Position numbers and translations under genes: made by a program
Shown here: in pieces, positions 1 through 64,000 of the stretch
Position numbering within the stretch: position 1 is the stretch's first letter
Layout of the letters: each line of letters begins with the position of its first letter
Notes under the pieces: model-generated
Databases searched by the model: none
Told to the model about the DNA's origin: nothing
What the model saw: only the letters and a program-made list of their open reading frames with translations
Source: Marsupella aquatica
Lineage: Eukaryota; Plantae; Marchantiophyta
DNA length: 64,000 nucleotides
Direction of reading: 5' to 3'
NCBI GenBank assembly: GCA_973895155.1
Contig: OZ316893.1
Span: 16,770,645-16,834,644 of the forward strand

Positions 1-111
1 GGGCACTTTCTGTTTCACGACAGCGGAAGGTGTTGTAGTGGAAGCCTTACGAGACAAATCCTTCTTAATGACACCTTTTGATACGGGTTTTGCTATCTCT
101 TCCACAATTGC

Positions 112-1166
112 CTACTTCTTTTGAGCCTTCTTCCTGACAGCCTTCTTTTGTTCTGGCATTTCGGCCGCTTTAATCTTCTTCTGTGGTTGTTTGGACTTTG
201 CAATCTGTGGCCCTTTCACCTCAATAGAGCTAGTGCGGATTTTTGCCTGAGGGACATTAGCTTTCCCAACCTTCTCTAGAAGAGCGATCTTTGAAGACAA
301 TCTCTTCTTCTTGGAAGGAGGAGCATCTTCTTCCATTCGCTTTCTTTTGTTTTTCTTCTGCACCTCCATCTCAGTCTCAGAGTCCTTTTCCTCTTCAGCC
401 TCTGAGCCTCCCACTTCCACGAGTTCTTCAACCATGACTTGGATCTCATCTTCAAAGATCTCCTCTGTTCCAACCAACTCAGGACTCAAAGAGTCACTGG
501 GAACAATGCTCGGTTCATCTGATGTACCCTATGAACTTGATGATCCTGAATCTGAACTCGATGACGATCCAGGTTCATGTACAACTTTGCTTGCTTTGAG
601 ATTTGGGCCACCACCATGACGTCCGTGCCTTTTCTGATTCAAATTGAAGGCCTTCACTACACGATGGGTCGCAACCCAACGTTTAATCCTTTCCTTGTCA
701 ACTGGATCTGGGAAAGAAATTTCCGGAACGATCTTGATCTCCTACCGGAGTTCATCTTCCGGTAAAGATAGAGACATGACATAAACAACATGCCTGGTTG
801 CAGAAAGGTGAGATTGATAATCTTTGAAGAACAAAAAACTAACCCTTCCCAGCCCTGAAACAATATCCTCAGCAGTGAGAACATTATCTGGATCCATGAA
901 ACGATGAGTGGAAGGATCAAAAAATCCCAAGGACGTTATGTTCATTGGCGCAACAATATTGTTCAACGGCAAGAGAGAACTCTCTATATCCACACATTAA
1001 CGCGGTCCTCCACCGTCACTGTCAGAAAGACCTTCCCCTTCTGGTGCTCTGGTGCTTTTGAAATCCTACAATCGGCAAGCACACCCAAGTACTTCCAAAA
1101 CCTTTTGGGCTTGGCAATAACGATCCCCCGCAACCAACACCTCCAAGCGTCACCCTCCATACGCAT
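112..1166 (-). pseudogene. Fragmented TE-associated ORF(s): globular N-terminal pieces followed by a Ser-rich and Lys/Glu-rich low-complexity region; runs toward the window edge
   Basis: Consecutive minus-strand ORFs 984-1166, 742-993 and 112-489 are separated by stops or frameshifts. No family recognised. Confidence 0.3.
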
Positions 1167-1514
1167 TTCAAAAGACCATGAATTGATGATTGGATTTCGG
1201 TGGCTAATAGTGCTTCGACTTAGCGGTTGCAGTAGGCACGGGTGGCTGAAACAAACATACGGGAATCCTAGGAAAGAACCAATACGGAAGATTTAGAACA
1301 GAGTCCAAGATGTCAAAACAAATGCCAAGATTTTATTATTCACAAAAATGGACAATCCGTCCAGAAAACAACTCATTCGACCAAAATGGACTTTGCCCGC
1401 TCGACTACCATCTTCTAAAGTTGGGGCACATATTCATCTGGGTGCCTCAAACTCCAACTAAACAACTCGTCTAGTACTAAGTCTTGACAGATGAGTTCTA
1501 GGGAAATGTCTCCT

Positions 1515-1962
1515 AGGCTGCTTCCTTCTTCAGCCTCTTGATAGTCTGGAGGTGGCCTTCCTCCTGGGCCGTCATGATAATCAGCTTCTTTATGAGCGTC
1601 TGTATCTGACTCTCATGGAGCTCATCAAGCTTGGCGGCCTCCTTCATCACTAGGCACAACTCCTGACATGTCTGAAGATGGTTCCGCTGAGCTCAAAAAT
1701 ATCTTCCAGCATAATCCTTTCTAATCAAACTAATCTCTTCATCTTTCTCCTTCACAGTTTCTCGCAGGGTCTCAAGTTCCTCGAGGACATCCTCAGTCAT
1801 TTGGGACTCCTTCTCATGTTTATCTTTGATCGATTTCAAATGTTTCAAGGCATTGTCGATTTGGCCTTCAAGGTGACAAATGAGCCTCAGGTGAGTAACA
1901 TGCTCTACACGAGAGTTGCGTGAAAGCAAATGGAAATGATATTTACTCCAACGCATTTTCAT
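1515..1962 (-). pseudogene. Coiled-coil ORF remnant, probably cargo of the Sola-like element
   Basis: ORF 1693-1962 (EDVLEELETLRETVKEKDEEISLIRK) continues in frame past a stop into KEAAKLDELHESQIQTLIKKL. It is flanked by the element's palindrome motifs. Confidence 0.3.
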
Positions 1963-3596
1963 ACGGAAGCACTGATGGGATGAGCATCGTCCGAGATCTA
2001 CAAGAGAGTTGCGTGAAGATAGAGATAAAATACGTCTAAAACTGATTCAGAGAAAAAGACTGAGGGTTACCTTCAAGCATGATCTGTGCGTTCACGGCAT
2101 AGTACTGGAGCTCATCTACACGAGTCTCGTGTAGAAAACTTAGTACTGGGTATTGCATAACACAAATAAATCTAATAGGATAATGTCTACACGAGACTCG
2201 TGTGGAAGGAACCGCTGAAATTTGAAATAAAAACAAACAACGAAAAGAAAAACTAAAGATCTACACGACTGTCGTGTGGAAATACCTTCAACTCTGGTGA
2301 AAGCTGCGACCGACATCTCCCGGACTTCCAATTCGGATAGATTCGCCATGAAACCTCTTCGCACGTGTGAAACAATTTGCAAAATAAGGACAAAATTGAG
2401 CAGAACTCAAAGGGAGAGACAAATGAGCAAAAGGGCGAAGAATGAGCGAGAGGGCAAAGATGAAGGAATGAGTGAATGAGCGAATCTCATTGAAATATAT
2501 AACTGATACGAGGAATGGGCGAGCGTGAAAATGGGCCAGTGTGAAGCGTGAAGACACCATTAAGAGCGCCGCCAAAAATATCCACGAATCTTACCAGACG
2601 ACAATCGTGTAGAGCTATCAGCCTGTCACATTCGAGCAGATGTGCTTATTATTTTGTCATTATCTGTTGTCATTATCTGACATGATTAATTGCGCCGCCA
2701 AAATATTGGAAAATCGGACCACACGACAATCTAGCAGAGCGGCCACCCTATCATTTTTGTCCATTATATTCGGGATTTCTATCTGGGAATGGTATTTATC
2801 GATTAGTCATCCTGATTCTCTAGTCCATTCTCTCGCCAGAGGTGAATGGTTCTGAGGACAAGTTCTGGCACTGGTGGTTTAGAGGACAGGTTTTGGCACG
2901 GGTTTGAGTCCAAGGACTGCTTCTGGGCGCCCAATCGGTACGTCCCTTCTGGGATTCCATTCCTGTGACTGTCTCATTCCTGTGATTGTCTCATTCTTGT
3001 CACTCTTGGAGAATGTTTTTTTAGGACAATTATTTGTACCTCATTTCTTTCAAAAGTTCTACTAAATAGGGGTACTGTAATAGGATATTTAGCATTTCAA
3101 GAGGAATTAGACCTCATTTCTTCCTTAACTGCCCTAATTTTAGAATTAGACTTCATTTCTTCTTAATTGAGGACGATTGAGGGTCCTGACATGGGTTATG
3201 TCTTGGTCTTGAGGAATTGGACTTCAATTGTAACACAATTTATCAGTTGGGTGGTTCCTTAATGTGATATTACATGGATTGGGGATTTGTACCCTGTTGG
3301 AATTTGTACCCTAATGGAATTTGTACACTGGTGGACCTTTTACCCTATTGGAATTTGTACCTAGTTGGACTTTCCTTCTCTCTTAGAGTGAAACATCGAA
3401 TAATAGTGGGTCCTTTCCTTACTTCTTGTGGGACTTTTTGTCATAAATGCATATGATTGTGATAATTCCGTTACTTTTGGGAGATGTTTAGACCTAAGCT
3501 GATGCTCTACACGAGGCTCGCCTAGCCATCGAACCTCCTTGAGTTTCCTTCCACTACCTGTATGCGTTAATAATTCTACACGAGCCTCGTGTTGAG
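1903..3596. repeat. Cluster of dispersed 21-bp palindromes, consensus TCTACACGAG-N-CTCGTGTAGA
   Basis: Perfect copy at 2115-2135. Variants at about 1904, 1997, 2186, 2260, 2594, 2719, 3506 and 3575; more occur beyond the copia insertion. Confidence 0.8.
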
Positions 3597-3640
3597 GGAT
3601 ACTGACGTGCATGTTTTATTCTGGTTAACCAGGTCTTTTC

Positions 3641-3777
3641 TGTTACAAACCTAATACACCAACAATGATATGATCTTCTATTCCAAGGAGATAATATATA
3701 CATATGGTAACTCTGGTTGGAGTTAACCATGGGTTCTAACTATAGTTAGTATACCCAATCATAGTTAGGGTATAACA
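3641..3777 (-). repeat. 3' LTR of the copia element (137 bp)
   Basis: TGTTACAAAC...GGTATAACA. Differs from the other LTR by one substitution and one 1-bp indel. Confidence 0.95.
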
Positions 3778-3786
3778 CTCCCCCTT
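3778..3786 (-). promoter_or_regulatory. Polypurine tract of the copia element
   Basis: AAGGGGGAG on the minus strand immediately before the 3' LTR. Confidence 0.85.
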
Positions 3787-4389
3787 GGGTGTTATCATTT
3801 TAGGAAAAATGTGACAACCAATCTTCTATCAATGTATATGAAGGTAGGTGATGGGGGTGCAACCTCATTAAAACCTTCCCTACTTTCTTTTGTGGAAGGA
3901 AAGAGTATTGCCACCCTACATCCCTTTAAGTTTTAAAATAAAGTTGTGTCTTTCTAAAGTAATCTGTATTTGCGTTTGTCTATTCCCTACTTTTCTAGAC
4001 TAATTGCATTCAGAGTATATGTTTTTAGGTTTGTATTCTGGGTTGTGGTGTCGTTCTGCAAGAGGTCCATCGAGTGTAAGTGGTGTTGAAGTCGGTTGTA
4101 TGAGAGTGGAATGGCGGGTTCTCTTTCGTGCAAGTACTGTCGATGTCGGGGTGAGCTGCAATGGTTGGAGATGCAATTGCCCTGGGTCTTTGTGATAGGG
4201 TCAATCAGAGAGATGCCAGTGCGTCTTCTTGAGGATTCATCAAGTTTCGTCTGTGGCTCTTGAGGAAGTCGATTGCGAGAGGTTAGTCGAACGACTTGTG
4301 TTCTGTCAAGCTGGTGCTGTTCGTTCTCGCAATGTTCATCAGGGAAGTCAAATCTCCCCCTCAATCTTTGTATCCTGCAAAAGCTTTGT

Positions 4390-4669
4390 TACGCTGCGTA
4401 TTCCTATTGAATAAGTTAGTGATTGATGGAGGGACGGTGGTAGAGACTTCGTAAGGATATCTGCCTTGTTCTGATTTCCTGGAATCCATTGTACATCAAT
4501 TTATTTTCCTTGTTGTTTGTGTGAGAAAAAGAATTTAGGCGCAATATGTTTTGTAAGTTCGCCTTTGATGAATCCGGTTTTGATTTGAGTTATGCAAGGC
4601 ATGTTATCTTCGAAGAGTATTGTAGGTTTGGTTAATTTTGGTTTACCTGTGTTGATCAGAATATGATCT
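4390..4669 (-). pseudogene. C-terminal RNase H portion of copia pol, separated from the rest by the LINE
   Basis: Minus strand reads DHILINTGKPKLTKPTILFEDNMPCITQIKTGFIKGELTKHIAPKFFF, continuing ECLWLRKV at ~11365. Confidence 0.85.
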
Positions 4670-5859
4670 AAGCACTGACTACCTCGGATGTAGCAAAACT
4701 TGAGCTACCTCCATCATTGGAGGAGGTCAAAGACACTCTGTGGTCCTTTCCGGTTGATAAAGCACCGGGGCCTGATGGGTTAACGGCTGAAGTGTTCCGG
4801 AAGTGTTGGGACTTCATAAGTGATGATTTGTTGAGCATGATCCTTGCGTTGTGGAGAACAGGCAAATTGGCGGGCAATGTGAAGATGGGGATTATAAAGC
4901 TGATACCTAAGAAGGCGGATAAAAGGTGATTGAAGGATTGACGGCCCCTCACTATGCTCAATACGACATACAAGATCATCGCTTAACTCCTTGCCCGACG
5001 CTTAAAACCTCTGCTGAATCAATTGATAAGCACTTAGCAATCGGGATTCATCTCGGGACGTCACATTCTTGAGAACATTTCAACCGCGTGGCTTACATTG
5101 GATTGGGTCAGAATCAAGCAGCAAGAATCCTTGTTCCTCAAGCTCAATTTCGAGAAAGCCTTTGATCGGGTTAATCATTCTTATATATGGGAATCTATGC
5201 ACCTCCTAGGCCTGGGGAGTCACTACATCAGGCTGGTACGTTCACTTGTTACCGGGGCTAGCTCTAAGATTCACATTAATGGTCTTTTCTCTAAGGACAT
5301 CAGTATGTTGCGGGGAGTACGTCAAGGCTGCCCATTATCGCCTCTATTGTTTGTACTCTCAACCCAACCCTTCATGGACTTTCTCGATGGAGAATTAGCT
5401 CAAGGCACTCTGCGTGGTATTCAGATATCGGCTTTGTTGACGATCTATTACAAGTTTTTTGCTGATGACCTTGGTATGTTTATTCCTGCTACACTGGAGG
5501 ATTTCAATGGGGCCTGACTAGCTATTGAGTGTTATGAGCTGGCTTCGGGTGCCAAACTGAATCTGCGTAAGTCGACAGTAATTCCTTTGGGACTTCTAGG
5601 AGCGAGGTGTATCTCTTTGGTGACAGAGATAAGGCGGATTACTGATGTTCGGGAAGCAGGTACTTTTGCGACTGGCTGGATCTGGGCTGACAAAAGGGAG
5701 AGATTGACCCACTTTGCTCTCCCCAATGCCAGGGTTTATCAACTTGTGATGCCTAGACAGGAATCACTCGGCCGGTTAAGTGGGTAAAGCAGGAAGGCAC
5801 CCTAGGAACACCTTAGTATAGTGACAAAACAAGGAAAATATAAACAATTAGGGGCAACC

Positions 5860-8800
5860 ATGGAACCCGGGCAGAGGCCGGAGGTAAGGCTGAGGGTGAA
5901 AACCCGATTAGGGTTAGGGCGCGTTAAGCGTCGGTGGCTAGGAAGGATCAACGGGAAGAAGGACCGGCAGAGGAGAGGGGTAAGGAGCGCTTGCAGGAGA
6001 TGGTGGCTCATTTGCGAGCACGAACTAGGCAGACGACTACGGGAGGCCAACTACTGTCAGCTGCTTAGGCAAGCACTCGGGGAGAGAGTAGATACCGACG
6101 ATCAACCTAAGGAGGGTATGAGCAACGTCAATCAAGCGGCACATTTCTGGGGATGCCTGTTCGAACGGGCAACTGAGTACATCAAGACTTACGAGGACGA
6201 GGAGTCAGAAAGGGCAGCTCGAGAACGGCAGGAGCTCGCTCGATTGTGGGAGCTACAGAAGACGGCTTTCTTAGGAGGCGAACTCATCAAGGACGAGTTC
6301 CTGTGGATGCCTACTTCCAATCAACTCGACGATCTTCTGTTTTGCAAAGACAGCGTCGTCGGCATCCGAGAGGCCATCAAGAACTGCAACGACATACACT
6401 GGGAATTAAAGGGTAGCACGGAAAGGTGGACCCAGGCAACGGTGCTAGGAGAAACCTCCACGGCAGCAGAGATGAAGAGGAAGGGAGCCGTCAACGATGA
6501 AGCCACCCCGGCAAAAAGAACGAGGTCGGCGGCACCAAAGAAGCCAGCCGAGCAGCAGAGCAGGAGGCAGGGAGAAGCCGAAGAGGAGGAGGTCGATCCC
6601 ATCAAGGCCATTCCAACCAGGGATGACACCTGGAAGGGCTGGGCGGCAACCCTACCGGTGGAGGTGCAACTACATTTTGCACGGGAGGAGGATGCATGCT
6701 TTACGGCCATGCAGACCAAGAAGTACCAAGGCTTCATGGCCGGATCCGGCTTGGAGGCCTTTGTAAGATTACCATGGCTGAAGCCGGAGGTACCGGAGTC
6801 AGACCTATTAGAATTCGTGGGGTCATGGGAACCCGAGACCAATTGCACGAGGATATATGGGAAGGATTTCTATCTTACTCCCAAGGTGATTGCTGAAGTG
6901 TTTGGCTTGCCGATGGGCAATAGACCAAAGTTGATACCAGGAAGACCTTGCCTGACAAGGAGTTCCGGTCGTTCCCCGGGCCATCAACGAAGAATGGCTT
7001 CTTCCGGAACACCTGCACCAACCCGCACATAGGAGAGATGATCGACTTCTTGCGGGTGACCATGCATTGTAACTTGCCGAGGGCAGAGATCGGCAAGGCA
7101 CAGGTCTATCTGGCAGAAAGGCCAGACCCAAGCCGGGACTACAACGGGTACCTCCTCAACCAATTGAAGAAGATCTTAAAGGAGGAGCAGCAGGTAATCG
7201 GCATGGGGAGCGTGTCACGGCTTGGCTATCACATGCCGCTGTTGTGCCGGTATGCCAGAGGTCAGACTTTTGCCCCGGTACTTCCCCTGCAGGTAAGGGC
7301 ACCCGAGGAAGCTCCAACGCCGAGGCCGTTGGCTGAGAAGCCTCAACCACCTGTTAGTCCTACGATCGAGCAGGTGTTTAGGCCCAGGAAGGAAGACTTG
7401 CCGATGCAGCAACCAGGCATGCAGAGTCTGCTGAAACTACTGGAGAAAGAAAAGAAATCGGCATCGGCAACAACAACGGCAACGGCAACAATGCAGGACA
7501 CTACTACAGAGGTAGGCCTACACCGGCTCACAAGAGAAAACCCCTTTGCTGGAGACAAGGAGAGAATCAGGCCGGAATCCAAGCCAGGTGTTCGAATGTA
7601 CGTGGGAACCTCAAGCTCCGAATCTGAGGCAGAATTGCCTGAAGCTCCTACCGAGGAAGAGGAGAGGGAGAAGCCGGAAATCCAAGAGGTAGAGGAGGCA
7701 GTGGAGGACTGCAGCCATGATAATTCCGGCTATGGGTCGGACCATCACGTTCCAGGAGTAAGGACCTGTGGCCGGTTTGTCCCCACACTTCCAAGGGTAG
7801 TGCGAGGGGACCCCAACCAGCAGAGTAGCCCTGAGTCTCCCCCACCAGATGTTGCTCCCCCGAGCTTCGACGGCATAAAACAGACGGTGCAGGAATTTCA
7901 GGAGCGAATCAAGCAGGAAGAAGAGGCCGCCCTGGCTAAGGAAAAGGATTTACCAGGAGGAGATTGGCCGGAGGACATCAGGCGGCTAGCCGAAAAAGGA
8001 AGCAAACCTCTAGCCACGATTGAAGAGATCCGCAGGACGGCTTGGGAGCAGAGGCCACGATGGGCGATGCCGATCACTTCTACTTACTCCACCTACGCTA
8101 AGAATAGAGCCATGGAGTATGGTGAGATGTGTGGGGAACTTGCGCTCGGCATCTTTGGAGAGGAGTTGGAGGTAGGACCCTTTTTCCATAGGGAGCAGTT
8201 GGAGAAGCACCAATTAGAAGAAGCGGTGGCTTTAGAGAGAAGCAAGAAGGACGAGGTCATTCGGCGGCTTAGGAGGATGGGAGCCGAGATTGAAGATCTA
8301 AGGGCGGCCAAGAAAGCCCAAGATGAACTGCGGATTAAACGACATGAGCTGAACATCATGCAGGGGCAGTTGGACGCCGCACAGGCTGATAATCAGAATA
8401 TCAAGGATAAACTGACTCAGACGCAGGAAGAGTTGGCCGACACGATCAAAGAGAGGGAAAAGTGGAAGCAAGAGCTGAAGAATACAGAGGAGGCCCACAT
8501 AACAGCCAACAGCCGGGCCATGGTGGAAACCCAAAGAAAGGAATGGGCGTTGAAAGGGGAGCTCGAGAAAATCCGCGGAGCCCTTGAGCAGAAGGAGGTC
8601 GAGTTAGGGAAATCCTATCAAGGGATTATGGCGCTGCAGCAGGAGCTTGCGTCCCTAACGGCCAGCTTCAAGGCCGACCTAAGGGAGAAGGACGAGATGC
8701 TCGAACAGACTTACGCCAAGATGAACCAGATGGAGTCTGTCATCATTGCAGAGCTCGACAAGGAGCTAAGAGCAACCCAGGAGGAGAGGGCTACCTTGAA

Positions 8801-9506
8801 GAAGGAATTGGAGGAAGCCCACAGGGAGCAGGAGGAGGCCAAAAACGAGCTGGAGGGGGCACGTAAGGACCTGGATGAAACCCAAGAGGAGTTGGAGGAA
8901 ATCACGAGGAAGATGGAGAACCTACAGCAGCGGGCCGACAACCAAACAGAGCGGCTGAAGAAACAAGCCGCAGTATTTAAATGCTTAGCTGCAGCAGGTC
9001 CATCTCCTGTTGGGACAAACCAGTTACCAGGGGTGGTAATTGCCGAAGGACAAGCCGCGCCACCTGCACCAGTGCCGGAAGTAAGTGGGAAGGGGAAGGG
9101 ACCAGCTGCCGAGCCACCAACGAAGAAGAAGCGGAAACCTTCAGGGTCAAGGAGTAATACGACTTCACAGGCCGTGGTGATCAAGGAGGTAGACCCAGCA
9201 CCGACCCCAGACAGGGTCACGGCTAAGGATCCAACTACCCTAGGGGAAGGGGAGGCCGAAGCCGTGGGGGTGGCTGAAGCCGAAGCCGAGGGAGTGGCTG
9301 AAGCCGAAGCCGTGGGAGTGGCTGAGGCCGAAGCCGTGGGTATTGCCGAGGCCGGTGTCGAGGCTGAAGCCGAAGGTGGACCCAGTCAGGCCGATGGAGA
9401 GTTGACTCGGTCAAGGGCAGGTAATCTGTCAGTAGGCAGGCCAACGGCAGTGGCTGAGGAGGAAGTGTTGGGGGCGTCCATTGAGGATCCACCACCGGTG
9501 TCGTGA
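5860..9506 (+). CDS. ~1,215-aa LTR-borne protein (one 1-bp frameshift near 6922): Arg-rich N-terminus, PMD/Athila-ORF1-like domain, long coiled coil
   Basis: ORFs 5821-7032 and 6948-9506 join when the extra A seen in the second copy (ggcaataagacc vs ggcaatagacc) is restored. The ATG is conserved in both copies. EFVGSWEPET...LTPKVIAEVFGLP resembles the plant mobile domain core. Confidence 0.65.
9252..9375 (+). repeat. 24-bp coding tandem repeat (AEAEAVGV)n
   Basis: GCCGAAGCCG(T/A)GGG(G/A)GTGGCTGA repeated about 4-5 times. Confidence 0.8.
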
Positions 9507-11364
9507 CGGTGCAAGGGCGCCGTTCCTTTTAGGGAGGGCGGACGTGGAGGGAGGAGGCGTGAGTGGGCAGGGCGGGCGCGGATCTCCACGTTTAGGATTA
9601 GGATCAGAACCAGGAGCGGCCCTGACACTTAGCTTGTGGGATTGCGGTCCCACTGGTAGGAGCAACACTTGTGCTCCTGCCTTGCTGTACATAGGTAGAT
9701 TCGGGCAAGTAGATTACTGTTAAGTAGATTAGGCTTACGATGCAAAGAATGGCGGATCCACTACCAGGATAAGTACCTGGGCAGCGGGGAGCTCAGGGCC
9801 TCTTCTTTAGCAAGTTTTTAGTTTGCACCAGCCGGGCTGGGATCAAGTAGTACGAGAAGCTCTCGGTTAGTCATACAGTGACCCTTGTGTATATTCATGT
9901 TTCCTCATGCCTAAGAGCTGAATAGAGTTGGCCTCACGGCTTAGTTCGCAGAACTTGTGTATGAGATGTACTGTTTGTATGGCAAGTGCATGGTATGACT
10001 CAGTCAGAATGAGTCATTTTGCTATTTGTGTGTCGCATTAACTTGTGTGAAGAGTGCCCACATCAACAGAAGGAAGGAAAGTAAGCAGGGGAGTGAGAGT
10101 TGGATGTGTCGAGCTGAGAGAGGTCTTAGCGGCTTAACCAAGCCTATTGGGGATCATTCCGGCGGCGGAATCCAAACATACCTAACAAGACAGAGGGGAA
10201 GACAGGGGAAGACAGGGGAAGGCCTATATTAGGCCGGCTACGTATCTCATGACCCGATGAAGGATCTGTCCAGTATATGTGTGTAAAATGTTAATAGTAG
10301 TAGTAGAAGGTTAGCAGCGTCCCATGCCGCTAAGCCGCGGAAACGGCCTCGCCAAGCACGAAACCTGCGGGAATCGGCTTGAGCTGGGGGGTTTCTTGGG
10401 TTTAGGGAGCCATGGGACGCACCACACAACTGCTCTGCACGAAGGGCAATGAATTCAACAGACTTAATAGAATTTGGTCCTTACAGCTTTCTGACCGGGA
10501 ATGGAGCCACCTCTTGCACTCACTGTGGTCTTCTGATATTCCTTCAAAGTCTCGCACTTTTCTGTGGAGAGTGATTGCACAGGGACTGTTCACTAACGTC
10601 CGGGCTTCCAAAATGGGGAAAAGTGATGGTACTTGTGGTCTGTGCAGTTCTATGCCTGAGACCATTCCACACATTTTCTTCACATGTACGTTTGCACGCA
10701 AAGCATGGGAACTAGTTGCCCGGACTTTTCCGGATCTGATCACTTGGCCTACCATGGGTCTGAAAGCTCTGATGGACGCTTTCTCTGGACACAGTCTTGC
10801 ACATTCATTGATAATCTTTATGGTGTATCATGTTCTTTGGCACTTGTGGCTAGCACGGAATGACAGTGTCTTCAATAATGGTAGAAGGCGCAGCTTTGAC
10901 CTGCTTAGGATATTTTCGGAGATAATTGACCAGCTTCATGGCCTGTGTGAGGACTCTGGCCCCAGCAACCGGCGCACTCGGATGCTACGGACTAAGGAGG
11001 AATCTATTAAGGAATGCTTGATATGGGTTCCCCGTCCGGAGGCTAGATTCTCAGTATCTTAGTTTTTAGTTCCTTAGTTCCTTCTCTTAGTCTCTCCGGG
11101 CTTAGGGCTTCTGCCCTTCTTGGTTCTCGCATCTTGGTTGGGTTCCCTGGCTGTGACTTGCTGGCGGAACTGGGAACTGGAGACCGTCATCTTCTGAGGG
11201 ACTATGGGCAGACTGGTTCTAGAAGTAGCTTTGCGTTGCTTATCTTTGTCTTTCACTCCCTTGGCTTTTGGCCTTCCCTTCTGAGGGTCTCATTGTTGCC
11301 TTTTGGCTCCCTTTCCCGTAGGGGTTTGCGGGTTTTTTTTGAAAAAAGAAGAAAAAAAGAAGAA

Positions 11365-14300
11365 GACTTTACGTAGCCATAAACACTCATGACTTGCGTC
11401 GTAGAGAACAATTATTTCAGAGTGATTGGAAGAAGTAGTAGTAAGAGTCTGTTTGGTGCTGCGCCATGAAATTGGTGTCGGGCCCATCAAGAAAATATAT
11501 CCAGTTTGAGATTTACCATCTTGTGGATCGGATAGATAGCCAGCGTCAACATATCCTGTTAAACTGTAATCTGCATCATAAGGAAAGTATAATCCAAAGT
11601 CGGATGTACCAATAAGATAACGGAATATCCTTTTAATACCGTTCCAGTGTCTGATAGTGGGTTGTGCGCTGTGTCTTGCGAGTAAGTTGACCGCGAATGC
11701 TATGTCTGATTGAGTTTGATTAGATAGAAACATAAGAGCACCGATAGCCGAAAGGTATGGCATATCTGAACCTAGTAAAGGTTCAAAATCTTCTCTCTTC
11801 CTGAACATATCTTTTTGTATATCCAAGGTACGTATATCCATGGGGGACTTCACAGATTTTAACGAGTCCATATGGAAATGTTTTAACACCTTCTTTGTGT
11901 AAGTCTCTTGATGCAGGAGAATGCCCGTTTGTAAATGTTCAAATTGAAGTCCAATGCAGTAAGAAGTTCTTCCTAAATCCCGCATTTCGAACACGCATTT
12001 CAGCGTTTGTATAGATTCTTGCATCATCTTGTTTGTACCAAACAAGTTGAGGTCATCTACATTAATAGCAATTATTATGAATTCAGGTCCTTGATTCTTT
12101 ATGAATAGACAAGGCGCAATCTCTGAATTTTTGTATCCCATGGATATCATCTCTGTTTTGAAACGCTGGTACCAGGTACGTCCACTTTGTTTTAGGCCGT
12201 AGAGTGAACGAAGAACCTGAATAGCAAATTGGGTCGTTCTATTTCCAGGAGTTTCCTGGAATGCAATTGCTTTAGAGGTATTGTGGAGTACCAGCTTATT
12301 TAAGTAGTCAAATTCATTTGCATGTTTGTTACTATGCATATTTGAATCATGATTTGAATTCGCATGGAAATTGACACGTTCTATAAGCTGTGGTGGAGCT
12401 TCCATATAGATCACAGTGTCAAGTTGACCATAAAGATAAGCGGTCACTACATCTAGTTGATGCATTAAGAGTTTATGTTGGATTGCAAATGCTATCAAGT
12501 AGCGGTAAGTAGTTACATCCATGACTGGTGAATAAGTTAGGTCATAATCTGTGCCATAGATTTGAGTATATCCCTTTGCAACGAGTCGAGCTTTATATCT
12601 CACAATTTCTCCTTGGGAATTCCTCTTTTTGGTAAATATTATTTTGTACCCTATAAGGTGTTGGTCTGGGGTAGCAATGGTTATAGGACCAAATACTTTT
12701 TGAGAGATCAAAGAGTCTAACTCAGAGTTCATGGCTATTTTCCATTTAGGCCAATCTGTTTGGTTTTGTGCTTCTTGGACAGATTTTGGGTCAGGTAAGT
12801 TAGTAATATCCTGTGATATATGAAAGGCAAATTGATCATCAGGTATTACTCTAGTTCTATCTAAGATATGGCCAGTGGTAGTATAATGTATGGCTATCTC
12901 TAGGTGATATGATTCTGAAATGTGAGTATGGGTTTCTGGTCTCATGTCAGATGATGTTGGTAGTTTTCGCCTTTGTTTGAGTTGTTTATCGACAGCCCCT
13001 ACAGGGCGTCCTCTCTTGGGTTTTAATTGTTGATCAGAAGCTAACCGAGTTTCAATTTGAATCCGGGATGGGGTATTCGCTGCTGGGATATGGGATTTTG
13101 TAACATTCGCTGTATTTGCGAATGAAGCAGGTATGGCTTCCATAATCTTTGTAAGTTGAATTATTCTTCTGACTTCTAATTCAGCCTGATCTGTGCGTGG
13201 ATCAGGACAGAGTTCAGGACTAGCTTGCCAGGTGAATATTTTTGGTAATGTTAGCTGTTTGCCCTCTGGTAATGTCAGAGTGGGGAAGATGGTTTCATAA
13301 AAGTGACAATCTGTAAATTGAGCTTTGAATATGTCTGCAGTGGTAGGTTCCATGTAACGGATGATTGATGTAGAGTCGAATCCCACATAGATGCCTTTTC
13401 TTCTCTGAAGTCCTAATTTTGTCCGTTTTGGACCTAGGATTGGTACAAGTACTTGACATCCGAATATCCTCAAGTGTGAAATGTCTGGAGAATTTCCAAA
13501 TGCCAATTGATGAGGTGTAATGCTGTTGAAGGCTGATGGTCTGTATAGAAGAAGAGATGCAGCATGTAGGACTGCGTGTCCCCATGCAGTCGTTGGAAGA
13601 GAAGATTGCACTAATAGAGGTTGGGCTATTTGCTGTATGCGTTTAATAAGTGACTCGGCCATTCCATTCTGGAATTGTACATAAGGTACATTGTATTGTG
13701 AATCAATTCCATTGATGAGGAAAAATTCATCAAAAGTTTTCGATATGAACTCTCCCGCTCCATCAGTCCTGAGGGTTCGAATTGGGTATTCTGGGAATTG
13801 AGCTCTCAGCCGTATAATGTGTGCCAGAATCCTTGAGAAAACGAGGTTCCGGGTTGATAATAGGGAAACCCTTGACCATTTGGAGCTTGCATCTATGACG
13901 ACCAGGAAATAGCGGAATGGGCCACTGGGAGGATCGATGGGTCCGCAAACATCTGCATGGAGTCTCTCAAGAAATGCAGGTATGTGATTTTCGGTTTTAG
14001 AATTGGAGGGAGCAGTAATCATCTTGCCCTGTGAGCAGGCAAGGCATGGTCCTTTGAATGTTCTAGGATGTACTTCTTTTGATACTCCTTTAGAATTATT
14101 GACAATTCTGTGGAACATGCTTGTTCCAGGATGTCCCAACCGTCTATACTAGATCTCTGTGAGGTTCTGTGATTCAGTTTGAACATGGTAGCATTGAGTT
14201 CGAGTTGCATAGTATCCTAAAGGGTAAGCCTGTAAAGTTTCTTTAACAAGTCTGCCTTTTGATGAGTGAGATACTATTTGTAGAACTTCTCGTGAGTCTT

Positions 14301-15664
14301 GAATATCTGTATGAATATGTAGGTTATGTGCTCTTATGTCTTTAAAGCTGAGAAGGTTTCTCGTTGCTTTGGGGGCATAAATCACTGATGTGATGTTGAT
14401 TATTGTTCCTTCTGGGAGAACTACTGTGGCTTTGCCATGATCCTCCTCTATTTGATGTGGTCCCATGATAGTTGTTATTTTCCTTTGTGAAGGGGTGATT
14501 TCATGGAAATATTTACTATCCCGAAGGATAGTGTGGGTTGTGCCGCTGTCGACAATGCAGAAATCTGGATCTTCAATATTTAATGATGAATCCAGCATAT
14601 GTATTTCTGGTATAATCTCTGGTGACTCCAAATAAGCCCCATGAGCTTCGAATTGCGATTCATCCAAGCTCTTCTTATAAAGTAGAACTAGGTGGCTAGG
14701 TGCATGGCATACCTTTTTGGTGTGCCCTTTAGTTCCGCTGCACCTGTTGCATGTAATGGGATGCTCTTGTTTATAACTTGAGGTAGGTCTTTGTCGCTCC
14801 CGATTTTGTTGTTGATGATCCACTCTGTTACTCTTCCAGTTGTTTCGATTCACATTGTTCATTCTTCCACGACCTCGTCCTCTATAGTTTGAACTGTTTC
14901 CACCTCTTTGGGAGAAATTACCTCTCCCTCTCATTGTTCCTCGGCCACGGTATGAACCTCTCCCCCTCGATGTGTATCCATTCGTATTTGTCATATTTGT
15001 TTCTGCTGTCATATCCTGTGTAACTAAGTTGGTTTCAGTTTTGGTTGGTACAGGAAGTGTTCCAGGAGGTCTCTCCTTTGCATTGTTCATAAGGAGGATG
15101 GAATTTTGCTCTGCTAAAAGCATATGAGCAATGAGCGCCAAGTATGTTGTAAATGCCATGTTCCTGTACTGATTTGAAATCACAAAGTTAGTTGGGTGAA
15201 ATGTGACCAATGTCTTCTCGATTTGCTGTTTATCACTGCTCGATTTGCTGTTTATCACTGACTGGTTCTCCACACATTTGGAGTTCATTTGAGATTCTTA
15301 ACATCTCATTGTTGTATAAATCTACTGATTTGAAATCTTGTACTCGTAGAGTAACCCAAGCCTGTAGAGCATTTGGCAGATTTATTGTAGTGATATGCTC
15401 GAATCTCGATTTCAATGCATCCCAGAGTAATCTAGGATTGTATACAGTCTTATATTGGCGTTTGAGAGGATCGACTAAGTGATGTCTCAGTAGTACCAAG
15501 GCTTGTGCCTTTGTGTATTGATCCACACCGACATCTGTGTGTATGGCCTCTTCAATTCGTTTTGCCGTGAGATAGACCTCCACATCTATATACCAATCAT
15601 TGTAATTCTTACCATCTATTTGCAAAGCTGGAAATATAAGTTTTTCGATGGAGTTTGATGTCAT
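11365..15664 (-). pseudogene. Copia gag-pol (gag, zinc knuckle, protease, GAG-pre-integrase, integrase, RT, RNase H)
   Basis: CNRCSGTKGHTKKVC knuckle, CIVDSGTT protease, LGHPG, integrase, YKARLVAKG, SLYGLKQSGRTW, NVDD, GYVDAGY. Disrupted by a stop at 14149-14151 and a 22-bp tandem duplication near 15217-15260. Confidence 0.93.
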
Positions 15665-15913
15665 TCTCCTATCAAGAATGTCTAATTGTTTTTCGAATGG
15701 ATGTTTGGGTAGTGGTTCTCAATGTGTATCAAATTGATGTATGTTATCAAATCTATTTTGTGAATCATCCCCGTTATCATTCCCTAAGGGTACGATGTTT
15801 TTACTGAAGAAATAGCCTGCATATGTTGCCCAAATGTTGACAAATCTGTATAACTGCCAAGTATAACCGCCTTTGACAGTGAACGACCCCTTAAAAAAAT
15901 ATTTAGAGCACTC

Positions 15914-15927
15914 TCGTGCTGATAGCG
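15914..15927 (-). promoter_or_regulatory. Primer-binding site complementary to a tRNA-Ile 5' half
   Basis: CGCTATCAGCACGA abuts the 5' LTR. It matches the anticodon arm of tRNA-Ile (TCGTGCT[A/I]ATAACG) rather than a CCA end. Confidence 0.7.
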
Positions 15928-16063
15928 TGTTACAAACCTAATACACCAACAATGATATGATCTTCTATTCCAAGGAGAGAATATATACATATGGTAACTC
16001 TGGTTGGAGTTAACCATGGGTTCTAACTATGTTAGTATACCCAATCATAGTTAGGGTATAACA
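15928..16063 (-). repeat. 5' LTR of the copia element (136 bp)
   Basis: Near-identical to 3641-3777 and followed by TSD TTTTC. Confidence 0.95.
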
Positions 16064-16090
16064 TTTTCCTGCCGGTGAATAATTCCCGTC

Positions 16091-19000
16091 TTGTGTCCAC
16101 ACGAGAGTCGTGTCAAAGTTACTGTTAACCTTGAATCGGTCAAGAATATGTTTTCCCCTGGGGATCGAGTTAATCTCTTATTGAACGATGAACCGGTTGC
16201 GGGTGGGACGGTTTTCAGCATTACTCCCTCGGACTCTTGTCACAACATTCTGATTGGCGAGCATAGAATCAGTGTTTTTGTTGAGGATGCATTCTTCCAC
16301 CTTGCTGAGTTACCTTATCCAAACGCAGGGACGGACCTGGTCGGTGAAAGCTTAAATTCAGTAATTCTGTGGGATCGGTCCAGCGTCAGGTTTGCAAAAA
16401 TCCAGTGCCCGGTTTATCTAGGTGACAACCAAGAGGAGATTCCTCTAGAACGGGAAGCAGGTTTTGGGGAGCAAGATGCCACGGAAGACACTGTCCATAG
16501 TCAGGACAATGTTCTCTTGAGCGAGGACCTGAGCGATCAAAGTAGGTGGTTCAAGAAATTTTCTTTGCTTTACGGAGACGATGATGAGACACTACTGGCT
16601 CGAGGGTGTATCACGAATCCGCACCCTCAAGCATCGATTAACAATGAGAGAGTTGGAGATGATCATGTCGGGATCAATATTCTCACACTGGCCACCGACA
16701 ACAACATCTCAAAGATGACGTTCCCTTATTTTGTTGAGGGAACGCCTTGCACAATCAAATGGCCTTTGTGGAGAACTCGGATCGAGCCTGGAATGCAATT
16801 GTTAAGCGATCTATTGGATCAAAATGAATTCCTGAATCCCGAGCAAGCAATTGTATCATATGTTAAACCAAAGCGAGGCTATAATAATCAATGTTGCAAC
16901 GCGCAGGCTCCTGAGGAGAAGGAAAGGAAGAAGATTCATAGAAGGCGTAACAAAAAGAAGACTCGGGAATCTATTGATGCTGTCTTCCAGGTTGAGTGCT
17001 ACACAAAGAATTGTTGTAGGAGACAACAGTGGGAAGTGGTCAATCAGATTAGAGATGAATTTTATGGTCTCTCTCACGCCGATCAATAGATGTACGTTTT
17101 GAACCATCTACATGGGAGGGATACGGAAACTATAGAGGCCGGGATGATTATTTTTTGTGGGACACATGTCTGTAAAGAAGGGTTTTGGACCATCCATGGT
17201 TTCTAAAGATGCACCTTCTATTCAATCTATAGTCAATATCGGAATGGGGCAAAAGTTGGCGTTCATGGCAACCAAGGATCAATGAAAACCAAAGACTACG
17301 TCACGCTGTTTGTGGAGTCTATACGAAGTGTGTTCCAAAAATGTGCAGAGCCTATGCCTCATCTCCATAAAATTGGAGAGTCTGGAAAGCAGGAGGTCGT
17401 GTATAGGGTTCCCATAAGCTACGAGAGGAAAGATGTTTATGAAGAGGCTTGCGAGCTTAACAAGAATCTTGGAGCTTCTTCTCCTGTCATTGCTACTTTC
17501 TACAAGATATTGGAGAAAAAGTTTCCCAATTTTCAGTTTCCTGATCGAAGCAATTTTGCAAAATGCGATCTTTGTACTACAATCAAAGAGACTCTTCGAG
17601 GCGAGAAGAGACAAGATGTTCTTGAAATCAAGGCCAAAAGAGAACGTCACATGCTGGAACAACAGTCCCAGAGAAGCATGTATTATGCAGCCAAACTGGC
17701 AGCAGATCAAGAGCTAGAGAAGTATCTCTCGGTGATTCATGACAAAATGGATCAAGCCAAAACAGGGATACCAAAAATGACTTCAACTCTTAAAAGTCAA
17801 GCAGGCAAATCAATTCCATTACCGATGACGTTGACTGGAATGCTCACGCATGGACGGGATCCCGAAATCTATGCCCATTTTGCACTTGGTGGATTGTGGG
17901 CGAGTGATCCTGATTTCACAGTCTCATCTCTTTCAAAGTTGTTCAGGGATCTTGAGTCATTCTCTGGGGATAAGACTGGAGACTTATCGCTGAGGAGCAC
18001 AGACGTGTTTGATCCTATTTTTGTTGCGCTTTTAGATCGTCGGGCTTTTGAGATTGGCTATCTAGAAAGGAAGAATGTGGATTTTGACCATTTTAAAGGT
18101 TTTGAAAATGAAGCTCCGCACGAGCCTCGCATGGAACCCTCGTCCTCCGATTCTTTTCGATCACTTCCATGCCATTTGCACCTCCAACTTGACAATTCAG
18201 GGAAGGACAATAAGAATCAGACCGTGATCGCATATTGTAGTGAGCTTGTTCTTCGAGGAGTGTTTGAGTCCGTTACACTCTCCTTCCTGATGGTTGGTCA
18301 TACTCATGAGGACGTTGACGCATTCTTTTCATGAGTAGGAATTCAGATTTATAATAGTGAGTTAACAACTTTCTTTAGTTTGATGGCTGAAGTTTGGGAG
18401 TGTGAGAATAAGCATCCAGTCCCAAGATTCATCCGGGAGGTTGCCGGATACAAAGCTTATGTTTCTTCTTATGTGAAGAAGATCCAAGGTCAGTCGGCCC
18501 CTGTGCAATTCTTGTTTTCAATGAAAGAAAATACACCTCTTTATCAATATCGAGAGAAAAATGATTCACCGTGGCTACCTGGAAAAGGTCACACCATTGG
18601 GAAAACTACTGGAAAGGACTCTGTGTTTCCCTTTGGAAATCCTCTTTCAAAACAAATGGAGTCGACTCATAAGCGAGCGAGTGACATTCTCGAATACCTC
18701 GTTCATTACGTTTCATGGCTAAAACATCCTGGAAAGATGTCACATCAGAGGGATATCATTTTTGATCCCCGGAAATTGAGTATTGGGAAAATGTCATCAG
18801 GGTCTTCGAAGGTTCCCTGTGCTCTACGCCTAATCTGGAGAGGGACTATCTGCTACTCGATGGGTTTTGGCCAAGAACTAACCATGGAACCGGATATCGA
18901 GCTGAGGTTGGGATTTCTGAGAATAACATTGGCTCTATCAACGATGTCGTGGGCAGCCTTGAGCATGAACTTCAAGAAGATCAATATGAGAGACAGACAA

Positions 19001-19503
19001 TATTTGTTGGCCACCGCTCGGAGCGAGAAAGGTCAATATTCTCCCCACTTGAGGATATTAAAATGGATACATTTGTTATTCTTTGTCCAACAGATGAATT
19101 CGAACAAACAGTTCCCCTTCGATTCTGGCTAGGAAGAGCCATGGATTGCATTGTGTGGGTTCCGGATGATGCTCATGCTGGGGAGTTTGAGGTGGAATGG
19201 TGGAGACCTGTCCATCGAAAATCGTCTGTCCCAGACTCTGAACGATATCGGGATTGTTTCAATTCTAAACAGTCCTGGGAAGTTGATCCAAATTACCAAA
19301 GTCCTACAATCCAACACGACTGGCTCCTCGCAACGTCTACAATCAATGGCTGGAATTCAAAGGCAAAGGGTAAAGTGAAAGTTCCAGTTCATGTTCTTGA
19401 AAGCGTGAATGCATACATTTCCGAGAACTTCTTAACGAAGTGTTTGTTTCTGCACGAGGCTCGCGTAGGGCCTCTTCGTTTTGCCTTACCAAGGAAGGTT
19501 TAG
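16091..19503 (+). pseudogene. Sola-like DDD transposase (DUF7869-type) with extra N- and C-terminal domains
   Basis: Same-frame ORFs 16091-17089, 17282-18334 and 18380 onward, broken by single stops, then a frameshift to 18949-19503. Motifs FAKCDLC, SVIHDKMDQAK, HLQLDNSGKDNKN, FLMVGHTHEDVDAFFS. Confidence 0.75.
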
Positions 19504-19766
19504 GTAGACCATTTGGATCTGCACGAGGGTCGTGTAGAGCGGCCTCGCTCTGGTCTCTAGGCTAGGGTCTACTGAAAGCGACATGGCCATAGACCCGTGA
19601 TTCGCACGCTTTGGCCGTTTCTTGGTCTTGTCCAAATAGGGAACTCCTCACTCTCTTTTCCCATTCTGCGGTTTTTGATTCACTTTCAATCTGCTGTTGA
19701 TGTTAGTTTCTGTCGTCATTTGATTTGTGTTAGTTTTCATATTTCTTAATCTCATGAGTTCTCTCG

Positions 19767-20300
19767 ATGAATCCACCAGTGACGTCCAAGGACCTCGACG
19801 TGACCAACAACTCAACAGAGGTTTCCCCGCCTCATAGCTCAAAGGAGGGGAATGCCCCAAGGAGGTCTTCCAAGATTTACACGCCTGCGGATGGGTTTGA
19901 CCGTAATTGCAATTCTGACGAAGAAGGATCTTTTTTAAGAGAGTGTACTCGATGTAAAAGGTTTTTCTTGTCAGAACTCGATGGAGATACCTGTGGCTTT
20001 CCTGATTGTAAGACACCTGGAGAATAAAAAATGGACGACTCAAATATTAGCCGTGGAGGAAATTCCGTGCCGCCTATCAAGGGGCAGGAGGCATCGGGTG
20101 CGAGGAAATCCGGAAAGATTCCCAAGGAGACTGTCAACAAAAGAAGCATGAAGGAAAACGTCAATGTCTACTATGGGAAGGGAAAGAAGCAGCGGCGGGC
20201 TCCGATAGACCATCGAGCTTGGGCAAAGGAAGCATTCCTTGACTGCCGCGAATCCACTCCGGACTCGGATGAGTGGATGCCATCTTCGTGGAACGATTAA
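19767..20300 (+). pseudogene. Small Zn-ribbon-like protein with one in-frame stop
   Basis: ECTRCKRFFLSELDGDTCGFPDC. ORFs 19767-20027 and 20031-20300 are in the same frame. Confidence 0.4.
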
Positions 20301-21309
20301 GATTTGAAGCCATTTGGGAGAGTCTTAAGTTTTTGAAGCATTTTGAGGATTACGCGAGTCTTGCGTAGATATTTGACTCCATAAAATTTAGATTGTGTTT
20401 CTCACTTTTGTTTCTACTTTAAGCTGGTGTGCGCCCACTTAAAGGTGTCACACAGGGTTGTTAGTTAAATTTTTAGCTTATTAAGACTTATAGTTACCTC
20501 TTTCTATGTAATTTCAGTGTAGTTGAAGGCTTTAGGCCTTGGTCAACTTTGAACCTAGAAGATTAAGTGAGAAGTTAATAGTGATAGTTTTAAGGTAGAG
20601 TAGTCTTTTGTGATATTTTAATCAAATTTTTGTAGGTCATGAAAAATTCTCAAATTTTGATGAGTAGATAGATTTTAGATAGAGAAATCTACCCAAGAAA
20701 ATATCAGACAAAACGAACATGTCGTTAGGAAGTTAGGGTCATTTTTGTTTCGCACACTTTGGTTCTTTGACACTTAGAATAGTTTTCTGTTTTTACAACT
20801 TTATACTAAATTATCATCTTTAGGTATTTTATTGATAGACTTAGATTAGTCCAAAAAGTCTGAGTTTCTGTCAGGTAATAGATTATAGGTAGAGGAAACG
20901 CACTGGAAAAATTTCAGCACAAACAGAGTTCAGGTTAGATTTTTAAAAATCGCAAGGAATAGGCGTCTAGTAGTTTTGCCGCAAAACCACTAGGCCGCTA
21001 AGCCGTTTGGCCGTTTTGTTGCGAGTTAACCAGGGGGTACTCCTAAAGATGGTACTCTCATGTGGATGAGGGTAGTCAAAAGAAGAGGAAAGAAGAGGTA
21101 GATGAATCAAAGGAGTAAAGAAAGAAATAGGAAATTACTTAATTGGTGATAAGACTGATTGAGATATGGAGTTAGGTAGGAGTGAAGACTCCATCAACAA
21201 TTGATTGATGAGATATGGTGGATTAGGTGGTCATCAGTTGCAAAAAATGAAGTGAAGCAATCGTGGCCTGGAAAGACAAGTCGAATTGGAGAGATAATGT
21301 CGAATCACA

Positions 21310-21930
21310 AGTTGTCGAAGTCAAAATCGCGGAAAACTCGCGGTAAGAAAAATCAGCGACACCAAATATTTTCTGGAGCCACATTCGCTCAACCAAATTG
21401 GTTGATATTTTTTGTGGAGGTAGAAGGGAAGTAGGTGCACCTTTTGGCAAATTATGAGCACCAACCGAGGTCTGGTTGGTGAGAGAAAAATTGGATGCCG
21501 GAGGGGGGTCTATAGCTTTCTAGCTTTTGGTACAAATCTGATTCCGCACCTTCAAGCAAACGAATGTTGTTGTAATCAATTGATTGGTGGGAAGATGGTG
21601 ATGGTGATTAGTTGTGAGTGGGAAGCACCTAAGGAAGAAGGTGGTAGGTTGGAAGGGAAGGTCAAAATGGAGTTAGAAGTTCCACTCGCAAGTCGCCGAA
21701 GTTGAAATTCGCGGAAACGAATGGTAGAAAAACTCAACAACACCAAATATTTTCTGGAGCCACATTCGCTCAACCAAATTGGCTGATATGTTTTGTGGAG
21801 GTAGAAGGGAAGTAGGCGCACCTTGTGGCAAATTATGAGCACCAACTGAGGTCTGGTTGGTGAGAGAAAAATCAGATGCCGGAGGGGGGTCTGTAGCTTC
21901 CAGTTTTTTTGTGCGAAATTTGATTCTATG
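21310..21930. repeat. Diverged ~230-bp direct duplication
   Basis: caccaaatattttctggagccacattcgctcaaccaaattgg...gatgccggaggggggtct occurs at ~21357-21510 and ~21740-21891. Confidence 0.8.
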
Positions 21931-24379
21931 ATTTGAAGCACGTGGACGAGGATTGAATGGAAGTAGGAGCTTGATTAGGAACTAGTAAGAAAGGGGAACA
22001 CTCAACCCATGGTGAGGATTGGATTGGAGTGGATTGGAGTGGCTGAAAAGTATTTAAGGATTGTAGTTTCTTGTGTGGGGGGACAGATGCCTGGTTGCTT
22101 AGTGAAAACTTCATCCACAAGCATTTGATCCCATAATTGGATAGTTGTAGAGAAGTGAGGAGAAGGACCCTGGATAGAGGTTCTATTTCTACCAGGAAAA
22201 TTTATGATGTTACATAAAGTCTCTTTTTCTTGCATCATTTTTTGCTATGACTCCAATTGTGTAGTTGGCATGAGAACTAAGCTTTAGAAGGATTGAGTAC
22301 CTTGATTTTTTGGAGGTTCAGTGAGGAGAGAATATTGTGTTATGATTTCAGGTTTTCCCTGGTTCGGGCAGTATACTTGGGCAGCATATTGGCGATTCCT
22401 TATGATGCTTTGGTGTCTCTAGCTGTGGACTTTTGGCAAAGCGATTACAAATTTTCCCTGGTCGTTGTGTTTGGAACACTTTAGTAAATCTGAAAGTGCA
22501 ACCTTCTCACCATGTGTGGTTTGCTGTCCTGATTTGGCTGTTTTGTTGGCCGGAGTTAGTAGACACCCCCAGGAGTGACAATCTGAATCTTCAGAGCTGG
22601 GAGGTGACAAGAAGTACTGATCTGGTCAAGGGCTGTTGAAACTTGGGTGCTTGAGATTGGGTTGCAATCAGGTACAATGGGCTCAGCCCCTAGTTTTGTT
22701 TCGCAAACCAATTGATGGTAGGAGGAGCTGATGTGACCCCAGCAACATGGTTTGTTCCAGTGAGCTTTTAGCAGGGTGATTTCTTACAAGTGTTCCCTGG
22801 TCACCTTGTGTAAAGAACTTTAGTAAATTTGGCACTCTCATGAGGAGGGGTCCTTGTGGAGAGTTAGGTCTTTTTGTTTTGTCGTTGTAGTCTATTGTTT
22901 TGAAGTGGAGAAAACTCTCCAGCCTCTTGGAAGATAGAGGTGGGGTTTTGTTTGGTTTCTAAAAGGTTTGTTCATCCGTCTTCCGCTTGCGGTCCCACCC
23001 TAAGCTCTTCCATGGGAACGAACTGGTAGAGATAGCAATATCTTTGCTTGGGTTGTGTGCTACCCGTGAGTTACCCTCCACGACAGCTGGTAAAGGAGAT
23101 TTTCTTATCTAAAAGGTGTTTAGGAACCTGGACGGTGGTTAGAGGAATGCCTCTTGCAACTGTGAGATCGTAGATCAACCCTAAACCCAAATCTCTTTCT
23201 GTGCTAGTCTCGCGTAGAGCGTTGAGGTCCTTCTGTTCCTCCGCAATTGTCTTACCCACATCTCGATGCCAGCTTCCTTGGGTAGTTTGGTTGGAGTCAT
23301 CTTCCCAACAGATTTTGAATTCCGTTTTGGCATCGATGGCATTGGTTTGAGGGATGCCTCTTCCAACATCAACTATTTTTGTGAATAATGAAAATTTTTC
23401 CTTTTCAAAATCGTGTGCACGTTGTCAATCACTTGCATGGTATCTTCAGCTCTGATGTATCTCGTTTTTTTGTGTCACCTCTTTCCTAAAACTTTGAAGG
23501 ACACGATTATCGCGTAGAGTACACCGAGCAAGTAGACTTGATTTCTAGTTACCCAATAGAGCTCAGCTTAGCGCAGATTCCTTGTCCGACGGCTGTCTAA
23601 TCCTTGGGCTCTAGAGGTCCCCCCCTTTGGGCCAAGCTTTTGACCCAGAGGCCTTCCTCTTGAGATTTTGTTAACATTGTGAATCATCTATGGGGTGATT
23701 AGAGAGATCGAGTGATTCACAGAATTGGTCTCTGTCGCTCCTCACTCAGAGAGTTGACACTCTCGAGCGTAGAATATCAGAATTGGAAAGGTGTACCCTG
23801 TCCCAGGTCATGAAAATTAAAATGGGCGAAGGTGAAAGGTCAAAAATGTTTGGCGAAAAAACATCTGACAACGAACCTGCCCCCCCGGTTGGTATCCCAG
23901 GCCTTGGAGTTTCAGGCTTCGGGGGGAAGATATCCAGAATTTTACAGAAAGAAAGGGCTCTATAGAAAGTCCCTTGTCATACGCGGAAAGATCCGCGATA
24001 TCTTTGATAGTTAGACCGTTGACCCATCAAATCAAGGAATTTATATTATGGAAGAAAAGTTCAATATAAAAAGGGCTCTAGCACATTTGATTTTAAATTC
24101 CTTCATCTTTGCATCTGTCGATAATAAGGACAAGCTCCACAAAGATTTGCACTATATAAAATGAGCACTCGATAGGATGAACGAGAAAATCGACAGTTTC
24201 AATGGACAAGGTGCCCTTTGTGTTCATTCCAAAACTCTAATCTGAAAATTCCAAAACTCTAAACTAAATATTCCAAAACCTCATTTTAGAAATTCCAAAA
24301 CCCCTTCTCTAAATTTCCAAAAAGCACTTTTCAATATTCCATTCTTGGGAGAATTTTCCAGAATTAGTGAAATGTCTGA

Positions 24380-26891
24380 TCAACACGGACGCCCCATAAG
24401 GACTCTTACTATGACAAATGAACCCTTGGTCAATTAACTCTTCCAAGGCATTCTTCAACATCATTCGTTCGTTCAGGTTCAGACAATAAGGAGCTTTTGC
24501 CTGAGGAACCGAACCTGGCTCCAACTCAACTTGGTGATCCACTACCCTCTGTGGGGGTAAACCTTTAGGTAGCTTCTGCAAGAGCATGTAATTGAATTCC
24601 TCTAGAATTTCAGGAATTCGACCGTAGTCGGGCCCGACCTTAGTTGACTTAGCTTTTGGCTGCTTAGTAGCCTCTTTAACTGGGTGGAGATGAAAGAAGA
24701 AGCGTTCATGTCCACCCTTGAAGTCCTTCCACCATTGCTTTGCTGATACACACGGAGACAACCATGACACTTTACTTGCTTTGTGAAATCTTTCTTTATT
24801 TTTAGTAATTTTGTGTACAACAATGGGCTCACCGCCCTTATTGGAAAAATTGAGCACCTCATCCCCCAGTTTTGAGGTAACATTGTGCTTTTTGAGATAG
24901 CCTACTAACAAAATGAAGTCTATGGCTAGGCCCTCTAGAACGTAGAACATCTCCTGACTAACAAATTTTTGTTGTTCGCCTATGACCTCTACCCAAAGTC
25001 TATGTACCACTCTCGACACCATCCCTTTTGTGTCATTGGCGAATTTGCACACTAACGGTTGTAATAACTCTTGCACATCCACCCCAAGACGTGCAGTCTC
25101 CTGCCCGCTTATGAAGTAGGCTGTCACACCTATATCCATCAAAGCAATACCCAAATTACCGTTAGAAGTGACATTCACAAAAATCAGTTTGTCGGGTTCC
25201 ATTGTCTTAACCTTAGGTGCTTTCTCTTGCAAGGACCTTGTAAACTACTAAGGGTTTGGTTAGAGCAATACTTACTTTAAAGCTCTTTTGCCATGCATCT
25301 CTGCTCGGCTTGCCACCTTTCGTGGGACAATCCTTACTTTGACGGTCCATGGCACCACATGTGAAGCACGAGCCTTCTGCCCACCTCTTCTCCATGAGCG
25401 CCTACTTTTTTGCTTTCTACGCCAACAGGGGTCCTTTCTTAAAGTTGTTGGTTTTCTGGTTGCACTCCGCGTCTCCATTTTGGGGCTGAGGATCCAAACC
25501 ACCGGCCCTAAAGCTCATCTACATTACACATTTTTGAGCGTGCCGCTTTGGGTACTTAGTGGTGACATGAGCATGGAGACCCTCAACCAGGTTTTCCAAG
25601 TTAATGGCAAGGAGGAGTCTTCTCACACCTTCTTCCAAAACTTGTACCAAGTCAAGGCATAGTTGTTCAGGTAAGGAGCGGCTGCGGTAGCCCAAGTGGA
25701 TCGCTCTACACATGCTTGGAGATAAATCTCCATTGTGGAGAGCCAACTCAAGAACTTTTTCCACTCTGCTCATAGGCCCCGTCATAAGTTGGAGGAGTCG
25801 GTAGTTGGTTCACTTGGAAATACTCCATCCAACTACCATTCCCCCTTTGGGACGCGACGTGCTTTGACTACAAAGACTTAGTAAGTACTTGATTTGGGCC
25901 CCCTTGTTGTGTTCCAACTGCTCATAAATGAGACCTTGGTCTTGAGTCAATGGTCCCAAACCATCGTCAGCGGCTGGGACCTTGCGGGTTGTATGAGGAC
26001 GGTCATCCAACCACCTTTCCTTTGCAGGCCGCCTGTCCTTAGGTTCACGTGTTGATTTTGGTGACACCCCCCGCGTCTTGTGGACACCATGACCTCTCTG
26101 GGGCTGTGGCATCACCCTCATCACCCTGATTGTGCTTGGTCAAATTATCCACGATGATGTCTAGCTTGACATCATCCGCTGGTTCCACATCCAACCATTT
26201 TAAGGTTGGGATAAGTCCCTCTTTTGGGTCCTGACCCTCTCCCTCCAATTTGGCTTTGAATCATTGTCGCTCTCATCTAAGTTGGTGCTGTCCTTGCTTG
26301 ACTCATCTTTAGGAGGGTCAACCACCTCCTTCCCTTTAAGTTGACGGCACTTTGTACTTGAGTATTTTCTGCGGTGGCTGGCGGTTTGGCTGCCATGTCC
26401 TTGTCTTCCTGCTTGTAGTGTTCGTCTAGGGAAGTCGACCCGTCCTCTTTCTGTTCATCTTGAACGTGGGCCCCTCCCTTGGCAAGAAGAACTTTCCTGC
26501 CACTCTTTGATCGAGTGTTCTTAACCATGTCTCCAGTGACCGAATTTGCCTGCAGTCAACCCGCCGGGCATGTTGAAGCACTAAGTCCCCACAAAATTCC
26601 GTTTGGATTTTTGGATTCCGTTTTAGCCCAACTCTGGCCTGGTGTCTATGCCAACAATTGCTTTGATACCACAAGTGGTGGACCTTGCCACCTAGTGCCC
26701 TCACCAATTCCAGCACCCACTACTAAGTGCTCCTAGTGCCCAAACACCTCCATGGAACTTCTTGAGCAAGCAACTCAATGCTCCTTGCACCGTTCGCAGC
26801 CCCTCCCATCCGAAGCCACACTTGCTCCCTAACACGACGGTCGCTCAATGGCCCTCATTGTCTGCACAAGCAACCAAGTACCTTGGTAAGA
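24380..26891 (-). mobile_element. Truncated Ty3/gypsy (chromovirus-like) element: partial 5' LTR, Met PBS, degenerate gag, protease, start of RT
   Basis: LPKGLPPQRVVDHQVELEPG..SKSPYGASVL, knuckle CFTCGAMDRQSKDC, ALMDIGVT protease. PBS TGGTATCAAAGC at 26671-26660. LTR 26674-26891 is homologous to the 3' end of 44952-46389. Confidence 0.85.
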
Positions 26892-29249
26892 TCATAAGCT
26901 TATGCCCTAAACTGTGAGCCAAGGTATTGGTGTTGCTAACTTTGGCCATCCAGCCAAAGCAACCCTGTGCTTGCGATCCACCATTGACACACCCAATAGT
27001 GGGAAGAGGCTATCCATGAGAAGTAGCAACTGACATGGCAGAGTGAAGGGACCACACACACAGAAGCTTGTGGGACAAGCAATTTGTGGCACACAAAAGT
27101 AGCACAGGCCAAGGATCGAGGACAGCTGCCTCTTACACAGCATCAGCTAGCAAGTCGTGACTCCATGGGATCGCAACAGACTCGATCAGGTGCTAGATAA
27201 TACATTCAAAGGAAATGTCATTTATTATTTACTCATATGATACATATGAATGACGTCTATGGTTGAATGGATGGCATGCTAAAACCACCAATAAAATGGA
27301 ACAAACTAGAGCTTGGATGACTCGTCTTTTACCGGCCCATGTCTCCCTGCAATTGTCTAGACATCGCTGTAGAAACATGGGACTAGAAATCGTGTGTATT
27401 GCAGCACAATCTTGATCGAGTGGGTGGGGCTGAACAAAGACACTGGATATGTGAATGGATATAGTCTATCCGTTCCCGGGAAAAGAACAAGGCCTATGCT
27501 TAGTGCTCTGGACACAACATTCAATCTCGTACTACTGTCACCAAGCAGCACCTAACATTGAAATAAAATCAATTGAGTGGGTATTTGTTGATCGATATGT
27601 TTTGAACATGGAGTACAAACACAATACAAGAGCACTGCACAGGATTAGAATGTATCAATGCAATAATAAAAGACGTATAAATATTAACTTGAGTCTCTTA
27701 TGTGTGGGAATGAATGATCGATGCTCTATATTTGTTGGGTTCAATGGAACAACCGATAAGCGAACATAAGACCTGATTAATTGCAGGATGTGAGATATAT
27801 ATGCATACAGATATGTATGTAAATCTCTCTCCTGAAGACTGATCTCTAGTATGAGCACAACAATGAAATGCTCCTCCAACCCCCTCCACACTGGTCTAAC
27901 CTTAGCAATCCTTTACCATGGTTAAGCTGCGCCCTAGTTAACCTAACCAGGCATTAGAGTTAAATCCCAACACATTGTGATGCACTGCACGCACCTGTAC
28001 AAAGCTGGAATCCATACTCTGCCTTTTGTTGCAGATCGTCGATGAAATCTGGGATATTACCGAGAGGAAGAACGATGCTGGTCTGGCACAATGGGCAAAA
28101 AAGCTACAAAGGTGTTGTGACTGACTACGTTGAAAAAAACCATTTTTGTACGATTTTTTGTCTGTTTGAAATCTGCTCGAATGCTATGTGCTCTAGCCAA
28201 GATATCATAGTGATGAGTTGACTAATTTTCTGCTAGTCCATGTCCCTTGTAGCCATCCGTACAACACTATAAAAAGACATGGGACATGAAATTTTGCTTT
28301 TAACTCATGATTTCTACCTTGTGACAGGGGCACAGGGTCTGTGGATCTCTTCAGTCATGTGATCCCTAGGGAAAGTGTGAGGCCCATGCTCAGTGTCCTT
28401 GACTAGACATTAGAGTACGACGCCACTATTGTAGCTCATTGAAAAATCCCATGTGTAAATGAAGACACTTGATTTCAATTTATAGAGTGGCTATAGAGAG
28501 GCTATGTCATGACTAAACCCATGTTATGTGTGTATGATGGATACCACTCTTGGGGTGTTGATTTCCAAAAATTGTAAGAACCACATGCAATCCAAATTTG
28601 GGTTTCACCCCCAGATATGGTGCATGGGAGATGGAATTGTAGTAACCACTTACAATCCAATATCCTTAAGTGATCACTTGTCCAAACTTTATCTATTACT
28701 TCAAGGATAGAATGCTCTTGTGTCGTCCAAGGTCCTTCCTTTAACGAACTAGCATATACTGGGGGCCTTTGGAAATTGAATTTAGGTATGTTGACTCCCA
28801 TCTGATATTTTCACTCCCGGATATGGTGCATGGGAGGTGGAATGTCAATGACACTCAGCCTCAACGGCTTCCCATTGTGGCCAACAAAGATTTTGATGTG
28901 GTAACTGTGCTGTGTGGCCAATAGGGAATTTGGTGCATTCAGGATATGGTCTACTAAAAGTGAAGGAATGGTGCAATCTCTGTGAGCAACTGGAGCATCT
29001 CAGGAGATTCACTCTGGGAGAGAGAGATCAAGGGACTGCTGCAGGGAGTTCTCAAGAACAATCAGCAAGATCGATGGCTCTTGCTTGAATTATGTAACTG
29101 GCCCTATTTGTTGGCGGTGAGCTGACAGACCAATTCCTATGAACATCTTCAAGATCACTAACCAGAGTGCTTGCCTTCTCCTTTGCCGCCTGTAGGGGAT
29201 TGCGAAGTCTGAATCGCACTTGGGGCAGGACAAAAATTGAAAGAGAAAG

Positions 29250-29700
29250 GAATGCAAGATGAACTGGTTTGTGGTGCTCTGACTCCTCACCAGCTAAGAC
29301 ATTTGGATGGACAGTCCTTGCTTCAGGTTTGTTTACTGGTGTGAGAGCAGTCTGCATTGCTAAAGGAGATGGGTACTGAAAATTGTGCAGCAGAGTTGTT
29401 GAAACTATTCCCCATCTGTTTGCTCAGTGTGTGCATGCTAGGAAATGTTGGGCATTGGGTGCTGGTTGCTTCCAAGGCACCTTTGCTGCCTACTTGGATA
29501 GGCTGCTAGCGATGTTTGATCTGCTGACAGGGGGAGAGAACACAGAAAACTTGCCAAGCTATTTATTTTCTATCAGATTCTGTGGTCCTTAATGGCAAAG
29601 TCAGAACGTGCTTGGTTCAGGCAAATGGCTCCATGAAATTTGATCTTAGATTTATCCTGTCACAGGCGGCTCATCCCATCGGAAAAATAGACATAACATA
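29250..29700 (+). pseudogene. LINE 3' fragment (zf-RVT)
   Basis: GLFTGVRA..KGDG..LCSRVVETIPHLFAQCVHARKCW parallels the zf-RVT at 10580-10710. Confidence 0.7.
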
Positions 29701-29944
29701 AGCAACTCCACGCAAGCATCCTTAGGGGTTACATCCTTAGGAGTTACATACTGGAGTAAGGTGGGCACTAGCGTAATTCCGCAAATGCCTACAGGGTGCA
29801 ATTTCTTGATTTAATGAAGTACTGTCCATGGTCAGGACTAGCCTAAAGCTATCTCTTTCAAATGGTCAACCCCAAGAGCGGACAATAGACTGCAGGGCCC
29901 GCTCATTCATTCATCGTCGACGAAACCATGGCAGAGAAACGTTG

Positions 29945-32900
29945 CTACCCTGTGCGATTCACTGATTGTTGTTGGTAAGCCCGTAAGAAGAGCGAGTTGG
30001 AAACCACCGCAATCGAGCTTGCAGCCATCATTCCCCCTGCGAATCAAAATCAGGTTAGAAATGCCACTCAGGGAATACCAAGAATACAAACATTTGTAGT
30101 CATCCTTTGGCATTCAGTCACAGGTTCCCGAAATTCCGACACTTACCTGCAATGGATGGTGTCAATGCGAAATCAAATACTGGAAGGAGGATTCCAGCAG
30201 CCAAAGGTAAGGATACCACGTTGTATACCAGCGCCCAAGCAAGATTTTGATGGATTTTGGAAAGAATTGCCCGCGAGAGCTCAATAGCCTCAACAACCTG
30301 AGAATCTCAATGAAAGGTTAAAACTACAATAAATGGGGTCCGAAGTCATGCGAAGTCCGATATTTCTTTCATGCTAAGACCAAAACGTAGGCAAGAAGCG
30401 ACTTCCTAAGTTCTAACAAAATTGCGGTGGACCTTCCACAGTCTACCTCACAAGAGCTTCACCTCACACGGGCTTCACAAAATATCGATGAAATTCCTTA
30501 TCTCATCTTTTTAATTGTTCCCTCCATAAAAGGTAGCATCTTACATCGCTAAGTTGAATCTACACTTCCAGGATTCAAAACGTCTAGGTTGGAGCTAGGG
30601 CAGTTGTGAATGATATTGGACAAAAGATACGCGTGGCCACAATTGGGACAGGTAGGTCACTTGGGTTAAGGAGGGATACGCTTCTGGCTAGCATGTAGAA
30701 TATAAAGGCACAGCCTATCATAAGGTATGGAAACAAAACCGGCTCAGTTGAATCAGACCCATAGGGACCACATCATAGATGACAACAGTGTACCGAAGAA
30801 CCATTGATAGGGCAAGGAATACAAACTTGCAGCCCAACCCCACCAATACAACACCAACACCAAAAGACATGAACAAAACAATTCAGCCCCTCGTTCTCTC
30901 TTAAAGCTAGAAGAGTCACCTACGTCTACTTGACAAGAGTATCAATTTTCTTCATTGGCGTCGCCACAATTGACACTGACTTGACTTCTAGAATTAAGAG
31001 AAGAATTGAGGGAACTGTCCCTCTTGGAACATTCTATGTATTGGTCTCACGAGCTTGAGCTTGTGGAGAGCTATATTATGTTTACAACCTATCTAATAAA
31101 TCGCGATAAAAAGCTAGGATATGGGCCTACGGTCTAGAGTGAAGCTTCTAGACCGTGACTCTCGTGCACCACTATGATTGGGGGTGGAACTGGGACGGGT
31201 GTGATTATGAGGCACCACTGTGATTGGGGGTGGAATTGAGACGGGTGTGATTCTGGGCACCACTATGATTTGGGGTGGAATTGAGACGGGTGTGACTCTG
31301 GGGCTCCACTATGATTTGGGGTGGAATTGGGACGGATATGATGGTACCCACCATCTATTTATGAGCAAAGCTCGGGCATTCAGGCTAGCGTGTATGAACA
31401 ACTTGCATTTTTCACCAAGACCATCTTATAATTAGTTGACCTTCATTAGTCTGAAAGTCTGCTGAACGGTCACTCTGCAACCAAGCAATGACCGATGCTC
31501 ATACAATGAAGAGAATGGTGACCTGAGAAAGGCGATTCCGGAGTAGAATCACTGATGCAGCATCAGAGGCGGCATCAATACTCGCGTGTACCTTGAGGGC
31601 CATCCCAACATCTGCACATGCCAATGCTGGTGCATCGTTCACTCCATCCCCAACCTGCAGGTAAAACAAGGTCTCGAACTGACTCACAAGGTTTGAAAGC
31701 CAACATGTTTGGTTTCGAAGACGAGGGATAATCCACATCTTGCTGGGCTGTGCATGAATGAAGAAACAGGTTACTCCAGTCTCACCATGGCCACACGATA
31801 GCCTTGCTCTTGTAAGCATAGGACAAGCTGAGATTTCTCTTGTGGACGCAGCTCGGCATGGACTGCACCTTCCCTTATGCCAACTTCATCAGCTACGAGG
31901 GCGACAGAGGCAAGTTTGTCCCCCGACAAAACTAGTGTCTGCGTTTTCATATTCTGTAATCTACCATACCCACAAGCCACGTTCACACGATCAGGGGCGC
32001 CATATTGCTTGAGATATAGTTAGACTCTGATTGCACCAATTGTGGGATGGAGTAAGACATGTAAACGGTGTTCACAAACTTGATCGAAATACTGAGACTA
32101 CCAGCCGATCACTCACCTTCGAACGGTGTCTCGAGCATCATTTCGTAGTCTGTCTGTCAAAGCAATTGCTCCAATAACTCCCTTTCCATCTATTCCAACA
32201 AAAACTACAGTCTGAGACTGATGTAGGGATGACGAGTCCATTTTCTTCCCCAAAGAGTCCCGCAAGCTTTGTTCGAGTCCATGATCTCCTAACGAATTGC
32301 CCCCTGTGTTTCGAGTGCAACATCCTTGTACCCACTCAAATAGTCCGACCGCTACAATAGAACCATTCACTTCAGCCAGTGCACCACACCCAGGTTCTGT
32401 AAGTTGACCTTGACTAGAATGGATATCTAAGTAAGACAATTCCACGTGTCGAATTATTGCCGAAGCAATGGGATGAGATGTATTTTTCTCCACAGCAGCG
32501 GCTAATTGCACAACTTCTTCAATGGTGTAATCCTTAACAGTTGTCACTGCAGCAACACTTGGATATCCTTCTGTCAAAGTTCCTGTCTGTCACGAGTAAA
32601 ACGTACGCAGTCAGAACGACTTTAATTTAACATATATGCGTTGCACCCTGTGAACTGTCGAAGTTCTTCCCCTTTGATAGAGACAGCTAGTACTTACAGC
32701 CAACCCTGGTTTACACAATAACGGTCACAGTAATTCACAAATGCAGACGGCGGTGCGAAAGAAATAGAAACAAGAGGGGTTCCATATGTATACCTTGTCA
32801 AATATTACCGCATTCACACCAGCTAAGCGCTCTAGAACATCACCTCCTCGAATCAGAAGTCCTTGTTTAGCCCCTAGCAACAGTACAGTGCATTATTGCG

Positions 32901-35900
32901 GGGTCAAGGCTCTCCCCAACAACACACTACTATAAAATAATTGGCATCCATTTTTTCTCTACAAACATAGAGATGGCCACTTGTAAAAGTTAACAGATGG
33001 TGTCACTCAAAATATAGGCCAACGACAATGTGCTATCACACTCCCTTGTCTTACCAAGAGAAGTGCCCACCAATACTGCTGTTGGAGTTGCCAAGCCAAG
33101 GGCACAAGGGCAAGCAACGACCTGCAGAATTGACACACCCACGATACCTCAAAATACAAGAAACGAGCCTGGACACTTCTGCCCATTATGGCAGATACTT
33201 CCAGGTCGTCATGACAACTGTTCTGCCATACAACAGTTCAATAAACGTTGTCCACACCCTAACCCCACCATTTCTCACCCTATCAATAAGTCTACTACTA
33301 AAGAGTACACTGAAAGACTAGCTTATATTTCCTTCTTTGAATGTTCGAAAAGCAGATGGATTATTTCTCGGTTGAACGAGATATTACGACAAGTAAATGT
33401 TGGACTAAAAAAGTGTTCATCGTGCTTGTCATTGACAAGCCATAGCTCCAAGGTTCAAGCCGTGTGCCAATACCAAGCATGTGTCAGCTTGACATGTTTA
33501 AGGGACCCCAAAATATAAAAGCAAAAAGAAAACGTATGGTTGATTGATCAAGTGCAAAGGATGAGACGCTTAGCTCGTCTTGAACAGGAGAAAGGCAAGA
33601 CGTAACTCACAAGAACATCAATAGCGAGCTTGAGGCTTAACAGAAGTGCACTGCCATCAGGACCTGCGGCATCATTAAGAAGAACATCTGGCCAAAGATT
33701 GGTCCCAAGAAAGTACCTGGATCAATGGCAAGAAACGAGATGATCAAAGGGGAAGCAAGGTAGAATGAGAAGTACAGGGAACATAGGAGTAAGTTAGCGA
33801 CAGGTCAGAAACAAACCAAAAGGAGAATGTGGTTCCAGAAAGTGCGATGATGCAAAAAGCGAACGGGCCTGCAATAAGATCTGCTAGTCGTTGTACTGGC
33901 GCTTCCCGCCCTTGCGCTTCCTCTACCTGTTCACCAAACTCAATTCAGTAGCTATTTTCTCCGAATGATAAACAGGAACACCGGCTAGTTGGCCTACTGC
34001 CGCCTGGAGGATACCTCATTAGTTTCTTTGTCTAGGTGAGACAGCCTGCTAAGTCAAGCTAAACTATGAGACCATGCTGTAATAATGACGAGCCACTTTT
34101 GAAGATCAATTTCTGTAGAGCATAGTTAGGAATTTGGGTGCCGGGGAACCACTAACGAGGGCATTGACTTTGTCAGAGGACAATTTCTCAAACAGTTTCC
34201 CACGTAACCTTGCAGAATACAATGCATAACATCAAAATCTACTTGGCAGTAATTGAAAAGGGTCCTGTGCCGAAACAAGAACACACCAATTGGATAATAT
34301 TTGAGACGGTGGATAAAGCTCCTGAAGTAGTAGCTTCAACTCTTAAAGGCCCCTCCTGAGATAGTAAACACATCGGTTTTGAAACTTCTCAATGTTGGTT
34401 CCACAACTACCAGAAAGTGGCCGGGCCAGTTTATGACCACAACGAACACACACATATAGGACAGCATGAAGCGCCATGGTATAAAGTTACCACCAGTTTG
34501 TCTCTTCATATTCAAAGCAAAGTGAACACAATCAAACAAAACATTTTTGGTTCTGTGTCCAACAAGGTTCAAGCATTTACCCAGTTGATAGTTCCTGCTG
34601 ACACAAGAAGACCCTTGGCCTTCGGTACAGGAAGAGGTTCGCCAGTGAGCATGGACTCGTCCACAACGCTCCTTCCGGCAACAACCTCCCCCTGTGAAAT
34701 GTCACAGGCCCCGTTTAATGAATTGACCTCCTTGCCCTCAGGTTATTCAACTGTATGCCGATAAAGCACCTCTTGGAAGAAACACTTACATCAACCGGAA
34801 TAGTTTCACCAGGTAGGACTAGCAGACAATCGCCAAGCCTCACTTGTTCAGTTGGAACTCCAACAACCAACCCTTCAGTCACTCCCACTGCCTCATCTTT
34901 AGATACTTCACTTCTTCCAACTTCAGACACTACTAGTCGGGATGTGGAGGGCAACAATGACTGTTGACACAGTAACAGTGAACACAAAACATCAGTATAA
35001 TGCTCCACATTTCGGAACAAAGAAACTATCCCATTTTCAGTTGACAGAAGAATCAAAGAATATTATAAAAATAGAAGAACCAGACTATCTCAACTGCACG
35101 AAAATAAAATCATGTCCAACAAACATCTTACTAGAAGTTCTTGCATACTGCTAGAGGCTTCGGCACGAGCTTGTCGCTCCAATGCACGGCCCAGGAGCAC
35201 AAAAGCCAACAACATAACCTGTGAGAACAGAAAGGCTGTAGCCATCAGCAACTTGGAAATCAAAACCAAACACACTATATGAAGTTGCAAAGATCTTCTC
35301 ATGTCTACCTTCGTTCATTTTGCAGACACTGACATTGTACTCATTTACTTCAATAGTTCGGTTGAAAGAAAAAATGTAATAGCCCGATTGCTAAAAGTGT
35401 ACTAACTGTGATATGGCTGCCGTTAGTTCATTTTGCAGACACTGACATTGTACTGATTTACTTCAATAGTTCGGTTGAAAGGAAAAATGTAATAGCCCGA
35501 TTGCTAAAAGTGTACTAACTGTGATATGGCTGCCGTTACCGAACGTCTTGCATGAATTAACTTTAACAAGTCAAGATTTCCACCGTATAGTCTGGACTGG
35601 ATGCAGAGAGACAACTAATTGAAACTTGCAAATTGAAAGGTTGGATTCAGCACCGGTTCGTCAAAGAATGAAGCATCCCAGTTGAGAAATGGGAAGGCCA
35701 ATGAAACCTGACGAAAACAAGCATCTATTAAATTTAAATGTCATATTTCACAATACTAGCAAATTACTTCAAGTGGCCACTAACAGCAAGCATTCGGAAT
35801 TGGGGCAAAAGTGATATTTGCTTGAGAGTGGAGCAGCAAGCGTCAAAACTTACAGCACTGATGAGAAATGCTGCACATGCGCCAAAGCCAACAAGAGTGT

Positions 35901-37451
35901 TCATGTTGGGAGACCTTCGCAGAAAGGCCTTGAAACCATCCAGAAGAAGTTCTAAGTACCTCCAAAACATATCCCCCCATCAGTTCCAGAAACTACATGC
36001 TCTATGTTCAGGCTCTGCTTTAGATCGCCAAAGTAGTCTAGTAAGTATGAATAACAAAATCATCCTCCACAGTATGGTTTGGTCAACTTTGCTAGAGTAC
36101 ACTTTCCCATCTCACAATTTCAGCGGCACTCTGACGAAATGCGACATGCCCACAATTGCAGTCTAGGGTGCAATTATTATCACAACTAGATCAGCCATTG
36201 ACCAATGATCACAGAATTTGTTGAGAAAGAATAACAGAGCCAGGTGGGCAGACACAGAGCATACCTCTCGCTGGTCCCAGGAGTGTAAGAGAAGCAACGC
36301 TGGCCTTCCAGATTGGATTGTGCAGAATTCCAAAAGCATGGCCTGCAGATTCGGTCATCAAACCACGTAAAAAACTGAAAAACAATTCCCCCAAGTCGAG
36401 AGTAATTCGGTGATTTGAGTTATTTGTGTGCCTGACAGTAAGAGCACCGATATGCTTTATTCATTACAAGGAATTCTACACATCCAAGAAGAAGACAAAT
36501 AGAAACGGCAGAGAGTGGCGCAATCACTTCTCGCTTTCCCGGAGAGGAGAGGAGAGGAGAGGAGAGGAGAATTGCAGATTAAAGAATTTAAACAGGACTA
36601 TTGGTACTGAATGTACCTTCCATGAAGTCATGGACACCCAAAGAGTGCATGAAGTGAGTGGCATGGGTTCCACAACAAAGGGCAGCAAGAGCCCAAGCAA
36701 ACGTCACTTGCCCTCTGCTTCTTTTCATGAGATCCTTTCTCTTCCTAGCAAGCTCCTCTCGCTTTCTGCTAATGCTCCCCTCCGCGTTTCCTGGTAACCT
36801 GGGCCTCGAGGGAAATCCACAGACAGTAAGACGTGAAGCCAGCTCATCCCTAACTCTCCCTTTGTCCTCCGACGTCTTAAGGGAAATAGCTGCAGTTTCT
36901 GTCAGTATATTCACAGCAACTGAGTTCACCCTCTTGTCTGCTACTAGTAGATTACGAACCCTGGCTACACAAGCCCCGCACATCATCCCTTGTACATCTA
37001 GTACCACTGAATCAAAGCCCGGAACCTCATCTACAATGTTTCCCTGCAGCTCTGGCTCGACAAGACTCGCATCACTCAAAGCACAGAATTTCCTCGATTT
37101 TCTTGGTCCAACCCCAGCTCGATCACAGCTACCACCAATCTTCCATCCCAACCTCCTTGCAGAACCTTCGCACGTCAGAGACAAACAATGAACGACACCC
37201 CTAGAACCGTTAGCACCGCTTCGATGAAAGGCGAGATTGTCCACAAATGATAAGGTTCTTCCCTTGTTTAGTTTGTAACCCGAAACTTGCTTTCCACGAT
37301 GCAGACGACAAGCTGGTAGATGAAACCCTGAGAAAAATAAATTGCGCAAGCGTCTAACTCGGAAAGACTTCCAAGCCCTCTCATCCTCTAATCTAGAGCG
37401 AGATACACAGGAGAGGTGAGACGGCCACGAGCTGAGGGCTTGAAAAGACAT
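29945..37451 (-). CDS. HMA8: Chloroplast P1B-type copper-transporting ATPase, PAA2/HMA8-like, 17 exons
   Basis: Transit-peptide-like N-terminus, GMMCGAC, SPNMNTLVG, DASFFDEP, LPGETIPVD, TGEP, CPCALGLATP, FDK|TGTLT, SHPIA, GDGVNDAPALA, YN, MAASS. GT-AG exons approx.: 37451-36617, 36342-36265, 35951-35854, 35707-35654, 35218-35132, 34960-34790, 34691-34581, 34355-34288, 33926-33817, 33715-33611, 33121-33055, 32873-32794, 32586-32117, 31960-31786, 31654-31523, 30297-30147, 30036-29945. Confidence 0.93.
31155..31345. repeat. Intronic minisatellite, ~45-46 bp x4
   Basis: Unit approx. CACCACTATGATTGGGGGTGGAATTGAGACGGGTGTGATTCTGGG. Confidence 0.85.
35313..35538. repeat. Intronic 113-bp tandem duplication
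   Basis: gttcattttgcagacactgac...gatatggctgccgtta occurs twice, nearly identical. Confidence 0.9.
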
Positions 37452-38850
37452 GATGTCACCCTGTCCAAACCGTCATAGATGATAGATTATGTCCTCGATT
37501 TCACAAGGTGCAATGCAATATAAGTAATCCCCCGACTCATTCTGTGAATTTGACTACTTCTATTGACTACGTGGCCTTGAGCTGGGTTTCTGCTGTCGTG
37601 TCAAAGCCTGAAACACAAGCAACATTCAAGTGAGCAAGAATTCGCGGAGTTTGAAGAAAGAAATGGCATAGCGTCTATGCAAGGCAAATCATTCTGGCGA
37701 GTTGCCCAACCGGTGCATTATGAGAAGTCAAGTCTGACAGTTGTCATCTAAAGGCAAGGGAATCAATACCAGAGAAAGAGCCCAACGATGAGATAGAATG
37801 ACTATCCAGAGTATAAAAACTGTTTGAAGTCAACCACCCTATACAGAGTTGACAAAGCACGACTACAAGAAAGTTGAACTGGGTAAACCTCAAAAATTAA
37901 TTCCAGAGACTTAAGAGAGAAACGCAAACTCGTCTATACTACGAGCACAAAATGGAGTTTTCTTCCACAGCATTGAAGACGGAAAGTGAAAGCTGATAGA
38001 GAGAGAGTGAACATTACAAATTTAAGGATCACGTCGACTGCCAAGATTTGCATGCTGGACGAGGTTGAAGTAAAGCGCTTTCAGGTTGCTGCTGGGTTCA
38101 TCAATCACTTTCTGCAACATCGGACCTTGTGCTCTTTCGCTAGTTGCCGCAATAAGTCGATATAATATGTTAGAATGTGGGGACCGAGGCAATTTAGCAG
38201 GGTTGAGTTATAGCTAAGGCGACTACTAATGCGCCGCCTCCTAATGCTTTCGGAAACCCGCTGTCAATCGGGAATGTACATTCTTGATCACGGAATTATG
38301 TTCTCGACTCTGTTCGGACAGTGTAGAATTTTGAAATAACAATTGTTGTCAGGTCCTGTGGCATGTGAAGGGGAAGAAATCGTCCTGAGCAAACGTTTCT
38401 CCAAGAAGTGCCGCTACAATTTGGGAGAAACGCAGAGACAATCTAGGAGAAACGCCAGAGACGCAGTAGGCTAAAGAATATGAGTAACAGAATGTAGATC
38501 GAAATCTTCACTAGTGTATTGTGAAACAAAAGATCGAAATCAACCAGGTACGTCGCTATGGAGCTTTCTCACCTTGTATACTACGGTGACGGTAGTCGTG
38601 AGGAAGGGACTGATGCAGGAAAGGATACACTTATTCCAAACGACCTTCTTCTTATCCTTTCGTCCACCCATGGGCCCACAATGTCAGAAAGGGTTTGCTT
38701 TGGGTTTGCTTTCTGTTTTGGTTTGTCCTGGATAGAAAGATTCACCAAGTGGGAAACGGTGGAGTGATTTAAACCAGCTCTAGCCATATAGCATGCTCAT
38801 CCTGGAACATGCTTTACTTTTTGTCTTGTAGTGATATTAAGTGGACAAAA

Positions 38851-39020
38851 AATATAAATAAAATACATGCAATAAAAGCACATAGTGACCAATGGAAAGT
38901 ACAATTTTATTACACAAAATTGCTACCAGTTGTACACAATGAAATCAAATAATATAAATAAAGCACATGCAATAAAAGCACATAGTGACTAATGGAAAGT
39001 ACAATTTTATTACACAAAGA
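38851..39020. repeat. ~100-bp-period AT-rich duplication
   Basis: acatgcaataaaagcacatagtgac.aatggaaagtacaattttattacacaaa occurs twice. Confidence 0.8.
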
Positions 39021-39599
39021 TCCTACGAGTTGTGCACATATTTCAGTGTGTTTTATTAATAACTCTTATTCAATAAAAACCATAAACTTAGGAAATAAAG
39101 CCACAAGGGGAGCTTAAGACAGGATGTGCTGACATTTCTTAGAATCATTCCTTTCACTCATGAGTATACTTAAAAGCGGTAGAAAATGAAGCTCTTAGTT
39201 TCTCTTTAGGACTTAACAAAGTTTGCAAATTAAGGGGGCTGCCAAAATAAATTCAAAACACTATAGAATACCAAAAATTTTAAAAGGGGTCCAAAAATGA
39301 ATTAAAAATCTATGTGATACAAAGGATGCCCTTGTTAAGGTAAATTCAAATAAAAATTCATGATACACAAATATGAATAAGACAAAACATGAGAAGTTGG
39401 ATTCACCATATAGCAGCTTCAAAATTTCTATCCATAACAAAACCTGTATCCACAAGATTTTACCATCAATAGTACTATTTCCGTGAAATTGTTTAGTAAA
39501 ATGACACCGTGAGATGAGAGAAATGGGACAAGTCTTGGACTCCTCCCCAAGTCTTGGACTCCTCCCCATTTTATGTGCCTAAGGGCAGTTTAAGGGATA

Positions 39600-42500
39600 T
39601 GACTTTTAACTACACTATTTAGTCTCACACACTCTCTAGTCTCACACACTCTAATTAGTGTGAGGTTATATTTGAGGTAAGTGACAGTAATTAGGGTGTG
39701 TGACATGTCACACCATTTAGAATGGTAGTAAAGTATATCGTACTATCTAGGTATAGAGGTTTTGTATGTGTGCTATATAAGCATTTAGTGTTTAGTTTGA
39801 GTTGGTGGTAGAGGGATAGTTTTCCCCTTGTGTTGACTCAAAGGCCTCATTTTTCAATGTTGAGCCTTTGAGCACAAGCTTTGGTGGCTATGGTGTGGCT
39901 GACCAGGTTGTGTGCATGTCACATGGATTCCTTGAAGCACAAGGTGCTCAATGGCTTGACATACATATGTGATCGCATTGGATGGGATAGTTGTTCGATT
40001 TGCACCATTGAAGATTACATTGAAAGATCAGCTTTGAACTCTGGTGTACGGACTATGCAAAAAAGTTTGATTTCATTGTGGTTTTGTTGTTGACGATTTG
40101 TGGTATCTCGGATCAGGTTTGAACACATCGTTGGTATCTCGATCTGTTACAAGTTTATGTTGAGAAAGCTCTAGGGAATGCAAAGCTTTGAGTTGTTGAG
40201 TTGCAAGATTGGAGTTGTAGTTCACATCGATCGGCATTGCAGCATTTTGGAGGACTGATTGTGCGGTCGATGATCGGTAGCTATTGTCAACTATTGTGCG
40301 CGGATTGCTGAGAGTATTCGCTATAGTATTGTGAAGGCAAGTCGGTTGGACTTGTGATTGTTTGTGATTCTAGTTCGGGACGGTTCCAATTGGGAGTTGA
40401 TAGTTGACAGTTGAAGTTGTATGTTGCAGACTTGAGATTTGTCAAGGTTAAAATTGACGGATAATGCATTTCTACAAAGAAAGTGATGTTTAATGTTGGT
40501 GAATTGTGTTGCCTGCAGCGACATAACGCTCCGCGAAGAGGCGAGGTGCGGCGGTGGCCTAGGGCACAAGGAAAACAAGTGAACAATGATTTTGTCCTAG
40601 AATTGTGGTGGGGTTTTTGCAGCAAAAGGGTTGTGAAGGTCTTCCGCACGCGCGAAACATTGTTCCATTGTGGGTGCATATTGGAGACTGATCGGCTGCG
40701 GAACACCATTCTGTTGTGGTAGTTTTGGGAAGATTGGTCTGCCCCAAAACACTGTCACCCATAGGAAAGGGTTGTTTTAGCATTTGGAGGGGCCACCCAT
40801 GGATGATTACCATGAGTTTCAAAAGGCTCATTTAGTGAATATTGAGGCATGGAGACAACATTGGTCACCAAACTATGTGTCCATCACTTATGGCACAAGT
40901 GTGGTTGCCCAACCCATTGCTACAGCTACGGCTTCCTCTAGCAGCACTAGCTAGAGTGGCACTCTATCAGCATCCAACACTACTCCTATCAGTGTGATTG
41001 TGGTTGGGAGTGGAGGTACGCCAGCATTTAACCCTGTGATGAAGTTCTTTGAAGTATTGAAGCAAAACTATCAAGGTGTGAGAACTGATAAGTTGAAGGG
41101 TCTTTAGGAGTTCTAGCGCAAGGCTAGAGAGAGCCTACGTGAGGCATACACTCGTATGCAAAGGTTGATTATTGTCACGCAAGCAGTGACAAAGGCCCAA
41201 GTGGTCCAATTTTGGTATGCAAATTTGGATAGAGAATTGCGTCGTAGAGTGAGAGATGTCACTCTATTGAGGGATTCAGATCTCACATTGGCTATAGTTT
41301 TTGCACTTGCTGAGCGCATTAAGCTCAATATGGTGAATGAGAAGGTGGTGACTTATGGATTTGCCAAGGAAGCACCAAGGTTGCATCGACGCCCACACTG
41401 CAACCTATTGCACGTAAGAGCTAGAGAGAGAAGCCTACAACACGGGAATCTACTAGTCAAAGACCTATGCCCTCTTATGTTGGACAATAGTCAGGATATT
41501 GGACCTGTGGTGGGGATCATGCACAGATATTGCCCGGATAATAGAGAGCAAGAAGGGGCATCTATACCTGATCAACAACAGTGTGATCATTGTGGAGTTT
41601 CTGGACACACCAAATTTAAAGATAGATGTTTTGTACTTCATCGTAAACTACGACGGGAAGGACCACATGCATATGATCAAGGAAGAGGAGGTAGAGGTGG
41701 TGGACATGGCCGAGGCATGCCACATGCAAGAACACAAGGAGGTAATCTTGCTCCTGCCGTTACCACGGATCCTAAGTATGCAAAGGTTGCTCAATTGGAG
41801 CAACAACTAGCTACGATGGCTAGTTCTCAAGTTAGACCTACTGCTAGTGATGGGGCTTCTACATCCTATGGAGCTTCAACCCCTTATGGAGCTGATGGAG
41901 ATCTTGCCACCATGGGATTTATGTGTGGCACTGCGCATGTTGATGCATCAATAGCTTTGACTCAAGGAGTAGTAAAAGCCCTTGAGCCCCGAGAAGCAGT
42001 GGTAGAATTGGATCCTTAGAGAGGGGATGCTCGTTGTCAACAAAGCTCCCTCAATCATTTACATTGTTAGAGGCAATTAAAACTACCTCTATGAACCTGG
42101 TTTGGACTAACCCAAGCGGGGGTAAGTTGGCGGAATCAAGTGATGTTGTGATAGGGATGATAAGTACCTTGTTGGGGACGGCCACTACTATAGTGCGCAC
42201 GCCAATATTTTTAGCTATAGATATGCTGACATTAAGAGTTAGTCCAGCAGATGGGGTTCAGATTGGCGGCCACATTATGCGAGGATACTCTAGTTGTTGC
42301 TTCTTGTGCAGAAGCAACGCCCAGTCCTGAAGCAGTGGAGTTGAATCCACCTATTGCCAGTGGTGAGACATGGCATGCAGCAGCGGCAAGGTTGATAGAT
42401 TTACCAGCGTGCCCTGCCTATGAGAGGACTAGGTTTAAACCTAGTGTCATATCATTGGATAATTGGAGTGGTATCTTCTGATTAGTTGGGCCTTCTCAAA

Positions 42501-43518
42501 CAATATACCAGCCAGAGGAAGTGTTACTAGATACGGATGCTCAGCCCTTGATTTTGGGTAAGTCTACAATAAAAGGATTGGGGTTGCGTCCTGATGATTT
42601 GGAGGAGTGTCCCTTTCCCATTTAGACTTCATTGGGGAGACCTACACCTACACAACATATCACTTGACGAACACTTGAACTTAGGATTCAAGAGGATCAC
42701 AAAGGATAATTCATGGATCCAAACTCGTGCTATTTTGACTAAGGCTGAGTCATATGATGTCTTGGTGGGATGTACAGCTCTCTATCCTATGGGATTTGTT
42801 CTTGATTTTTGGAATGAAGTGGTGTCGTACTGGCTTGATTGGAAATCTGGAGATGCTCAATTGAGCCAATTGCCAGTGCAATTTAGTGGACCTGTTGGAG
42901 GCCCTAAATCTGCACCATTGTCTTTGGCAACATTTAATTAGTAGTGTGATTATTGGAACTGATGATTTGATTGAGGGTAACGAACATGCAATAGATGTTC
43001 TTGTATGGAGGCACATGAGGAACACTTGATGCATGGATTGCCTATTGATAATGTTGTAACACCAGTATGGGGTACTGGACAGGCCTTGCCACAAAGTGCA
43101 GCCCAATTGATACATGATGCATGGCGTCATGCTTTTACATCACAATTAGGAGCAGAGCAGTCAATTGCACAATGGACTAGTGACTCTTTCACCACTAGAT
43201 ACTACTCCTATTGCATGGCAATATCCACATGAGGGTATTTGTTTGTTGGATTTATTTGGTGGAATTAGCACAGGATTGGCTGTCATTCTTCAAGTCGGCA
43301 TTCTTGTGCGTCATTATTTGTATGTGGAGAGTGATGAGACAATTCGTCAAGTCTCATTACGTCATGTGGCATTGTTAGGCATTACCTACAGTTGTTGCCT
43401 TGCCAGTGAGGGCCGTTCATGGTTATCAACGTACATTACCAGCTGATATTTCACTGTTGGGGGCGGATCATTTGGATTGCGTTGGCCCCATTGATTTAGT
43501 GATTGCAGGTTGGCCATG
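39600..43518 (+). mobile_element. Degenerate Ty3/gypsy-type retrotransposon with gag, protease and a cytosine methyltransferase; left boundary approximate
   Basis: Candidate LTR end ...TTAGCA (40782) followed by TT and PBS-like TGGAGGGGCCACCC. gag-like ESLREAYTRMQRL..QFWY, knuckle CDHCGVSGHTKFKDRC, protease VLLDTDAQ (42521) and YDVLVG, then DNMT motifs. Confidence 0.7.
43231..43518 (+). pseudogene. C5 cytosine DNA methyltransferase N-terminal half (motifs I-IV), truncated by an insertion
   Basis: Motif I LLDLFGGISTG, motif II YLYVESD, then after a frameshift motif III PADIS and motif IV GPIDLVIAGWPC. Confidence 0.85.
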
Positions 43519-46500
43519 TGTGATGCCTAGCCAGGAATCACTAGGCCAATAAGATGGTAAACCCGGGTGGTATATACTAAATCACATTAGTATAAGGAGG
43601 AAAAACAGGAATTAAAATATAAACAATTAAGGGTAACCATGGAACCCGAGTTGAGGCCGGAAGTAAGGGTGCAGCGGCAACCAACGAGGCACAATTAGGG
43701 TTAAGGTATGCTAAGTACAGGCGGCTATGGGTAATCAACGGACAGTCAGGCAACGGCAGCTAGGAGGGGGGAAAGGATTGTTCACCAAGGATGGCAACTC
43801 ATTTGCAAACATTGATCAAGCAAGGGATTGTAACAACTGTCAACTGCTTAGACAAATATTGTGGGTGGAAGCAAATACAAGATGGGAATGAGCAATGTCA
43901 ACCAAGCCGCACATTTTTGGGGATGCCTGTTCGAACGGGCAACTAAGTACATTGGAACATACGAGGATGAGGAGTTGGAGAGAGCAGCCCAAGAACAACA
44001 GCAGATTGCTTGGCTGTGAAAACTCCATAAGTATGCCTTCCTCGGAGGAGAGCTCATCAAGGCTGAATTTTTGTGGACGCCTACTACCAACCAGCACGAC
44101 AACCTCTTATTTTGTAAGAGCATAATCGTTGGCATCCAGGAGGCCATCAACCATTGCAATGATGAACATTGGGACTTGAAGGGTTGTATGGAGGCGTGGA
44201 CAAAAGAAACAGTGTTGGGAAAATTGTCAAGAGCGGCCAAAATAAAGAGAAAGATGACCAACAACAAAGAAGCCACACCAGCCAAGAGAACAAGGTTGGC
44301 AACGTCTAGAAAGCTGGCCAAGCAGGGGAACTAGAGATAGGAGGAGGCCAAGGAACCAGAGGTTGACCCAATCAACGCCATCCCTACAAGGGATGATACA
44401 TGGAAGGGTTGGGCGACGGTCATACCGCAGGCAGTGCAATTATATTTTGCACGAGAAGAGGATGCATGTTTTACAGCCATGCAGTCTTGAAAGTACCAAG
44501 GCTTCATGGCCGGATTTGGCTTGGAGACCTTTGTTAGATTACCGTGGCTCAAGCCGGAGGTGTTGGATCATGGGATCACAAGGAAAATGTAACCAGGGTA
44601 TATGGGAGGGAATTCTATCTCATTCCCAAGGTGATTGCCAAAGTATTTGGCTTGCCGATAGGCAATAAGACCAAGGTAGACACCCGGAAGAACTTGTTGG
44701 ATAAGGAGTTTAGGTCATTTCCTAGGCCATCAATGAAGAATGGCTTCTACTAGAACACATGCACCAACCCGCACATTGGAGAAATGATTGATTTCTTGCG
44801 AATGACAATGCATTGCAATTTGGCAAGGCTGGAGATTGGCAAGGCACAAGTCTACCTGGCAGAGAGGCCAGACCCAAGCCAGGACTACAACGAGTACCTC
44901 CTCACCCAATTGAAGAAGATCTTGAAGGAGGAACAACAAGTGATAGGCCAGAGTCGCGGAACTCGACTACCTTAACACTTAGCTCCGGCATCGCTGACTC
45001 CGACGCTGAGCTCGCTTATGGTCCAGGCCCGGATAGGCCATCCGGGGTGGACTTAGCATAGGGAGACTTGTGGGCAATGAGACGTGGCACTAGCAAGGCA
45101 AGGAGCCAAGCTAGGGGCACACACTAAGGACTCGGACTAGCCGATGGCTGGTTGGGTCAAGGGGAAATGGGCCGGGCTCAAGGATGGCCATCCGGACCTC
45201 CAGATGGACTTTGAGTTCTGAGGACTTGGGAGTGAGCTCCTCTTGGGCCCAAGGCCAATGGAGTTGACACCATTGGCAACGGACGCTTGGGGTGCAAGTT
45301 GTGGCCCGATCCGAGTTGGGTCAGTCGGGGGCCCCAAGCGGCGATCAGACCTGAGGGCCTAGGCATGAGCGCACTGGGTCGGCCCGGTCACAACAGGCTA
45401 AGGCACTCTGCTTGCGGATGCCTATCAAGAAAGTTATGGGAGTTGCTAGTTGGTGGCGCGCCCATTATGCGCGATAGGATCCGGGTTGGGGGCCAAATGA
45501 TTAGGGACCAAAGTTGGTCCGGGGGTGGGAGGTCTCCAGAAGCATATATGAGGGGAGTGGTGTCTCCCTAGGGGCCAAGGGCGAGCCGAAGTCATGAGCC
45601 ACGGTGGTCGCGACACTATGGGAAACCGCCAAACAAAAATGGCGATATCTTCCCAACGAAAGTCCGTTGGAGGACTTCTTAGGTGCGTTGGAAATCTCTT
45701 GAGAAGGGCTATGCCCTCCTGAGCTCAACTGGGTCTGGGGGTGCCCTAGGTTCTTGTGGTTGGCGGGTGTTAGCTCGCCCGCTTGCCAAATCCTGCCGAA
45801 TAGCAACCAAGCCACGTTCGGTCTCCCAAGGGAGCTTGCATTGGGGAGGCAAGGCCAAGTAGGTGTGGAGGTTGAGTTCCAAGGGTGCTCGGCTCCTAGA
45901 CCACCAGTGGGGCAAACCAGGAGCGGTTGCTAGAGTCGGGGCCATTCTGGTCCCAACGTGTCAGGGCGGTCAGGGCGGTCAGTTGGTGATGGATAGATAC
46001 AAGGGGGAACCCAGGCCGCACCCAAGGAAGGAGCTGTTTTGGATGAACAGTGGGCGTGGGTTCTGGTTCCGGCTTATGGCATTGGGAGGACCTATCATTG
46101 ACCTATTTACCAACGTCTGTTGAGCTTGAGTTAGGATGCTAGACTTGTTGAGTTCTATATCTTGAAGGGTTACTTACCGAGGTGCTTGGTTGCTTGTGCA
46201 GATAGGGAGGACCGTTGAGTAGCAGTCGTGTTAGAGAGCAAGTGTGGCTTTGTATGGGAGGGGCTGCTGGCGGTGCAAGGGGCACTAGGTTGCTTGCTCG
46301 AGGTATTCCGTGGAGGCGTTCGGGCACCAAGGGCACTTAGGCGTGAGTGCTGGGATTGGTGAGGGCGCTGGGTGGTAAGGTCCACCACTGCCAGGGGAGT
46401 GTGTCCCGACTTGATTATCACATGCCACTATTGTGCCAATACGCCCGGAGTCAGACCTTTGCACTAGTACTTTCCCTACAGGCAAGGGCACCAAAAGAGG

Positions 46501-48182
46501 AGTTGGAGCAGAGGCCGGCAGCAAGGAAGCCCAAATCGCCTGACAACCCCACAATAGAGCAGATCTTTAGGCCGAGGCCGGAATCCACGCCAATGGAGCA
46601 ACCAGCCATGCAAGACCTTCTGCAAATTAGCAGAAGGAGAAGCCGGCAGCTGTAGCGTAGGTACCGGTATAGGGCATTGTTCAAGAGGCAAGCATAGGAA
46701 GGCCCACAAGAGTAGATCCCTTTGTCGCGGCCGCGCAGGGTAGGAGGCAAGAAGACAAGCCTGAAGTGTGGATGTACGTGGGAGCCTCAAGTCTGGAACC
46801 TGAGGGACAAGGGCCCAAGGTTCCGAGTCACAATGGGGAGAGGCAAAGGCGGGCGTGGGAGCAGGAGCAAAGGCCAACACCCATGCGCAGCTTTCAGCAG
46901 GAGGCCTCGTTCACAGCTAGTTCTCAAGATGACCCGGAGGAACCGGTACTCCAAGCCGGCAGGGAGGGCATGGAGGACTACAATGATGAGGACTTTGGCT
47001 ACGGGTTGGATTGTCCTATACCAGGGGTGAGGACTTGTGGCCGGTTCATCCCCACATTGCCGAGAGTGGTTTGTGAGGACCCAAGACAACAGAGAAGCCC
47101 GAAGTCTCCCCCACCAGACGTCCCTCCTCCAAATTACGATGGGATGAAACAGGCCGCATAGGAGTTGCAAGAGCGACTCAAAGATCTGGTGGAGGCAACC
47201 CTAGCCAAGGAGAAGGATTTACTAGGGGGAGGATGACCATAAGACATTTGGCAGCTTGCCAAAGAACAAGCCGCCCCCTACCCACGTTTGACGAGGTTTG
47301 AAAGGTGGTGTGGGAACAAAGGCCGCGTTGGGAGATGTCGGTCTCTCCTAACCACTCCACATATGCACGTTGCAAAGCCCTGGAGTACGGGAAGATGTGC
47401 TGATTACTTGCCCTTGGCATCTTTGGGGCAGAGATGGAGACGGGGCCCTTTATCCAAAGGGAGATGTTGGATAAAATCTGGTACGTTGGAAGAAGCAGTG
47501 GCCTTGGAGAGGATGAAGAAGGAAGAGGTCATTCGGTGGCTTAGAGAGAAGGAAGCCAAGTTTGGAGATCTAAAGGCAACCAAGTAGGCTCAAGATGAGC
47601 TATGGGTTAGGAAGCATGAGCTTAGCATTGTGCAGGGGCAACTGGATACATCCAAGGCTGATAACAAGTTATTCAAGAGTAAACTTGCCCAGACCCAAGG
47701 GCAATTGGCCGAGGTGCTCAAGGAGAAGGAGAAGTGGAAGCGAGAGCTAAAAGATGTAGAGTCAACTCACATAATGATTTGCAACACGGCCATGGTGGAG
47801 GCACAGAGGAAGGAGAGGGCACTGAAGGGGGAGCTCAAAGATCTCTGCAAAGCCTTTCAACAAAAGAATGCTGAATTGGATAGGACCTACAGGGGTGTTG
47901 ATCAGCTGAAGGAGGATCTCACAACCCTGTCGGCCAACTTTCAAGCTGACCTGCATAGGAAGGACAACATGCTCGATCAAACCTATGAGAAGATGAACAA
48001 GATGCAGTTTGATGTCATCCACGAGCTCAATGCGGAGCTGAGAGCAACCCAGGAGGAGAGGGCAGCCTTACGGAAGACGTTGGACAAAAATGAGAAGGAG
48101 TTGGAGGATGCTCACGGGGATTTGGACAAGACCCAAGAGGAGTTGGAGGACACCATGCGGAAGATGGAGAACTTGCAGCGGC
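43519..48182. mobile_element. Second, older copy of the protein-coding LTR-like unit, truncated on the right
   Basis: Starts TGTGATGCCTAG like 5745. Colinear homology with 5745-8935 (LFCK.S..VGI.EAI, MIDFLR.TMHCNL, RATQEERA) with many stops. Confidence 0.88.
44952..46389 (+). mobile_element. 1,438-bp solo LTR with AG..CT termini
   Basis: AGTCGCGGA...TCCACCACT with 5-bp TSD GCCAG (44947-44951, 46390-46394). The host frame VIGQ|GSVSR is restored on removal. The 3' end matches the LTR next to the PBS at 26674. Confidence 0.88.
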
Positions 48183-51100
48183 TACCTGGGAACTCCTCAA
48201 ATCATTGTTTGTCAAGGAGTTTTGACCCATTGGAACCTCGGAGTTGGCAGTGCTGAAGTTAGGACGACTTCCCTTCAAGGAAAACAAATCCTTTAGGAAG
48301 TTCTTGCAATGCTTCCAAAAGTTGGTAAGACGTACAAAAACCAATGCATCGGAAGGTATGCAACTTCAATGGTTGGTAAATTCTTTACCGCAGAAGATGA
48401 GTTTTGCAATTAGGAAGGAGAACTTTGAGACCTTGGCCGACGCAATTAGGGATATCCAATTATATATTAATGCAGATATTACAAGCCAAAAGAAACAATT
48501 TAAATCTGAAAGCTCATCATCTAAGGAAGGATCGACCAAGAAAAAAAATTAAAAATCCTAAGAAGTCGAGAAGTGACAACTCAAGCTCGGATAGTGAAAG
48601 TAGCACTTAGAGTGAATCATCTTCTAGCTCTGAGGAAGAAAAATCTAGGAGAAAGAAAGTCAGGAGGGGGAAGTTGAAGGTCAAAATAGAGGCTAACACT
48701 CCAACTCTAGATAACCTCGTAGCTCTTACCGACCAGTTGCGGGCTATCATAGCAGAAGCTAAGCCAAAGAAGAAGGTAGTCGTTGAGGACAGCTCTGTAT
48801 GATGTGATTTATGTTACAATACCAGACACCATAAAGATGAATGTCCTAAACTAAACTCTAGTCATGTCCGGCAAGTTATCGAGACCAGGCAATGTCAAGG
48901 AGAAGTAGAGTACTTCCTAGGGGATGAAGCTAATAGCATTTTTGGCATCAATGAGACATGAGGACAAGATCTGGCCAACCGCCCTGCATCCCTCTAGTCA
49001 GGGTTAAGAAATAACCCGGGCAAGATGTATCCACAATCATCCAAAATCCATTTGTGGCTCTTGGGCCAAACGTACAGAGATTTGCGGCATGCTATAATTG
49101 TGGTCAACCTAGCCATTTTGCTAGAGAGTGCCCAAATGGAAGGAAACAAGGCGATGGGCAGCCAGCTCAGTTATGTATGCGGGTATGTATGGGATGCCAA
49201 CAGGAGGGTCACATGCTAGGACAATGTCCTACTTGGTTGGCAAGATTGGCCACAAATCACAAAATCTTGCCGGTCAAGGTCCCACCACCAGGCACTGCAC
49301 CAGGTGGAGTTCGAATCAATCACATTGAACTAGGATGGCAAACAGATGCCGAGGCCAAGTTTGGACCATCTGATGACAAAGCCGAGGCCTTATTGACGTT
49401 CTCAGAAGAGGAACTGGACCACGACTGCTACCGTGTTTCTACTCAATCAACCAGAAGGAAAGAAAGGTGGGATGGTCTGGCCAAGAACAAAGGGAAGGGC
49501 AAGGAGGAAAGGGTCGACGTACTCTTCATCAACATCAACGGAGGGAGAAGGGCTGGCAACCTAGGTAAGCCCTGAGCTCACTAGTGAGCCCAATCCTTCA
49601 CAAGATAGTGATTTCAATCGAGATCACCCCAAGTTGTTCTACCCTTCCATTACGGCCAGTGTTAAGGAAAAACTTCGGGAATTGGAAACATTGGAGAATA
49701 CCAAAGCAATAGCCAAGGATGTCAAAAGAGCCAAAGCGCTATTTGCTTTGGAGAACCCTACTTCTGTGCAACCCAGCGTTCAAAAACAAGCCAAAGCCAA
49801 GAGAGAGAAACTGGCAGAAGAGAAACCGGTAGTTCCCTATGACTTGGCTAAGGATGTACTAGAATCTAGAGTCTCGGCAACAATAGGTCAACTTTTGAAG
49901 AATAGCTTGTACTTCCAAAAACAGTTAAGGAAGGCAATACTTGGCAAGCCATGATTACCCAAGGTAGCACCCAGATCCGACATGCTGATGATAGAAGAGG
50001 ATCAAGGAGCCCCACCGCTACCATTAATGATTCAAGAAGAATTATTACTATGTGTACCCATTGATGGAGGATCAAGGGTATGTATTATGATTGATTCAAC
50101 AGCAATAGGGTGGGGTTTAACATCGGAGATAACTGGAAGAGTGTTGAACATGGCTAATGGCTATCAGGTTATTCCCATGGGAGTCCTCACTGACATTAAA
50201 ACTGAGATAGGAGGAGTCTTGTTTAGTATCAACTATGTTGTAATGAAATTGGTGAAGCCTACATCGTTCAGATTACTGATTGGCAAGCTGTGGTTCTACC
50301 TAACCAAAGTGATAGAGGATTGGGGGAAGAAAGAATTCACTTTTGAGACCCTCACTATCACGGTATCCTGGGACACCATGGATGACGGGGGGAAGAGTAT
50401 CCGAGAAGTAGACGGGTACAACAGTGGGCTAGAGTTTGCTGATTAGGTATGTTGGCTAGAATGCCTCACAGCCCTGACCAAAGAAAGTGTCTTTGGACCA
50501 GATGTACCCCCCAACGGACTTTGGCAAGAGCCAACATTTGGAGAGTAGTATGGAAGAGGAATGTGATGCAGAAGCAGAGGACTGCTTCACCATAGAGTCC
50601 ACTTTTGTAGCTTCAATTCCAGAGGAATCACCAAGGGATATTTGGTTAGATAATTTGACTAAGAGGGGAGCAGCACCTTAGGTATTGGATTTTAAATGGG
50701 CATTGTGGTAGGGCCGACAGGATCCACAATGCCGGCTATCATCAGCAACCAATTAACTGCCAAGATTTCGGCTTACGGGGCAATCACCAAGGCAAAATAG
50801 ATAGAGGCACTATTGGAAGCCGGACAAGTCCAATGGCCAAAACCTCAAGAAGCAAGAAAAGATGAGGTCAACCCTATCAACCCAGAGCCAGGTCAAAAGG
50901 AGAAGCCGACACCTAAGCTACAGAATCTGAGGCCAAACATTACGGAAGAGGTAAAGTCCTTGGACGACAAAAGAATCAAGTCAGCAGACTTGACTAGTAC
51001 AACCAAGATTCCAGTCTATGGAGGGATGAGACTTGAGAGGCTGGAAGCCAAACTAGACCCAAATTTGAAAAAATAGATTAACATGATCCAAGCACGACAA

Positions 51101-52407
51101 TACTGCAAGCTTGACCTAAGAGAAGGCAGGGAATTGAACTTGGGAAGGGATTTAGCACCTGAGCTAGAGAAGGAGATCAATGAGTTACTGATTGAATTTC
51201 AGGATGTGTTTGCATGGAGCCACCAAGACCTACAAGGAGTAGACCCAAAATTGGGGGAACACCAAATTGATCTGATGTTAGGCGCCAAATCGTTTAGACA
51301 GCCAATTTGTAGGATGAACCCTAAGTACTCCTTGATGGTCAAAGCGGAAATTGACAAACTAGTTGAAGCAAGATTCATCACCCCAGTCCTACATTTGGAC
51401 TGGGTATCCCCAATTGTGATAGTTCCCAAGAAATCTGGACCAGATGGTAAACCCAAGATACGGGTTTGTCAGGATTACAGGAAGTTAAATGAAGCCACGT
51501 TGAAGGATCATTTCACATTACCCTTTATTGATATGGTCCTAGACATGGTAGCCAGTCATGAGTTATACTCATTCATGGATGGATACTCTAGTTATAACCA
51601 AATCAGGATTAGGCAGGAGGACCAAATCAAGACGGCGTTCATCATAGAATGGGGGATTTACGTCTTCAATCAAATGTCGTTTGGACTCTGTAATGCACCA
51701 GCTACGTTCCACAGGTTGATGGTAAACATTTTTCATGACTACTTGAAAAAGTTCATGGAGATCTTCATTGATGATTTTGCAGTGTTTGGGAAAGCATCGA
51801 AACATGCTAAATACCTCAAGGAGACCTTCATGAGATTTAGGGAAGTGGGTCTCAAGTTACACCCTAATAAATGTTTCCTTGGAGTAACGGAAGGTGTGCT
51901 ACTTGGTCACAAGGTATCAAGGAAAGGTATTGAGATTGACAAAGGTAAGCTAGCAATATGGCTGGATATCATGCAACCTAAGAACATAAAGGATGTTCGA
52001 TCCTTCTTGGGGTGCATTGGCTATTATCGCAAATTCATCAAGAATTTTGCCAAACTAGCTTTACCATTGACAAATATGCTCACGGCAGGAGCAGACTTCA
52101 AGCCCACACCAAAAAAGGTGACAGCAATAGTTGAATTAAAGCAGATGCTAGTTGAGGCCCCAATCATGATAGCACCAGACTGGAACAAGGATTTTCATGT
52201 TTATGTAGATGTCTCAGGTTTTTGTATCGGTTCAGTATTGAGTCAGCTGGATGAGAACGGAAGGGACCATACCATATACTATGCAAGCCGAAAGCTTGCC
52301 GATGCCAAAGGAAATTACTCAACCACCGAAAGGGAGGCATTGGGAGTCATTTACTCCTGTAAGAAGTTTAGGCATTATCTACTGGGTTACAAGGTGATCT
52401 TTCTGTT
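48183..52407 (+). pseudogene. Non-chromovirus Ty3/gypsy (Athila/Tat/Phygy-like) gag-PR-RT-RNase H, degenerate, no integrase
   Basis: Knuckles CYNCGQPSHFAREC and CMGCQQEGHMLGQC, VPIDGGS protease, DVFAWS, WVSPIVIVPKK, DGYSSYNQI, FGLCNAPATF, FIDD, YVDVSG, YSTTEREAL. Confidence 0.9.
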
Positions 52408-53005
52408 GCGCCCCTAACCCGGGCCTTAAATCCAGTTTAGTTCCATGGGGTGACCTCGGCCCCCAATAGGGGTGAGGGTTTGGGCAAGGAGGTGTGTAGT
52501 GGCCTCGATTAGCCCTAAGTCGGGCTAAGTCAATATACTTACTGGTATAATACTTACGCAACTCGTACTGGTCATAGGTATATTTGTTTTCCACCGCTGG
52601 AATATTCCCACAGTTAGTGACTCAAACTAACTCCCAGCTTGGGGCTTGCAAGCCATCGACGCGACAGAACCTTGTAGTATGCAATGGGTGGCAATCCCTA
52701 CCATTAGTCCGCACCCAGTACGTCCCTTGAAATGGCGCCTTTGCCCAGACAAAACATATACAACACCAGCTACACGCGATAGAATCAGAGGGAAAAGACT
52801 ACATTTACTCAGCGAAGAATCAGTTTACATAGTTGACTCGACTTCTAAGGGGGTCAACAGGCCCAATGGCAGTCGATGCCTAGTCTCTACGAGGCCCCGC
52901 CCGCGCTTTCCTAGCAAGCTCGACTCTGGCTCTCACTCTTTAGTGCACTCTGACCCTGCTCAGGCCGGGACTCCACGTGCCTCGCCTTTTCTTGCGCTGA
53001 GATAA

Positions 53006-53995
53006 CTAAGCCTTCTCCCCCTCCCACAACGGAAGGGGAAGCCTAAATACTACGGTTGCCACCTGCTGAGCTACCTGTAGGAATTGGTTATTGAGGTCAG
53101 TCAGGCTGGTAACCCGAGCCAAGGATTCCGAGCGCAACTGAAGCACGGTGTCGTCCAGCTTCTTGAGATCCGCTTGCGCCTCGCTCAACTCTTGGGTTAG
53201 TCCATCCCGCTGTTCGATGGTGCGGACTAACTCCTCACGGCGGGTAGTGGCCTCCTCCTTGAGGTGTTCTACCAGCATTTGGAGGCGCCCGATCTCGTTC
53301 CCCTTCGCCATGAGTTCTTCCTCCAAGTGGCTTACGATCCGTGGTTGGTGCTCTAACATGAAGAAGGCTGGTTGAAAGTACGTCGAGACTTGTTGTCCGA
53401 TGTACGTTGCCAGCTCCCCTAACAGAGTCTGACTAAACTTCTGGACCAGGTCGTAGGCCATGGTCCCTGGGGCTACTTGGTAGTCCTCCATCCTCTCGGG
53501 TACCGGCGGTTCCTCAAGCGGGGCGGCAAGCTCCTCCGTAGTCTACAATGCGGAGGGGAAGGTTTCTTCAGGTGGTGGAGGGATTGGAGGTGGTTGAACC
53601 GGGGGTAGCGGAGGCTCGACGGGAGGGGGCGGCGGAATTTCAACCCGGGGAGGTGACGGAGTATTAATCAGGGCCTCTGGCTCAGGGTTTTCCCGAGGTG
53701 CGGTAGTCCGCTCGCTCGGGGTAGCCTCCTCCATAGCGGGGGTGATATTAGTCGGGGCTGAGGTGGCCATATTCTTTCCCCTGGCCTCCTGCCGTGCCTT
53801 GTACCAGGTGAGGATGATGGCAATATGACTTCCCAGGTAATTCTTCCCCCCGATAGCCATACCTCCCTGAGCCCGCTTAAGCTCCCCCGAGAACCTCCGA
53901 TAAAAGAATTGGGCCCAGTTTTGCCGTTTGTACTGTTCCACCTGTACGATCGTGCAGAGGGAGATCTTGGATCGTGGCTCAATCATGAGGTACAC
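53006..53995 (-). pseudogene. Retrotransposon accessory ORF remnant (PMD/Athila-ORF1-like C-terminal part, Pro-rich linker, coiled coil)
   Basis: NWAQFFYRRFSGEL..YLGSHIAIIL parallels DYNGYLLNQLKKIL..RLGYHMPLL of the 5860-9506 protein. Followed by poly-Pro and a coiled coil. Confidence 0.5.
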
Positions 53996-54424
53996 AACTT
54001 CATCAGTTATCAGTGACTTTCATCAGTCACTGATATCAGTCTGTGCCCAAAACTCGGCGACGCCGCCGACATGGACTTAATTCATACCCACAGTCAAACC
54101 CTATGTCGGCGTCCACTCCGACATTGTTTTGGTTCGGACAATTAGTAATGTCGGCTGCCTCTCTGACCATCTTGGTGCCCTTTCTAACCATCTTGGCGCC
54201 CTCTCTGAGATATCCTTGGAGTGTTGTTCCATCTCGGCTGAGCTCGCCGAGATGAAAACATACCCAGCAACGTGTACAACATAGCATATCAAATAGGAGC
54301 CACATTAAGAACGTTTGGATGACACACTTTTTATTAAGCTTTGTACCGAACTTTACAACGATGTTGTCTATCTCAATTTTCTGAACTAAATTCCACTAGG
54401 CTGCGTCTCCATCTTCCATCCTCT

Positions 54425-55606
54425 CTACAGGGTAATTGTCTGGCAGACAAGGTCCACAACAATCTTTTGCCGCATGATGTCTATAAGTGCAGGGTCAAAG
54501 TTCAGTACGCCGCCTCCAGAAATACGCTCCATGTAGATAATGATATATACACCACAATTGTAATCATCCCCTTGACCTGGAATGTTATCTCGGTAAATGC
54601 GTGGCCATTCTAATGGACATAACAAGGTACGACCCCGCAAGATGGAGAGGTCCGAAAGAAACTGAGCTACTTTGAACACTTCTGTGCCATCCTGTGCTTC
54701 GGGCACAAGCGGATCAAGTAAATGCAGTTGCCGCAAGGCAGTATCAACCACAACTAGTACCCAGTGTTTTGGCCGGTAGACGGGGATTAAAACGTACTCG
54801 TGCTCCCACATTTGAATGCCCCGCCAATATGCCAACGCTGCGTTGAAGTTATATTCCGGAGTTGTCATCACTTGGTAAAAATGTGTTGGCAATAACATGG
54901 CCTTGGGTTTATGAAGGGTTTGTGCTCTTCGTTCCAGTAAAGCAATGTAAGCATTGATGACATCGCAAGTGATCCATTTTTTTGGCCTCAAGCATTTTAA
55001 ATGTGCCCTCGTCAAGTGCACGTCCTCGATTGTCACTATGACCTCTTTTTGGTCCGCCTTGGGGTCCAATGCCTTCTTCACTATCGCCAAAAATTTGGAT
55101 GGTTGCTGTTGTGCGGGCACTCCTTTGTTTGCAAGCCCCACCTCTTTCACTCCTGCCCGGGGAGTCAGCCCCTCATTCACTGGTTGCTCAGGTCTCTCCT
55201 GAGCTGCAATGAAGGTAAATTCATTCAAACATTACTCTTTGGAACTGGAGCTTGATAATCTTATACTTACATGGTGAGTTTGGAGATTGTCACTTCCTAC
55301 CGAGCTACTCTCATCCGATTGAGCTTCTTTTGCCCTATCATCGACAAATTTGAGAGTTTTCCTTTTTCTCTCTTTTACACAGCGAGGCACTATTTCTTCA
55401 TGATAGGTATCAGCAGCGTAGCACGGAAGGGTTAACTTCACCGGCGAGAAATATGCCAAAGCTTCCTCCAACGCGAGCTTGACAAGCCGTCTGTCCTGGC
55501 TGTCCCATTCCGCTGTAGCTGACTCGGTAGTCCTGTCGGGAACTGCTACTAAGTTATACTTAAATCCAATCAAATAATGTATTGCGCCCAAAATAGACGT
55601 AAACAA
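54425..55606 (-). CDS. Ulp1/SENP-family (peptidase C48) SUMO protease, TE-associated; N-terminal extension separated by one in-frame stop
   Basis: CLRPKKWITCDVINAY, LPTHFY, IPVYRPKHWVLVVVD, LLDPL, PGQGDDYNCGVY. The His-Asp-Cys triad and oxyanion Gln are present. Confidence 0.88.
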
Positions 55607-55648
55607 GAAGGCATCTGTCGGGGAAGGTAGTCGACATGGATCGACGGA

Positions 55649-56445
55649 TCTCGGAGAGGCCAGCCGAGATCACTCTTCCTGAGACGGATCTCGGAGAGGC
55701 CGGCCGAGATTGACTATTCCTGAGACAAATCTTGGAGACGCCAACCGAGATGACTTCTTGAGACGGATCTCGGAGAGGCTAGCCGAGATGACTGTTCCTG
55801 AGACGGATCTCAAAGAGGCCAGCCGAGATTGACTCATCCTGAGACGGATCTCGGAGAGGCCAGCCGAGATGACTATTCGGTACATGGATCTCAGAGAGGC
55901 CAGCCGAGATTGACTCTTCCTGAGATGGATCTTGGATAGGCCAGCCAAAATTGACTCTTCCTAAGACAGATCTCGGAGAGGCCAGCCGAGATGACTATTC
56001 CTGAGACGGATCTCAGAGAGGCCAGTCGAGATTGACTCTTCCTGAGACAGATCTTGGATAGGCCAGCCAAGATCACTCTTCCTGAGACGGATCTCGGAGA
56101 GGCCAGCCGAGATGACTATTCCTGAGACGGATCTCAGAGAGGCCAGCCGAGATTGACTCTTCCTGAGATGGATCTTGGATAGGCCAGCCAAGATCACTCT
56201 TCCTGAGACGGATCTTGGAGAGGCCAGCCGAGATGACTATTCCTGAGACGGATCTCAGAGAGGCCAACCGAGATTAACTCTTCCTGAGACGGATCTCAGA
56301 GAGGCCAGCCGAGATGACTATTCCTGAGACGGATCTCAGAAAGGCCAGCCGAGATTGACTCTTCCTGAGACGGATCTTGGATAGGCCAGCCAAGATCACT
56401 CTTCCTGAGACGGATCTTGGAGAGGCCCGCCAAGATGACTCTTCT
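55649..56445. repeat. Tandem array of ~20 units of 40/41 bp, each holding a 21-bp quasi-palindrome
   Basis: TCTCGGAGAGGCCAGCCGAGA plus (T)TGACT(A/C)TTCCTGAGACGGA, with three alternating variants. Confidence 0.95.
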
Positions 56446-56648
56446 TGAGTTGCATGTAGAGGAATGAATCTTGGCGAGGTCCGCCAACATGCATCTCAAG
56501 TTAGGACTTGCCCTCGCTTGTAGAGGAGGCTAGACACTATGAATGTCAGCGAGGTCAGCCGACATGCATACATATCAGCGAGGCCGCTGACTTGTATCCC
56601 TCTATTGTCAACCATTGCGATGAGCAAGCAAATATGAAATGAACAACG

Positions 56649-59600
56649 TCAAACGCCAGAAAACTTACATGTTGTTAGAAGTACTACCGGCTTTTTCTTC
56701 TTGCGCTTTTCTGGATTGGCTTTTGAACGGACCACCTCTTCCTCCTCCGGGGAGATCACTCCAACCAGTTGTGCCAGTTGGTCTTGCGCACAAGTTCCGA
56801 AGTGAGGATAGGATTCAGTCCCAAACACCATCCGCCCACAATTTTCACCCGCCTTGAATATTGCCCCAAACTGTGCGTTGAAAGTGAGGATAGTTGCCCC
56901 AGGGTGTGTTGTATATTCAATGATACATTGGAGCGTTGCTGGCGACAATGTGCCCGCAAAAGGATCGTTAACCTGATTCTTCTTGGATGTATAGTTCGTT
57001 AGCCCATTCCTACTCTTCATATCGAGCTCTGCACTAATTGGTGCCACATCGTCCTTTGGGCATATCTCCACAGCAGATTGAAACCCCCACAGGTCTAGCT
57101 TGAGATATTCGCTCTGGATTGGCCAAACATATTCAGAGGTCAGACTTCCTCAGTTTAGGATAGTAAGTCATTGGAATAAAAAATAAATGAAGAAGTAGGT
57201 AATTGATGGGACTTACTCGCTTCCCAGTCCTACCATTGTAGGTGGGTGTGTCGTTCCAGATAAAGAAGCTTTCTTTCAACCCCCAGTTGGTATTCTCGTA
57301 AACTAATGCATCATAAATGCAAGTTGAGTGCCGAAGCGAACCACTGTGCACGATGGCAAACAGTCCTTCGGAATCAAGGACATCTCGAGCAAACTCCTGA
57401 ACCCGGTTCAAGTCGTCCTCCCGGAACGAATTCCACAACGGGGTGGACTTAACCTCGACCATACGCGTGTCTGTTCCCATATGTATCAGAATTAAATCTG
57501 CACCAGTCTTCACTCGCTTCCCCCCTTTTCTCCAGGCATTTTGACGCAAACCTTCCCGCAATAGCTTTCTGCACCATGAGATCAATTTACTAACTACAGG
57601 GGGTTTGGTACCTTCTTTAGCCGCATCAAAAAAAGTTGTAAATAGATTTGGAGACCACCTAAAATACATATGTCTGCTCTGGGAAGACATGGTATTGGCA
57701 TAAGGACGCCTTACTCCTTCCAGCTCTGTATTATCCTCTTCTCCAAGGGCCTCTTCATCCTCCTCATTTTCCAATGTGGGGTCAGGTTGGATGGTTGTGG
57801 GCGGAACCTCTCCAGTGCCGGGCAGGGGAGGCGACTCAGTGGGGGAAGGAAGAGGAGGAAATTCCTCGTCACGTGCTTTGCTTGGGCTCCCTTTGGGAGC
57901 TCTGGGTCGCCTAGTTTGCTTTCTTTTTAAGGCCTTTTCCTTTTGCCGTGACAGTAATGGTGGCCGGTAAGGCACAGGAGAGATATCAGACAAGCGCCCT
58001 TCGTCTCCGGATTGTCCTTTGTCCTCTTCCTCTCGCTCCTCTTCCTCTCGCTCACCCACATCATCCTCACCTTGCTGCTCATCAGCCAATTCATCTTGTA
58101 CTTCAGGAGCCTCATGCGGAGGCAAGTCAAATTCTTGCAGTGGAGCCTCGTCTGGACCCAACTCAACTATTGGTTGTTTATCCTTGTGCCCTGGACCCTG
58201 CGAAACCCCTGGACCGTCCTCAACTGCTGCCTTTGTAGCCGGCTCTACACCCTTGCTCTTGATAGAACCAGGTTCCGTTTGGATCTCTGCATGACCTGCA
58301 TAGGATGCAAATTGATGAGCTTCATGATGGCAACTGCATCTCGGCGAGCCTCACCAAGATTGGGTTCATTATATGCAAGCAACTTATTACTCAACTAATA
58401 CTTCATCTCGGCGAGCCTCGCCGACATCTGGACTGGACCAGACACTTAATCTCGGAGAGCCACGCCGATATCTGGACTGGACCAGACACTTAATCTCGGA
58501 GAGCCTTGCCGACATCTAGACTGGACCGGACACTTAATCTCGGCGAGCCTCGCCAACCCAGCCAAGGTTTTTTCCAATGCAAGCCACCACCTGATTCGAA
58601 AGGAATTGAGTAATACCTGATGGGGTCTTTGTTGGAGTGCTTATAGAATCTGACTGACTGGCCTCGGCGGATTGTTCCTTGTCGACCTTCTTCTCGCCTC
58701 CTTCCTTTCGGGCCTTTTTCCCATCATAGGCTGGGTCCATTGGGATTATGGCCTCCAACGCTATTGCCTGGGGCATAGAGTCCGTCAATTGTCGCAGCTT
58801 GGATATATCGTAGTAATTTGTAGGCTCCTGTTGGTCCTTCAGCTTCATTGCACACTCCTTCTCAGTGTCATCGATAAAAGTATTCCAGTCACGGTATTCC
58901 ATATACCGTGGGCAGTTTTGACGTTCCCAATCGCAGACTACTCTGCCATTAGGAATTTGGCCATCACATGGATACATGCTAAGGCTCCCTTTCGGCTCCA
59001 TCCAAGATGTGAGTGCCCATGGCAGCTCTTTCAATACGGATGCATTCATGTTCTCCTGATTGATTAGAAATCTTGTCACGCACCTCGTTGTTTGCTTTTT
59101 CCACAATTCTTTTAACAGGACCGTGGCCTTTCCGTCAATCCAAATTTCCCCGCCTAGTTTTAGTGATTTCTCTTGCACATAAGCTCGATAAAGCCTTTTG
59201 TATAGCTCTGCAAATTCCTCCTCTGTCCCGGAAAACTCACGGTACATCTGTCTTTGGTAGGCCTTTGCAGCAAAATCGGTCAAAATCACACAACCAACGT
59301 GGTCAATGTAACACCACATTGACCAGACTGCTAACCAGGATCTAATTGCAGCATCACCATTGCTACGTGGATGGTGATACATACTCTTCTCCTCCTCCGT
59401 TCCAAAATGAGCTTTCAATAGCTTTACTCTGCACTCTGCAGTTACCCAAGCCCCAGCAAACAAGCGGACCCTGTCCAAGCCAACCTGTACATTCATCACA
59501 CCCTGCTTGGCGTCCTTTGACAACTTGTGATACAGCTGCCGACATACCGGCATGAACTGGTCTCCATTGGCCGGATTCACGCAGGCCGCAAGCTTGGGGA

Positions 59601-60775
59601 ACTTGTTGTCCCAGGCCTTGCATGCAACAATAATCATTGCCTCCGTCTCCTCCTCAGTTCTCTTCACACTCCACGGGTGCCCATGAGCTGCGTCTTGTGC
59701 CATCTCCTTGGAGATAATGATTCGTCCCGCTTCAATGTTTGACCAAGACATGATGTACACAACGGCTTCTTTTGTCATATTCTTTGAGTACCAAGTCTTC
59801 CCATGTCCTCGATTTCGGGCCTTCATGAAAGCCTCCATTGTCTCCTTTGACATGAGCGAACTGTACTCCTCCAATGGAGTGTTCAATAGCTTTGCAACCC
59901 GATCAGCGTCATTAAACCAGGACGTCTTCACGACAGTCGCACTTATCCTGAAAATGACAAACAGTACTCATAGTGGCAATTTCAGAGAGGCTCTCCAAGA
60001 TGGCACACAAGGTTTACACAAACGGGTAATCACATTTTGCAAAAAGATGCGAATGAGAGTACTTACGAGTTGAGAGCGTGCATTGCTTGCTCAACCTTCT
60101 TGAATCCGTCCTTCCCAGCGTTCAAAAGAGAGAATCTGATGCACGGATGGTATTGCAATTGATCCGAATACTCAAAAGCAACTGCGGACCAGGCTATGTA
60201 TCTGTGGTTTCCATCAAAAACCCAAAACATCTTGTCCTTAAGGACTTTGAACTCCTCTGATGCATCGCACTCTTGCTCAAACTGTTCATTGAGCTGAGTC
60301 CATAGAGGGTCCCAAAATGGCTTGAAGTCTGTCATTGTCTGCGTTTCTCCAATTTCATTGAACTCAGTAATGTGGAACTCGCTGAGCTTCACAACATAGC
60401 CGCTCTCTTTGAATCCTTTTTTAATTTTGCAACCGACTCATCCTGAAGATTCCTCACTGCCTCCATTGGCATGAGCCGGCACAAGGGGATCCGGGGCGGA
60501 TCCTTACTAAACTTTGTCTCATACTTGGAGACGATAGACTCCCAGGCTCCCTTCTCAGCAATATCAGCCAATTCCACCGCTCCAATAGGCTCAAATGATA
60601 TCTGCTTTGGCTCAAACTTCCTCCTGGAGTCGACTGACTCCATAAGTGGACCACCCTGTGAGCGCGTCAGTCGAGACGTGACTGGCGAAGGAGACTTGGA
60701 TTGTGGTTTCTTACTCCGCTGAGAAGTTTGGCTGTCGGCAGGTCCAGCTCCAGTCGAGTCTTTCCTCTTCGGCAT
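56649..60775 (-). CDS. Multi-exon gene: ParB/Srx-like N-terminal domain, helical middle, acidic/Pro linker, degenerate beta-class N4C/N6A DNA methyltransferase-like C-terminal domain (possibly pseudogenised)
   Basis: RIPLCRL..VRNLQDESVAKLK(K)GFKESGY..WVFDGNHRYIAW..MHALN, with a frameshift in the A-run at ~60416-60422. GT-AG introns near 60066-59949 and 58586-58296. ADLILI..FARDVLDSEGLFAI..FFIWN..IIEYTTHPGATILTFNAQFGAIFKAGENCGRMVFGTE. Confidence 0.7.
58406..58558. repeat. Intronic 44-bp tandem repeat (3.5 units) built on the 21-bp palindrome
   Basis: Palindrome starts at 58406, 58450, 58494 and 58538 (TCTCGGCGAGCCTCGCCGACA plus TCTGGACTGGACCAGACACTTAA). Confidence 0.9.
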
Positions 60776-61792
60776 TTTGACCTTAGATTACATGAGAAAT
60801 GAAAGAGTTATTACTCGGCAATAGCTCGACCTATAAACCTGACAAGATCTCAGTGAGCCCCGCCGAGAGAGCCAGTTTTCAAGGATACGCGGGGTCCAGC
60901 CTCTCACACATTTGATTCATCTACAAATGGATTTGACATATCAAGAAAAAGGGGGAGCCAAGAGAAAAACCTGAGAGAATCACCAACGTTCACGGCAAAT
61001 CATTGTCGCAAATGCTCACAAAAACATGTTGCCTAAACGCTCACGGAGAAGCTACCACACACTCACTGCCTCAAAACACCAACGCAATCTAGTAGACACG
61101 ATAACAGGGTTGCACAGGAGAGTTTACCGTGAGTGGGACGACTGAAGAAGAGCAGGAACAACGCGGATGTGAGCGCGGAGAAGTGAGAGATTGCACAGAC
61201 CAATATGCAAAGATTGAGGAAGAGCACGGATTAGAGCGCGAACGAGTAAGGGACGCAAAAGAGTGAGGCAGAGTGAGAAGGTCCGGGGATTAGTGATAAA
61301 GATGAGCGCCAAACCTAAGGTGTCACACCGTGGAAGAGTGACGAGGAAGGAACGACATCCACTTCAAGGAATAACGTACCGCACGTACTGCACAACACTA
61401 CAATACGCAATAGATACGGAAGATCCTAACTATACTTCGATACGTACATGTTAACGGCCCAAACAAGAAAGTACACAATGGTAACGCGAGTACTGACCAC
61501 CACTAGTACGAGAGAGTTTAGGGTACATTTAGGGTACAATTAGGGACTTCGGCCTACAACTCAAATGAGTCCGAATGTAGGAGACCCTCGCCGTCATTTC
61601 ATTCCGAGGCCTACTGAGACGTGTCAACATCTCGGTGCGTCAGCTAAAAGAGGAAATGGTTGCCCACATGCATTATCATTTGGGTGGCTTAACTAAAAGA
61701 GGAAATTGGGGTTAAGAGAAGGGGTAAGAGCACAAGTCAACAAGATCAAGGAGGGTTTGTTGGAGGAGACTTAATAAAGGCGGCCAATGATG

Positions 61793-61820
61793 TTTAGGGT
61801 TTAGGGTTTAGGGTTTAGGG
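61793..61820 (+). repeat. Interstitial plant-type telomeric repeat (TTTAGGG)4
   Basis: Four exact TTTAGGG units. Confidence 0.85.
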
Positions 61821-61885
61821 TAAAATATGAGAAGTAGAAAAAATTCCAACACTCTAGCGAACTTCACGGTAGAAAAGTAAGCTTC

Positions 61886-62512
61886 TTGGGTCAAAAAGGT
61901 CGCCAGCCTCTCGGAGACCCTCTCTGAGATGGAGTCGTGGGCGTACTTTGGCCAGATGACACCACTTGTGGACCCTGTTAACAGTTTCAAAGGGTTAGCT
62001 ACAACATACACTGTGTCTCTCAGAGACCCTCTCCGAGATGAAATTAAGGGTATTCCGTTTCAAAGGAAGGACCCAAATTGGTTCTATCCAACATCCGATG
62101 TCAGAGACCCTCTCTGAGACGGAGTGGTGTGGCCCGAACGGCCAGACGGCAAAAATTGTCAATTGCGTCTTGGGTGGAAAGGGAAGCGAGATTGCAACCC
62201 AATCGCTCGGAGACCCTCTCTGAGATGGAGCCGTGTGCCCCAAGTGGCCAGAGAGCAGTTCTCCCAGATCGCATATTGGGTCAGAAAGGTCGCCAAATGA
62301 GACCCAGCCTCTCGGAGACCCTCTCTGAGATGGAGTCATGGGCGTACTTTGGCCAGATGACACCACTTGTGGACCCTGTTAACAGTTTCAAAGGGTTAGC
62401 TACAACATACACTGTGTCTCTCAGAGACCCTCTCCGAGATGAAATTAAGGGTATTCCGTTTCAAAGGAAGGACCCAAATTGGTTCTATCCCACATTCGAT
62501 GTCAGAGACCCT
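61886..62512. repeat. ~225-bp direct duplication (offset ~400 bp) rich in TCTC(G/A)GAGACCCTCTC(T/C)GAGA palindromes
   Basis: 61886-62112 and 62276-62512 are nearly identical. Confidence 0.9.
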
Positions 62513-62721
62513 CGCCAAAATACAAGGATGAACCCAAAAGTGCATGCAAAAACTGACCGTATAGTACTTTTCAATGTTTTTACAATGTAATTATGTATGG
62601 ATCGCGTGTCCGTACAAATCTACTATCTCAGAGAGGCTCGCCGAGTACAAAATACTGTTGCCCAAATGACCCGAGTCCATCTCAGAGACCCCCACCGAGA
62701 ATAATTTAGGGTGGAAACTAA

Positions 62722-63571
62722 ATGTCAGAGACCCTCGTCGAGTAGGATTCTAGGTAAAAGTCTATGAGAATCCATCTCAGAATCTTGGAGACCCCCGCCG
62801 AGAATGACTTAGGATGAAAAGTAAATGACACTCAGCGACCAAGGAAGTCCCTAATCCACCACAGAGAGGCTTGCCAGATAGCGCGACCGCATGTCAGAGA
62901 CCCTCGCCGAGTAGGATTCTAGATAAAAGTCTATGAGAATCCATCTCAGAATCTCGGAGACCCCCGCCGAGAATGACTTGGGATGAAAAGTAAATGACAC
63001 TCAGTGACCAAGGAAGTCCCTAATCCACCACAGAGAGGCTCGCCAGATAGCGCGACCGCATGTCAGAGACCCTCGTCGAGTAGGATTCTAGATAAAAGTC
63101 TATGAGAATCCATCTCAGAATCTCGGAGACCCCCGCCGAGAATGACTTGGGATGAAAAGTAAATGACACTCAGCGACCAAGGAAGTCCCTAATCCACCAC
63201 AGAGAGGCTCGCCAGATAGCGCGACCGCATGTCAGAGACCCTCGCCGAGTAGGATTCTAGATAAAAGTCTATGAGAATCCATCTCAGAATCTCGGAGACC
63301 CCCGCCGAGAATGACTTGGGATGAAAAGTAAATGACACTCAGCGACCAAGGAAGTCCCTAATCCACCACAGAGAGGCTCGCCAGATAGCGCGACCGCATG
63401 TCAGAGACCCTCGCCGAGTAGGATTCTAGATAAAAGTCTATGAGAATCCATCTTAGAATCTCGGAGACCCCCACGAAGAATGACTTGGGATGACCAAGGA
63501 AGTCCCTAATCCACCATAGAGAGGCTCACCAGATAGCGCGACCGCATGTCAGAGACCCTCGCCGAGTAGGA
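62722..63571. repeat. 169-bp tandem array, 5 units (last with a 21-bp deletion) plus a partial unit
   Basis: ATGTCAGAGACCCTCG starts at 62722, 62891, 63060, 63229, 63398 and 63546. Confidence 0.95.
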
Positions 63572-63707
63572 AGTCGGAAGGCTATTTATTCATCCTTCAA
63601 GTCAGGCATTTTTGCAGAGGGGATTATAAGCCACACGACGGAAGAAGAAATGTTTTAGGCAAGGCCGGACGGAATCTTGGAGAATATACTACATCCCCAG
63701 AGTTTGC

Positions 63708-63990
63708 ATGTACCTTCTTGGCGGCTGCTGGCAAATATGTACCTTGTACATGTGCAGAATCTGTACCTTCTTGGCGGCCGCTAGCAAATAGGTACCTTCT
63801 TTGTGGTACAGTTGTTATATGTACGCTCCAGATTCTACGATCGTTATATGGTACGCACGTTGTTCGGAATGGTATTCTTGGCGTAAAGTACGGGTACTTT
63901 AACGTCTGATGTACCGCCCAAGTTCTAAGCCTGAAAGTGCGGTATTATTGGCATAAAGTGGTACCAAGACTTTAACGTCTGATGTATAAA
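63708..63990. repeat. Short degenerate repeats of a different family, probably the edge of another element
   Basis: tgtaccttcttggcggc x2, actttaacgtctgatgta x2, ggtatt.ttggc.taaagt x2. Confidence 0.5.
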
Positions 63991-64000
63991 GCCGAAGGCC

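Follow-up and report, generated by a model that had tools for sequence, protein, structure and literature searches.

In a 64,000-nucleotide window of the liverwort Marsupella aquatica (the whole stretch of DNA analysed), we describe a high-copy, integrase-type insertion that we lean toward reading as the solo LTR of a Ty3/gypsy element of non-seed plants, with an accessory gene in sense orientation in its U3. That the gene sits inside an LTR is very probable, and its sense placement in U3 is probable. Plant retrotransposon LTRs are usually regarded as non-coding. The kind of gene, a plant extra ORF, is familiar; its placement inside an LTR would be what is new.

The 4,682-bp plus-strand unit begins with TGTGATGC and ends with GCACCACA. 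A sequence-only reading of the window had reported TG..CA termini, a terminal inverted match of 7/8 bases and a CAACT target site duplication, all of which we confirmed in the sequence (Table 1). The insertion target is ORF2 of a LINE, whose reading frame carries on across the duplication. Contigs lacking exactly 4,687 bases (the unit plus one duplication) occur in three of four runs, with other LINE copies a possible source, and contig joints lead from the exact ends at 5745 and 10426 into the interior of other copies. Summed depth over the unit in run X1 was 2.5e5-1.5e6, versus 138-154 for host-gene pieces; the copies number on the order of thousands, a figure that comes from this summed depth and is overcounted.

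Neither a terminal direct repeat nor a long TIR is present within the unit, and its two ORFs gave no Pfam match to gag or pol, as the earlier reading had maintained. That reading had also named longer inverted repeats and a transposase as signs of a DNA transposon; the former are missing, and no DDE transposase was matched in Pfam. A related explanation, that the unit is a whole non-autonomous gene-carrying element mobilised in trans by an integrase-like DDE transposase, would fit copies seen only lone or truncated, contig depth that is flat across the unit, and the absence of an evident PBS-like loose end at 10426 (35 contigs, agreement 0.38). However, it must accommodate an inverted match that extends to just 7/8 bases, a unit that encodes no transposase, a probable homologue of its gene in the gypsy element L001, and a second copy that adjoins a gypsy gag-pol, and we judge it very unlikely.

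Table 1. Features of the unit and of its second copy, in window coordinates
Feature	Position	Strand	Remarks
Left target site duplication, CAACT	5740..5744	+	in LINE ORF2; empty site in contigs
TG..CA unit of 4,682 bp, likely Ty3/gypsy solo LTR	5745..10426	+	high copy across full length
TATA-like box, 95 bp inside the LTR	5839..5844	+	common to copy 2; likely promoter for the gene
Accessory gene, about 1,129 aa, 72% of unit	6118..9506	+	frameshifted near 6921; dN/dS 0.21 vs copy 2
Conserved N-terminal segment	6118..6450	+	no family found
Globular domain across the frame break	6601..7310	+	probably homologous to the L001 extra-ORF family (modelled fold VANC21-like)
Long predicted coiled coil	8202..8996	+	basic KKKRK stretch and tail of 18/24-nt repeats after it
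Non-coding end of unit, putative promoter/R/U5	9507..10426	+	TATA-like site 10225; 35-nt motif 10150-10184
Right target site duplication, CAACT	10427..10431	+	same 5 bp as left side
Copy 2, older and decayed	43519..48182	+	1,438-bp nested insert; one-off deletion junction at 48182
Ty3/gypsy gag (from mid-gene), CCHC knuckle, RT-RNase H	48183..52403	+	same strand as LTR gene; likely the internal region of copy 2

The coding content of the unit differs from its first description as a single ORF of ~1,215 aa that makes up ~78% of the unit and starts at ATG 5860, 115 bp from the end. Two ORFs are present, of 390 aa (5860-7032) and 822 aa (7038-9506): near 6921, this copy lacks one base that copy 2 and contigs in all four runs have. 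Furthermore, the stretch from 5860 to 6110 holds five non-triplet indels between copies and has no third-position excess (0.40/0.30/0.28), and the TATAAA at 5839 is common to both copies. Thus, ATG 5860 is probably not the true start. The likely one is ATG 6118, from which the gene occupies 72% of the unit. The ratio dN/dS between the unit gene and copy 2, which the earlier reading had put forward as a check, was 0.21 (bootstrap 0.16-0.26, 978 codons) and rose to 0.85 and 1.17 when the frame was shifted; the gene has been under purifying selection.

The diverged second copy noticed at 43519 in the first reading is genuine, with 69-73% identity to unit positions 1-3187. Seventeen X1 contigs continue unit-like past 48182, and thus the junction of copy 2 at that point is a private deletion. 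Beyond it lies a same-strand gag-CCHC-RT-RH stretch with a motif that we take to be gag, a presumably protease-like segment, and no INT match ahead of RT. Copy 2 likely runs through the deletion into its own gag-pol, a continuation that the sequence-only reading had overlooked. Because the region contains at least three nested insertions, this gag-pol could also be a separate nested element. Pieces of gag/pol that are 80-87% like copy 2 reach roughly one quarter to one half of the depth of the unit, a weak figure from two runs in which the host is seemingly a trace. In a quick RT tree of 98 rows, none of them a reference element of Phygy, Selgy, Athila or Tat, the copy 2 RT fell among rows from the liverwort Calypogeia (support 99) and away from the Athila-like rows of seed plants.

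These observations support the proposal of an integrase-made, gene-bearing, solo-LTR-like unit. The antisense option that came with it is less probable than a sense gene. We prefer a sense gene in U3 because copy 2 joins a gag-pol on the same strand and because the homologue in L001 lies sense behind integrase. None of 160 related loci showed an element of this clade with both LTRs, so that the status of the unit as an LTR is one that we infer. No PPT or PBS was seen adjoining the unit's own ends, and a PPT|TG-like motif appears in its relative L001 only.

If the LTR instead lay on the minus strand, it would have a short U3 near 10426 and a transcript start near 10200, with the gene antisense in a 4.4-kb R/U5. 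Such an arrangement would resemble a Retand/Grande antisense ORF shifted into the LTR, and the gag-pol next to copy 2 would belong to a different, nested element. Consistent with this possibility, the TATA-like site at 10225 is readable on both strands and on the minus strand has behind it a CT-rich tract together with an AG|GTAT splice-donor-like site that recurs in a unit at 52404. Upstream of the TATA site, the plus-strand sequence is TG-rich and resembles a 3' end. Passages of PMC7264820 and PMC11963269 describe antisense extra ORFs with coiled coils as common in Tat/Retand. Yet this arrangement requires two events in copy 2 rather than one deletion, and the L001 homologue is sense to pol. 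The units at 5745 and 52404 have in common the 35-nt motif and a hairpin, which the gene strand of either unit forms but the opposite strand of only one; its stability is no greater than that of shuffles. Altogether, we regard a minus-strand LTR as improbable. Separately, the ORF of the 52404 unit matches the 5745 unit weakly (E 6e-4) but has no family-profile match, and its homology is unproven.

The gene has a probable counterpart in L001, which carries RT-RH-INT in gypsy order and falls in the same broad clade as the copy 2 pol. The integrase stop of L001 is followed after 76 nt by a PPT|TG-like boundary, then by a TATA box, and then by a sense 606-aa ORF comprising the domain, a coiled coil and a Pro/Ser tail, with repeated 8-9-mers upstream of the ORF; the LTR start is placed here by one motif, and the far end lies beyond the contig. 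Against the L001-family profile, the unit domain scored 11.9 bits (best of 300 shuffles, 2.4), and hhalign gave 65.6% (107 columns, E 5.8e-5; best of 30 shuffles, 2.0%). When 160 proteins were searched with phmmer together with 160 reversed decoys, each of the top 25 matches was forward. Pairwise BLAST of the unit protein with L001 was not significant, and the profile score of either half of the domain alone was within the shuffle range. Judging from this modest match, the unit domain is probably homologous to the L001 extra-ORF domain and is likely a member of an unnamed family that numbers 695 proteins; the library-wide search used the L001 domain as query.

No Pfam match to PMD or DUF1985 was found among 89 members of this family, and one of the 89 matched PF20167 (E 0.005). 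The unit protein had no significant Pfam match, including to PMD, Transposase_32, ATHILA and DUF1985, and a seed profile scored 3.2 bits (best shuffle, 1.8). A resemblance to Transposase_32 noticed by eye was dismissed when profile comparison gave it a 1% probability. With the C-terminal half and the second half of the domain as queries, word-index searches of proteins returned no matches. L001 alone carried the domain among the 160 related loci, and no relatives were found in viral contigs.

A structural comparison suggests what the domain may do. Of 48,161 chains compared with the model of the L001 domain (pLDDT 95.8), DNA-bound VANC21 of Arabidopsis VANDAL21 matched best (9lnk; Z 6.4, rmsd 4.3, 189/206 residues), with a score that falls in the range the comparison tool calls common and that concerns the relative's domain, not the unit's protein; the runner-up chain reached Z 2.2. 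Single-sequence folding of half of the unit's own domain gave a pLDDT of 39. Foldseek on PDB and BFVD, and a second look with VIA, returned nothing. VANC is structurally similar to MAIN/PMD and oligomerises through its coiled coil, according to parts of PMC13547354. Portions of PMC5418596 place PMD in gypsy elements and assign the same fold a function in silencing in MAIN/MAIL1, and PMC5735166 characterises VANC, in part of its text, as the product of a Mutator-like DNA transposon of dicots that binds tandem motifs. The accessory protein would resemble VANC21 and the MAIN/MAIL1 PMD in the predicted fold of its L001-related domain and in its coiled coil. Unlike VANC21, with which identity at the structural match is 12% and no sequence-level match was found, its unit has no evident tandem target arrays, the tandem-motif search having returned only one 10-nt triplet (10194-10223).

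On this modelling, the accessory protein is predicted to be DNA-binding, with a VANC/plant-mobile-domain fold. We see an even chance that it acts on DNA or chromatin, and a specifically anti-silencing function is rather unlikely. Alternatively, and with a probability only slightly short of even, the same anatomy may serve another role: a tether that targets integrase, an accessory factor for nuclear import or RNA handling, or a scaffold of the particle. A long coiled coil with basic stretches would suit many nuclear roles, the VANC/PMD fold works in silencing in MAIN/MAIL1, and roles like those of retroviral accessory proteins have been proposed in reviews for the extra ORFs of plants (in passages of PMC7264820). 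CpG depletion is similar in the ORF (0.65) and in a host exon (0.63), and thus composition shows no sign of protection. Against these other roles, the sole clear structural match is a DNA-bound, sequence-specific anti-silencing protein, and an env-like role is unlikely because the protein has no transmembrane segment.

The arrangement that we favour, with a sense gene in U3, would give a full element the layout LTR(gene)-gag-pol-LTR(gene). The gene would be driven by its own TATA box, and genomic RNA would start near 10255. Since U3 ends up at either end of the element after reverse transcription, each full element would carry the gene twice, and LTR-LTR recombination would leave one copy, as may have happened at 5745..10426. 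The globular domain is predicted to bind the family's own DNA, the coiled coil to oligomerise the protein, and the protein might then counter silencing in trans by analogy with VANC21 and VANDAL21. The full scenario, in which U3 of a bryophyte Ty3/gypsy clade acquired an anti-silencing gene of the VANC fold and thousands of solo LTRs would stay gene cassettes with the ability to unsilence the family in trans, is speculative, and we consider it unlikely as a whole.

Genes within U3 are familiar from vertebrate retroviruses, namely MMTV sag, HIV/SIV nef and foamy virus bel/bet, which lie sense in U3, are present at either end of the element and persist in solo LTRs. The unit gene would resemble them in these respects and in likely having its own promoter; the retroviral ORFs and LTRs are much shorter, and the proteins are unrelated. 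Among plant elements, the closest comparison is with Athila ORF-1 (PF03078), Transposase_32 (PF20167), Ogre PMD (PF10536) and Retand TRP28 (PF04195), with which the unit gene shares an accessory ORF kept across copies, a globular domain with a coiled coil, and linkage to a non-chromovirus-like pol. In contrast to these, it fills most of a TSD-flanked unit and has no significant Pfam match. Passages of PMC6317226, PMC7264820 and PMC11963269 describe these extra ORFs of non-chromovirus Ty3/gypsy elements in plants as lying between the LTRs, and parts of PMC6317226 give LTRs of up to about 5 kb in this group. Our literature searches turned up no plant extra ORF inside an LTR, a point for which the eORF tables in PMC6317226 may be relevant. 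Phygy of moss and Selgy of spikemoss are likewise non-chromovirus gypsy elements of non-seed plants; they are short, and the polyprotein occupies nearly all of the internal part (PMC6317226, in part).

The role of plant extra ORFs is called an open question in a passage of PMC7264820, and the fold link to VANC21 would make one such function directly testable. If our reading is true, solo-LTR formation, otherwise the dead end of recombination, would strip gag-pol yet retain the accessory gene. In the full anti-silencing scenario, an LTR-encoded counter-defence would outlast the host's main removal route, and sequence-specific anti-silencing would reach from DNA transposons to retrotransposons. 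Pipelines that scan for extra ORFs only on the upstream or downstream side of the polyprotein could overlook such LTR genes or annotate them wrongly. As to distribution, the terminus pattern of the unit had 0 matches in metagenome contigs. Horizontal transfer was considered for the traces of the unit in X3 and X6, where the host gene is either missing or 85% similar, and was set aside in favour of a low-level presence of the host.

The unit, the 4,682-bp TG..CA-ended sequence listed in the table, is a real insertion of the integrase type. Its ends, the CAACT duplication, and empty-site contigs bear out the sequence-only reading, which had proposed an integrase-made insertion with a target-site duplication. 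It contains no long inverted repeat or terminal direct repeat. The target was a LINE ORF2, whose RT frame reaches the left CAACT and whose zf-RVT part resumes after the right one; with the unit removed, one frame of the LINE has 2 stops, versus 19 and 25 in the other two. Contigs that skip exactly the unit and one duplication are found in three of the four sequencing runs compared (X1, X2, X3, and X6), and further contigs link the exact unit ends with the interior of additional copies. Summed X1 contig depth is 2.5e5-1.5e6 over the whole unit versus about 600 on the LINE flanks, and pieces of a nearby HMA-domain host gene have depths of 138-154. Such summed depth is not a copy number, and the unit's copies can be put only at an order of magnitude, that of thousands.

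Features of the window, in window coordinates
Feature	Position	Strand	Details
Unit	5745-10426		4,682 bp; start TGTGATGC, end GCACCACA, CAACT on either side
Ty1/copia gag-pol remnant	11290-15288	-	
ORFs with DUF7869	16148-19132	+	probably a DNA transposon
HMA-domain host gene exon	36588-37451	-	low-copy control for depth
Copy 2, diverged second copy of the unit	43519-48182		decayed; nested 1,438-bp insert

The single long ORF claimed earlier is not found in the window copy, which instead has ORFs of 390 aa (5860-7032) and 822 aa (7038-9506). Near 6921 the unit is one base short relative to copy 2 and also to contigs in all four runs, the extra base being present at full depth in X3 and X6 and in a share of the depth in X1 and X2. 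Because copy 2 and the contigs have this base, we consider the family gene continuous and the window copy broken. Between the unit and copy 2, dN/dS is 0.21 (978 codons; bootstrap 0.16-0.26), compared with 0.85 and 1.17 in the shifted frames and 0.78, 1.34, and 0.33 in the antisense frames, the last being an in-register mirror with more stops. A TATAAA at 5839 is common to both copies, and the 250 bases downstream of ATG 5860 differ by five non-triplet indels and have no codon pattern. The gene likely starts at ATG 6118, giving about 1,129 aa, or 72% of the unit. Its protein comprises an N-terminal segment that is conserved, a globular domain that spans the break, a linker rich in Pro and Glu, a long coiled coil, and a KKKRK stretch, with no transmembrane segment.

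We infer that the unit is an LTR. At 48182, copy 2 passes out of frame into what we take, from its motif, to be mid-gag, followed on the same strand by a CCHC knuckle and RT-RNase H. This junction is a private deletion, because 17 X1 contigs continue there as the unit does. The simplest reading is that copy 2 and the gag-pol are one element lacking its 5' LTR end, PBS, and gag start, and the gene would therefore be sense in U3. Possibly the gag-pol is instead a nested stranger, as the region is dense in insertions. In X3 and X6, where the host is apparently present only in trace, gag/pol pieces 80-87% like copy 2 reach about one-quarter to one-half of unit depth, a ratio loosely compatible with two LTRs per interior plus solos. 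Independent support for a sense gene in U3 comes from the sequence of L001, one of 80 metagenome loci, in which RT-RH-INT (54% to the window RT-RH) is followed by a purine tract and TGT 76 nt past the stop, a TATA box, and a sense 606-aa ORF; its far LTR end lies beyond the contig. A repeat screen of the metagenome loci of at least 5 kb among the 80, and a domain screen of all 160 loci, returned no two-LTR element of the clade. The antisense ORF suggested by the sequence-only reading would place the LTR on the minus strand. The TATA-like site at 10225 is indeed readable on both strands, and on the minus strand it is followed by a CT-rich tract and a site resembling a splice donor, but the same-strand gag-pol behind copy 2 and the sense ORF in L001 argue for the sense orientation.

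The RT beside copy 2 best matches the liverwort Calypogeia fissa (62-64%). A quick tree built on 98 rows, after 23 of 120 matches had been left out for short coverage, places it with the C. fissa rows and away from seed-plant Athila-like rows. A leafy liverwort is the likely host, and the element is probably a non-chromovirus Ty3/gypsy. In plants, extra ORFs with PMD (the plant mobile domain), Transposase_28, or Athila ORF-1 domains are described as common in this group, and its LTRs as reaching about 5 kb (PMC6317226). Reviews place extra ORFs in the internal region (PMC7264820, PMC11963269), whereas the unit's gene lies within the inferred LTR. Searches of a largely open-access literature listed no description of an ORF inside a plant LTR or of a liverwort or moss case, nor any of retrotransposon anti-silencing of the kind considered below. 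A Tekay extra ORF is reported to resemble dsRNA-binding proteins, in a paper that leaves undecided whether such ORFs act epigenetically (PMC12844716).

In regard to the protein's identity, searches of Pfam and of PDB sequences and two word-index searches gave no match for the unit's protein. A search with the L001 domain gave 695 relatives at E<=0.001, none with an informative name in the 20 clusters looked up; by a crude test, 27 of 28 long family members have a coiled-coil-like stretch. If X is put at the break, the unit's domain reaches 11.9 bits on a 110-sequence profile, where the highest of 300 shuffles reaches 2.4; hhalign against the L001-domain family gives 65.6% across 107 columns (best of 30 shuffles, 2.0%). 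When phmmer was run on 160 proteins mixed with 160 reversed decoys, its top 25 matches were all forward. Because pairwise BLAST between the unit's domain and L001 gave no significance, homology of the two is likely rather than certain. The predicted L001 fold (pLDDT 95.8) gave no Foldseek match; a structure search across 48,161 chains gave just two at or above Z 2, an unrelated one at 2.2 and, at the top, VANC21, the Arabidopsis VANDAL21 anti-silencing protein, bound to target DNA (9lnk; Z 6.4, rmsd 4.3, 189/206 residues, 12% identity). Modest when taken alone, this model-based match gains weight because the whole domain is covered and because published texts liken VANC structurally to MAIN (PMC13547354) and assign PMD, the domain of MAIN, to gypsy elements (PMC5418596). 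VANC is reported to bind short tandem-repeat motifs and remove methylation (PMC5735166). The unit shows no evident array of this kind.

The full element would likely read LTR(gene)-PBS-gag-pol-PPT-LTR(gene), in which a promoter of the gene's own, placed at U3's left end, would drive its transcription, while genomic RNA would start near 10255. Retroviral U3 genes include sag, nef, and bel/bet. Reverse transcription would duplicate U3, and LTR-LTR recombination would leave a solo copy still carrying the gene; both are established LTR biology, applied here by extension. The protein is predicted to be a nuclear, oligomeric DNA-binding accessory factor, with countering of its own family's silencing as the favored role. 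The chances of a DNA or chromatin role are about even, and those of anti-silencing are clearly below even; its function is a testable lead.

Several neighboring elements and other loci deserve mention. A third TG-ended unit (52404-54019) is inserted in RNase H, where X3 contigs carry on as RH. A minus-strand ORF remnant in it, made up of a helical part, a Pro linker, and a coiled coil, is accompanied by 600 bases of non-coding sequence, a similar end, and a 35-nt motif in common with 10150-10184. This third unit may represent a further family of LTRs that carry genes; homology of its domain is unproven. The high-copy 1,438-bp insert at 44952-46389 (AGT..ACT ends, 5-bp duplication GCCAG, empty site in X1 and X2, related end at 26674) resembles a solo LTR whose termini are not TG..CA. 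At 41117-43518, a high-depth stretch holds an ORF that is presumably gag-like, judged by its motif, then a decayed DNMT3-like methyltransferase (best PDB matches DNMT3A, E 0.09) that copy 2 interrupts within the PC motif. Dnmt3 is reported to be carried by gypsy in Klebsormidium (PMC5890265), and a gypsy-borne DNMT3-like gene in a land plant would be of interest in its own right. The 54020-63600 region, likely a large DNA transposon, has ORFs on the minus strand, among them a Ulp1 protease (PF02902), and tandem arrays of 40/41, 44, and 169 bp with a common GAGA-rich core. In L001, repeated 8-9-base words at 2560-2830, upstream of the extra-ORF TATA box, are a candidate VANC-like target array. 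Plant-type gypsy gag-pol also occurs within two prokaryote genome records, L087 (6818-11347), where it directly abuts bacterial genes and the assembly is likely chimeric, and L098 (679-5722), where two sense ORFs lie upstream of gag.

Follow-up and report, generated by a model that had tools for sequence, protein, structure and literature searches.

A stretch of liverwort DNA in which part of a cytosine methyltransferase (DNMT) lies downstream of a retrotransposon gag and protease raises the question of whether the enzyme is a stray fragment of host origin or a standing part of a land-plant retrotransposon family. The window, by which is meant the whole 64,000 nucleotides analysed from contig OZ316893.1 of Marsupella aquatica, carries a dead, insertion-truncated element with the following features.

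The copy in the window

39706..40030, + strand: probably the A unit, the terminal repeat of the 5' end; boundaries approximate and confidence low to moderate
40757..41404, + strand: capsid part of gag, interrupted by stops and lacking its N-terminus; 53% identity to residues 52-260 of Marchantia P0028
41470..41650, + strand: pair of CCHC zinc knuckles, with a frameshift in the first; from three-frame translation
42389..42884, + strand: aspartic protease with altered triad (D-T-D), stops and a frame change; Asp_protease_2, E 0.038
42885..43236, + strand: protease-to-DNMT linker, frameshifted; collinear with relatives
43237..43519, + strand: C5 methyltransferase of DNMT3 type, N-terminal third with motifs I-IV up to the catalytic Cys; 77-78% to Marchantia DNMT
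43519..52404, + strand: unrelated Gypsy element inserted in the DNMT and not part of the DNMT element; RVT_1, RT_RNaseH, zf-CCHC

The first-pass annotation had reported gag, a zinc knuckle, a protease and DNMT motifs I-IV on one strand, and all of these are seen in three-frame translation, with collinear homologues; residues 52 to 974 of Marchantia P0028 are collinear with the window element. It had also placed the DNMT directly after the protease, where the order holds but the adjacency is loose, there being about 130 codons of linker before motif I. The first 50 or so residues of gag are unrecognisable; in the relative P0025 the region matches Retrotrans_gag (Pfam, E 3.5e-4). Zinc knuckle 1 lies near 41470-41530 and knuckle 2, CDHCGVSGHTKFKDRC, near 41582-41630. 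The protease core, VLLDTDAQPL, is at 42521, and the protease matches the Marchantia protease region at 52% and 39% and P0001 at 70%. Stops number 8 across gag and protease, and the reading frame of the copy changes at least 7 times. An exon of a copper-ATPase neighbours the element in the window; its top match is an unnamed protein at 69%, and the best among named proteins is PAA2 of Dionaea at 54%.

Within the DNMT, the motifs are LLDLFGGI (43240-43263), YVESD (43321-43335), DIS (43445-43453) and DLVIAGWPC (43493-43519), with a single frameshift between 43378 and 43399; motifs I/II and III/IV sit in different frames. Pfam gives no match for the window gag or DNMT pieces, including the 98 amino acid frame that carries motifs I/II. 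Compared with 98 candidate proteins, the same frame has 44 matches at E<=0.01, the best at 9.7e-28 and many with PF00145, which puts the identity of the DNMT far beyond chance. At the DNA level, four relatives were compared with the window element by blastn, and none matched.

The A unit begins with TGTCA, followed by a TATA box at 39774, a CTCAAAG..CTTTGAG hairpin (39837-39872), GCTATGGTGT at 39887 and GGCTTGAC at 39953, an order that agrees with that in the A repeat of relatives. The call is supported by high summed contig depth over 39603-40004; the local alignment is weak, with 11 of 300 shuffles reaching an equal score.

The DNMT ends just after the catalytic PC, at the Gypsy insert. The boundary that had been placed at 43519 is confirmed from two sides, as a paralogue of the insert at 5745-8931 starts at the base matching it (5745), and contigs of four sequencing runs have many different flanks ahead of 43515-43519. 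The insert RT is only 35% identical to the family RT and falls outside the family clade. The second half of the DNMT was not found downstream within the window. Since the insert is itself interrupted, being cut inside RNase H at about 52404, the missing 3' part of this copy may lie beyond base 64000.

Copies, relatives and selection

Other copies in this genome were viewed through the contigs of four public DNA runs. In all four there are loose ends past 43519 (5, 12, 7 and 3 contigs) that read on in register with the catalytic loop of the relatives. Contig coverage of the motif III-IV bases is as deep as that of gag; in the bin 43221-43421 of the DNMT it is about half that of the gag and protease bins.

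Proteins of Marchantia, Calypogeia and Sphagnum share the layout and are collinear with the window element, which bears out the earlier suggestion that a DNMT-bearing Gypsy-type family exists in land plants. The protein and locus searches were all seeded with the DNMT, so that it is the family members carrying a DNMT that were sampled. Among 80 fetched loci, which are one family at 85-96% identity, there is a protease upstream of the DNMT in 59 of the 64 with room for it and an RT downstream in 41 of the 49 with room. Gag through integrase is complete in 18 of the 80, with a PHD match in 10 of these. Whole DNMT frames are open in only 3 of 51. Among the matches listed in length-windowed homologue searches there were no proteins named from K. 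nitens, Physcomitrium or vascular plants. In viral contigs, a single-query search gave no match and a profile search gave 17 distant ones (22-53% identity), five of which were used as outgroup.

Complete relatives have the order A-gag-PR-DNMT-stop-RT-RH-INT-PHD-B-A-B, with ends TG..CA and 4-bp target duplications, and encode a DDE integrase after RT-RH; there is no Pfam match to a Chromo domain in the relatives, where a PHD finger is present instead. The A-coding-B-A-B repeats are complete in three loci (L050, L051, L061) and partial in three others (L026, L065, L068). Of the 7 complete loci, 5 have perfect target duplications and the other two have 3/4, with L050 and L061 representing the same site. 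A polypurine tract lies ahead of B1. The sequence just past A1 is complementary to A over at least 10 nt in 10 of 17 loci; 8 of these 10 share the same core, and in 6 the pairing falls some 30 nt behind the TATA box.

The first-pass annotation had looked to relatives with motifs VI, VIII and X in frame with RT. The motifs and the RT are present in that order and, in moss-type relatives, in frame, but there a stop codon lies between them. This in-frame stop, 80 codons past the DNMT, is found in all 50 moss-type loci holding the site (TAG in 34, TAA in 16), and represents one inherited event, because the 80 loci are one family. Its context, UAG-CAA-CCC, departs from CAR-YYA at the sixth base, with an AUG two codons later; folding of 7 stop-site copies gave no unusually stable RNA structure past the stop (z -0.8 to +0.2). 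In other subfamilies, uninterrupted ORF1 proteins end 88-108 residues past motif X. DNMT and RT are fused only in P0304 and P0063. In chlorophyte relatives the DNMT sits between RNase H and integrase.

The family profile is closest to DNMT3A (E 2e-16), and DNMT3A/B are the top PDB structures both by sequence and by fold, at 20-24% identity. In full domains the motifs run from I to X unpermuted, without the circular permutation of DRM. The domain is intronless in the relatives and fused to gag and protease, and DUF3444 was not found in Pfam scans of them. Of 120 near-full domains, 114 have motif IV, 116 motif VI and 106 motif VIII. Bryophyte and algal members alike retain these catalytic motifs, with EC replacing the catalytic PC in several chlorophyte-type relatives. 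The window DNMT falls in a bryophyte-containing clade (SH-aLRT 100) in a tree of 58 proteins selected from the 120; both this and the RT tree (30 rows) leave out host DNMT3 and K. nitens rows and are quick searches with SH-aLRT support only.

The DNMT is under purifying selection. Against five loci, the window DNMT has 66-75% amino acid identity, dN of 0.18-0.26 and dS of 1.9-2.6; dN/dS is about 0.1, with dS near saturation, a constraint equal to that on gag. Base composition gives no sign of self-methylation, since CG depletion is no stronger in the window copy (CG o/e 0.38) than in the pol gene of the insert (0.36), which has no DNMT.

Comparison with known elements and enzymes

The closest known system comes from the alga Klebsormidium nitens: KnitGypsy-Dnmt3, described by de Mendoza et al. 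(2018, PMC5890265) and of the kind named "Gypsy-DNMT3" of streptophytes in a bioRxiv paper (10.64898/2026.05.21.726589). As far as the K. nitens element is described in the available parts of these sources, both it and the present family have a Gypsy-type polyprotein with a DNMT3-related domain that is intronless and unpermuted, gag, PR, RT, RH and INT in order (here in relatives), DIRS-like A-coding-B-A-B repeats (here again in relatives) and a DNMT under purifying selection. The K. nitens DNMT is described as lying in one ORF with RT and RNase H, whereas in moss-type relatives these are separated by the stop; because DNMT and RT are not in one ORF, the present family is classed as a variant rather than a member. 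The hosts here are bryophytes, and the PHD finger, 4-bp duplications and self-priming site found here are not mentioned for KnitGypsy-Dnmt3 in the text available. Two later papers, one of them the bioRxiv paper, speak in their accessible parts of "streptophytes" without naming bryophytes. Literature searches, with a coverage that takes in few subscription papers, found no land-plant report of such an element.

SymbioDIRS-Dnmt3 of Symbiodinium also combines a DNMT3-type domain with a split-repeat retrotransposon, but has a tyrosine recombinase in place of the DDE integrase of the relatives here, and is reported as an independent acquisition. The EpiLTRs of Cymbomonas and Euglena, as far as the bioRxiv text goes (10.64898/2026.05.21.726589), are likewise LTR elements with a C5 DNMT and a chromatin reader; their DNMT, however, groups as sister to DNMT4 and is accompanied by a DAM domain and a chromodomain, and its place in Cymbomonas is the 3' end of pol. 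With the chromoviruses Tcn1 and Chlamyvir (REXdb) as the comparison, the self-priming-like site of the relatives resembles Tcn1; the relatives have PHD and no Chromo match.

In non-flowering plants, host DNMT3 and DRM (PMC6453930) have the DNMT3-type catalytic domain in common with the element. Host plant DNMT3 is multi-exon with a C-terminal DUF3444, while the element's domain is intronless and without DUF3444; DRM has rearranged motifs, while those of the element are not rearranged. For the stop, there are parallels in MuLV, Tca2 and SIRE1 (PMC2194720), where a single stop in a context near CAR-YYA also splits two coding blocks in the same frame, although here it comes after protease and DNMT. 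At the Tca2 junction, internal-promoter activity rather than readthrough was reported (PMC2194720).

Possible roles of the enzyme

The domain order, the DNMT3 affinity, the many copies and the purifying selection are established for the family. The window holds a decayed copy of this multi-copy moss and liverwort Gypsy-type family, whose DNMT3-type enzyme, encoded between protease and RT, is likely to be packaged with Gag and to methylate the element's own new cDNA before integration. With a stop before RT, ORF1 (Gag-PR-DNMT) would be made in excess and the DNMT would be present at Gag levels; RT-RH-INT-PHD would be made rarely, either by readthrough of the stop or from a fresh start at the AUG that follows two codons on. 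The protease would free the DNMT within the particle, where reverse transcription may be self-primed. The methylated cDNA might then escape host detection, or might arrive already marked for silencing. The integrating form could be a two-LTR circle opened inside the LTR (B-gc-A).

It is possible, if rather doubtful, that the DNMT of this same family acts instead in trans, its targets being host DNA or the copies in the chromosomes, as a form of self-limiting silencing, or serves as a DNA-binding or structural module. The stop uncouples the DNMT from RT and groups it with Gag, and the argument made for K. nitens, that DNMT and RT share a polyprotein and the action is hence in cis, falls away here. 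Proteins fused to Gag are placed in the particle where cDNA arises, however, and Gag fusion would bring the DNMT into that particle. The PC-to-EC change in some relatives favours this reading, against which stands the retention of motifs IV, VI and VIII in bryophyte and algal members. In its favour, too, no methylation was seen in yeast with the K. nitens domain, a result its authors deem inconclusive (PMC5890265). Against it, de novo methylation of CG is known for the SymbioDIRS-Dnmt3 enzymes, which are related and are, in the same text, the only ones of the kind shown to be CG-active.

An assembly chimera, or a DIRS-type element misread as Gypsy, is very unlikely. Split direct repeats are indeed typical of DIRS/PAT elements in the accessible description (PMC5890265), but the other hallmarks of these, a tyrosine recombinase and the lack of target duplication, are not those of the relatives, which have a DDE integrase after RT-RH and 4-bp duplications. 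The junction is matched by two contigs with zero differences, though only 25 letters of the match are on the insert side, short of the tool's 31-letter rule. Least probable of all is the one-off capture of a host DNMT3 or DRM fragment by a dead gag-protease element, which the first-pass annotation had named as the finding that would overturn its reading and which the presence of only motifs I-IV in a heavily decayed copy might suggest; it is rejected, as the domain continues past the cut in other copies, relatives have the later motifs and then RT, the layout recurs across the 80 loci and in named liverwort and moss proteins, and the intronless domain, without a DUF3444 match, is only 20-24% identical to DNMT3A/B structures.

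The Gag-packaged, cDNA-methylating enzyme remains the preferred reading. A wider version of it is tentative, and unlikely to hold in full: one ancient green-plant Gypsy lineage, from chlorophytes to mosses and liverworts, would package an active DNMT3 at Gag levels, ration RT and integrase by the stop past the DNMT, methylate its self-primed cDNA and integrate it in the form of a circle that an internal palindrome has allowed to open there. In this lineage the DNMT would have switched its place in the polyprotein, between a site before RT and one between RNase H and integrase, alongside the same RT lineages.

The DNMT-bearing kind of retrotransposon is already known from the alga Klebsormidium; the land-plant form differs in having a stop between DNMT and RT. 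In bryophyte gene annotations, the DNMT domains of such elements may inflate DNMT counts. DNA methylation is the host's main means of silencing transposons, and the reason for a retrotransposon to keep a DNMT of its own has been a question since 2018, the known hosts being difficult to work with experimentally. For the genetic model Marchantia polymorpha there are recorded copies in which the Gag-PR-DNMT frame is uninterrupted, and with these the question becomes testable there.

The window element and its interruption

The first-pass annotation had proposed that gag, a zinc knuckle, an aspartic protease and cytosine methyltransferase (DNMT) motifs I-IV follow one another in a Gypsy-type fragment, and all are located in the window as proposed.

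Features of the window
11290-15718, minus strand: near-complete Copia-like pol/gag, judged by eye
16079-19503, plus strand: transposase-like ORF cluster, judged by eye
32113-37472, minus strand: exons from a gene for a PAA/HMA-type chloroplast copper P-type ATPase
from ~40757, plus strand: gag homology
41470-41650, plus strand: two zinc knuckles
42521, plus strand: protease core
43240-43519, plus strand: DNMT motifs I, II, III and IV

The feature is real. A Pfam scan of the element's pieces detected no domain other than a weak protease match (E 0.038). When the 98-aa frame containing motifs I and II was compared with 98 candidate proteins, 44 matched (best E 9.7e-28), among them entries named as Marchantia polymorpha, Calypogeia fissa and Sphagnum. 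In alignment, the whole stretch is collinear with residues 52-974 of the Marchantia protein P0028. The window copy is dead, since there are 8 stops in its gag and protease segments, at least 7 frame changes and a protease triad of D-T-D. It has A/T where other copies, in contigs of the public run X1, have G/C at 227 and 174 places, against 145 and 91 in the opposite directions, a skew that is expected from methylated-cytosine decay.

The DNMT element lies ~2 kb beyond the HMA-domain exon of the copper ATPase, whose exon comparison indicates land-plant affinity only. At its probable 5' end is a perfect 16-nt palindrome (39698-39713), one of two in the window, which resembles the junction between the terminal-repeat units B and A of the relatives, without the 2-nt spacer.

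The insertion proposed at 43519 is borne out, as a separate Gypsy element begins there, with a paralogue in the window that starts at the matching base, 5745. Contigs have varied flanks ahead of 43515-43519 (agreement 0.51-0.68), and two match the junction exactly, though they reach only 25 letters into the insert, which is under the bridging threshold. The RT of the insert is 35% identical to that of the DNMT family. The two copies, 5745-9506 and 43519-48200, are 69-73% identical and belong to a Gypsy family in which a long ORF encoding a coiled coil precedes gag; the first of the two copies appears truncated. The insert is itself interrupted inside RNase H at ~52404 by a second insertion (52405-60800, minus strand), probably a large DNA transposon, with an Ulp1-protease ORF, tandem repeats of 40 bp and a number of long ORFs that match nothing in Pfam. 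There is no downstream DNMT half within the 64-kb window; the rest of the domain may be deleted, or located past the window end.

A multi-copy family with a DNMT3-like domain

Thousands of short contigs from four public runs, which come from two studies and at most four samples, were placed on the region at >=80% likeness. In X1 the summed depth, which is not equal to copy number, is 36,000-45,000 in the gag and protease bins, 23,000 in the DNMT bin and 41,000-66,000 over the motif III-IV bases; contigs identical to the window have a depth of roughly 40-190. Loose ends past 43519 keep the register of the relatives' catalytic loop in 5, 12, 7 and 3 contigs of the respective runs. The window DNMT has 66-75% amino-acid identity to five relative loci, with dN 0.18-0.26 and dS 1.9-2.6 (comparison dN 0.21-0.22 for gag and 0.36-0.42 for protease), so the domain was under selection together with the rest of the element. 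A one-off captured host fragment, the outcome by which the first-pass annotation would have been overturned, is rejected, since copies in all four runs extend the DNMT beyond the cut and it was kept under selection with the element.

Searched against PDB sequences, a profile of eight relatives has 57 matches at E<=1. DNMT3A ranks first (E 2e-16), followed by DNMT3C/B; a DRM-type entry (7e-8) and M.HaeIII (9e-8) come after these. The AlphaFold model of relative P0009 (pLDDT 71) likewise matches the DNMT3A/B fold (E 4e-16, target TM ~0.77). Motif order is unpermuted. By simple patterns, which miss divergent spellings, 120 near-full domains have motif I in 84, IV in 114, VI in 116, VIII in 106 and X in 82; motif IV is WECQ, not WPCQ, in many relatives (e.g. 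P0066, P0067, P0080, P0084, P0097, P0304). A quick tree places the fragment from the window inside a 14-row clade (SH-aLRT 100) containing every named bryophyte row, nearest to P0001 (82% over 87 columns), which makes a bryophyte host likely.

A large sister group has the order RT-RNase H-DNMT-integrase-PHD (P0065-P0101, P0087, P0106, P0247-P0303), its named members being the chlorophytes Hariotina reticulata, Enallax costatus and Haematococcus lacustris, with a partial Monoraphidium neglectum. In the DNMT tree and the RT tree alike it is a clade of its own, distinct from the bryophyte type. This is consistent with one old DNMT acquisition plus a change of position, in trees that include no host DNMT3 and have no reliable root. 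No description of this group was found in the literature searched. Of related proteins, P0297 (Cymbomonas tetramitiformis) has a DNMT region (39%) and integrase domains with no Pfam RT match, and P0109, an integrase-PHD protein labelled as a Spirochaetia MAG, is probably eukaryotic contamination.

Organization of complete relatives

Relatives' DNA comes from 80 metagenome loci of one family (DNMT 85-96% identical), chosen by DNMT, so that DNMT-less copies cannot appear among them; a related protein cluster includes Sphagnum-named members. The coding order is gag-knuckles-protease-DNMT-RT-RNase H-integrase-PHD, and gag through integrase is present in 18 loci. Where a locus extends far enough, protease is found 5' of DNMT in 59 of 64 and RT 3' of it in 41 of 49. 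Ends are TG..CA, with 4-bp duplications that are perfect in 5/7 and have one mismatch in 2/7 (two of these seven loci represent a single site). The layout is A(~330)-coding-B(~115)-A-B, with a polypurine tract just 5' of the first B and a short palindrome at the B|A junction. Bases directly after the first A are complementary to part of A over at least 10 nt in 10/17 loci, resembling the self-priming reported for Tcn1/Tf1 (PMC6317226); in 6 of those 10 the site is ~30 nt behind a TATA box. Given the positions of the polypurine tract and primer site, the LTR would be B-gc-A, and the genomic form a circularly permuted two-LTR circle. Four loci (L045, L060, L016, L022) have single-B ends, A-internal-B, with a perfect 4-bp duplication in L060, and could be products of B-B recombination or of a one-LTR circle that integrated.

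Motifs VI, VIII and X, which the first-pass annotation proposed to look for in frame with RT, are present in relatives, but the frame into RT is not uninterrupted. Of the 40 loci that include both the end of DNMT and the start of RT, 28 stay in a single frame, and in 28/28 there is a stop exactly 80 codons past DNMT. Anchored from downstream, the stop is TAG in 34/50 and TAA in 16/50, followed by CAA CCC ATG (ATG in 49 loci). The context is similar to the CAR-YYA readthrough signal except at the sixth base (PMC2194720), and no stable RNA structure was found 3' of the stop. Uninterrupted ORF1 proteins (Marchantia, 1278-1281 aa; a Calypogeia cluster; further subfamilies) end 88-108 residues past motif X, and more distant ones 98-158. 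As ORF1 proteins of several subfamilies end shortly past this motif, termination after DNMT is old, its DNA context being seen in one family only; P0304 and P0063, with DNMT and RT fused, are exceptions. Readthrough, re-initiation at the adjacent AUG or a subgenomic RNA are possible routes past the stop; whichever is used, DNMT would be produced in the same amounts as Gag.

Relation to known elements and possible role

That this is a DNMT-bearing Gypsy-type family is close to certain. KnitGypsy-Dnmt3, the Klebsormidium nitens element, is described in PMC5890265 as having DIRS-like repeats and DNMT within the Pol ORF. There, DNMT and RT share an ORF, whereas the DNMT of the moss-type relatives is not in the RT ORF; the latter are therefore set apart as a variant, on the basis of the published description. 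Neither "Marchantia" nor "Sphagnum" occurs in the searched content of three supplementary files of that paper. Streptophyte DNMT3 retrotransposons are mentioned, with bryophytes not named, in the accessible text of PMC12344493 and bioRxiv 10.64898/2026.05.21.726589, whose supplements may name them. No land-plant description of such an element was found in the searched portions of the literature, including PMC6317226, PMC2194720, PMC6453930, PMC11982613, 10.1101/363937, 10.1101/2022.06.16.496473 and 10.1101/2021.11.30.470311.

On the reading that we somewhat favour, a Gag-protease-DNMT product would be packaged, the protease would release DNMT, and the freed enzyme would methylate new cDNA, which may then escape detection or arrive pre-marked. 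This is weakened because CG depletion of the window copy is no stronger than in the pol of the DNMT-less insert, and because the K. nitens Gypsy DNMT domain was inactive in yeast (PMC5890265). The main alternative, that DNMT acts in trans or has a non-catalytic role, is less likely. The finding is of value for the family, which can be tested in Marchantia, rather than for the dead window copy.

Follow-up and report, generated by a model that had tools for sequence, protein, structure and literature searches.

The right-hand part of a 64,000-nucleotide stretch of Marsupella aquatica DNA (hereafter the window) is occupied by a large element, which opens within a Gypsy accessory ORF and carries the coding pieces of a ParB-like protein, a methylase-like domain and a Ulp1 protease together with a recurring 21-bp palindrome (Table 1). 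The three coding pieces fit a single six-exon frame of 1,560 amino acids under predicted splicing, with one 1-bp frameshift read through.

Table 1. Features of the element and of its predicted gene, in window positions.
Feature	Position	Strand	Remark
Left junction of element, in Gypsy accessory ORF	53987..53988	.	Run contigs diverge here
Subterminal group of ATCAGT motifs: five copies, in direct and inverted orientation	54002..54040	.	
Single palindrome, 3' of stop codon	54232..54252	.	
Exon 6 (predicted): Ulp1/C48 SUMO protease; His, Asp, Gln and Cys present	54425..55198	-	
Exon 5: tail with homology to the C-terminal end of Riccia ParB-methylase proteins	55271..55614	-	blastp of model with P0106 reaches residue 1297
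Intron 4: 1,054 bp, GT-AG, 23 sites including the 40/41-bp array	55615..56668	-	
40/41-bp array, 20 units (x20.0)	55643-56449		Within intron 4
Exon 4: second half of beta-class methylase-like domain; motif I degenerate (TFNAQFG)	56669..57113	-	PF01555 E 0.084
Exon 3: linker, acidic and rich in proline, followed by the first half of methylase-like domain; motif IV degenerate (LIHMGT)	57217..58295	-	
Intron 2: 321 bp, 5 sites including the 44-bp array	58296..58616	-	
44-bp array, x3.5	58400-58554		Within intron 2
Exon 2: helical region with predicted ParB-type DNA-binding domain, then family-specific helical domain	58617..59947	-	Model of homologue P0027
Intron 1: 119 bp, one site (59980)	59948..60066	-	
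Exon 1: ATG and ParB/Srx N-terminal domain, Box II (GNHR)	60067..60775	-	
Two single sites (60848, 61576), leader/promoter region of gene	60848..61596	.	
Telomere-like repeat (GTTTAGG), x4.3	61792..61821	+	
210-bp duplication, spacing 401, 98.6% identical; stretch holds 7 sites	61903..62513	+	
Two singles and 169-bp array; 13 sites in all	62626..63571	+	
Element continuation beyond window edge	63572..64000	.	Depth level to 64000; one X4 contig overruns the end

The left end of the element can be deciphered from the run contigs, as 13 contigs in X1 and 14 in X2 track the Gypsy sequence up to 53987 and carry other letters beyond it, and the summed contig depth drops from the thousands into the hundreds in the junction bin. 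The element starts with GAGGT, or with AGGT if the G is a target base. Rough depth over the element (~170-218 in X1, ~333-412 in X2) lies far above that of a host gene (24-27 and 52-61, respectively), which indicates a multi-copy element and bears out the large element proposed in the preliminary description; several near-identical copies were also seen. That description had further stated that neither transposase nor termini were visible, which holds for the transposase and fails for the left terminus. No transposase or right end was seen up to 64000, and two ORFs in 63572..64000 were without NCBIfam match. The ATCAGT cluster, which differs from the 21-bp palindrome, is a candidate set of transposase-binding repeats; the densest 75-bp cluster holds 5 of the 37 ATCAGT copies in the window, with none elsewhere in 53987-64000, for a motif that was chosen post hoc. 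The window holds the left part of a multi-copy, likely cut-and-paste plant DNA transposon.

The N-terminal part of the gene is predicted from structure models to adopt a ParB-like fold, with a ParB/Srx nucleotide-binding (CTPase) domain followed by a helix-turn-helix (HTH) DNA-binding domain, in line with the ParB-like protein first suspected here. The window gene model matches family member P0083 over residues 74-695 (E 1e-71), and the structure model of the liverwort homologue P0027 has pLDDT values mostly of 80-95 in the ParB region. Superposition of this model on Caulobacter ParB without its C-terminal domain (7bm8_A) covered 179 of 180 residues (Z 8.0, rmsd 4.8), and the SopB DNA-binding domain aligned with its residues 271-454 (Z 4.8, rmsd 2.7, 92 aligned). 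In a wide structure search the best four of 48,161 chains were KorB at the top, PadC, pNOB8 ParB and sulfiredoxin. Identity in the structural matches to bacterial proteins is 10-19%, the Foldseek E-values are weak (best 0.024) and Z-scores of 7-8 are middling. The Box II motif GxxR is present as GNHR in the window, and its arginine is kept in 24 of the 26 motifs found among 114 family sequences. The ParB-side exons matched no Pfam family, sequence searches against solved structures gave nothing significant, and no ParA ATPase was found among the ORFs scanned at 53.0-62.6 kb of an element that continues past the window. A 1-bp frameshift in a homopolymer near 60416, within exon 1, renders this copy broken; the in-frame depth at this position in related contigs amounts to 345/345 in X1, 418/580 in X2 and 0/1001 in X4.

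The enzymatic half of what had been described as a ParB-methyltransferase is retained in outline and degenerate in its motifs. The order of motifs is permuted, the catalytic one preceding the SAM-binding one, as in the beta-class N4C/N6A methyltransferases (PF01555), and the resemblance to this class reached E 1e-5 (below cut-off), an atlas score of 0.95 and, in a further comparison, E 2e-7. The catalytic (D/N/S)PP(Y/F/W) motif occurs in 0 of 114 family sequences, and the 16 motif-IV stretches read DLPT, DMPT, DMPS, DLPS, DMPI, SVGT or HMGT. The SAM-binding FxGxG is likewise lost, being FNAQFG in the window and only a partial D(F/L)xxxWG in 10 other motif-I stretches. Judged by these motifs, the methylase domain is likely catalytically dead. 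Its structure model is poor (pLDDT 40.5), and the best matches, CcrM and M1.HpyAVI at E 0.04-0.1, were not relied on. A link to Marchantia DN4MT1 was considered and rejected, as DN4MT1 has an intact TSPPY motif and ParB is nowhere mentioned; the chlorophyte ParB-HTH Dam family was rejected as a relative since it belongs to another methylase group.

The Ulp1 protease named in the preliminary description is intact, with a PF02902 match at E 3.2e-14 (53.7 bits against a curated cut-off of 20.7) and with the His-Asp-Cys triad and the oxyanion Gln in place. The first methionine of its ORF is residue 112, inside a domain that starts at residue 85, so that an upstream exon is needed; a stand-alone Ulp1 gene, with no methionine ahead of the domain, was rejected. 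Ulp1 is probably the last exon of the ParB-methylase gene, and of the two linked genes described at the outset the linkage stands while their separateness would give way to one spliced frame. The last splice (55270 to 55199) has to use the downstream member of an AG pair whose two copies are 5 bases apart. The Ulp1 domain was not detected in the 30 family proteins scanned, Riccia ParB-methylase proteins stop after the equivalent of exon 5, and a weak search for longer proteins containing this Ulp1 returned 0 of 556 candidates.

The recurrence of the palindrome, as singles and in arrays, is confirmed. With up to 3 mismatches allowed, the pattern given in the preliminary description has 17 matches, whereas 100 shuffles averaged 0.00; the best match has 1 mismatch and none is perfect. 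The palindrome itself stands, while the single-N centre is replaced by a 9-3-9 working consensus whose CG positions are often decayed. A position weight matrix (PWM) trained on 16 sites detected, at ≥8 bits, 52 sites between 54232 and 63567 and none in the other 54 kb of the window, as compared with a mean of 2.07 in shuffled sequence (n=30); at ≥12 bits the numbers were 51 and 0.2. The six singles listed earlier were recovered within 1 base (54232, 56469, 58339, 60848, 62626, 62680) along with further ones at 55616, 56544, 59980 and 61576. The 40/41-, 44- and 169-bp arrays were found with x20.0, x3.5 and x4.6 units, the last of these spanning 62722-63493 with a pair of strong sites in each unit, separated by 60 and 109 bp, whereas the duplication reported at 225 bp measures 210 bp at a spacing of 401.

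None of the 52 sites falls within the coding exons of the predicted gene model; they occupy three of the five predicted introns, one of which is just 119 bp long, and 22 lie upstream of the ATG in a presumed divergent promoter. The first 300 bp from the left end contain a single strong site. The preliminary description took the differing spacers as a sign of selection on the site. The flanks of 16 independent sites are unrelated (identity 0.29 over 120 pairs) against a within-site identity of 0.74 that is high by construction, and diverged copies among the run contigs combine the palindrome with still other spacers. Ongoing selection within the 40-bp array is not borne out, as 33 of 420 site letters differ against 23 of 304 spacer letters, the site being no better conserved. 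CpG transitions make up 19 of the 33 changes in array sites, which is the expectation for methylated DNA.

A neighbouring DUF7869 element in the same window carries 11 sites of a sister 9-3-9 palindrome that agrees with the present one in its outer and inner letters, flanking the DUF7869 transposase ORF on both sides and also lying just inside it. Profile searches found no ParB gene in the visible part of the element, which leaves the window leftward; its ParB gene could be out of view or act in trans. Position 1893 was rejected as its left end because a spliced frame stays open across this point. An incomplete sample from Riccia sorocarpa, comprising 25 DUF7869 and 42 ParB-family genes, held no DUF7869 gene within 29 locus tags of a ParB-family gene, the nearest being at 30. 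Ulp1-DUF7869 fusions made up 2 of 45 matches. A metagenome scan with 94 candidate stretches left a single locus of 1,053 bp without context or palindrome site, and viral scans returned 0 loci from 79 stretches and 0 exact motif matches.

The explanation we favour, to which a probability of about 0.45 is assigned, is that the 52 non-coding palindromes are the landing sites of the element's own ParB-pseudo-methylase-Ulp1 protein on a DNA transposon, where removal of SUMO would ease silencing. We infer that the ParB-like protein binds the palindromes, presumably as a dimer on each, with the 40-44 bp period corresponding to about four helical turns as in F-plasmid parS. Upon CTP binding the protein may close and then spread over the element, the pseudo-methylase could act as a nucleic-acid-binding or protein-contact module, and Ulp1 would strip SUMO from nearby silencing factors. 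Speaking for this explanation are the sites in introns, the predicted fold with its kept Box II arginine, the parallels with red-algal Plavaka and VANC, the multi-copy depth and the CpG transitions. Counting against it are the sister palindrome of the neighbouring DUF7869 element with no ParB gene in view, the gaps in the Ulp1 fusion (the 30 family proteins, the Riccia ends and the tight AG pair), the frameshift, the weak Foldseek values, the middling Z-scores and the want of conservation in the array. Its far-reaching form, a true CTP-dependent ParB clamp that is loaded at parS-like arrays, spreads the SUMO protease over the whole element and lifts silencing, is regarded as unlikely; if true, it would give eukaryotes their first ParB/parS spreading system and would add a second, independent strategy of the VANC-like anti-silencing kind, each transposon family having a palindrome variant of its own. 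Under the favoured explanation, a transposase to the right of 64000, of Sola/DUF7869 or KDZ/Zisupton type, would use the terminal ATCAGT repeats. Sola elements have terminal inverted repeats and a 4-bp target duplication, while KDZ/Zisupton elements have a KDZ transposase and an 8-bp target duplication, and fish Zisupton carries a SUMO protease.

The palindromes could instead be sites of the element's unseen transposase, with the ParB-like gene as unrelated cargo. The sister palindrome around the DUF7869 transposase ORF, with no ParB match in view, makes this a real rival, and the separation of sampled DUF7869 and ParB genes in Riccia sorocarpa suggests that such elements often lack ParB cargo. 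We nevertheless hold it to be somewhat unlikely, because most sites lie in introns and the promoter, far from an end that has its own ATCAGT cluster instead. The intronic sites are 2-6 kb from this end, a distance at which transposase sites are usually not needed, an observation that favours landing sites of the element's own protein. Moreover, the ParB gene of the neighbour could lie beyond the left window edge or act in trans, and the arrays of red algae follow the ParB gene (bioRxiv 10.1101/2025.02.11.637652).

Binding by the ParB-like protein could also serve a structural or regulatory purpose, bridging both ends for transposition or repressing its own promoter and that of the transposase in the manner of KorB, rather than anti-silencing. 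The 22 sites at the presumed divergent promoter, the top rank of KorB in the wide search and a degenerate methylase from which no DNA mark is expected are consistent with such a cofactor, as is the condensation and bridging of parS-bearing DNA by ParB (bioRxiv 10.1101/2021.01.24.427996). An intact SUMO protease in the same frame points to host chromatin proteins, however, and the intronic arrays resemble the VANC pattern, which renders the cofactor improbable. Still less credit is given to the view that the sites are an unbound by-product, a hairpin-prone motif spread by slippage or local duplication and tolerated in non-coding DNA. That site and spacer have diverged equally in the 40-bp array agrees with it, as does the heavy CpG decay, and exonic arrays could not have survived anyway, but the motif recurs in at least 16 contexts with unrelated flanks, ends at the element edge, has a variant of its own in a second element and is joined to other spacers in diverged copies.

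Among known systems, VANDAL transposons are described as the only elements for which binding to, and alteration of, their own chromatin is known, and the same role has been proposed for ParB-type accessory genes of algal transposons (bioRxiv 10.1101/2025.02.11.637652). The present element offers an unusually clean test of this idea: its 21-bp site is defined and occurs 52 times, its protein has a recognisable predicted fold with CTPase and DNA-binding parts, its effector enzyme is intact, a sister motif next door can act as specificity control, and its host belongs to a plant group with a tractable model. If it spread as bacterial ParB does, this would explain how a short motif can protect kilobases, and the system might find use as a targeted chromatin tool. 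The initial interpretation is partly supported, and its self-binding ParB idea is already in print for red and brown algal transposons.

In the brown alga Ectocarpus, the giant DNA transposon Sola1-1_Ec32 has an accessory gene for a ParB-like domain fused to an N4/N6 methylase fold, as here, for which self-binding and modification were proposed (PMC12477816). Its protein has 1,104 amino acids with no Ulp1 mentioned, against 1,560 including Ulp1 in the present predicted gene; its termini are AACCG-CGGTT against GAGGT, the word palindrome is absent from the main text (PMC12477816), and, unlike it, the present element has lost its methylase motifs and has its transposase out of sight. The GAGGT end is shared with Ectocarpus KDZ-1_Ec32, one end of which reads GAGGT inward (PMC12477816), a weak match of 5 bases; red-algal ParB-type genes are also found on Zisupton elements and move between Plavaka, Mutator, Zisupton and Fanzor elements (bioRxiv 10.1101/2025.02.11.637652). 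The accessory gene PAG3 of Plavaka, an unrelated superfamily, in Bostrychia as well as further red algae adjoins inverted-repeat tandem arrays much as here, with a self-binding hypothesis; its effector is a 2OG-oxygenase, with a separate methylase gene with a SET domain (bioRxiv 10.1101/2025.02.11.637652), whereas the effectors here comprise a pseudo-methylase together with Ulp1, and many of the sites lie in introns.

The parallel drawn at the outset with VANC of Arabidopsis VANDAL elements holds, in that family-specific motifs are tandemly amplified there in introns, intergenic and terminal non-coding parts and vary between related families (PMC5735166), just as 52 of 52 sites here are non-coding and a variant motif sits in the neighbouring element. 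VANC motifs are 8-9 bases long, non-palindromic and of proven function (PMC5735166), whereas the palindrome here is a putative binding site, and the protein gave no VANC-type Pfam match and is predicted to have a ParB-type fold instead. The F-plasmid sopC comprises twelve sites of 16 bp separated by spacers of 27 bp, which gives a period of 43 bp (bioRxiv 10.1101/2021.01.24.427996), close to the 40-44 bp found here, and the predicted CTPase fold, Box II and HTH are further points in common with SopB. Unlike bacterial ParB/parS, the present system has no ParA in view and no role in partition; its gene is split by eukaryotic introns, and its protein has a long helical insertion as well as fused effectors. 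What is new is that the algal arrangement occurs in a land plant, that the protein includes a pseudo-methylase and likely a fused SUMO protease, and that intronic arrays have the spacing of F-plasmid parS.

The 21-bp palindrome, a 9-3-9 inverted repeat whose recurrence had been put forward in the preliminary description, is real: 17 pattern matches at ≤3 mismatches were found in the window against 0 in 100 shuffles. A position weight matrix built from 16 sites and run over the whole window returned 52 sites, all within 54232-63567, where shuffles yielded 2.07 at the same threshold and 0.2 at a stricter one retaining 51. The three palindrome-bearing arrays likewise match that description, while the duplication measures 210 bp and not 225 bp. 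Since the flanks of 16 independent sites share an identity of only 0.29 across 120 pairs, the sites are not fragments of a single longer repeat. The 40-bp array counts against the selection on the palindrome that was also proposed earlier: there, letters off consensus are equally frequent in site (33/420) and spacer (23/304). CpG transitions make up 19 of those 33 site changes, which suggests that the sites of this copy are methylated and decaying. No site is exonic: of the 52, introns 1, 2 and 4 together contain 29, a further 22 precede the ATG and one follows the stop codon. A palindrome end coincides with the intron 4 acceptor at 55615, and likewise with both 3' splice AGs of the small leftward gene in the neighbouring DUF7869 element; palindromes may supply splice sites.

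Termini and transposase of the main element had been reported absent; its left junction can now be placed. The element extends beyond 64000, and up to that position its right end and transposase were not seen. Contigs of two public runs track the flanking Gypsy sequence up to 53987 and then diverge from the window (13 in X1, 14 in X2), so the element is inserted there, starting GAGGT or AGGT. Its first 55 bases hold five copies of ATCAGT, a motif chosen by eye, which form the densest such cluster of the window and are the sole copies in the element. Near-identical contigs of the element have depths of 170-218 in X1, which may be the source sample, and 333-412 in X2; the corresponding host-gene depths are 24-27 and 52-61. 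This gives roughly 6-9 young copies, with depth a rough guide and not a copy number; more diverged relatives are present besides. GTACC motifs cluster in both elements, with 11 copies at 63600-64000 and 5 at 3000-3640; if the nested insertion is taken out of the left element, the latter group directly precedes its transposase. These clusters hint that the main element's transposase begins soon after 64000.

The surroundings are repeat-rich plant DNA comprising Copia, Gypsy and LINE pieces, the DUF7869 transposase and a host gene which, from its translated motifs, we take to encode a heavy-metal P-type ATPase. A Pfam search with the first of two Gypsy-associated accessory ORFs gave no match.

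Features of the window accompanying the palindromic sites
Feature	Position	Strand	Remarks
DUF7869-type DNA transposon	1904-3595 and 16079-23518		second DNA transposon
Its transposase	16079-19503	+	broken
Its leftward gene	1693-2349	-	small, spliced, coiled-coil-like; 106 codons to first stop
Copia-LINE-Gypsy nest	about 3641-16063		interrupts the DUF7869 element
Accessory ORFs of Gypsy-associated elements	5806-9506 and 43879-47774		long, related; 73-83% DNA identity
Presumed heavy-metal ATPase gene	31500-37500	-	single-copy; plastid-type N-terminus; depth control
Telomere-like GTTTAGG repeat, x4.3	61792-61821		promoter region of main element

On the minus strand, the predicted gene of the main element has six exons separated by five GT-AG introns; with X substituted at a frameshift near 60416, its reading frame stays open for 1,560 residues. 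At this point the X1 contigs and most X2 contigs keep the frame; those of another run, X4, show no such difference. Named relatives of the protein are liverwort proteins, Riccia sorocarpa being the source of 8 of 10 representatives in one search and all 23 matches in another, and Calypogeia fissa of 2 of 10 representatives in a further search; a liverwort is accordingly the likely host. The Ulp1 domain is intact, scoring above the Pfam cut-off with His, Asp, Gln and Cys all present, but the linked gene described earlier is probably not separate: its reading frame offers no Met ahead of the domain, and there is a consensus donor 72 bases upstream. Ulp1 is therefore likely the final exon of the ParB-methylase gene. 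Counting against such a fusion, the splice requires the second of two close AGs, a Ulp1 domain was found in 0 of 30 family proteins scanned, and the Riccia proteins end after the equivalent of exon 5.

Sequence profiles detect the ParB part poorly (best PHROG ParB E 0.32). A structure model was made of its Riccia homologue P0027 (mean pLDDT 72). In Foldseek, ParB, Noc and KorB rank first for this model, with weak E-values from 0.024; against Caulobacter ParB lacking the C-terminal domain, 179 of 180 residues align over the CTPase and DNA-binding domains (Z 8.0, rmsd 4.8). A search of 48,161 chains placed ParB/Srx-family structures in its first four rows and also aligned the SopB DNA-binding domain (Z 4.8); the Box II Arg is retained in 24 of 26 motifs. 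The agreement of top ranks, despite middling Z values, makes a ParB fold likely, in line with the ParB-like protein first proposed. For residues 150-520 of another homologue, P0083 (corresponding to window 58617-60775), the atlas neighbour is fungal DUF3723 (scores 0.95-0.97), which Starship elements carry as a conserved passenger gene. In fungi, DUF3723 may correspond to these ParB-like accessory proteins, which we regard only as a lead. The methylase part resembles beta-class N4/N6 methylases, yet the catalytic (D/N/S)PP(Y/F/W) motif occurs in 0 of 114 family sequences and the SAM-binding glycines are lost too in the window copy; the domain is likely a pseudo-enzyme family-wide. Inactive methylase domains are also carried by DIRS elements, according to the accessible portion of PMC4738411.

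Under the reading that we prefer, at a probability of roughly 0.45, a dimer of the ParB-like protein would attach to the palindromes, and the bound protein would carry its SUMO protease onto the element's own chromatin. That the palindromes are instead sites of a transposase is somewhat unlikely, and it draws on the neighbouring DUF7869 element, in which a sister 9-3-9 palindrome occurs 11 times at ≤4 mismatches (shuffle mean 0.08); outer and inner letters are common to both palindromes and three letters per arm differ. ParB-family profiles gave no match in the visible part of this neighbour, which runs off the window leftward, and its ends were looked for in the window and not found. In R. 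sorocarpa, moreover, all 42 sampled ParB-family genes lie at least 30 locus tags from the 25 sampled DUF7869 genes. Both observations keep transposase binding viable and at the same time make a DUF7869 type less favoured for the missing transposase. It is unlikely that the same ParB-like protein acts in a structural or repressor role, and quite improbable that the palindromes spread neutrally.

As for the missing transposase, a KDZ/Zisupton type and the DUF7869 type of the neighbour are about as likely. Fish Zisupton elements carry a SUMO protease. GAGGT is read inward at one end of Ectocarpus KDZ-1, supporting KDZ/Zisupton, and Zisupton elements of red algae include ParB genes in the part available of bioRxiv 10.1101/2025.02.11.637652. 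A Ulp1-DUF7869 fusion was present in 2 of 45 matches; in the proteins P0141 and P0157, one of them from Branchiostoma, Ulp1 is annotated ahead of a DUF7869 transposase.

Overall, the feature is real and well defined, and the mechanism is plausible, predicted only and directly testable. No land-plant version, dead methylase or Ulp1 fusion was found in the mostly open-access literature searched, where the two algal reports named below were the sole relevant ones. The 40-44 bp period of the arrays is akin to F-plasmid parS, described in the accessible text of bioRxiv 10.1101/2021.01.24.427996 as twelve 16-bp sites with 27-bp spacers, and the intronic arrays resemble the targets of the Arabidopsis anti-silencing protein VANC, as far as the available part of PMC5735166 goes. 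The Ectocarpus transposon Sola1-1_Ec32 has a ParB-methylase gene opposite its transposase, with self-binding proposed (PMC12477816, in part), and in Plavaka elements of Bostrychia tandem inverted-repeat arrays lie next to ParB genes (same bioRxiv source as for red algae, in part). Owing to these two reports the self-binding concept is already in print, and the element is best seen as a variant of a recently described transposon accessory system, the idea of ParB self-binding itself being known from algae (PMC12477816, in the portion available).

Follow-up and report, generated by a model that had tools for sequence, protein, structure and literature searches.

A stretch of 64,000 nucleotides of Marsupella aquatica DNA (the window) carries on its minus strand a four-exon gene predicted to combine a ParB-like domain and a methylase fold in a single protein, within a multicopy mobile element. 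By analogy, the locus is a land-plant variant of a transposon design already published for algae, with a putative function. With a probability of about one half, the protein would be an accessory factor of the element that binds as a dimer to the element's own 23-bp palindrome and helps its unsilencing or mobility in a non-catalytic way.

The gene is real, since its exons are colinear with a 1207-aa protein of Riccia sorocarpa (P0082), and the spliced model can be aligned with it along the whole length (29% over 717 columns, E 5e-77, and 25% over 402 columns, E 9e-27). Conceptual splicing of three GT..AG introns (119, 321 and 103 nt) gives a reading of 1194 aa with a single terminal stop, once a frameshift in an A-run is bridged with X. 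Exon 1 (60067–60775) comprises the ATG, a low-complexity N-terminus and a ParB/Srx-fold domain at about residues 78–237, placed on the predicted structure of the relative P0084. Exon 2 (58617–59947) encodes an all-helical, family-specific middle domain of about 400 residues, as seen from the relatives and the model of one of them, exon 3 (57217–58295) an acidic/proline-rich linker followed by the first half of a beta-class methyltransferase (MTase) fold, and exon 4 (56649–57113) the second half of this fold. Intron 1 (59948–60066) contains one copy of the palindrome at 59979 and intron 2 (58296–58616) a 44-bp tandem repeat with four, while at the place of intron 3 (57114–57216) the reading of the annotated relatives P0004 and P0084 runs into the intron. 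An extra intron near 57714–57569 was ruled out, as relatives align through the region. Six of the ten plus-strand TTTAGGG copies in the window lie upstream of the gene, and their runs at 61517–61820 are possibly telo-box promoter elements. An Rfam search returned zero matches.

The motifs quoted in the earlier note were all located on the minus strand where it had placed them: VRNLQ at 60457–60443, MHALN at 60083–60069, DLILIHMGTD at 57498–57469 (the motif IV position, read as IHMGTD), FNAQFG at 56882–56865 (motif I, read as TFNAQFG) and VFGTES at 56828–56811. Its proposal of one spliced gene for both domains was borne out, as 10 of 148 proteins combine the ParB motif with the motif-IV position in a single chain, and so was that of the two folds, with ParB-type and beta-class MTase matches obtained by Foldseek and structure search. 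Confirmation of both domains came from structures predicted for relatives, the window protein itself being connected to them through alignment.

With moderate confidence, the models indicate that the N-terminus adopts a ParB-CTPase-like fold. In the search with the N-domain model of P0084, ParB, Noc and KorB occupy the top 11 rows (Z 7.2–8.3, sulfiredoxin following at 5.3), most of them with rmsd values of 2.5–3.7 over 92–106 residues, and the best match is 7bm8 (Z 8.3, rmsd 2.5, 99 residues); a Z of about 8 is near the level that the tool calls common, and no Foldseek E fell below 0.02; further structure searches likewise ranked this family first. The ParB domain of P0084 is 38% identical to that of the window. 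DGNHR (60201–60215 in the window, minus strand), which we take to be a nucleotide-binding ParB/Srx Box II-type GxxR motif, and MH(N/A)LN, presumably the C-terminal Asn helix, are conserved across the family, window included. The N-domain fold, the GxxR motif and the palindromic candidate sites are common to ParB/Noc/KorB CTPases, whereas here the domain is larger, with insertions, and is followed by the helical middle domain; CTP binding and a helix-turn-helix are putative. Beyond the N-domain, where ParB proteins carry a helix-turn-helix DNA-binding domain, the alignment with two ParB/Noc chains reaches as far as model residue ~390, at an rmsd of 14. Pfam matched no ParB domain on the window exons. 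With exon 2, HMMER retrieved 79 relatives at E ≤ 0.001, compared with 0 for a word-indexed search among proteins of 777–2215 aa. The middle domain is confidently modelled as helical in a relative, and no convincing fold match was obtained for it when searched within a 906-aa model. A helicase assignment of exon 2 was rejected, the Atlas helicase clusters scoring 0.76–0.79, which is chance level. DUF3723 (PF12520) clusters score 0.96 when the ParB region of the relative is compared by Atlas language-model features, and the PF12520 HMM gave zero matches in 21 family members at E values up to 10; kinship with DUF3723, a conserved cargo of fungal Starships and thus likewise mobile-element cargo of unknown function, is a lead only.

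The structural models confirm the C-terminal domain as a beta-class amino-methyltransferase fold, a permuted Rossmann fold in which motif IV precedes motif I. The closest matches of the P0083 model, onto which the window was aligned through P0082, are CcrM (Z 14.0), PvuII (13.8) and MboIIA (13.3), with a Foldseek E of 1.7e-10; fold and motif order are common to CcrM, M.PvuII, M.MboIIA, M.BceJIV, M1.HpyAVI and the rotifer N4CMT (Z 11.8–14.0), from which the present family differs in the absence of D/N/S-P-P-Y/F/W and the window subfamily also in its broken motif I. By sequence, PF01555 was matched on window exon 4 at E 0.087, and searches of the PDB gave 0 matches with P0083 alone, three beta-class MTases with profile A1 (E 0.05–0.2) and nothing meaningful with profile A2. 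Motif IV reads DLP[TS]G, DMP[TSI]G or DLPTH in all 21 relatives with a match at this position, VSVGTD in Calypogeia P0004 and IHMGTD in the window and its sister contigs. The aromatic residue of D/N/S-P-P-Y/F/W is present in 0 of these 21, nor did they include the paralogue with an intact D/SPPY that the earlier note had suggested looking for. Motif I (D-x-F-x-G-x-G) is broken in the window family and near-intact, of the DFAGGWG type, in 11 Riccia proteins. Thus, the erosion of the catalytic motifs that had been noted is there, but as a peculiarity of this copy it does not stand: the sister contigs have the same motifs and, judged from sequence, the loss is family-wide.

The element begins at 53987 and extends past the right end of the window (53987–64000). 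Contigs align from 53987 on, and before this position they carry differing flanks (two contigs each in runs X1 and X3; agreement 0.62–0.65). Each element bin up to 64000 is covered by many contig classes. The sharp end, the multiple copies and the varied flanks agree with the earlier proposal of a plant mobile element as carrier. The insertion interrupts a high-copy repeat with ORFs on the minus strand (52500–53986), which has 10–30 times the depth of the element, is preceded by an RT/RNase H ORF (51077–52414) and continues differently after 53987 in contigs. Elements of the Sola1-1_Ec32 type are recognised by an opposite-strand DDE transposase, terminal repeats and a target duplication; here, because no transposase ORF was seen in 60800–64000 and no second element end within the window, the assignment to the DNA transposons is likely only. 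An EnSpm-like CACAA terminus at 53993 was discarded since the element contigs align from 53987, as were the DUF7869 transposase-like ORFs at 17207–19129 as part of the element, with which they have neither DNA nor palindromes in common.

Downstream of the gene, also on the minus strand, an exon of a Ulp1-type (C48) protease is found at 54425–55198 (PF02902, E 3.2e-14), with the His-Asp-Cys triad and the Gln intact, and an open exon without ATG at 55271–55548, with phase-1 acceptors at 55549, 55546 and 55543 and a donor at 55270. The 3' end of the ParB-methylase gene, placed either at the stop at 56649 or at a donor at 56668, is doubtful at the former position because this donor is conserved. 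The probable fourth donor (56663–56668, minus strand, phase 1) is the top-scoring one within 56720–55600, and by eye a donor of the same phase, 15 nt closer, is present in a diverged sister copy (loose end before 56689, one contig per run in four runs). The sequence conservation of the donor suggests a further exon, which may belong to the Ulp1 exons.

The 23-bp palindrome ATCTCGG-N9-CCGAGAT occurs 41 times in the element and 0 times in the other 53,986 bases of the window (shuffle control with spacer 9: mean 0.5, maximum 3). Since most copies lie in tandem arrays, the 41 sites amount to about six independent clusters, of which one is near the left end (54231) and others upstream of the gene (61908–63458). 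Coding DNA, which makes up 4,616 of the element's 10,014 bases, contains none of the 41. A 40-bp tandem array of 20 units with its flank (55643–56565) holds 22 palindromes, and the upstream repeats, two 210-nt copies and a 169-bp tandem array (61908–63493), hold 12. The palindromes could instead be sites of a transposase.

This copy of the gene is broken. An A-run at 60417–60422 (minus strand) is one base short, and the frame in the assembly reaches a stop after 128 aa; the N-terminal quote of the earlier note already spans this frameshift. Sister copies, seen as contig differences in runs X1–X4, have the additional base at depths of 180/180 (X1), 308/403 (X2) and 488/1727 (X3), X4 having no coverage there, and their frame is open, with IHMG and FNAQFG kept. 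With respect to the sister contigs, 19 differences change an amino acid and 6 are silent. C-to-T decay affects CG/CHG positions in 27 of 28 changes (p 1e-11), which is decay of the methylated type; therefore, any anti-silencing failed to protect this copy. The palindrome arrays, the Ulp1 gene, the frameshift and the decay had been overlooked in the earlier note.

A search with profile A4 retrieved at least 73 proteins out of 7992 candidates, a capped set, all from Riccia among the matches listed. In a quick tree of the middle domain, with long branches and 34 of 149 proteins, the window groups with other proteins outside the main Riccia clade. The subfamilies are 27–38% identical, yet agree in the order of their domains, in where the introns lie and in the GNHR motif, and conservation between Riccia subfamilies is 60% in the MTase domain, 61% in the middle domain and 33% in the linker. 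Viral contigs contained no relative, and metagenome contigs one, a coding-only locus of 1053 bp (L001). Descent directly from a phage ParB-MTase fusion found no backing, as tblastn against phages and plasmids gave no donor and short matches at the SAM-binding end only (E 0.003 or weaker). DN4MT1 sequences were absent from the search results (one search spanned proteins of 663–2113 aa). DN4MT1 genes are expressed in late spermiogenesis.

The closest published design is the giant DNA transposon Sola1-1_Ec32 of Ectocarpus, with a ParB-like plus N4C/N6A-MTase accessory gene of 1104 aa, for which, according to the published text, the authors propose that the protein binds and modifies the element's own DNA (PMC12477816). 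The earlier view of the fusion as a prokaryotic architecture only was therefore overstated. As there described, the same two domains lie in one protein of similar size (~1190 vs 1104 aa), and both genes are on multicopy inserted or transposon DNA; likened by domains, the present case differs in the land-plant host, the lost catalytic motif and the Ulp1 gene downstream, possibly fused. For red algal Plavaka elements with the accessory genes PAG2 and PAG3 (PAG3 in Bostrychia), the preprint text describes a ParB-like accessory protein with inverted-repeat arrays (bioRxiv 10.1101/2025.02.11.637652); ParB beside tandem inverted repeats and PF01555 in the same cassette are common to both, but the algal ParB is fused with a 2OG oxygenase and the algal methylase with SET, whereas here ParB and the methylase fold form one chain. 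In Arabidopsis VANDAL elements with VANC, as the papers' text has it, tandem repeats in the introns and intergenic stretches of the element multiply a short motif, and KIU genes within the element fuse a Ulp1 domain to a DNA-binding protein (PMC5735166, PMC13317346). The VANC motifs are of 8–9 bp and non-palindromic as reported, compared with a 23-bp palindrome, likewise in non-coding tandem repeats; demethylation of cognate copies is proven for VANC and, by analogy, putative here. No VANC-type or Mutator transposase Pfam family matched in the window, and structural kinship with VANC was not seen. A ParB-methylase transposon gene in land plants was not found in the open-access main texts searched, and the main text of the Riccia genome paper contains neither 'ParB' nor 'methyltransferase'.

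For the non-catalytic accessory protein proposed at the outset, the ParB-CTPase-like N-domain with its intact GxxR motif would, gated by a nucleotide, load at the palindromes and then spread, as ParB does from parS, in a chain that continues with the helical middle and the MTase fold devoid of the catalytic aromatic residue. This fold may have been retained as a module for DNA contact, base reading or dimerisation, and splicing onto the Ulp1 exons, for which the odds are about even, would add a SUMO-protease domain; the frameshifted, decaying copy in the window would rely on its sisters. A bolder and rather unlikely form of this idea is a fusion of ParB, MTase and Ulp1 of ~1,540 aa, made by intact sister copies through the joining of exon 4 to the Ulp1 exons, in which a CTP-gated clamp loaded on the element's own parS-like palindromes would slide over the element, its bases read by the dead methylase fold, and strip SUMO off silencing factors. 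An equally doubtful alternative is a structural transposition factor whose binding to the palindromes would bring the element ends together or shield them, in the manner of subterminal-repeat binding proteins, and leave chromatin unaffected. The clusters near the left end and upstream would suit it, and repeated palindromic sites would fit a dimeric bridging protein with a ParB fold; against it, a single one of the 41 sites is found no more than 1.5 kb from the known end, and sites are also present far into the element (introns 1 and 2, intergenic DNA), as the VANC papers' text reports for its targets.

Somewhat less probable still is an active though non-canonical N4C/N6A methyltransferase that would write marks on the element carrying it; the window subfamily may have lost this activity later. 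The SAM-binding motif of Riccia (DFAGGWG type in 11 of 11 matches), the D and P that motif IV keeps there without exception, an MTase domain conserved like the middle domain and above the linker, and the self-modification proposed in the text of the algal papers (PMC12477816; bioRxiv 10.1101/2025.02.11.637652) argue for it, whereas the base-stacking aromatic is missing from all 21 matches, and the window family with its near-identical sister contigs lacks the D, the P and two glycines of motif I. A functionless passenger, the palindromes being used solely by a transposase outside the window, has in its favour the frameshift, the excess of amino-acid-changing differences and the numerous partial Riccia gene models; it is improbable in view of the open frame of the sister contigs and the features that persist across such divergent subfamilies. 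The reading as a host methyltransferase, domesticated and akin to DN4MT1, which the earlier note had mentioned as a known liverwort family, is largely refuted. The liverwort genome, the liverwort origin of the relatives that bear names and the beta-class fold of N4C enzymes are in common, but Marchantia DN4MT1a/b, active 4mC writers, are two tandem host genes with TSPPY, a motif absent from this family, and the preprint text does not mention ParB (bioRxiv 10.1101/2021.02.12.428880); besides, the family is scattered over dozens of Riccia gene models and lies inside a multicopy insertion.

The architecture is not new. The plant family keeps a methylase fold without the catalytic motif, which, for this branch, speaks against the published notion of 'self-methylation'. 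If the fusion reading were true, a bacterial-type partition clamp would have become an anti-silencing machine in land plants, by convergence with VANC/KIU, and the Starship cargo DUF3723 would gain a ParB-type function. The locus offers test material in a young family, open-frame sister copies and a 23-bp candidate site, in a host group among the land plants for which genetic models exist.

The minus-strand gene starts with an ATG at position 60775 and comprises four exons (60775–60067, 59947–58617, 58295–57217 and 57113–56649) separated by three GT..AG introns of 119, 321 and 103 nt. The assembled frame stops after 128 residues because the A-run at 60422–60417 is one base short; with an X read through this frameshift, the spliced model encodes 1194 residues with a single terminal stop. 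Against Pfam, the gene gave nothing beyond a weak hit to PF01555 in exon 4 (E 0.087), with no ParB family matched. Every motif quoted in the earlier note is present on the minus strand, and the spliced fusion gene that it described is real. A natural relative from Riccia sorocarpa (P0082, 1207 residues) is colinear with the model, matching its ParB-like and middle parts at E 5e-77 and its methyltransferase part at E 9e-27 (38%, 30% and 27% identity for the ParB, middle and methyltransferase parts, respectively), with the splice junctions sitting within the aligned sequence. The ParB motif and the motif IV position, the catalytic one of the methyltransferase fold, lie on one chain in 10 of 148 stored proteins, so both domains are parts of one gene, as had been proposed. 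Exon 2 retrieved 79 proteins at E<=0.001 from 1.84 billion representatives (HMMER), with Riccia sorocarpa and Calypogeia fissa as the organisms named among 20 looked up, and a profile search yielded at least 73 proteins, all from Riccia among the matches listed. In a quick tree built from 34 middle domains, the window protein grouped with other proteins, outside the main Riccia clade. Together with a heavy-metal ATPase gene and relics of Copia, Gypsy and LINE type elsewhere in the window, the relatives point to a plant host.

Contigs from four DNA-type runs of two studies (2296–5182 per run over the region) cover positions 52500–64000 in several identity classes. In those of the element the alignment begins at 53987 with differing flanks before it, and the repeat to the left of this position is far more abundant and continues into different sequence; the element is therefore an insertion with a sharp end at 53987. 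A hairpin-like short inverted repeat is seen at 54012–54037, 25 bases inside this end. The depth of near-identical contigs is about 170–220 in run X1 and 330–410 in X2, and that of degenerate contigs 25–40; depth itself is no copy number, and about 10 close copies is a rough inference that takes the degenerate contigs as single-copy. The base absent from the A-run is present in sister contigs, by depth, in 180/180 (X1), 308/403 (X2) and 488/1727 (X3), the site being without covering sister contigs in X4. Of 40 base differences between the window and its sisters 36 were kept (four were confined to one run or to a minority); in 28 the window carries a C-to-T change, and 27 of the 28 fall at CG or CHG, compared with an expectation of 35% (p 1e-11). 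The residue is altered by 19 of the 25 coding differences. Together with the frameshift, these changes mark the copy in the window as one that has been silenced and is decaying, within a young family.

The element contains 41 copies of the palindrome ATCTCGG-N9-CCGAGAT (up to three mismatches), which are far from independent, given tandem duplication; none occurs in the other 53,986 bases of the window, and 200 shuffles gave a mean of 0.5 and a maximum of 3 sites. Nine is the only working spacer. Coding DNA (4,616 bases) contains none of these copies; the six clusters that they form lie close to the left end, within a 40-bp array, in each of introns 1 and 2, in the leader sequence and upstream of the gene. 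Three distinct repeat units, of 40, 44 and 169 bp, share the motif.

Folds were compared on models of natural relatives. The model of P0083, a methyltransferase-only relative (mean pLDDT 64), matched CcrM (E 1.7e-10; Z 14.0), PvuII (13.8), MboIIA (13.3) and rotifer N4CMT (11.8), with MT-A70 proteins lower, and thus a beta-class amino-methyltransferase fold is predicted. In P0084 (mean pLDDT 76), residues about 20–181 matched ParB, Noc and KorB at Z 7.2–8.3, the best being Caulobacter ParB (8.3; 99 residues aligned at rmsd 2.5); sulfiredoxin (5.3) and SerK (5.1) scored lower. Foldseek also ranked the ParB family first, at weak E values (0.065 in PDB, 0.02 in BFVD), so the programs agree on the predicted ParB-like domain, with moderate strength. 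Both folds suggested from sequence were thus matched on relatives. The middle domain (400 residues) is all helical in a relative's predicted model and had no clear structural match when searched within that long model. Fungal DUF3723 clusters (score 0.96), along with a sponge cluster (0.95), adjoin the ParB region of P0082 in the ESM Atlas. The look-alikes of its residues 155–420 are fungal DUF3723 proteins, conserved Starship cargo without an assigned function, hinting that these carry a ParB-like domain; a profile scan of the relatives gave no HMM match for this link.

The DGNHR motif and the MH(N/A)LN helix are kept across the relatives and the window. Motif IV reads DLPTG, DMPTG, DMPSG, DLPSG, DMPIG or DLPTH in 21 matches in relatives, none with an aromatic residue, VSVGTD in the Calypogeia relative P0004 and IHMGTD in the window. 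At motif I, the SAM-binding position, 11 Riccia proteins have a DFAGGWG-like sequence, against TFNAQFG in the window. Near-identical sister contigs that span the two motifs agree with the window in both and diverge from it elsewhere. The erosion noticed earlier is present but not confined to this copy, and the loss is old and family-wide, most marked in the window's subfamily. A non-canonical methyl writer is improbable. A host enzyme like the Marchantia N4C methyltransferases DN4MT1a/b is very improbable; these contain TSPPY (bioRxiv 10.1101/2021.02.12.428880) and by this test belong to a different family.

Our preferred reading, with a probability of about 0.5, is an accessory protein whose ParB-like, nucleotide-gated module, presumably using CTP, would bind as a dimer to the palindromes of its own element, the dead methylase fold serving for DNA contact or dimerisation, so that the element may remain unsilenced or mobile. 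A purely structural transposition factor is less probable, and a passenger without function is less probable still. The right end of the element and any transposase lie past 64000. An accessory gene that joins a ParB-like domain to an N4C/N6A DNA methyltransferase has been published for the Ectocarpus transposon Sola1-1_Ec32 (PMC12477816). In red algae, Plavaka elements pair a ParB gene with tandem inverted repeats next to it and also carry a PF01555 gene (bioRxiv 10.1101/2025.02.11.637652). The motifs to which VANC proteins bind lie in tandem repeats of non-coding DNA, and Ulp1 is part of some of these proteins (PMC5735166, PMC13317346). Iyer et al. draw a link between phage ParB loci and several of the adenine methylases of eukaryotes. 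No land-plant report of the ParB and methylase design was found in the literature, where supplements and subscription papers may list plant copies; the gene is a land-plant variant of a known design whose function has so far only been proposed.

The same strand carries, downstream of the gene, a C48 protease (Ulp1) exon (PF02902, E 3e-14) whose triad is intact; an open exon without an ATG precedes it. By a crude consensus score, the donor at 56668, 20 nt before the stop in the earlier note, is the best of the 1.1 kb before the ATG-less exon and shares its phase with acceptors at 55615, 55549, 55546, 55543 and 55519; no exon that begins with an ATG and has a similarly good donor lies between it and them. 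A diverged sister copy, read by eye at a loose end before 56689 (one contig in each run, the full donor hexamer visible in three), retains a same-phase donor 15 nt closer. Against this, acceptors at 56602 and 56587 would make a short last exon, GTAAG occurs by chance three times inside exons and no C48 domain was found among the relatives scanned. The odds that exon 4 is spliced onto the Ulp1 exons as a fusion protein are about even. Diverged sister contigs carry 3- or 6-base insertions at 55289, within the ATG-less exon, and at 61253, 61448 and 63640, in DNA without a long ORF.

Elsewhere in the window, decayed DUF7869 transposase-like ORFs (16079–19500, plus strand; PF25273, E 1.5e-28), with a further ORF upstream, have motifs that we take to resemble Sola1 transposases; this region shares neither DNA nor palindromes with the element. 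An intron-rich heavy-metal P-type ATPase gene with an HMA domain (about 29000–37500, minus strand) is the sole clear host gene seen. Retroelement relics are of Copia, Gypsy and LINE type, among them a Copia-type retrotransposon (11293–15718, minus strand) whose gag, integrase and RT are split over several frames and a LINE-like region present as two related copies (5038–11059 and 43800–48300, plus strand), in which a long coiled-coil ORF (860 residues at 6924–9503) lies between the RT and zf-RVT pieces.
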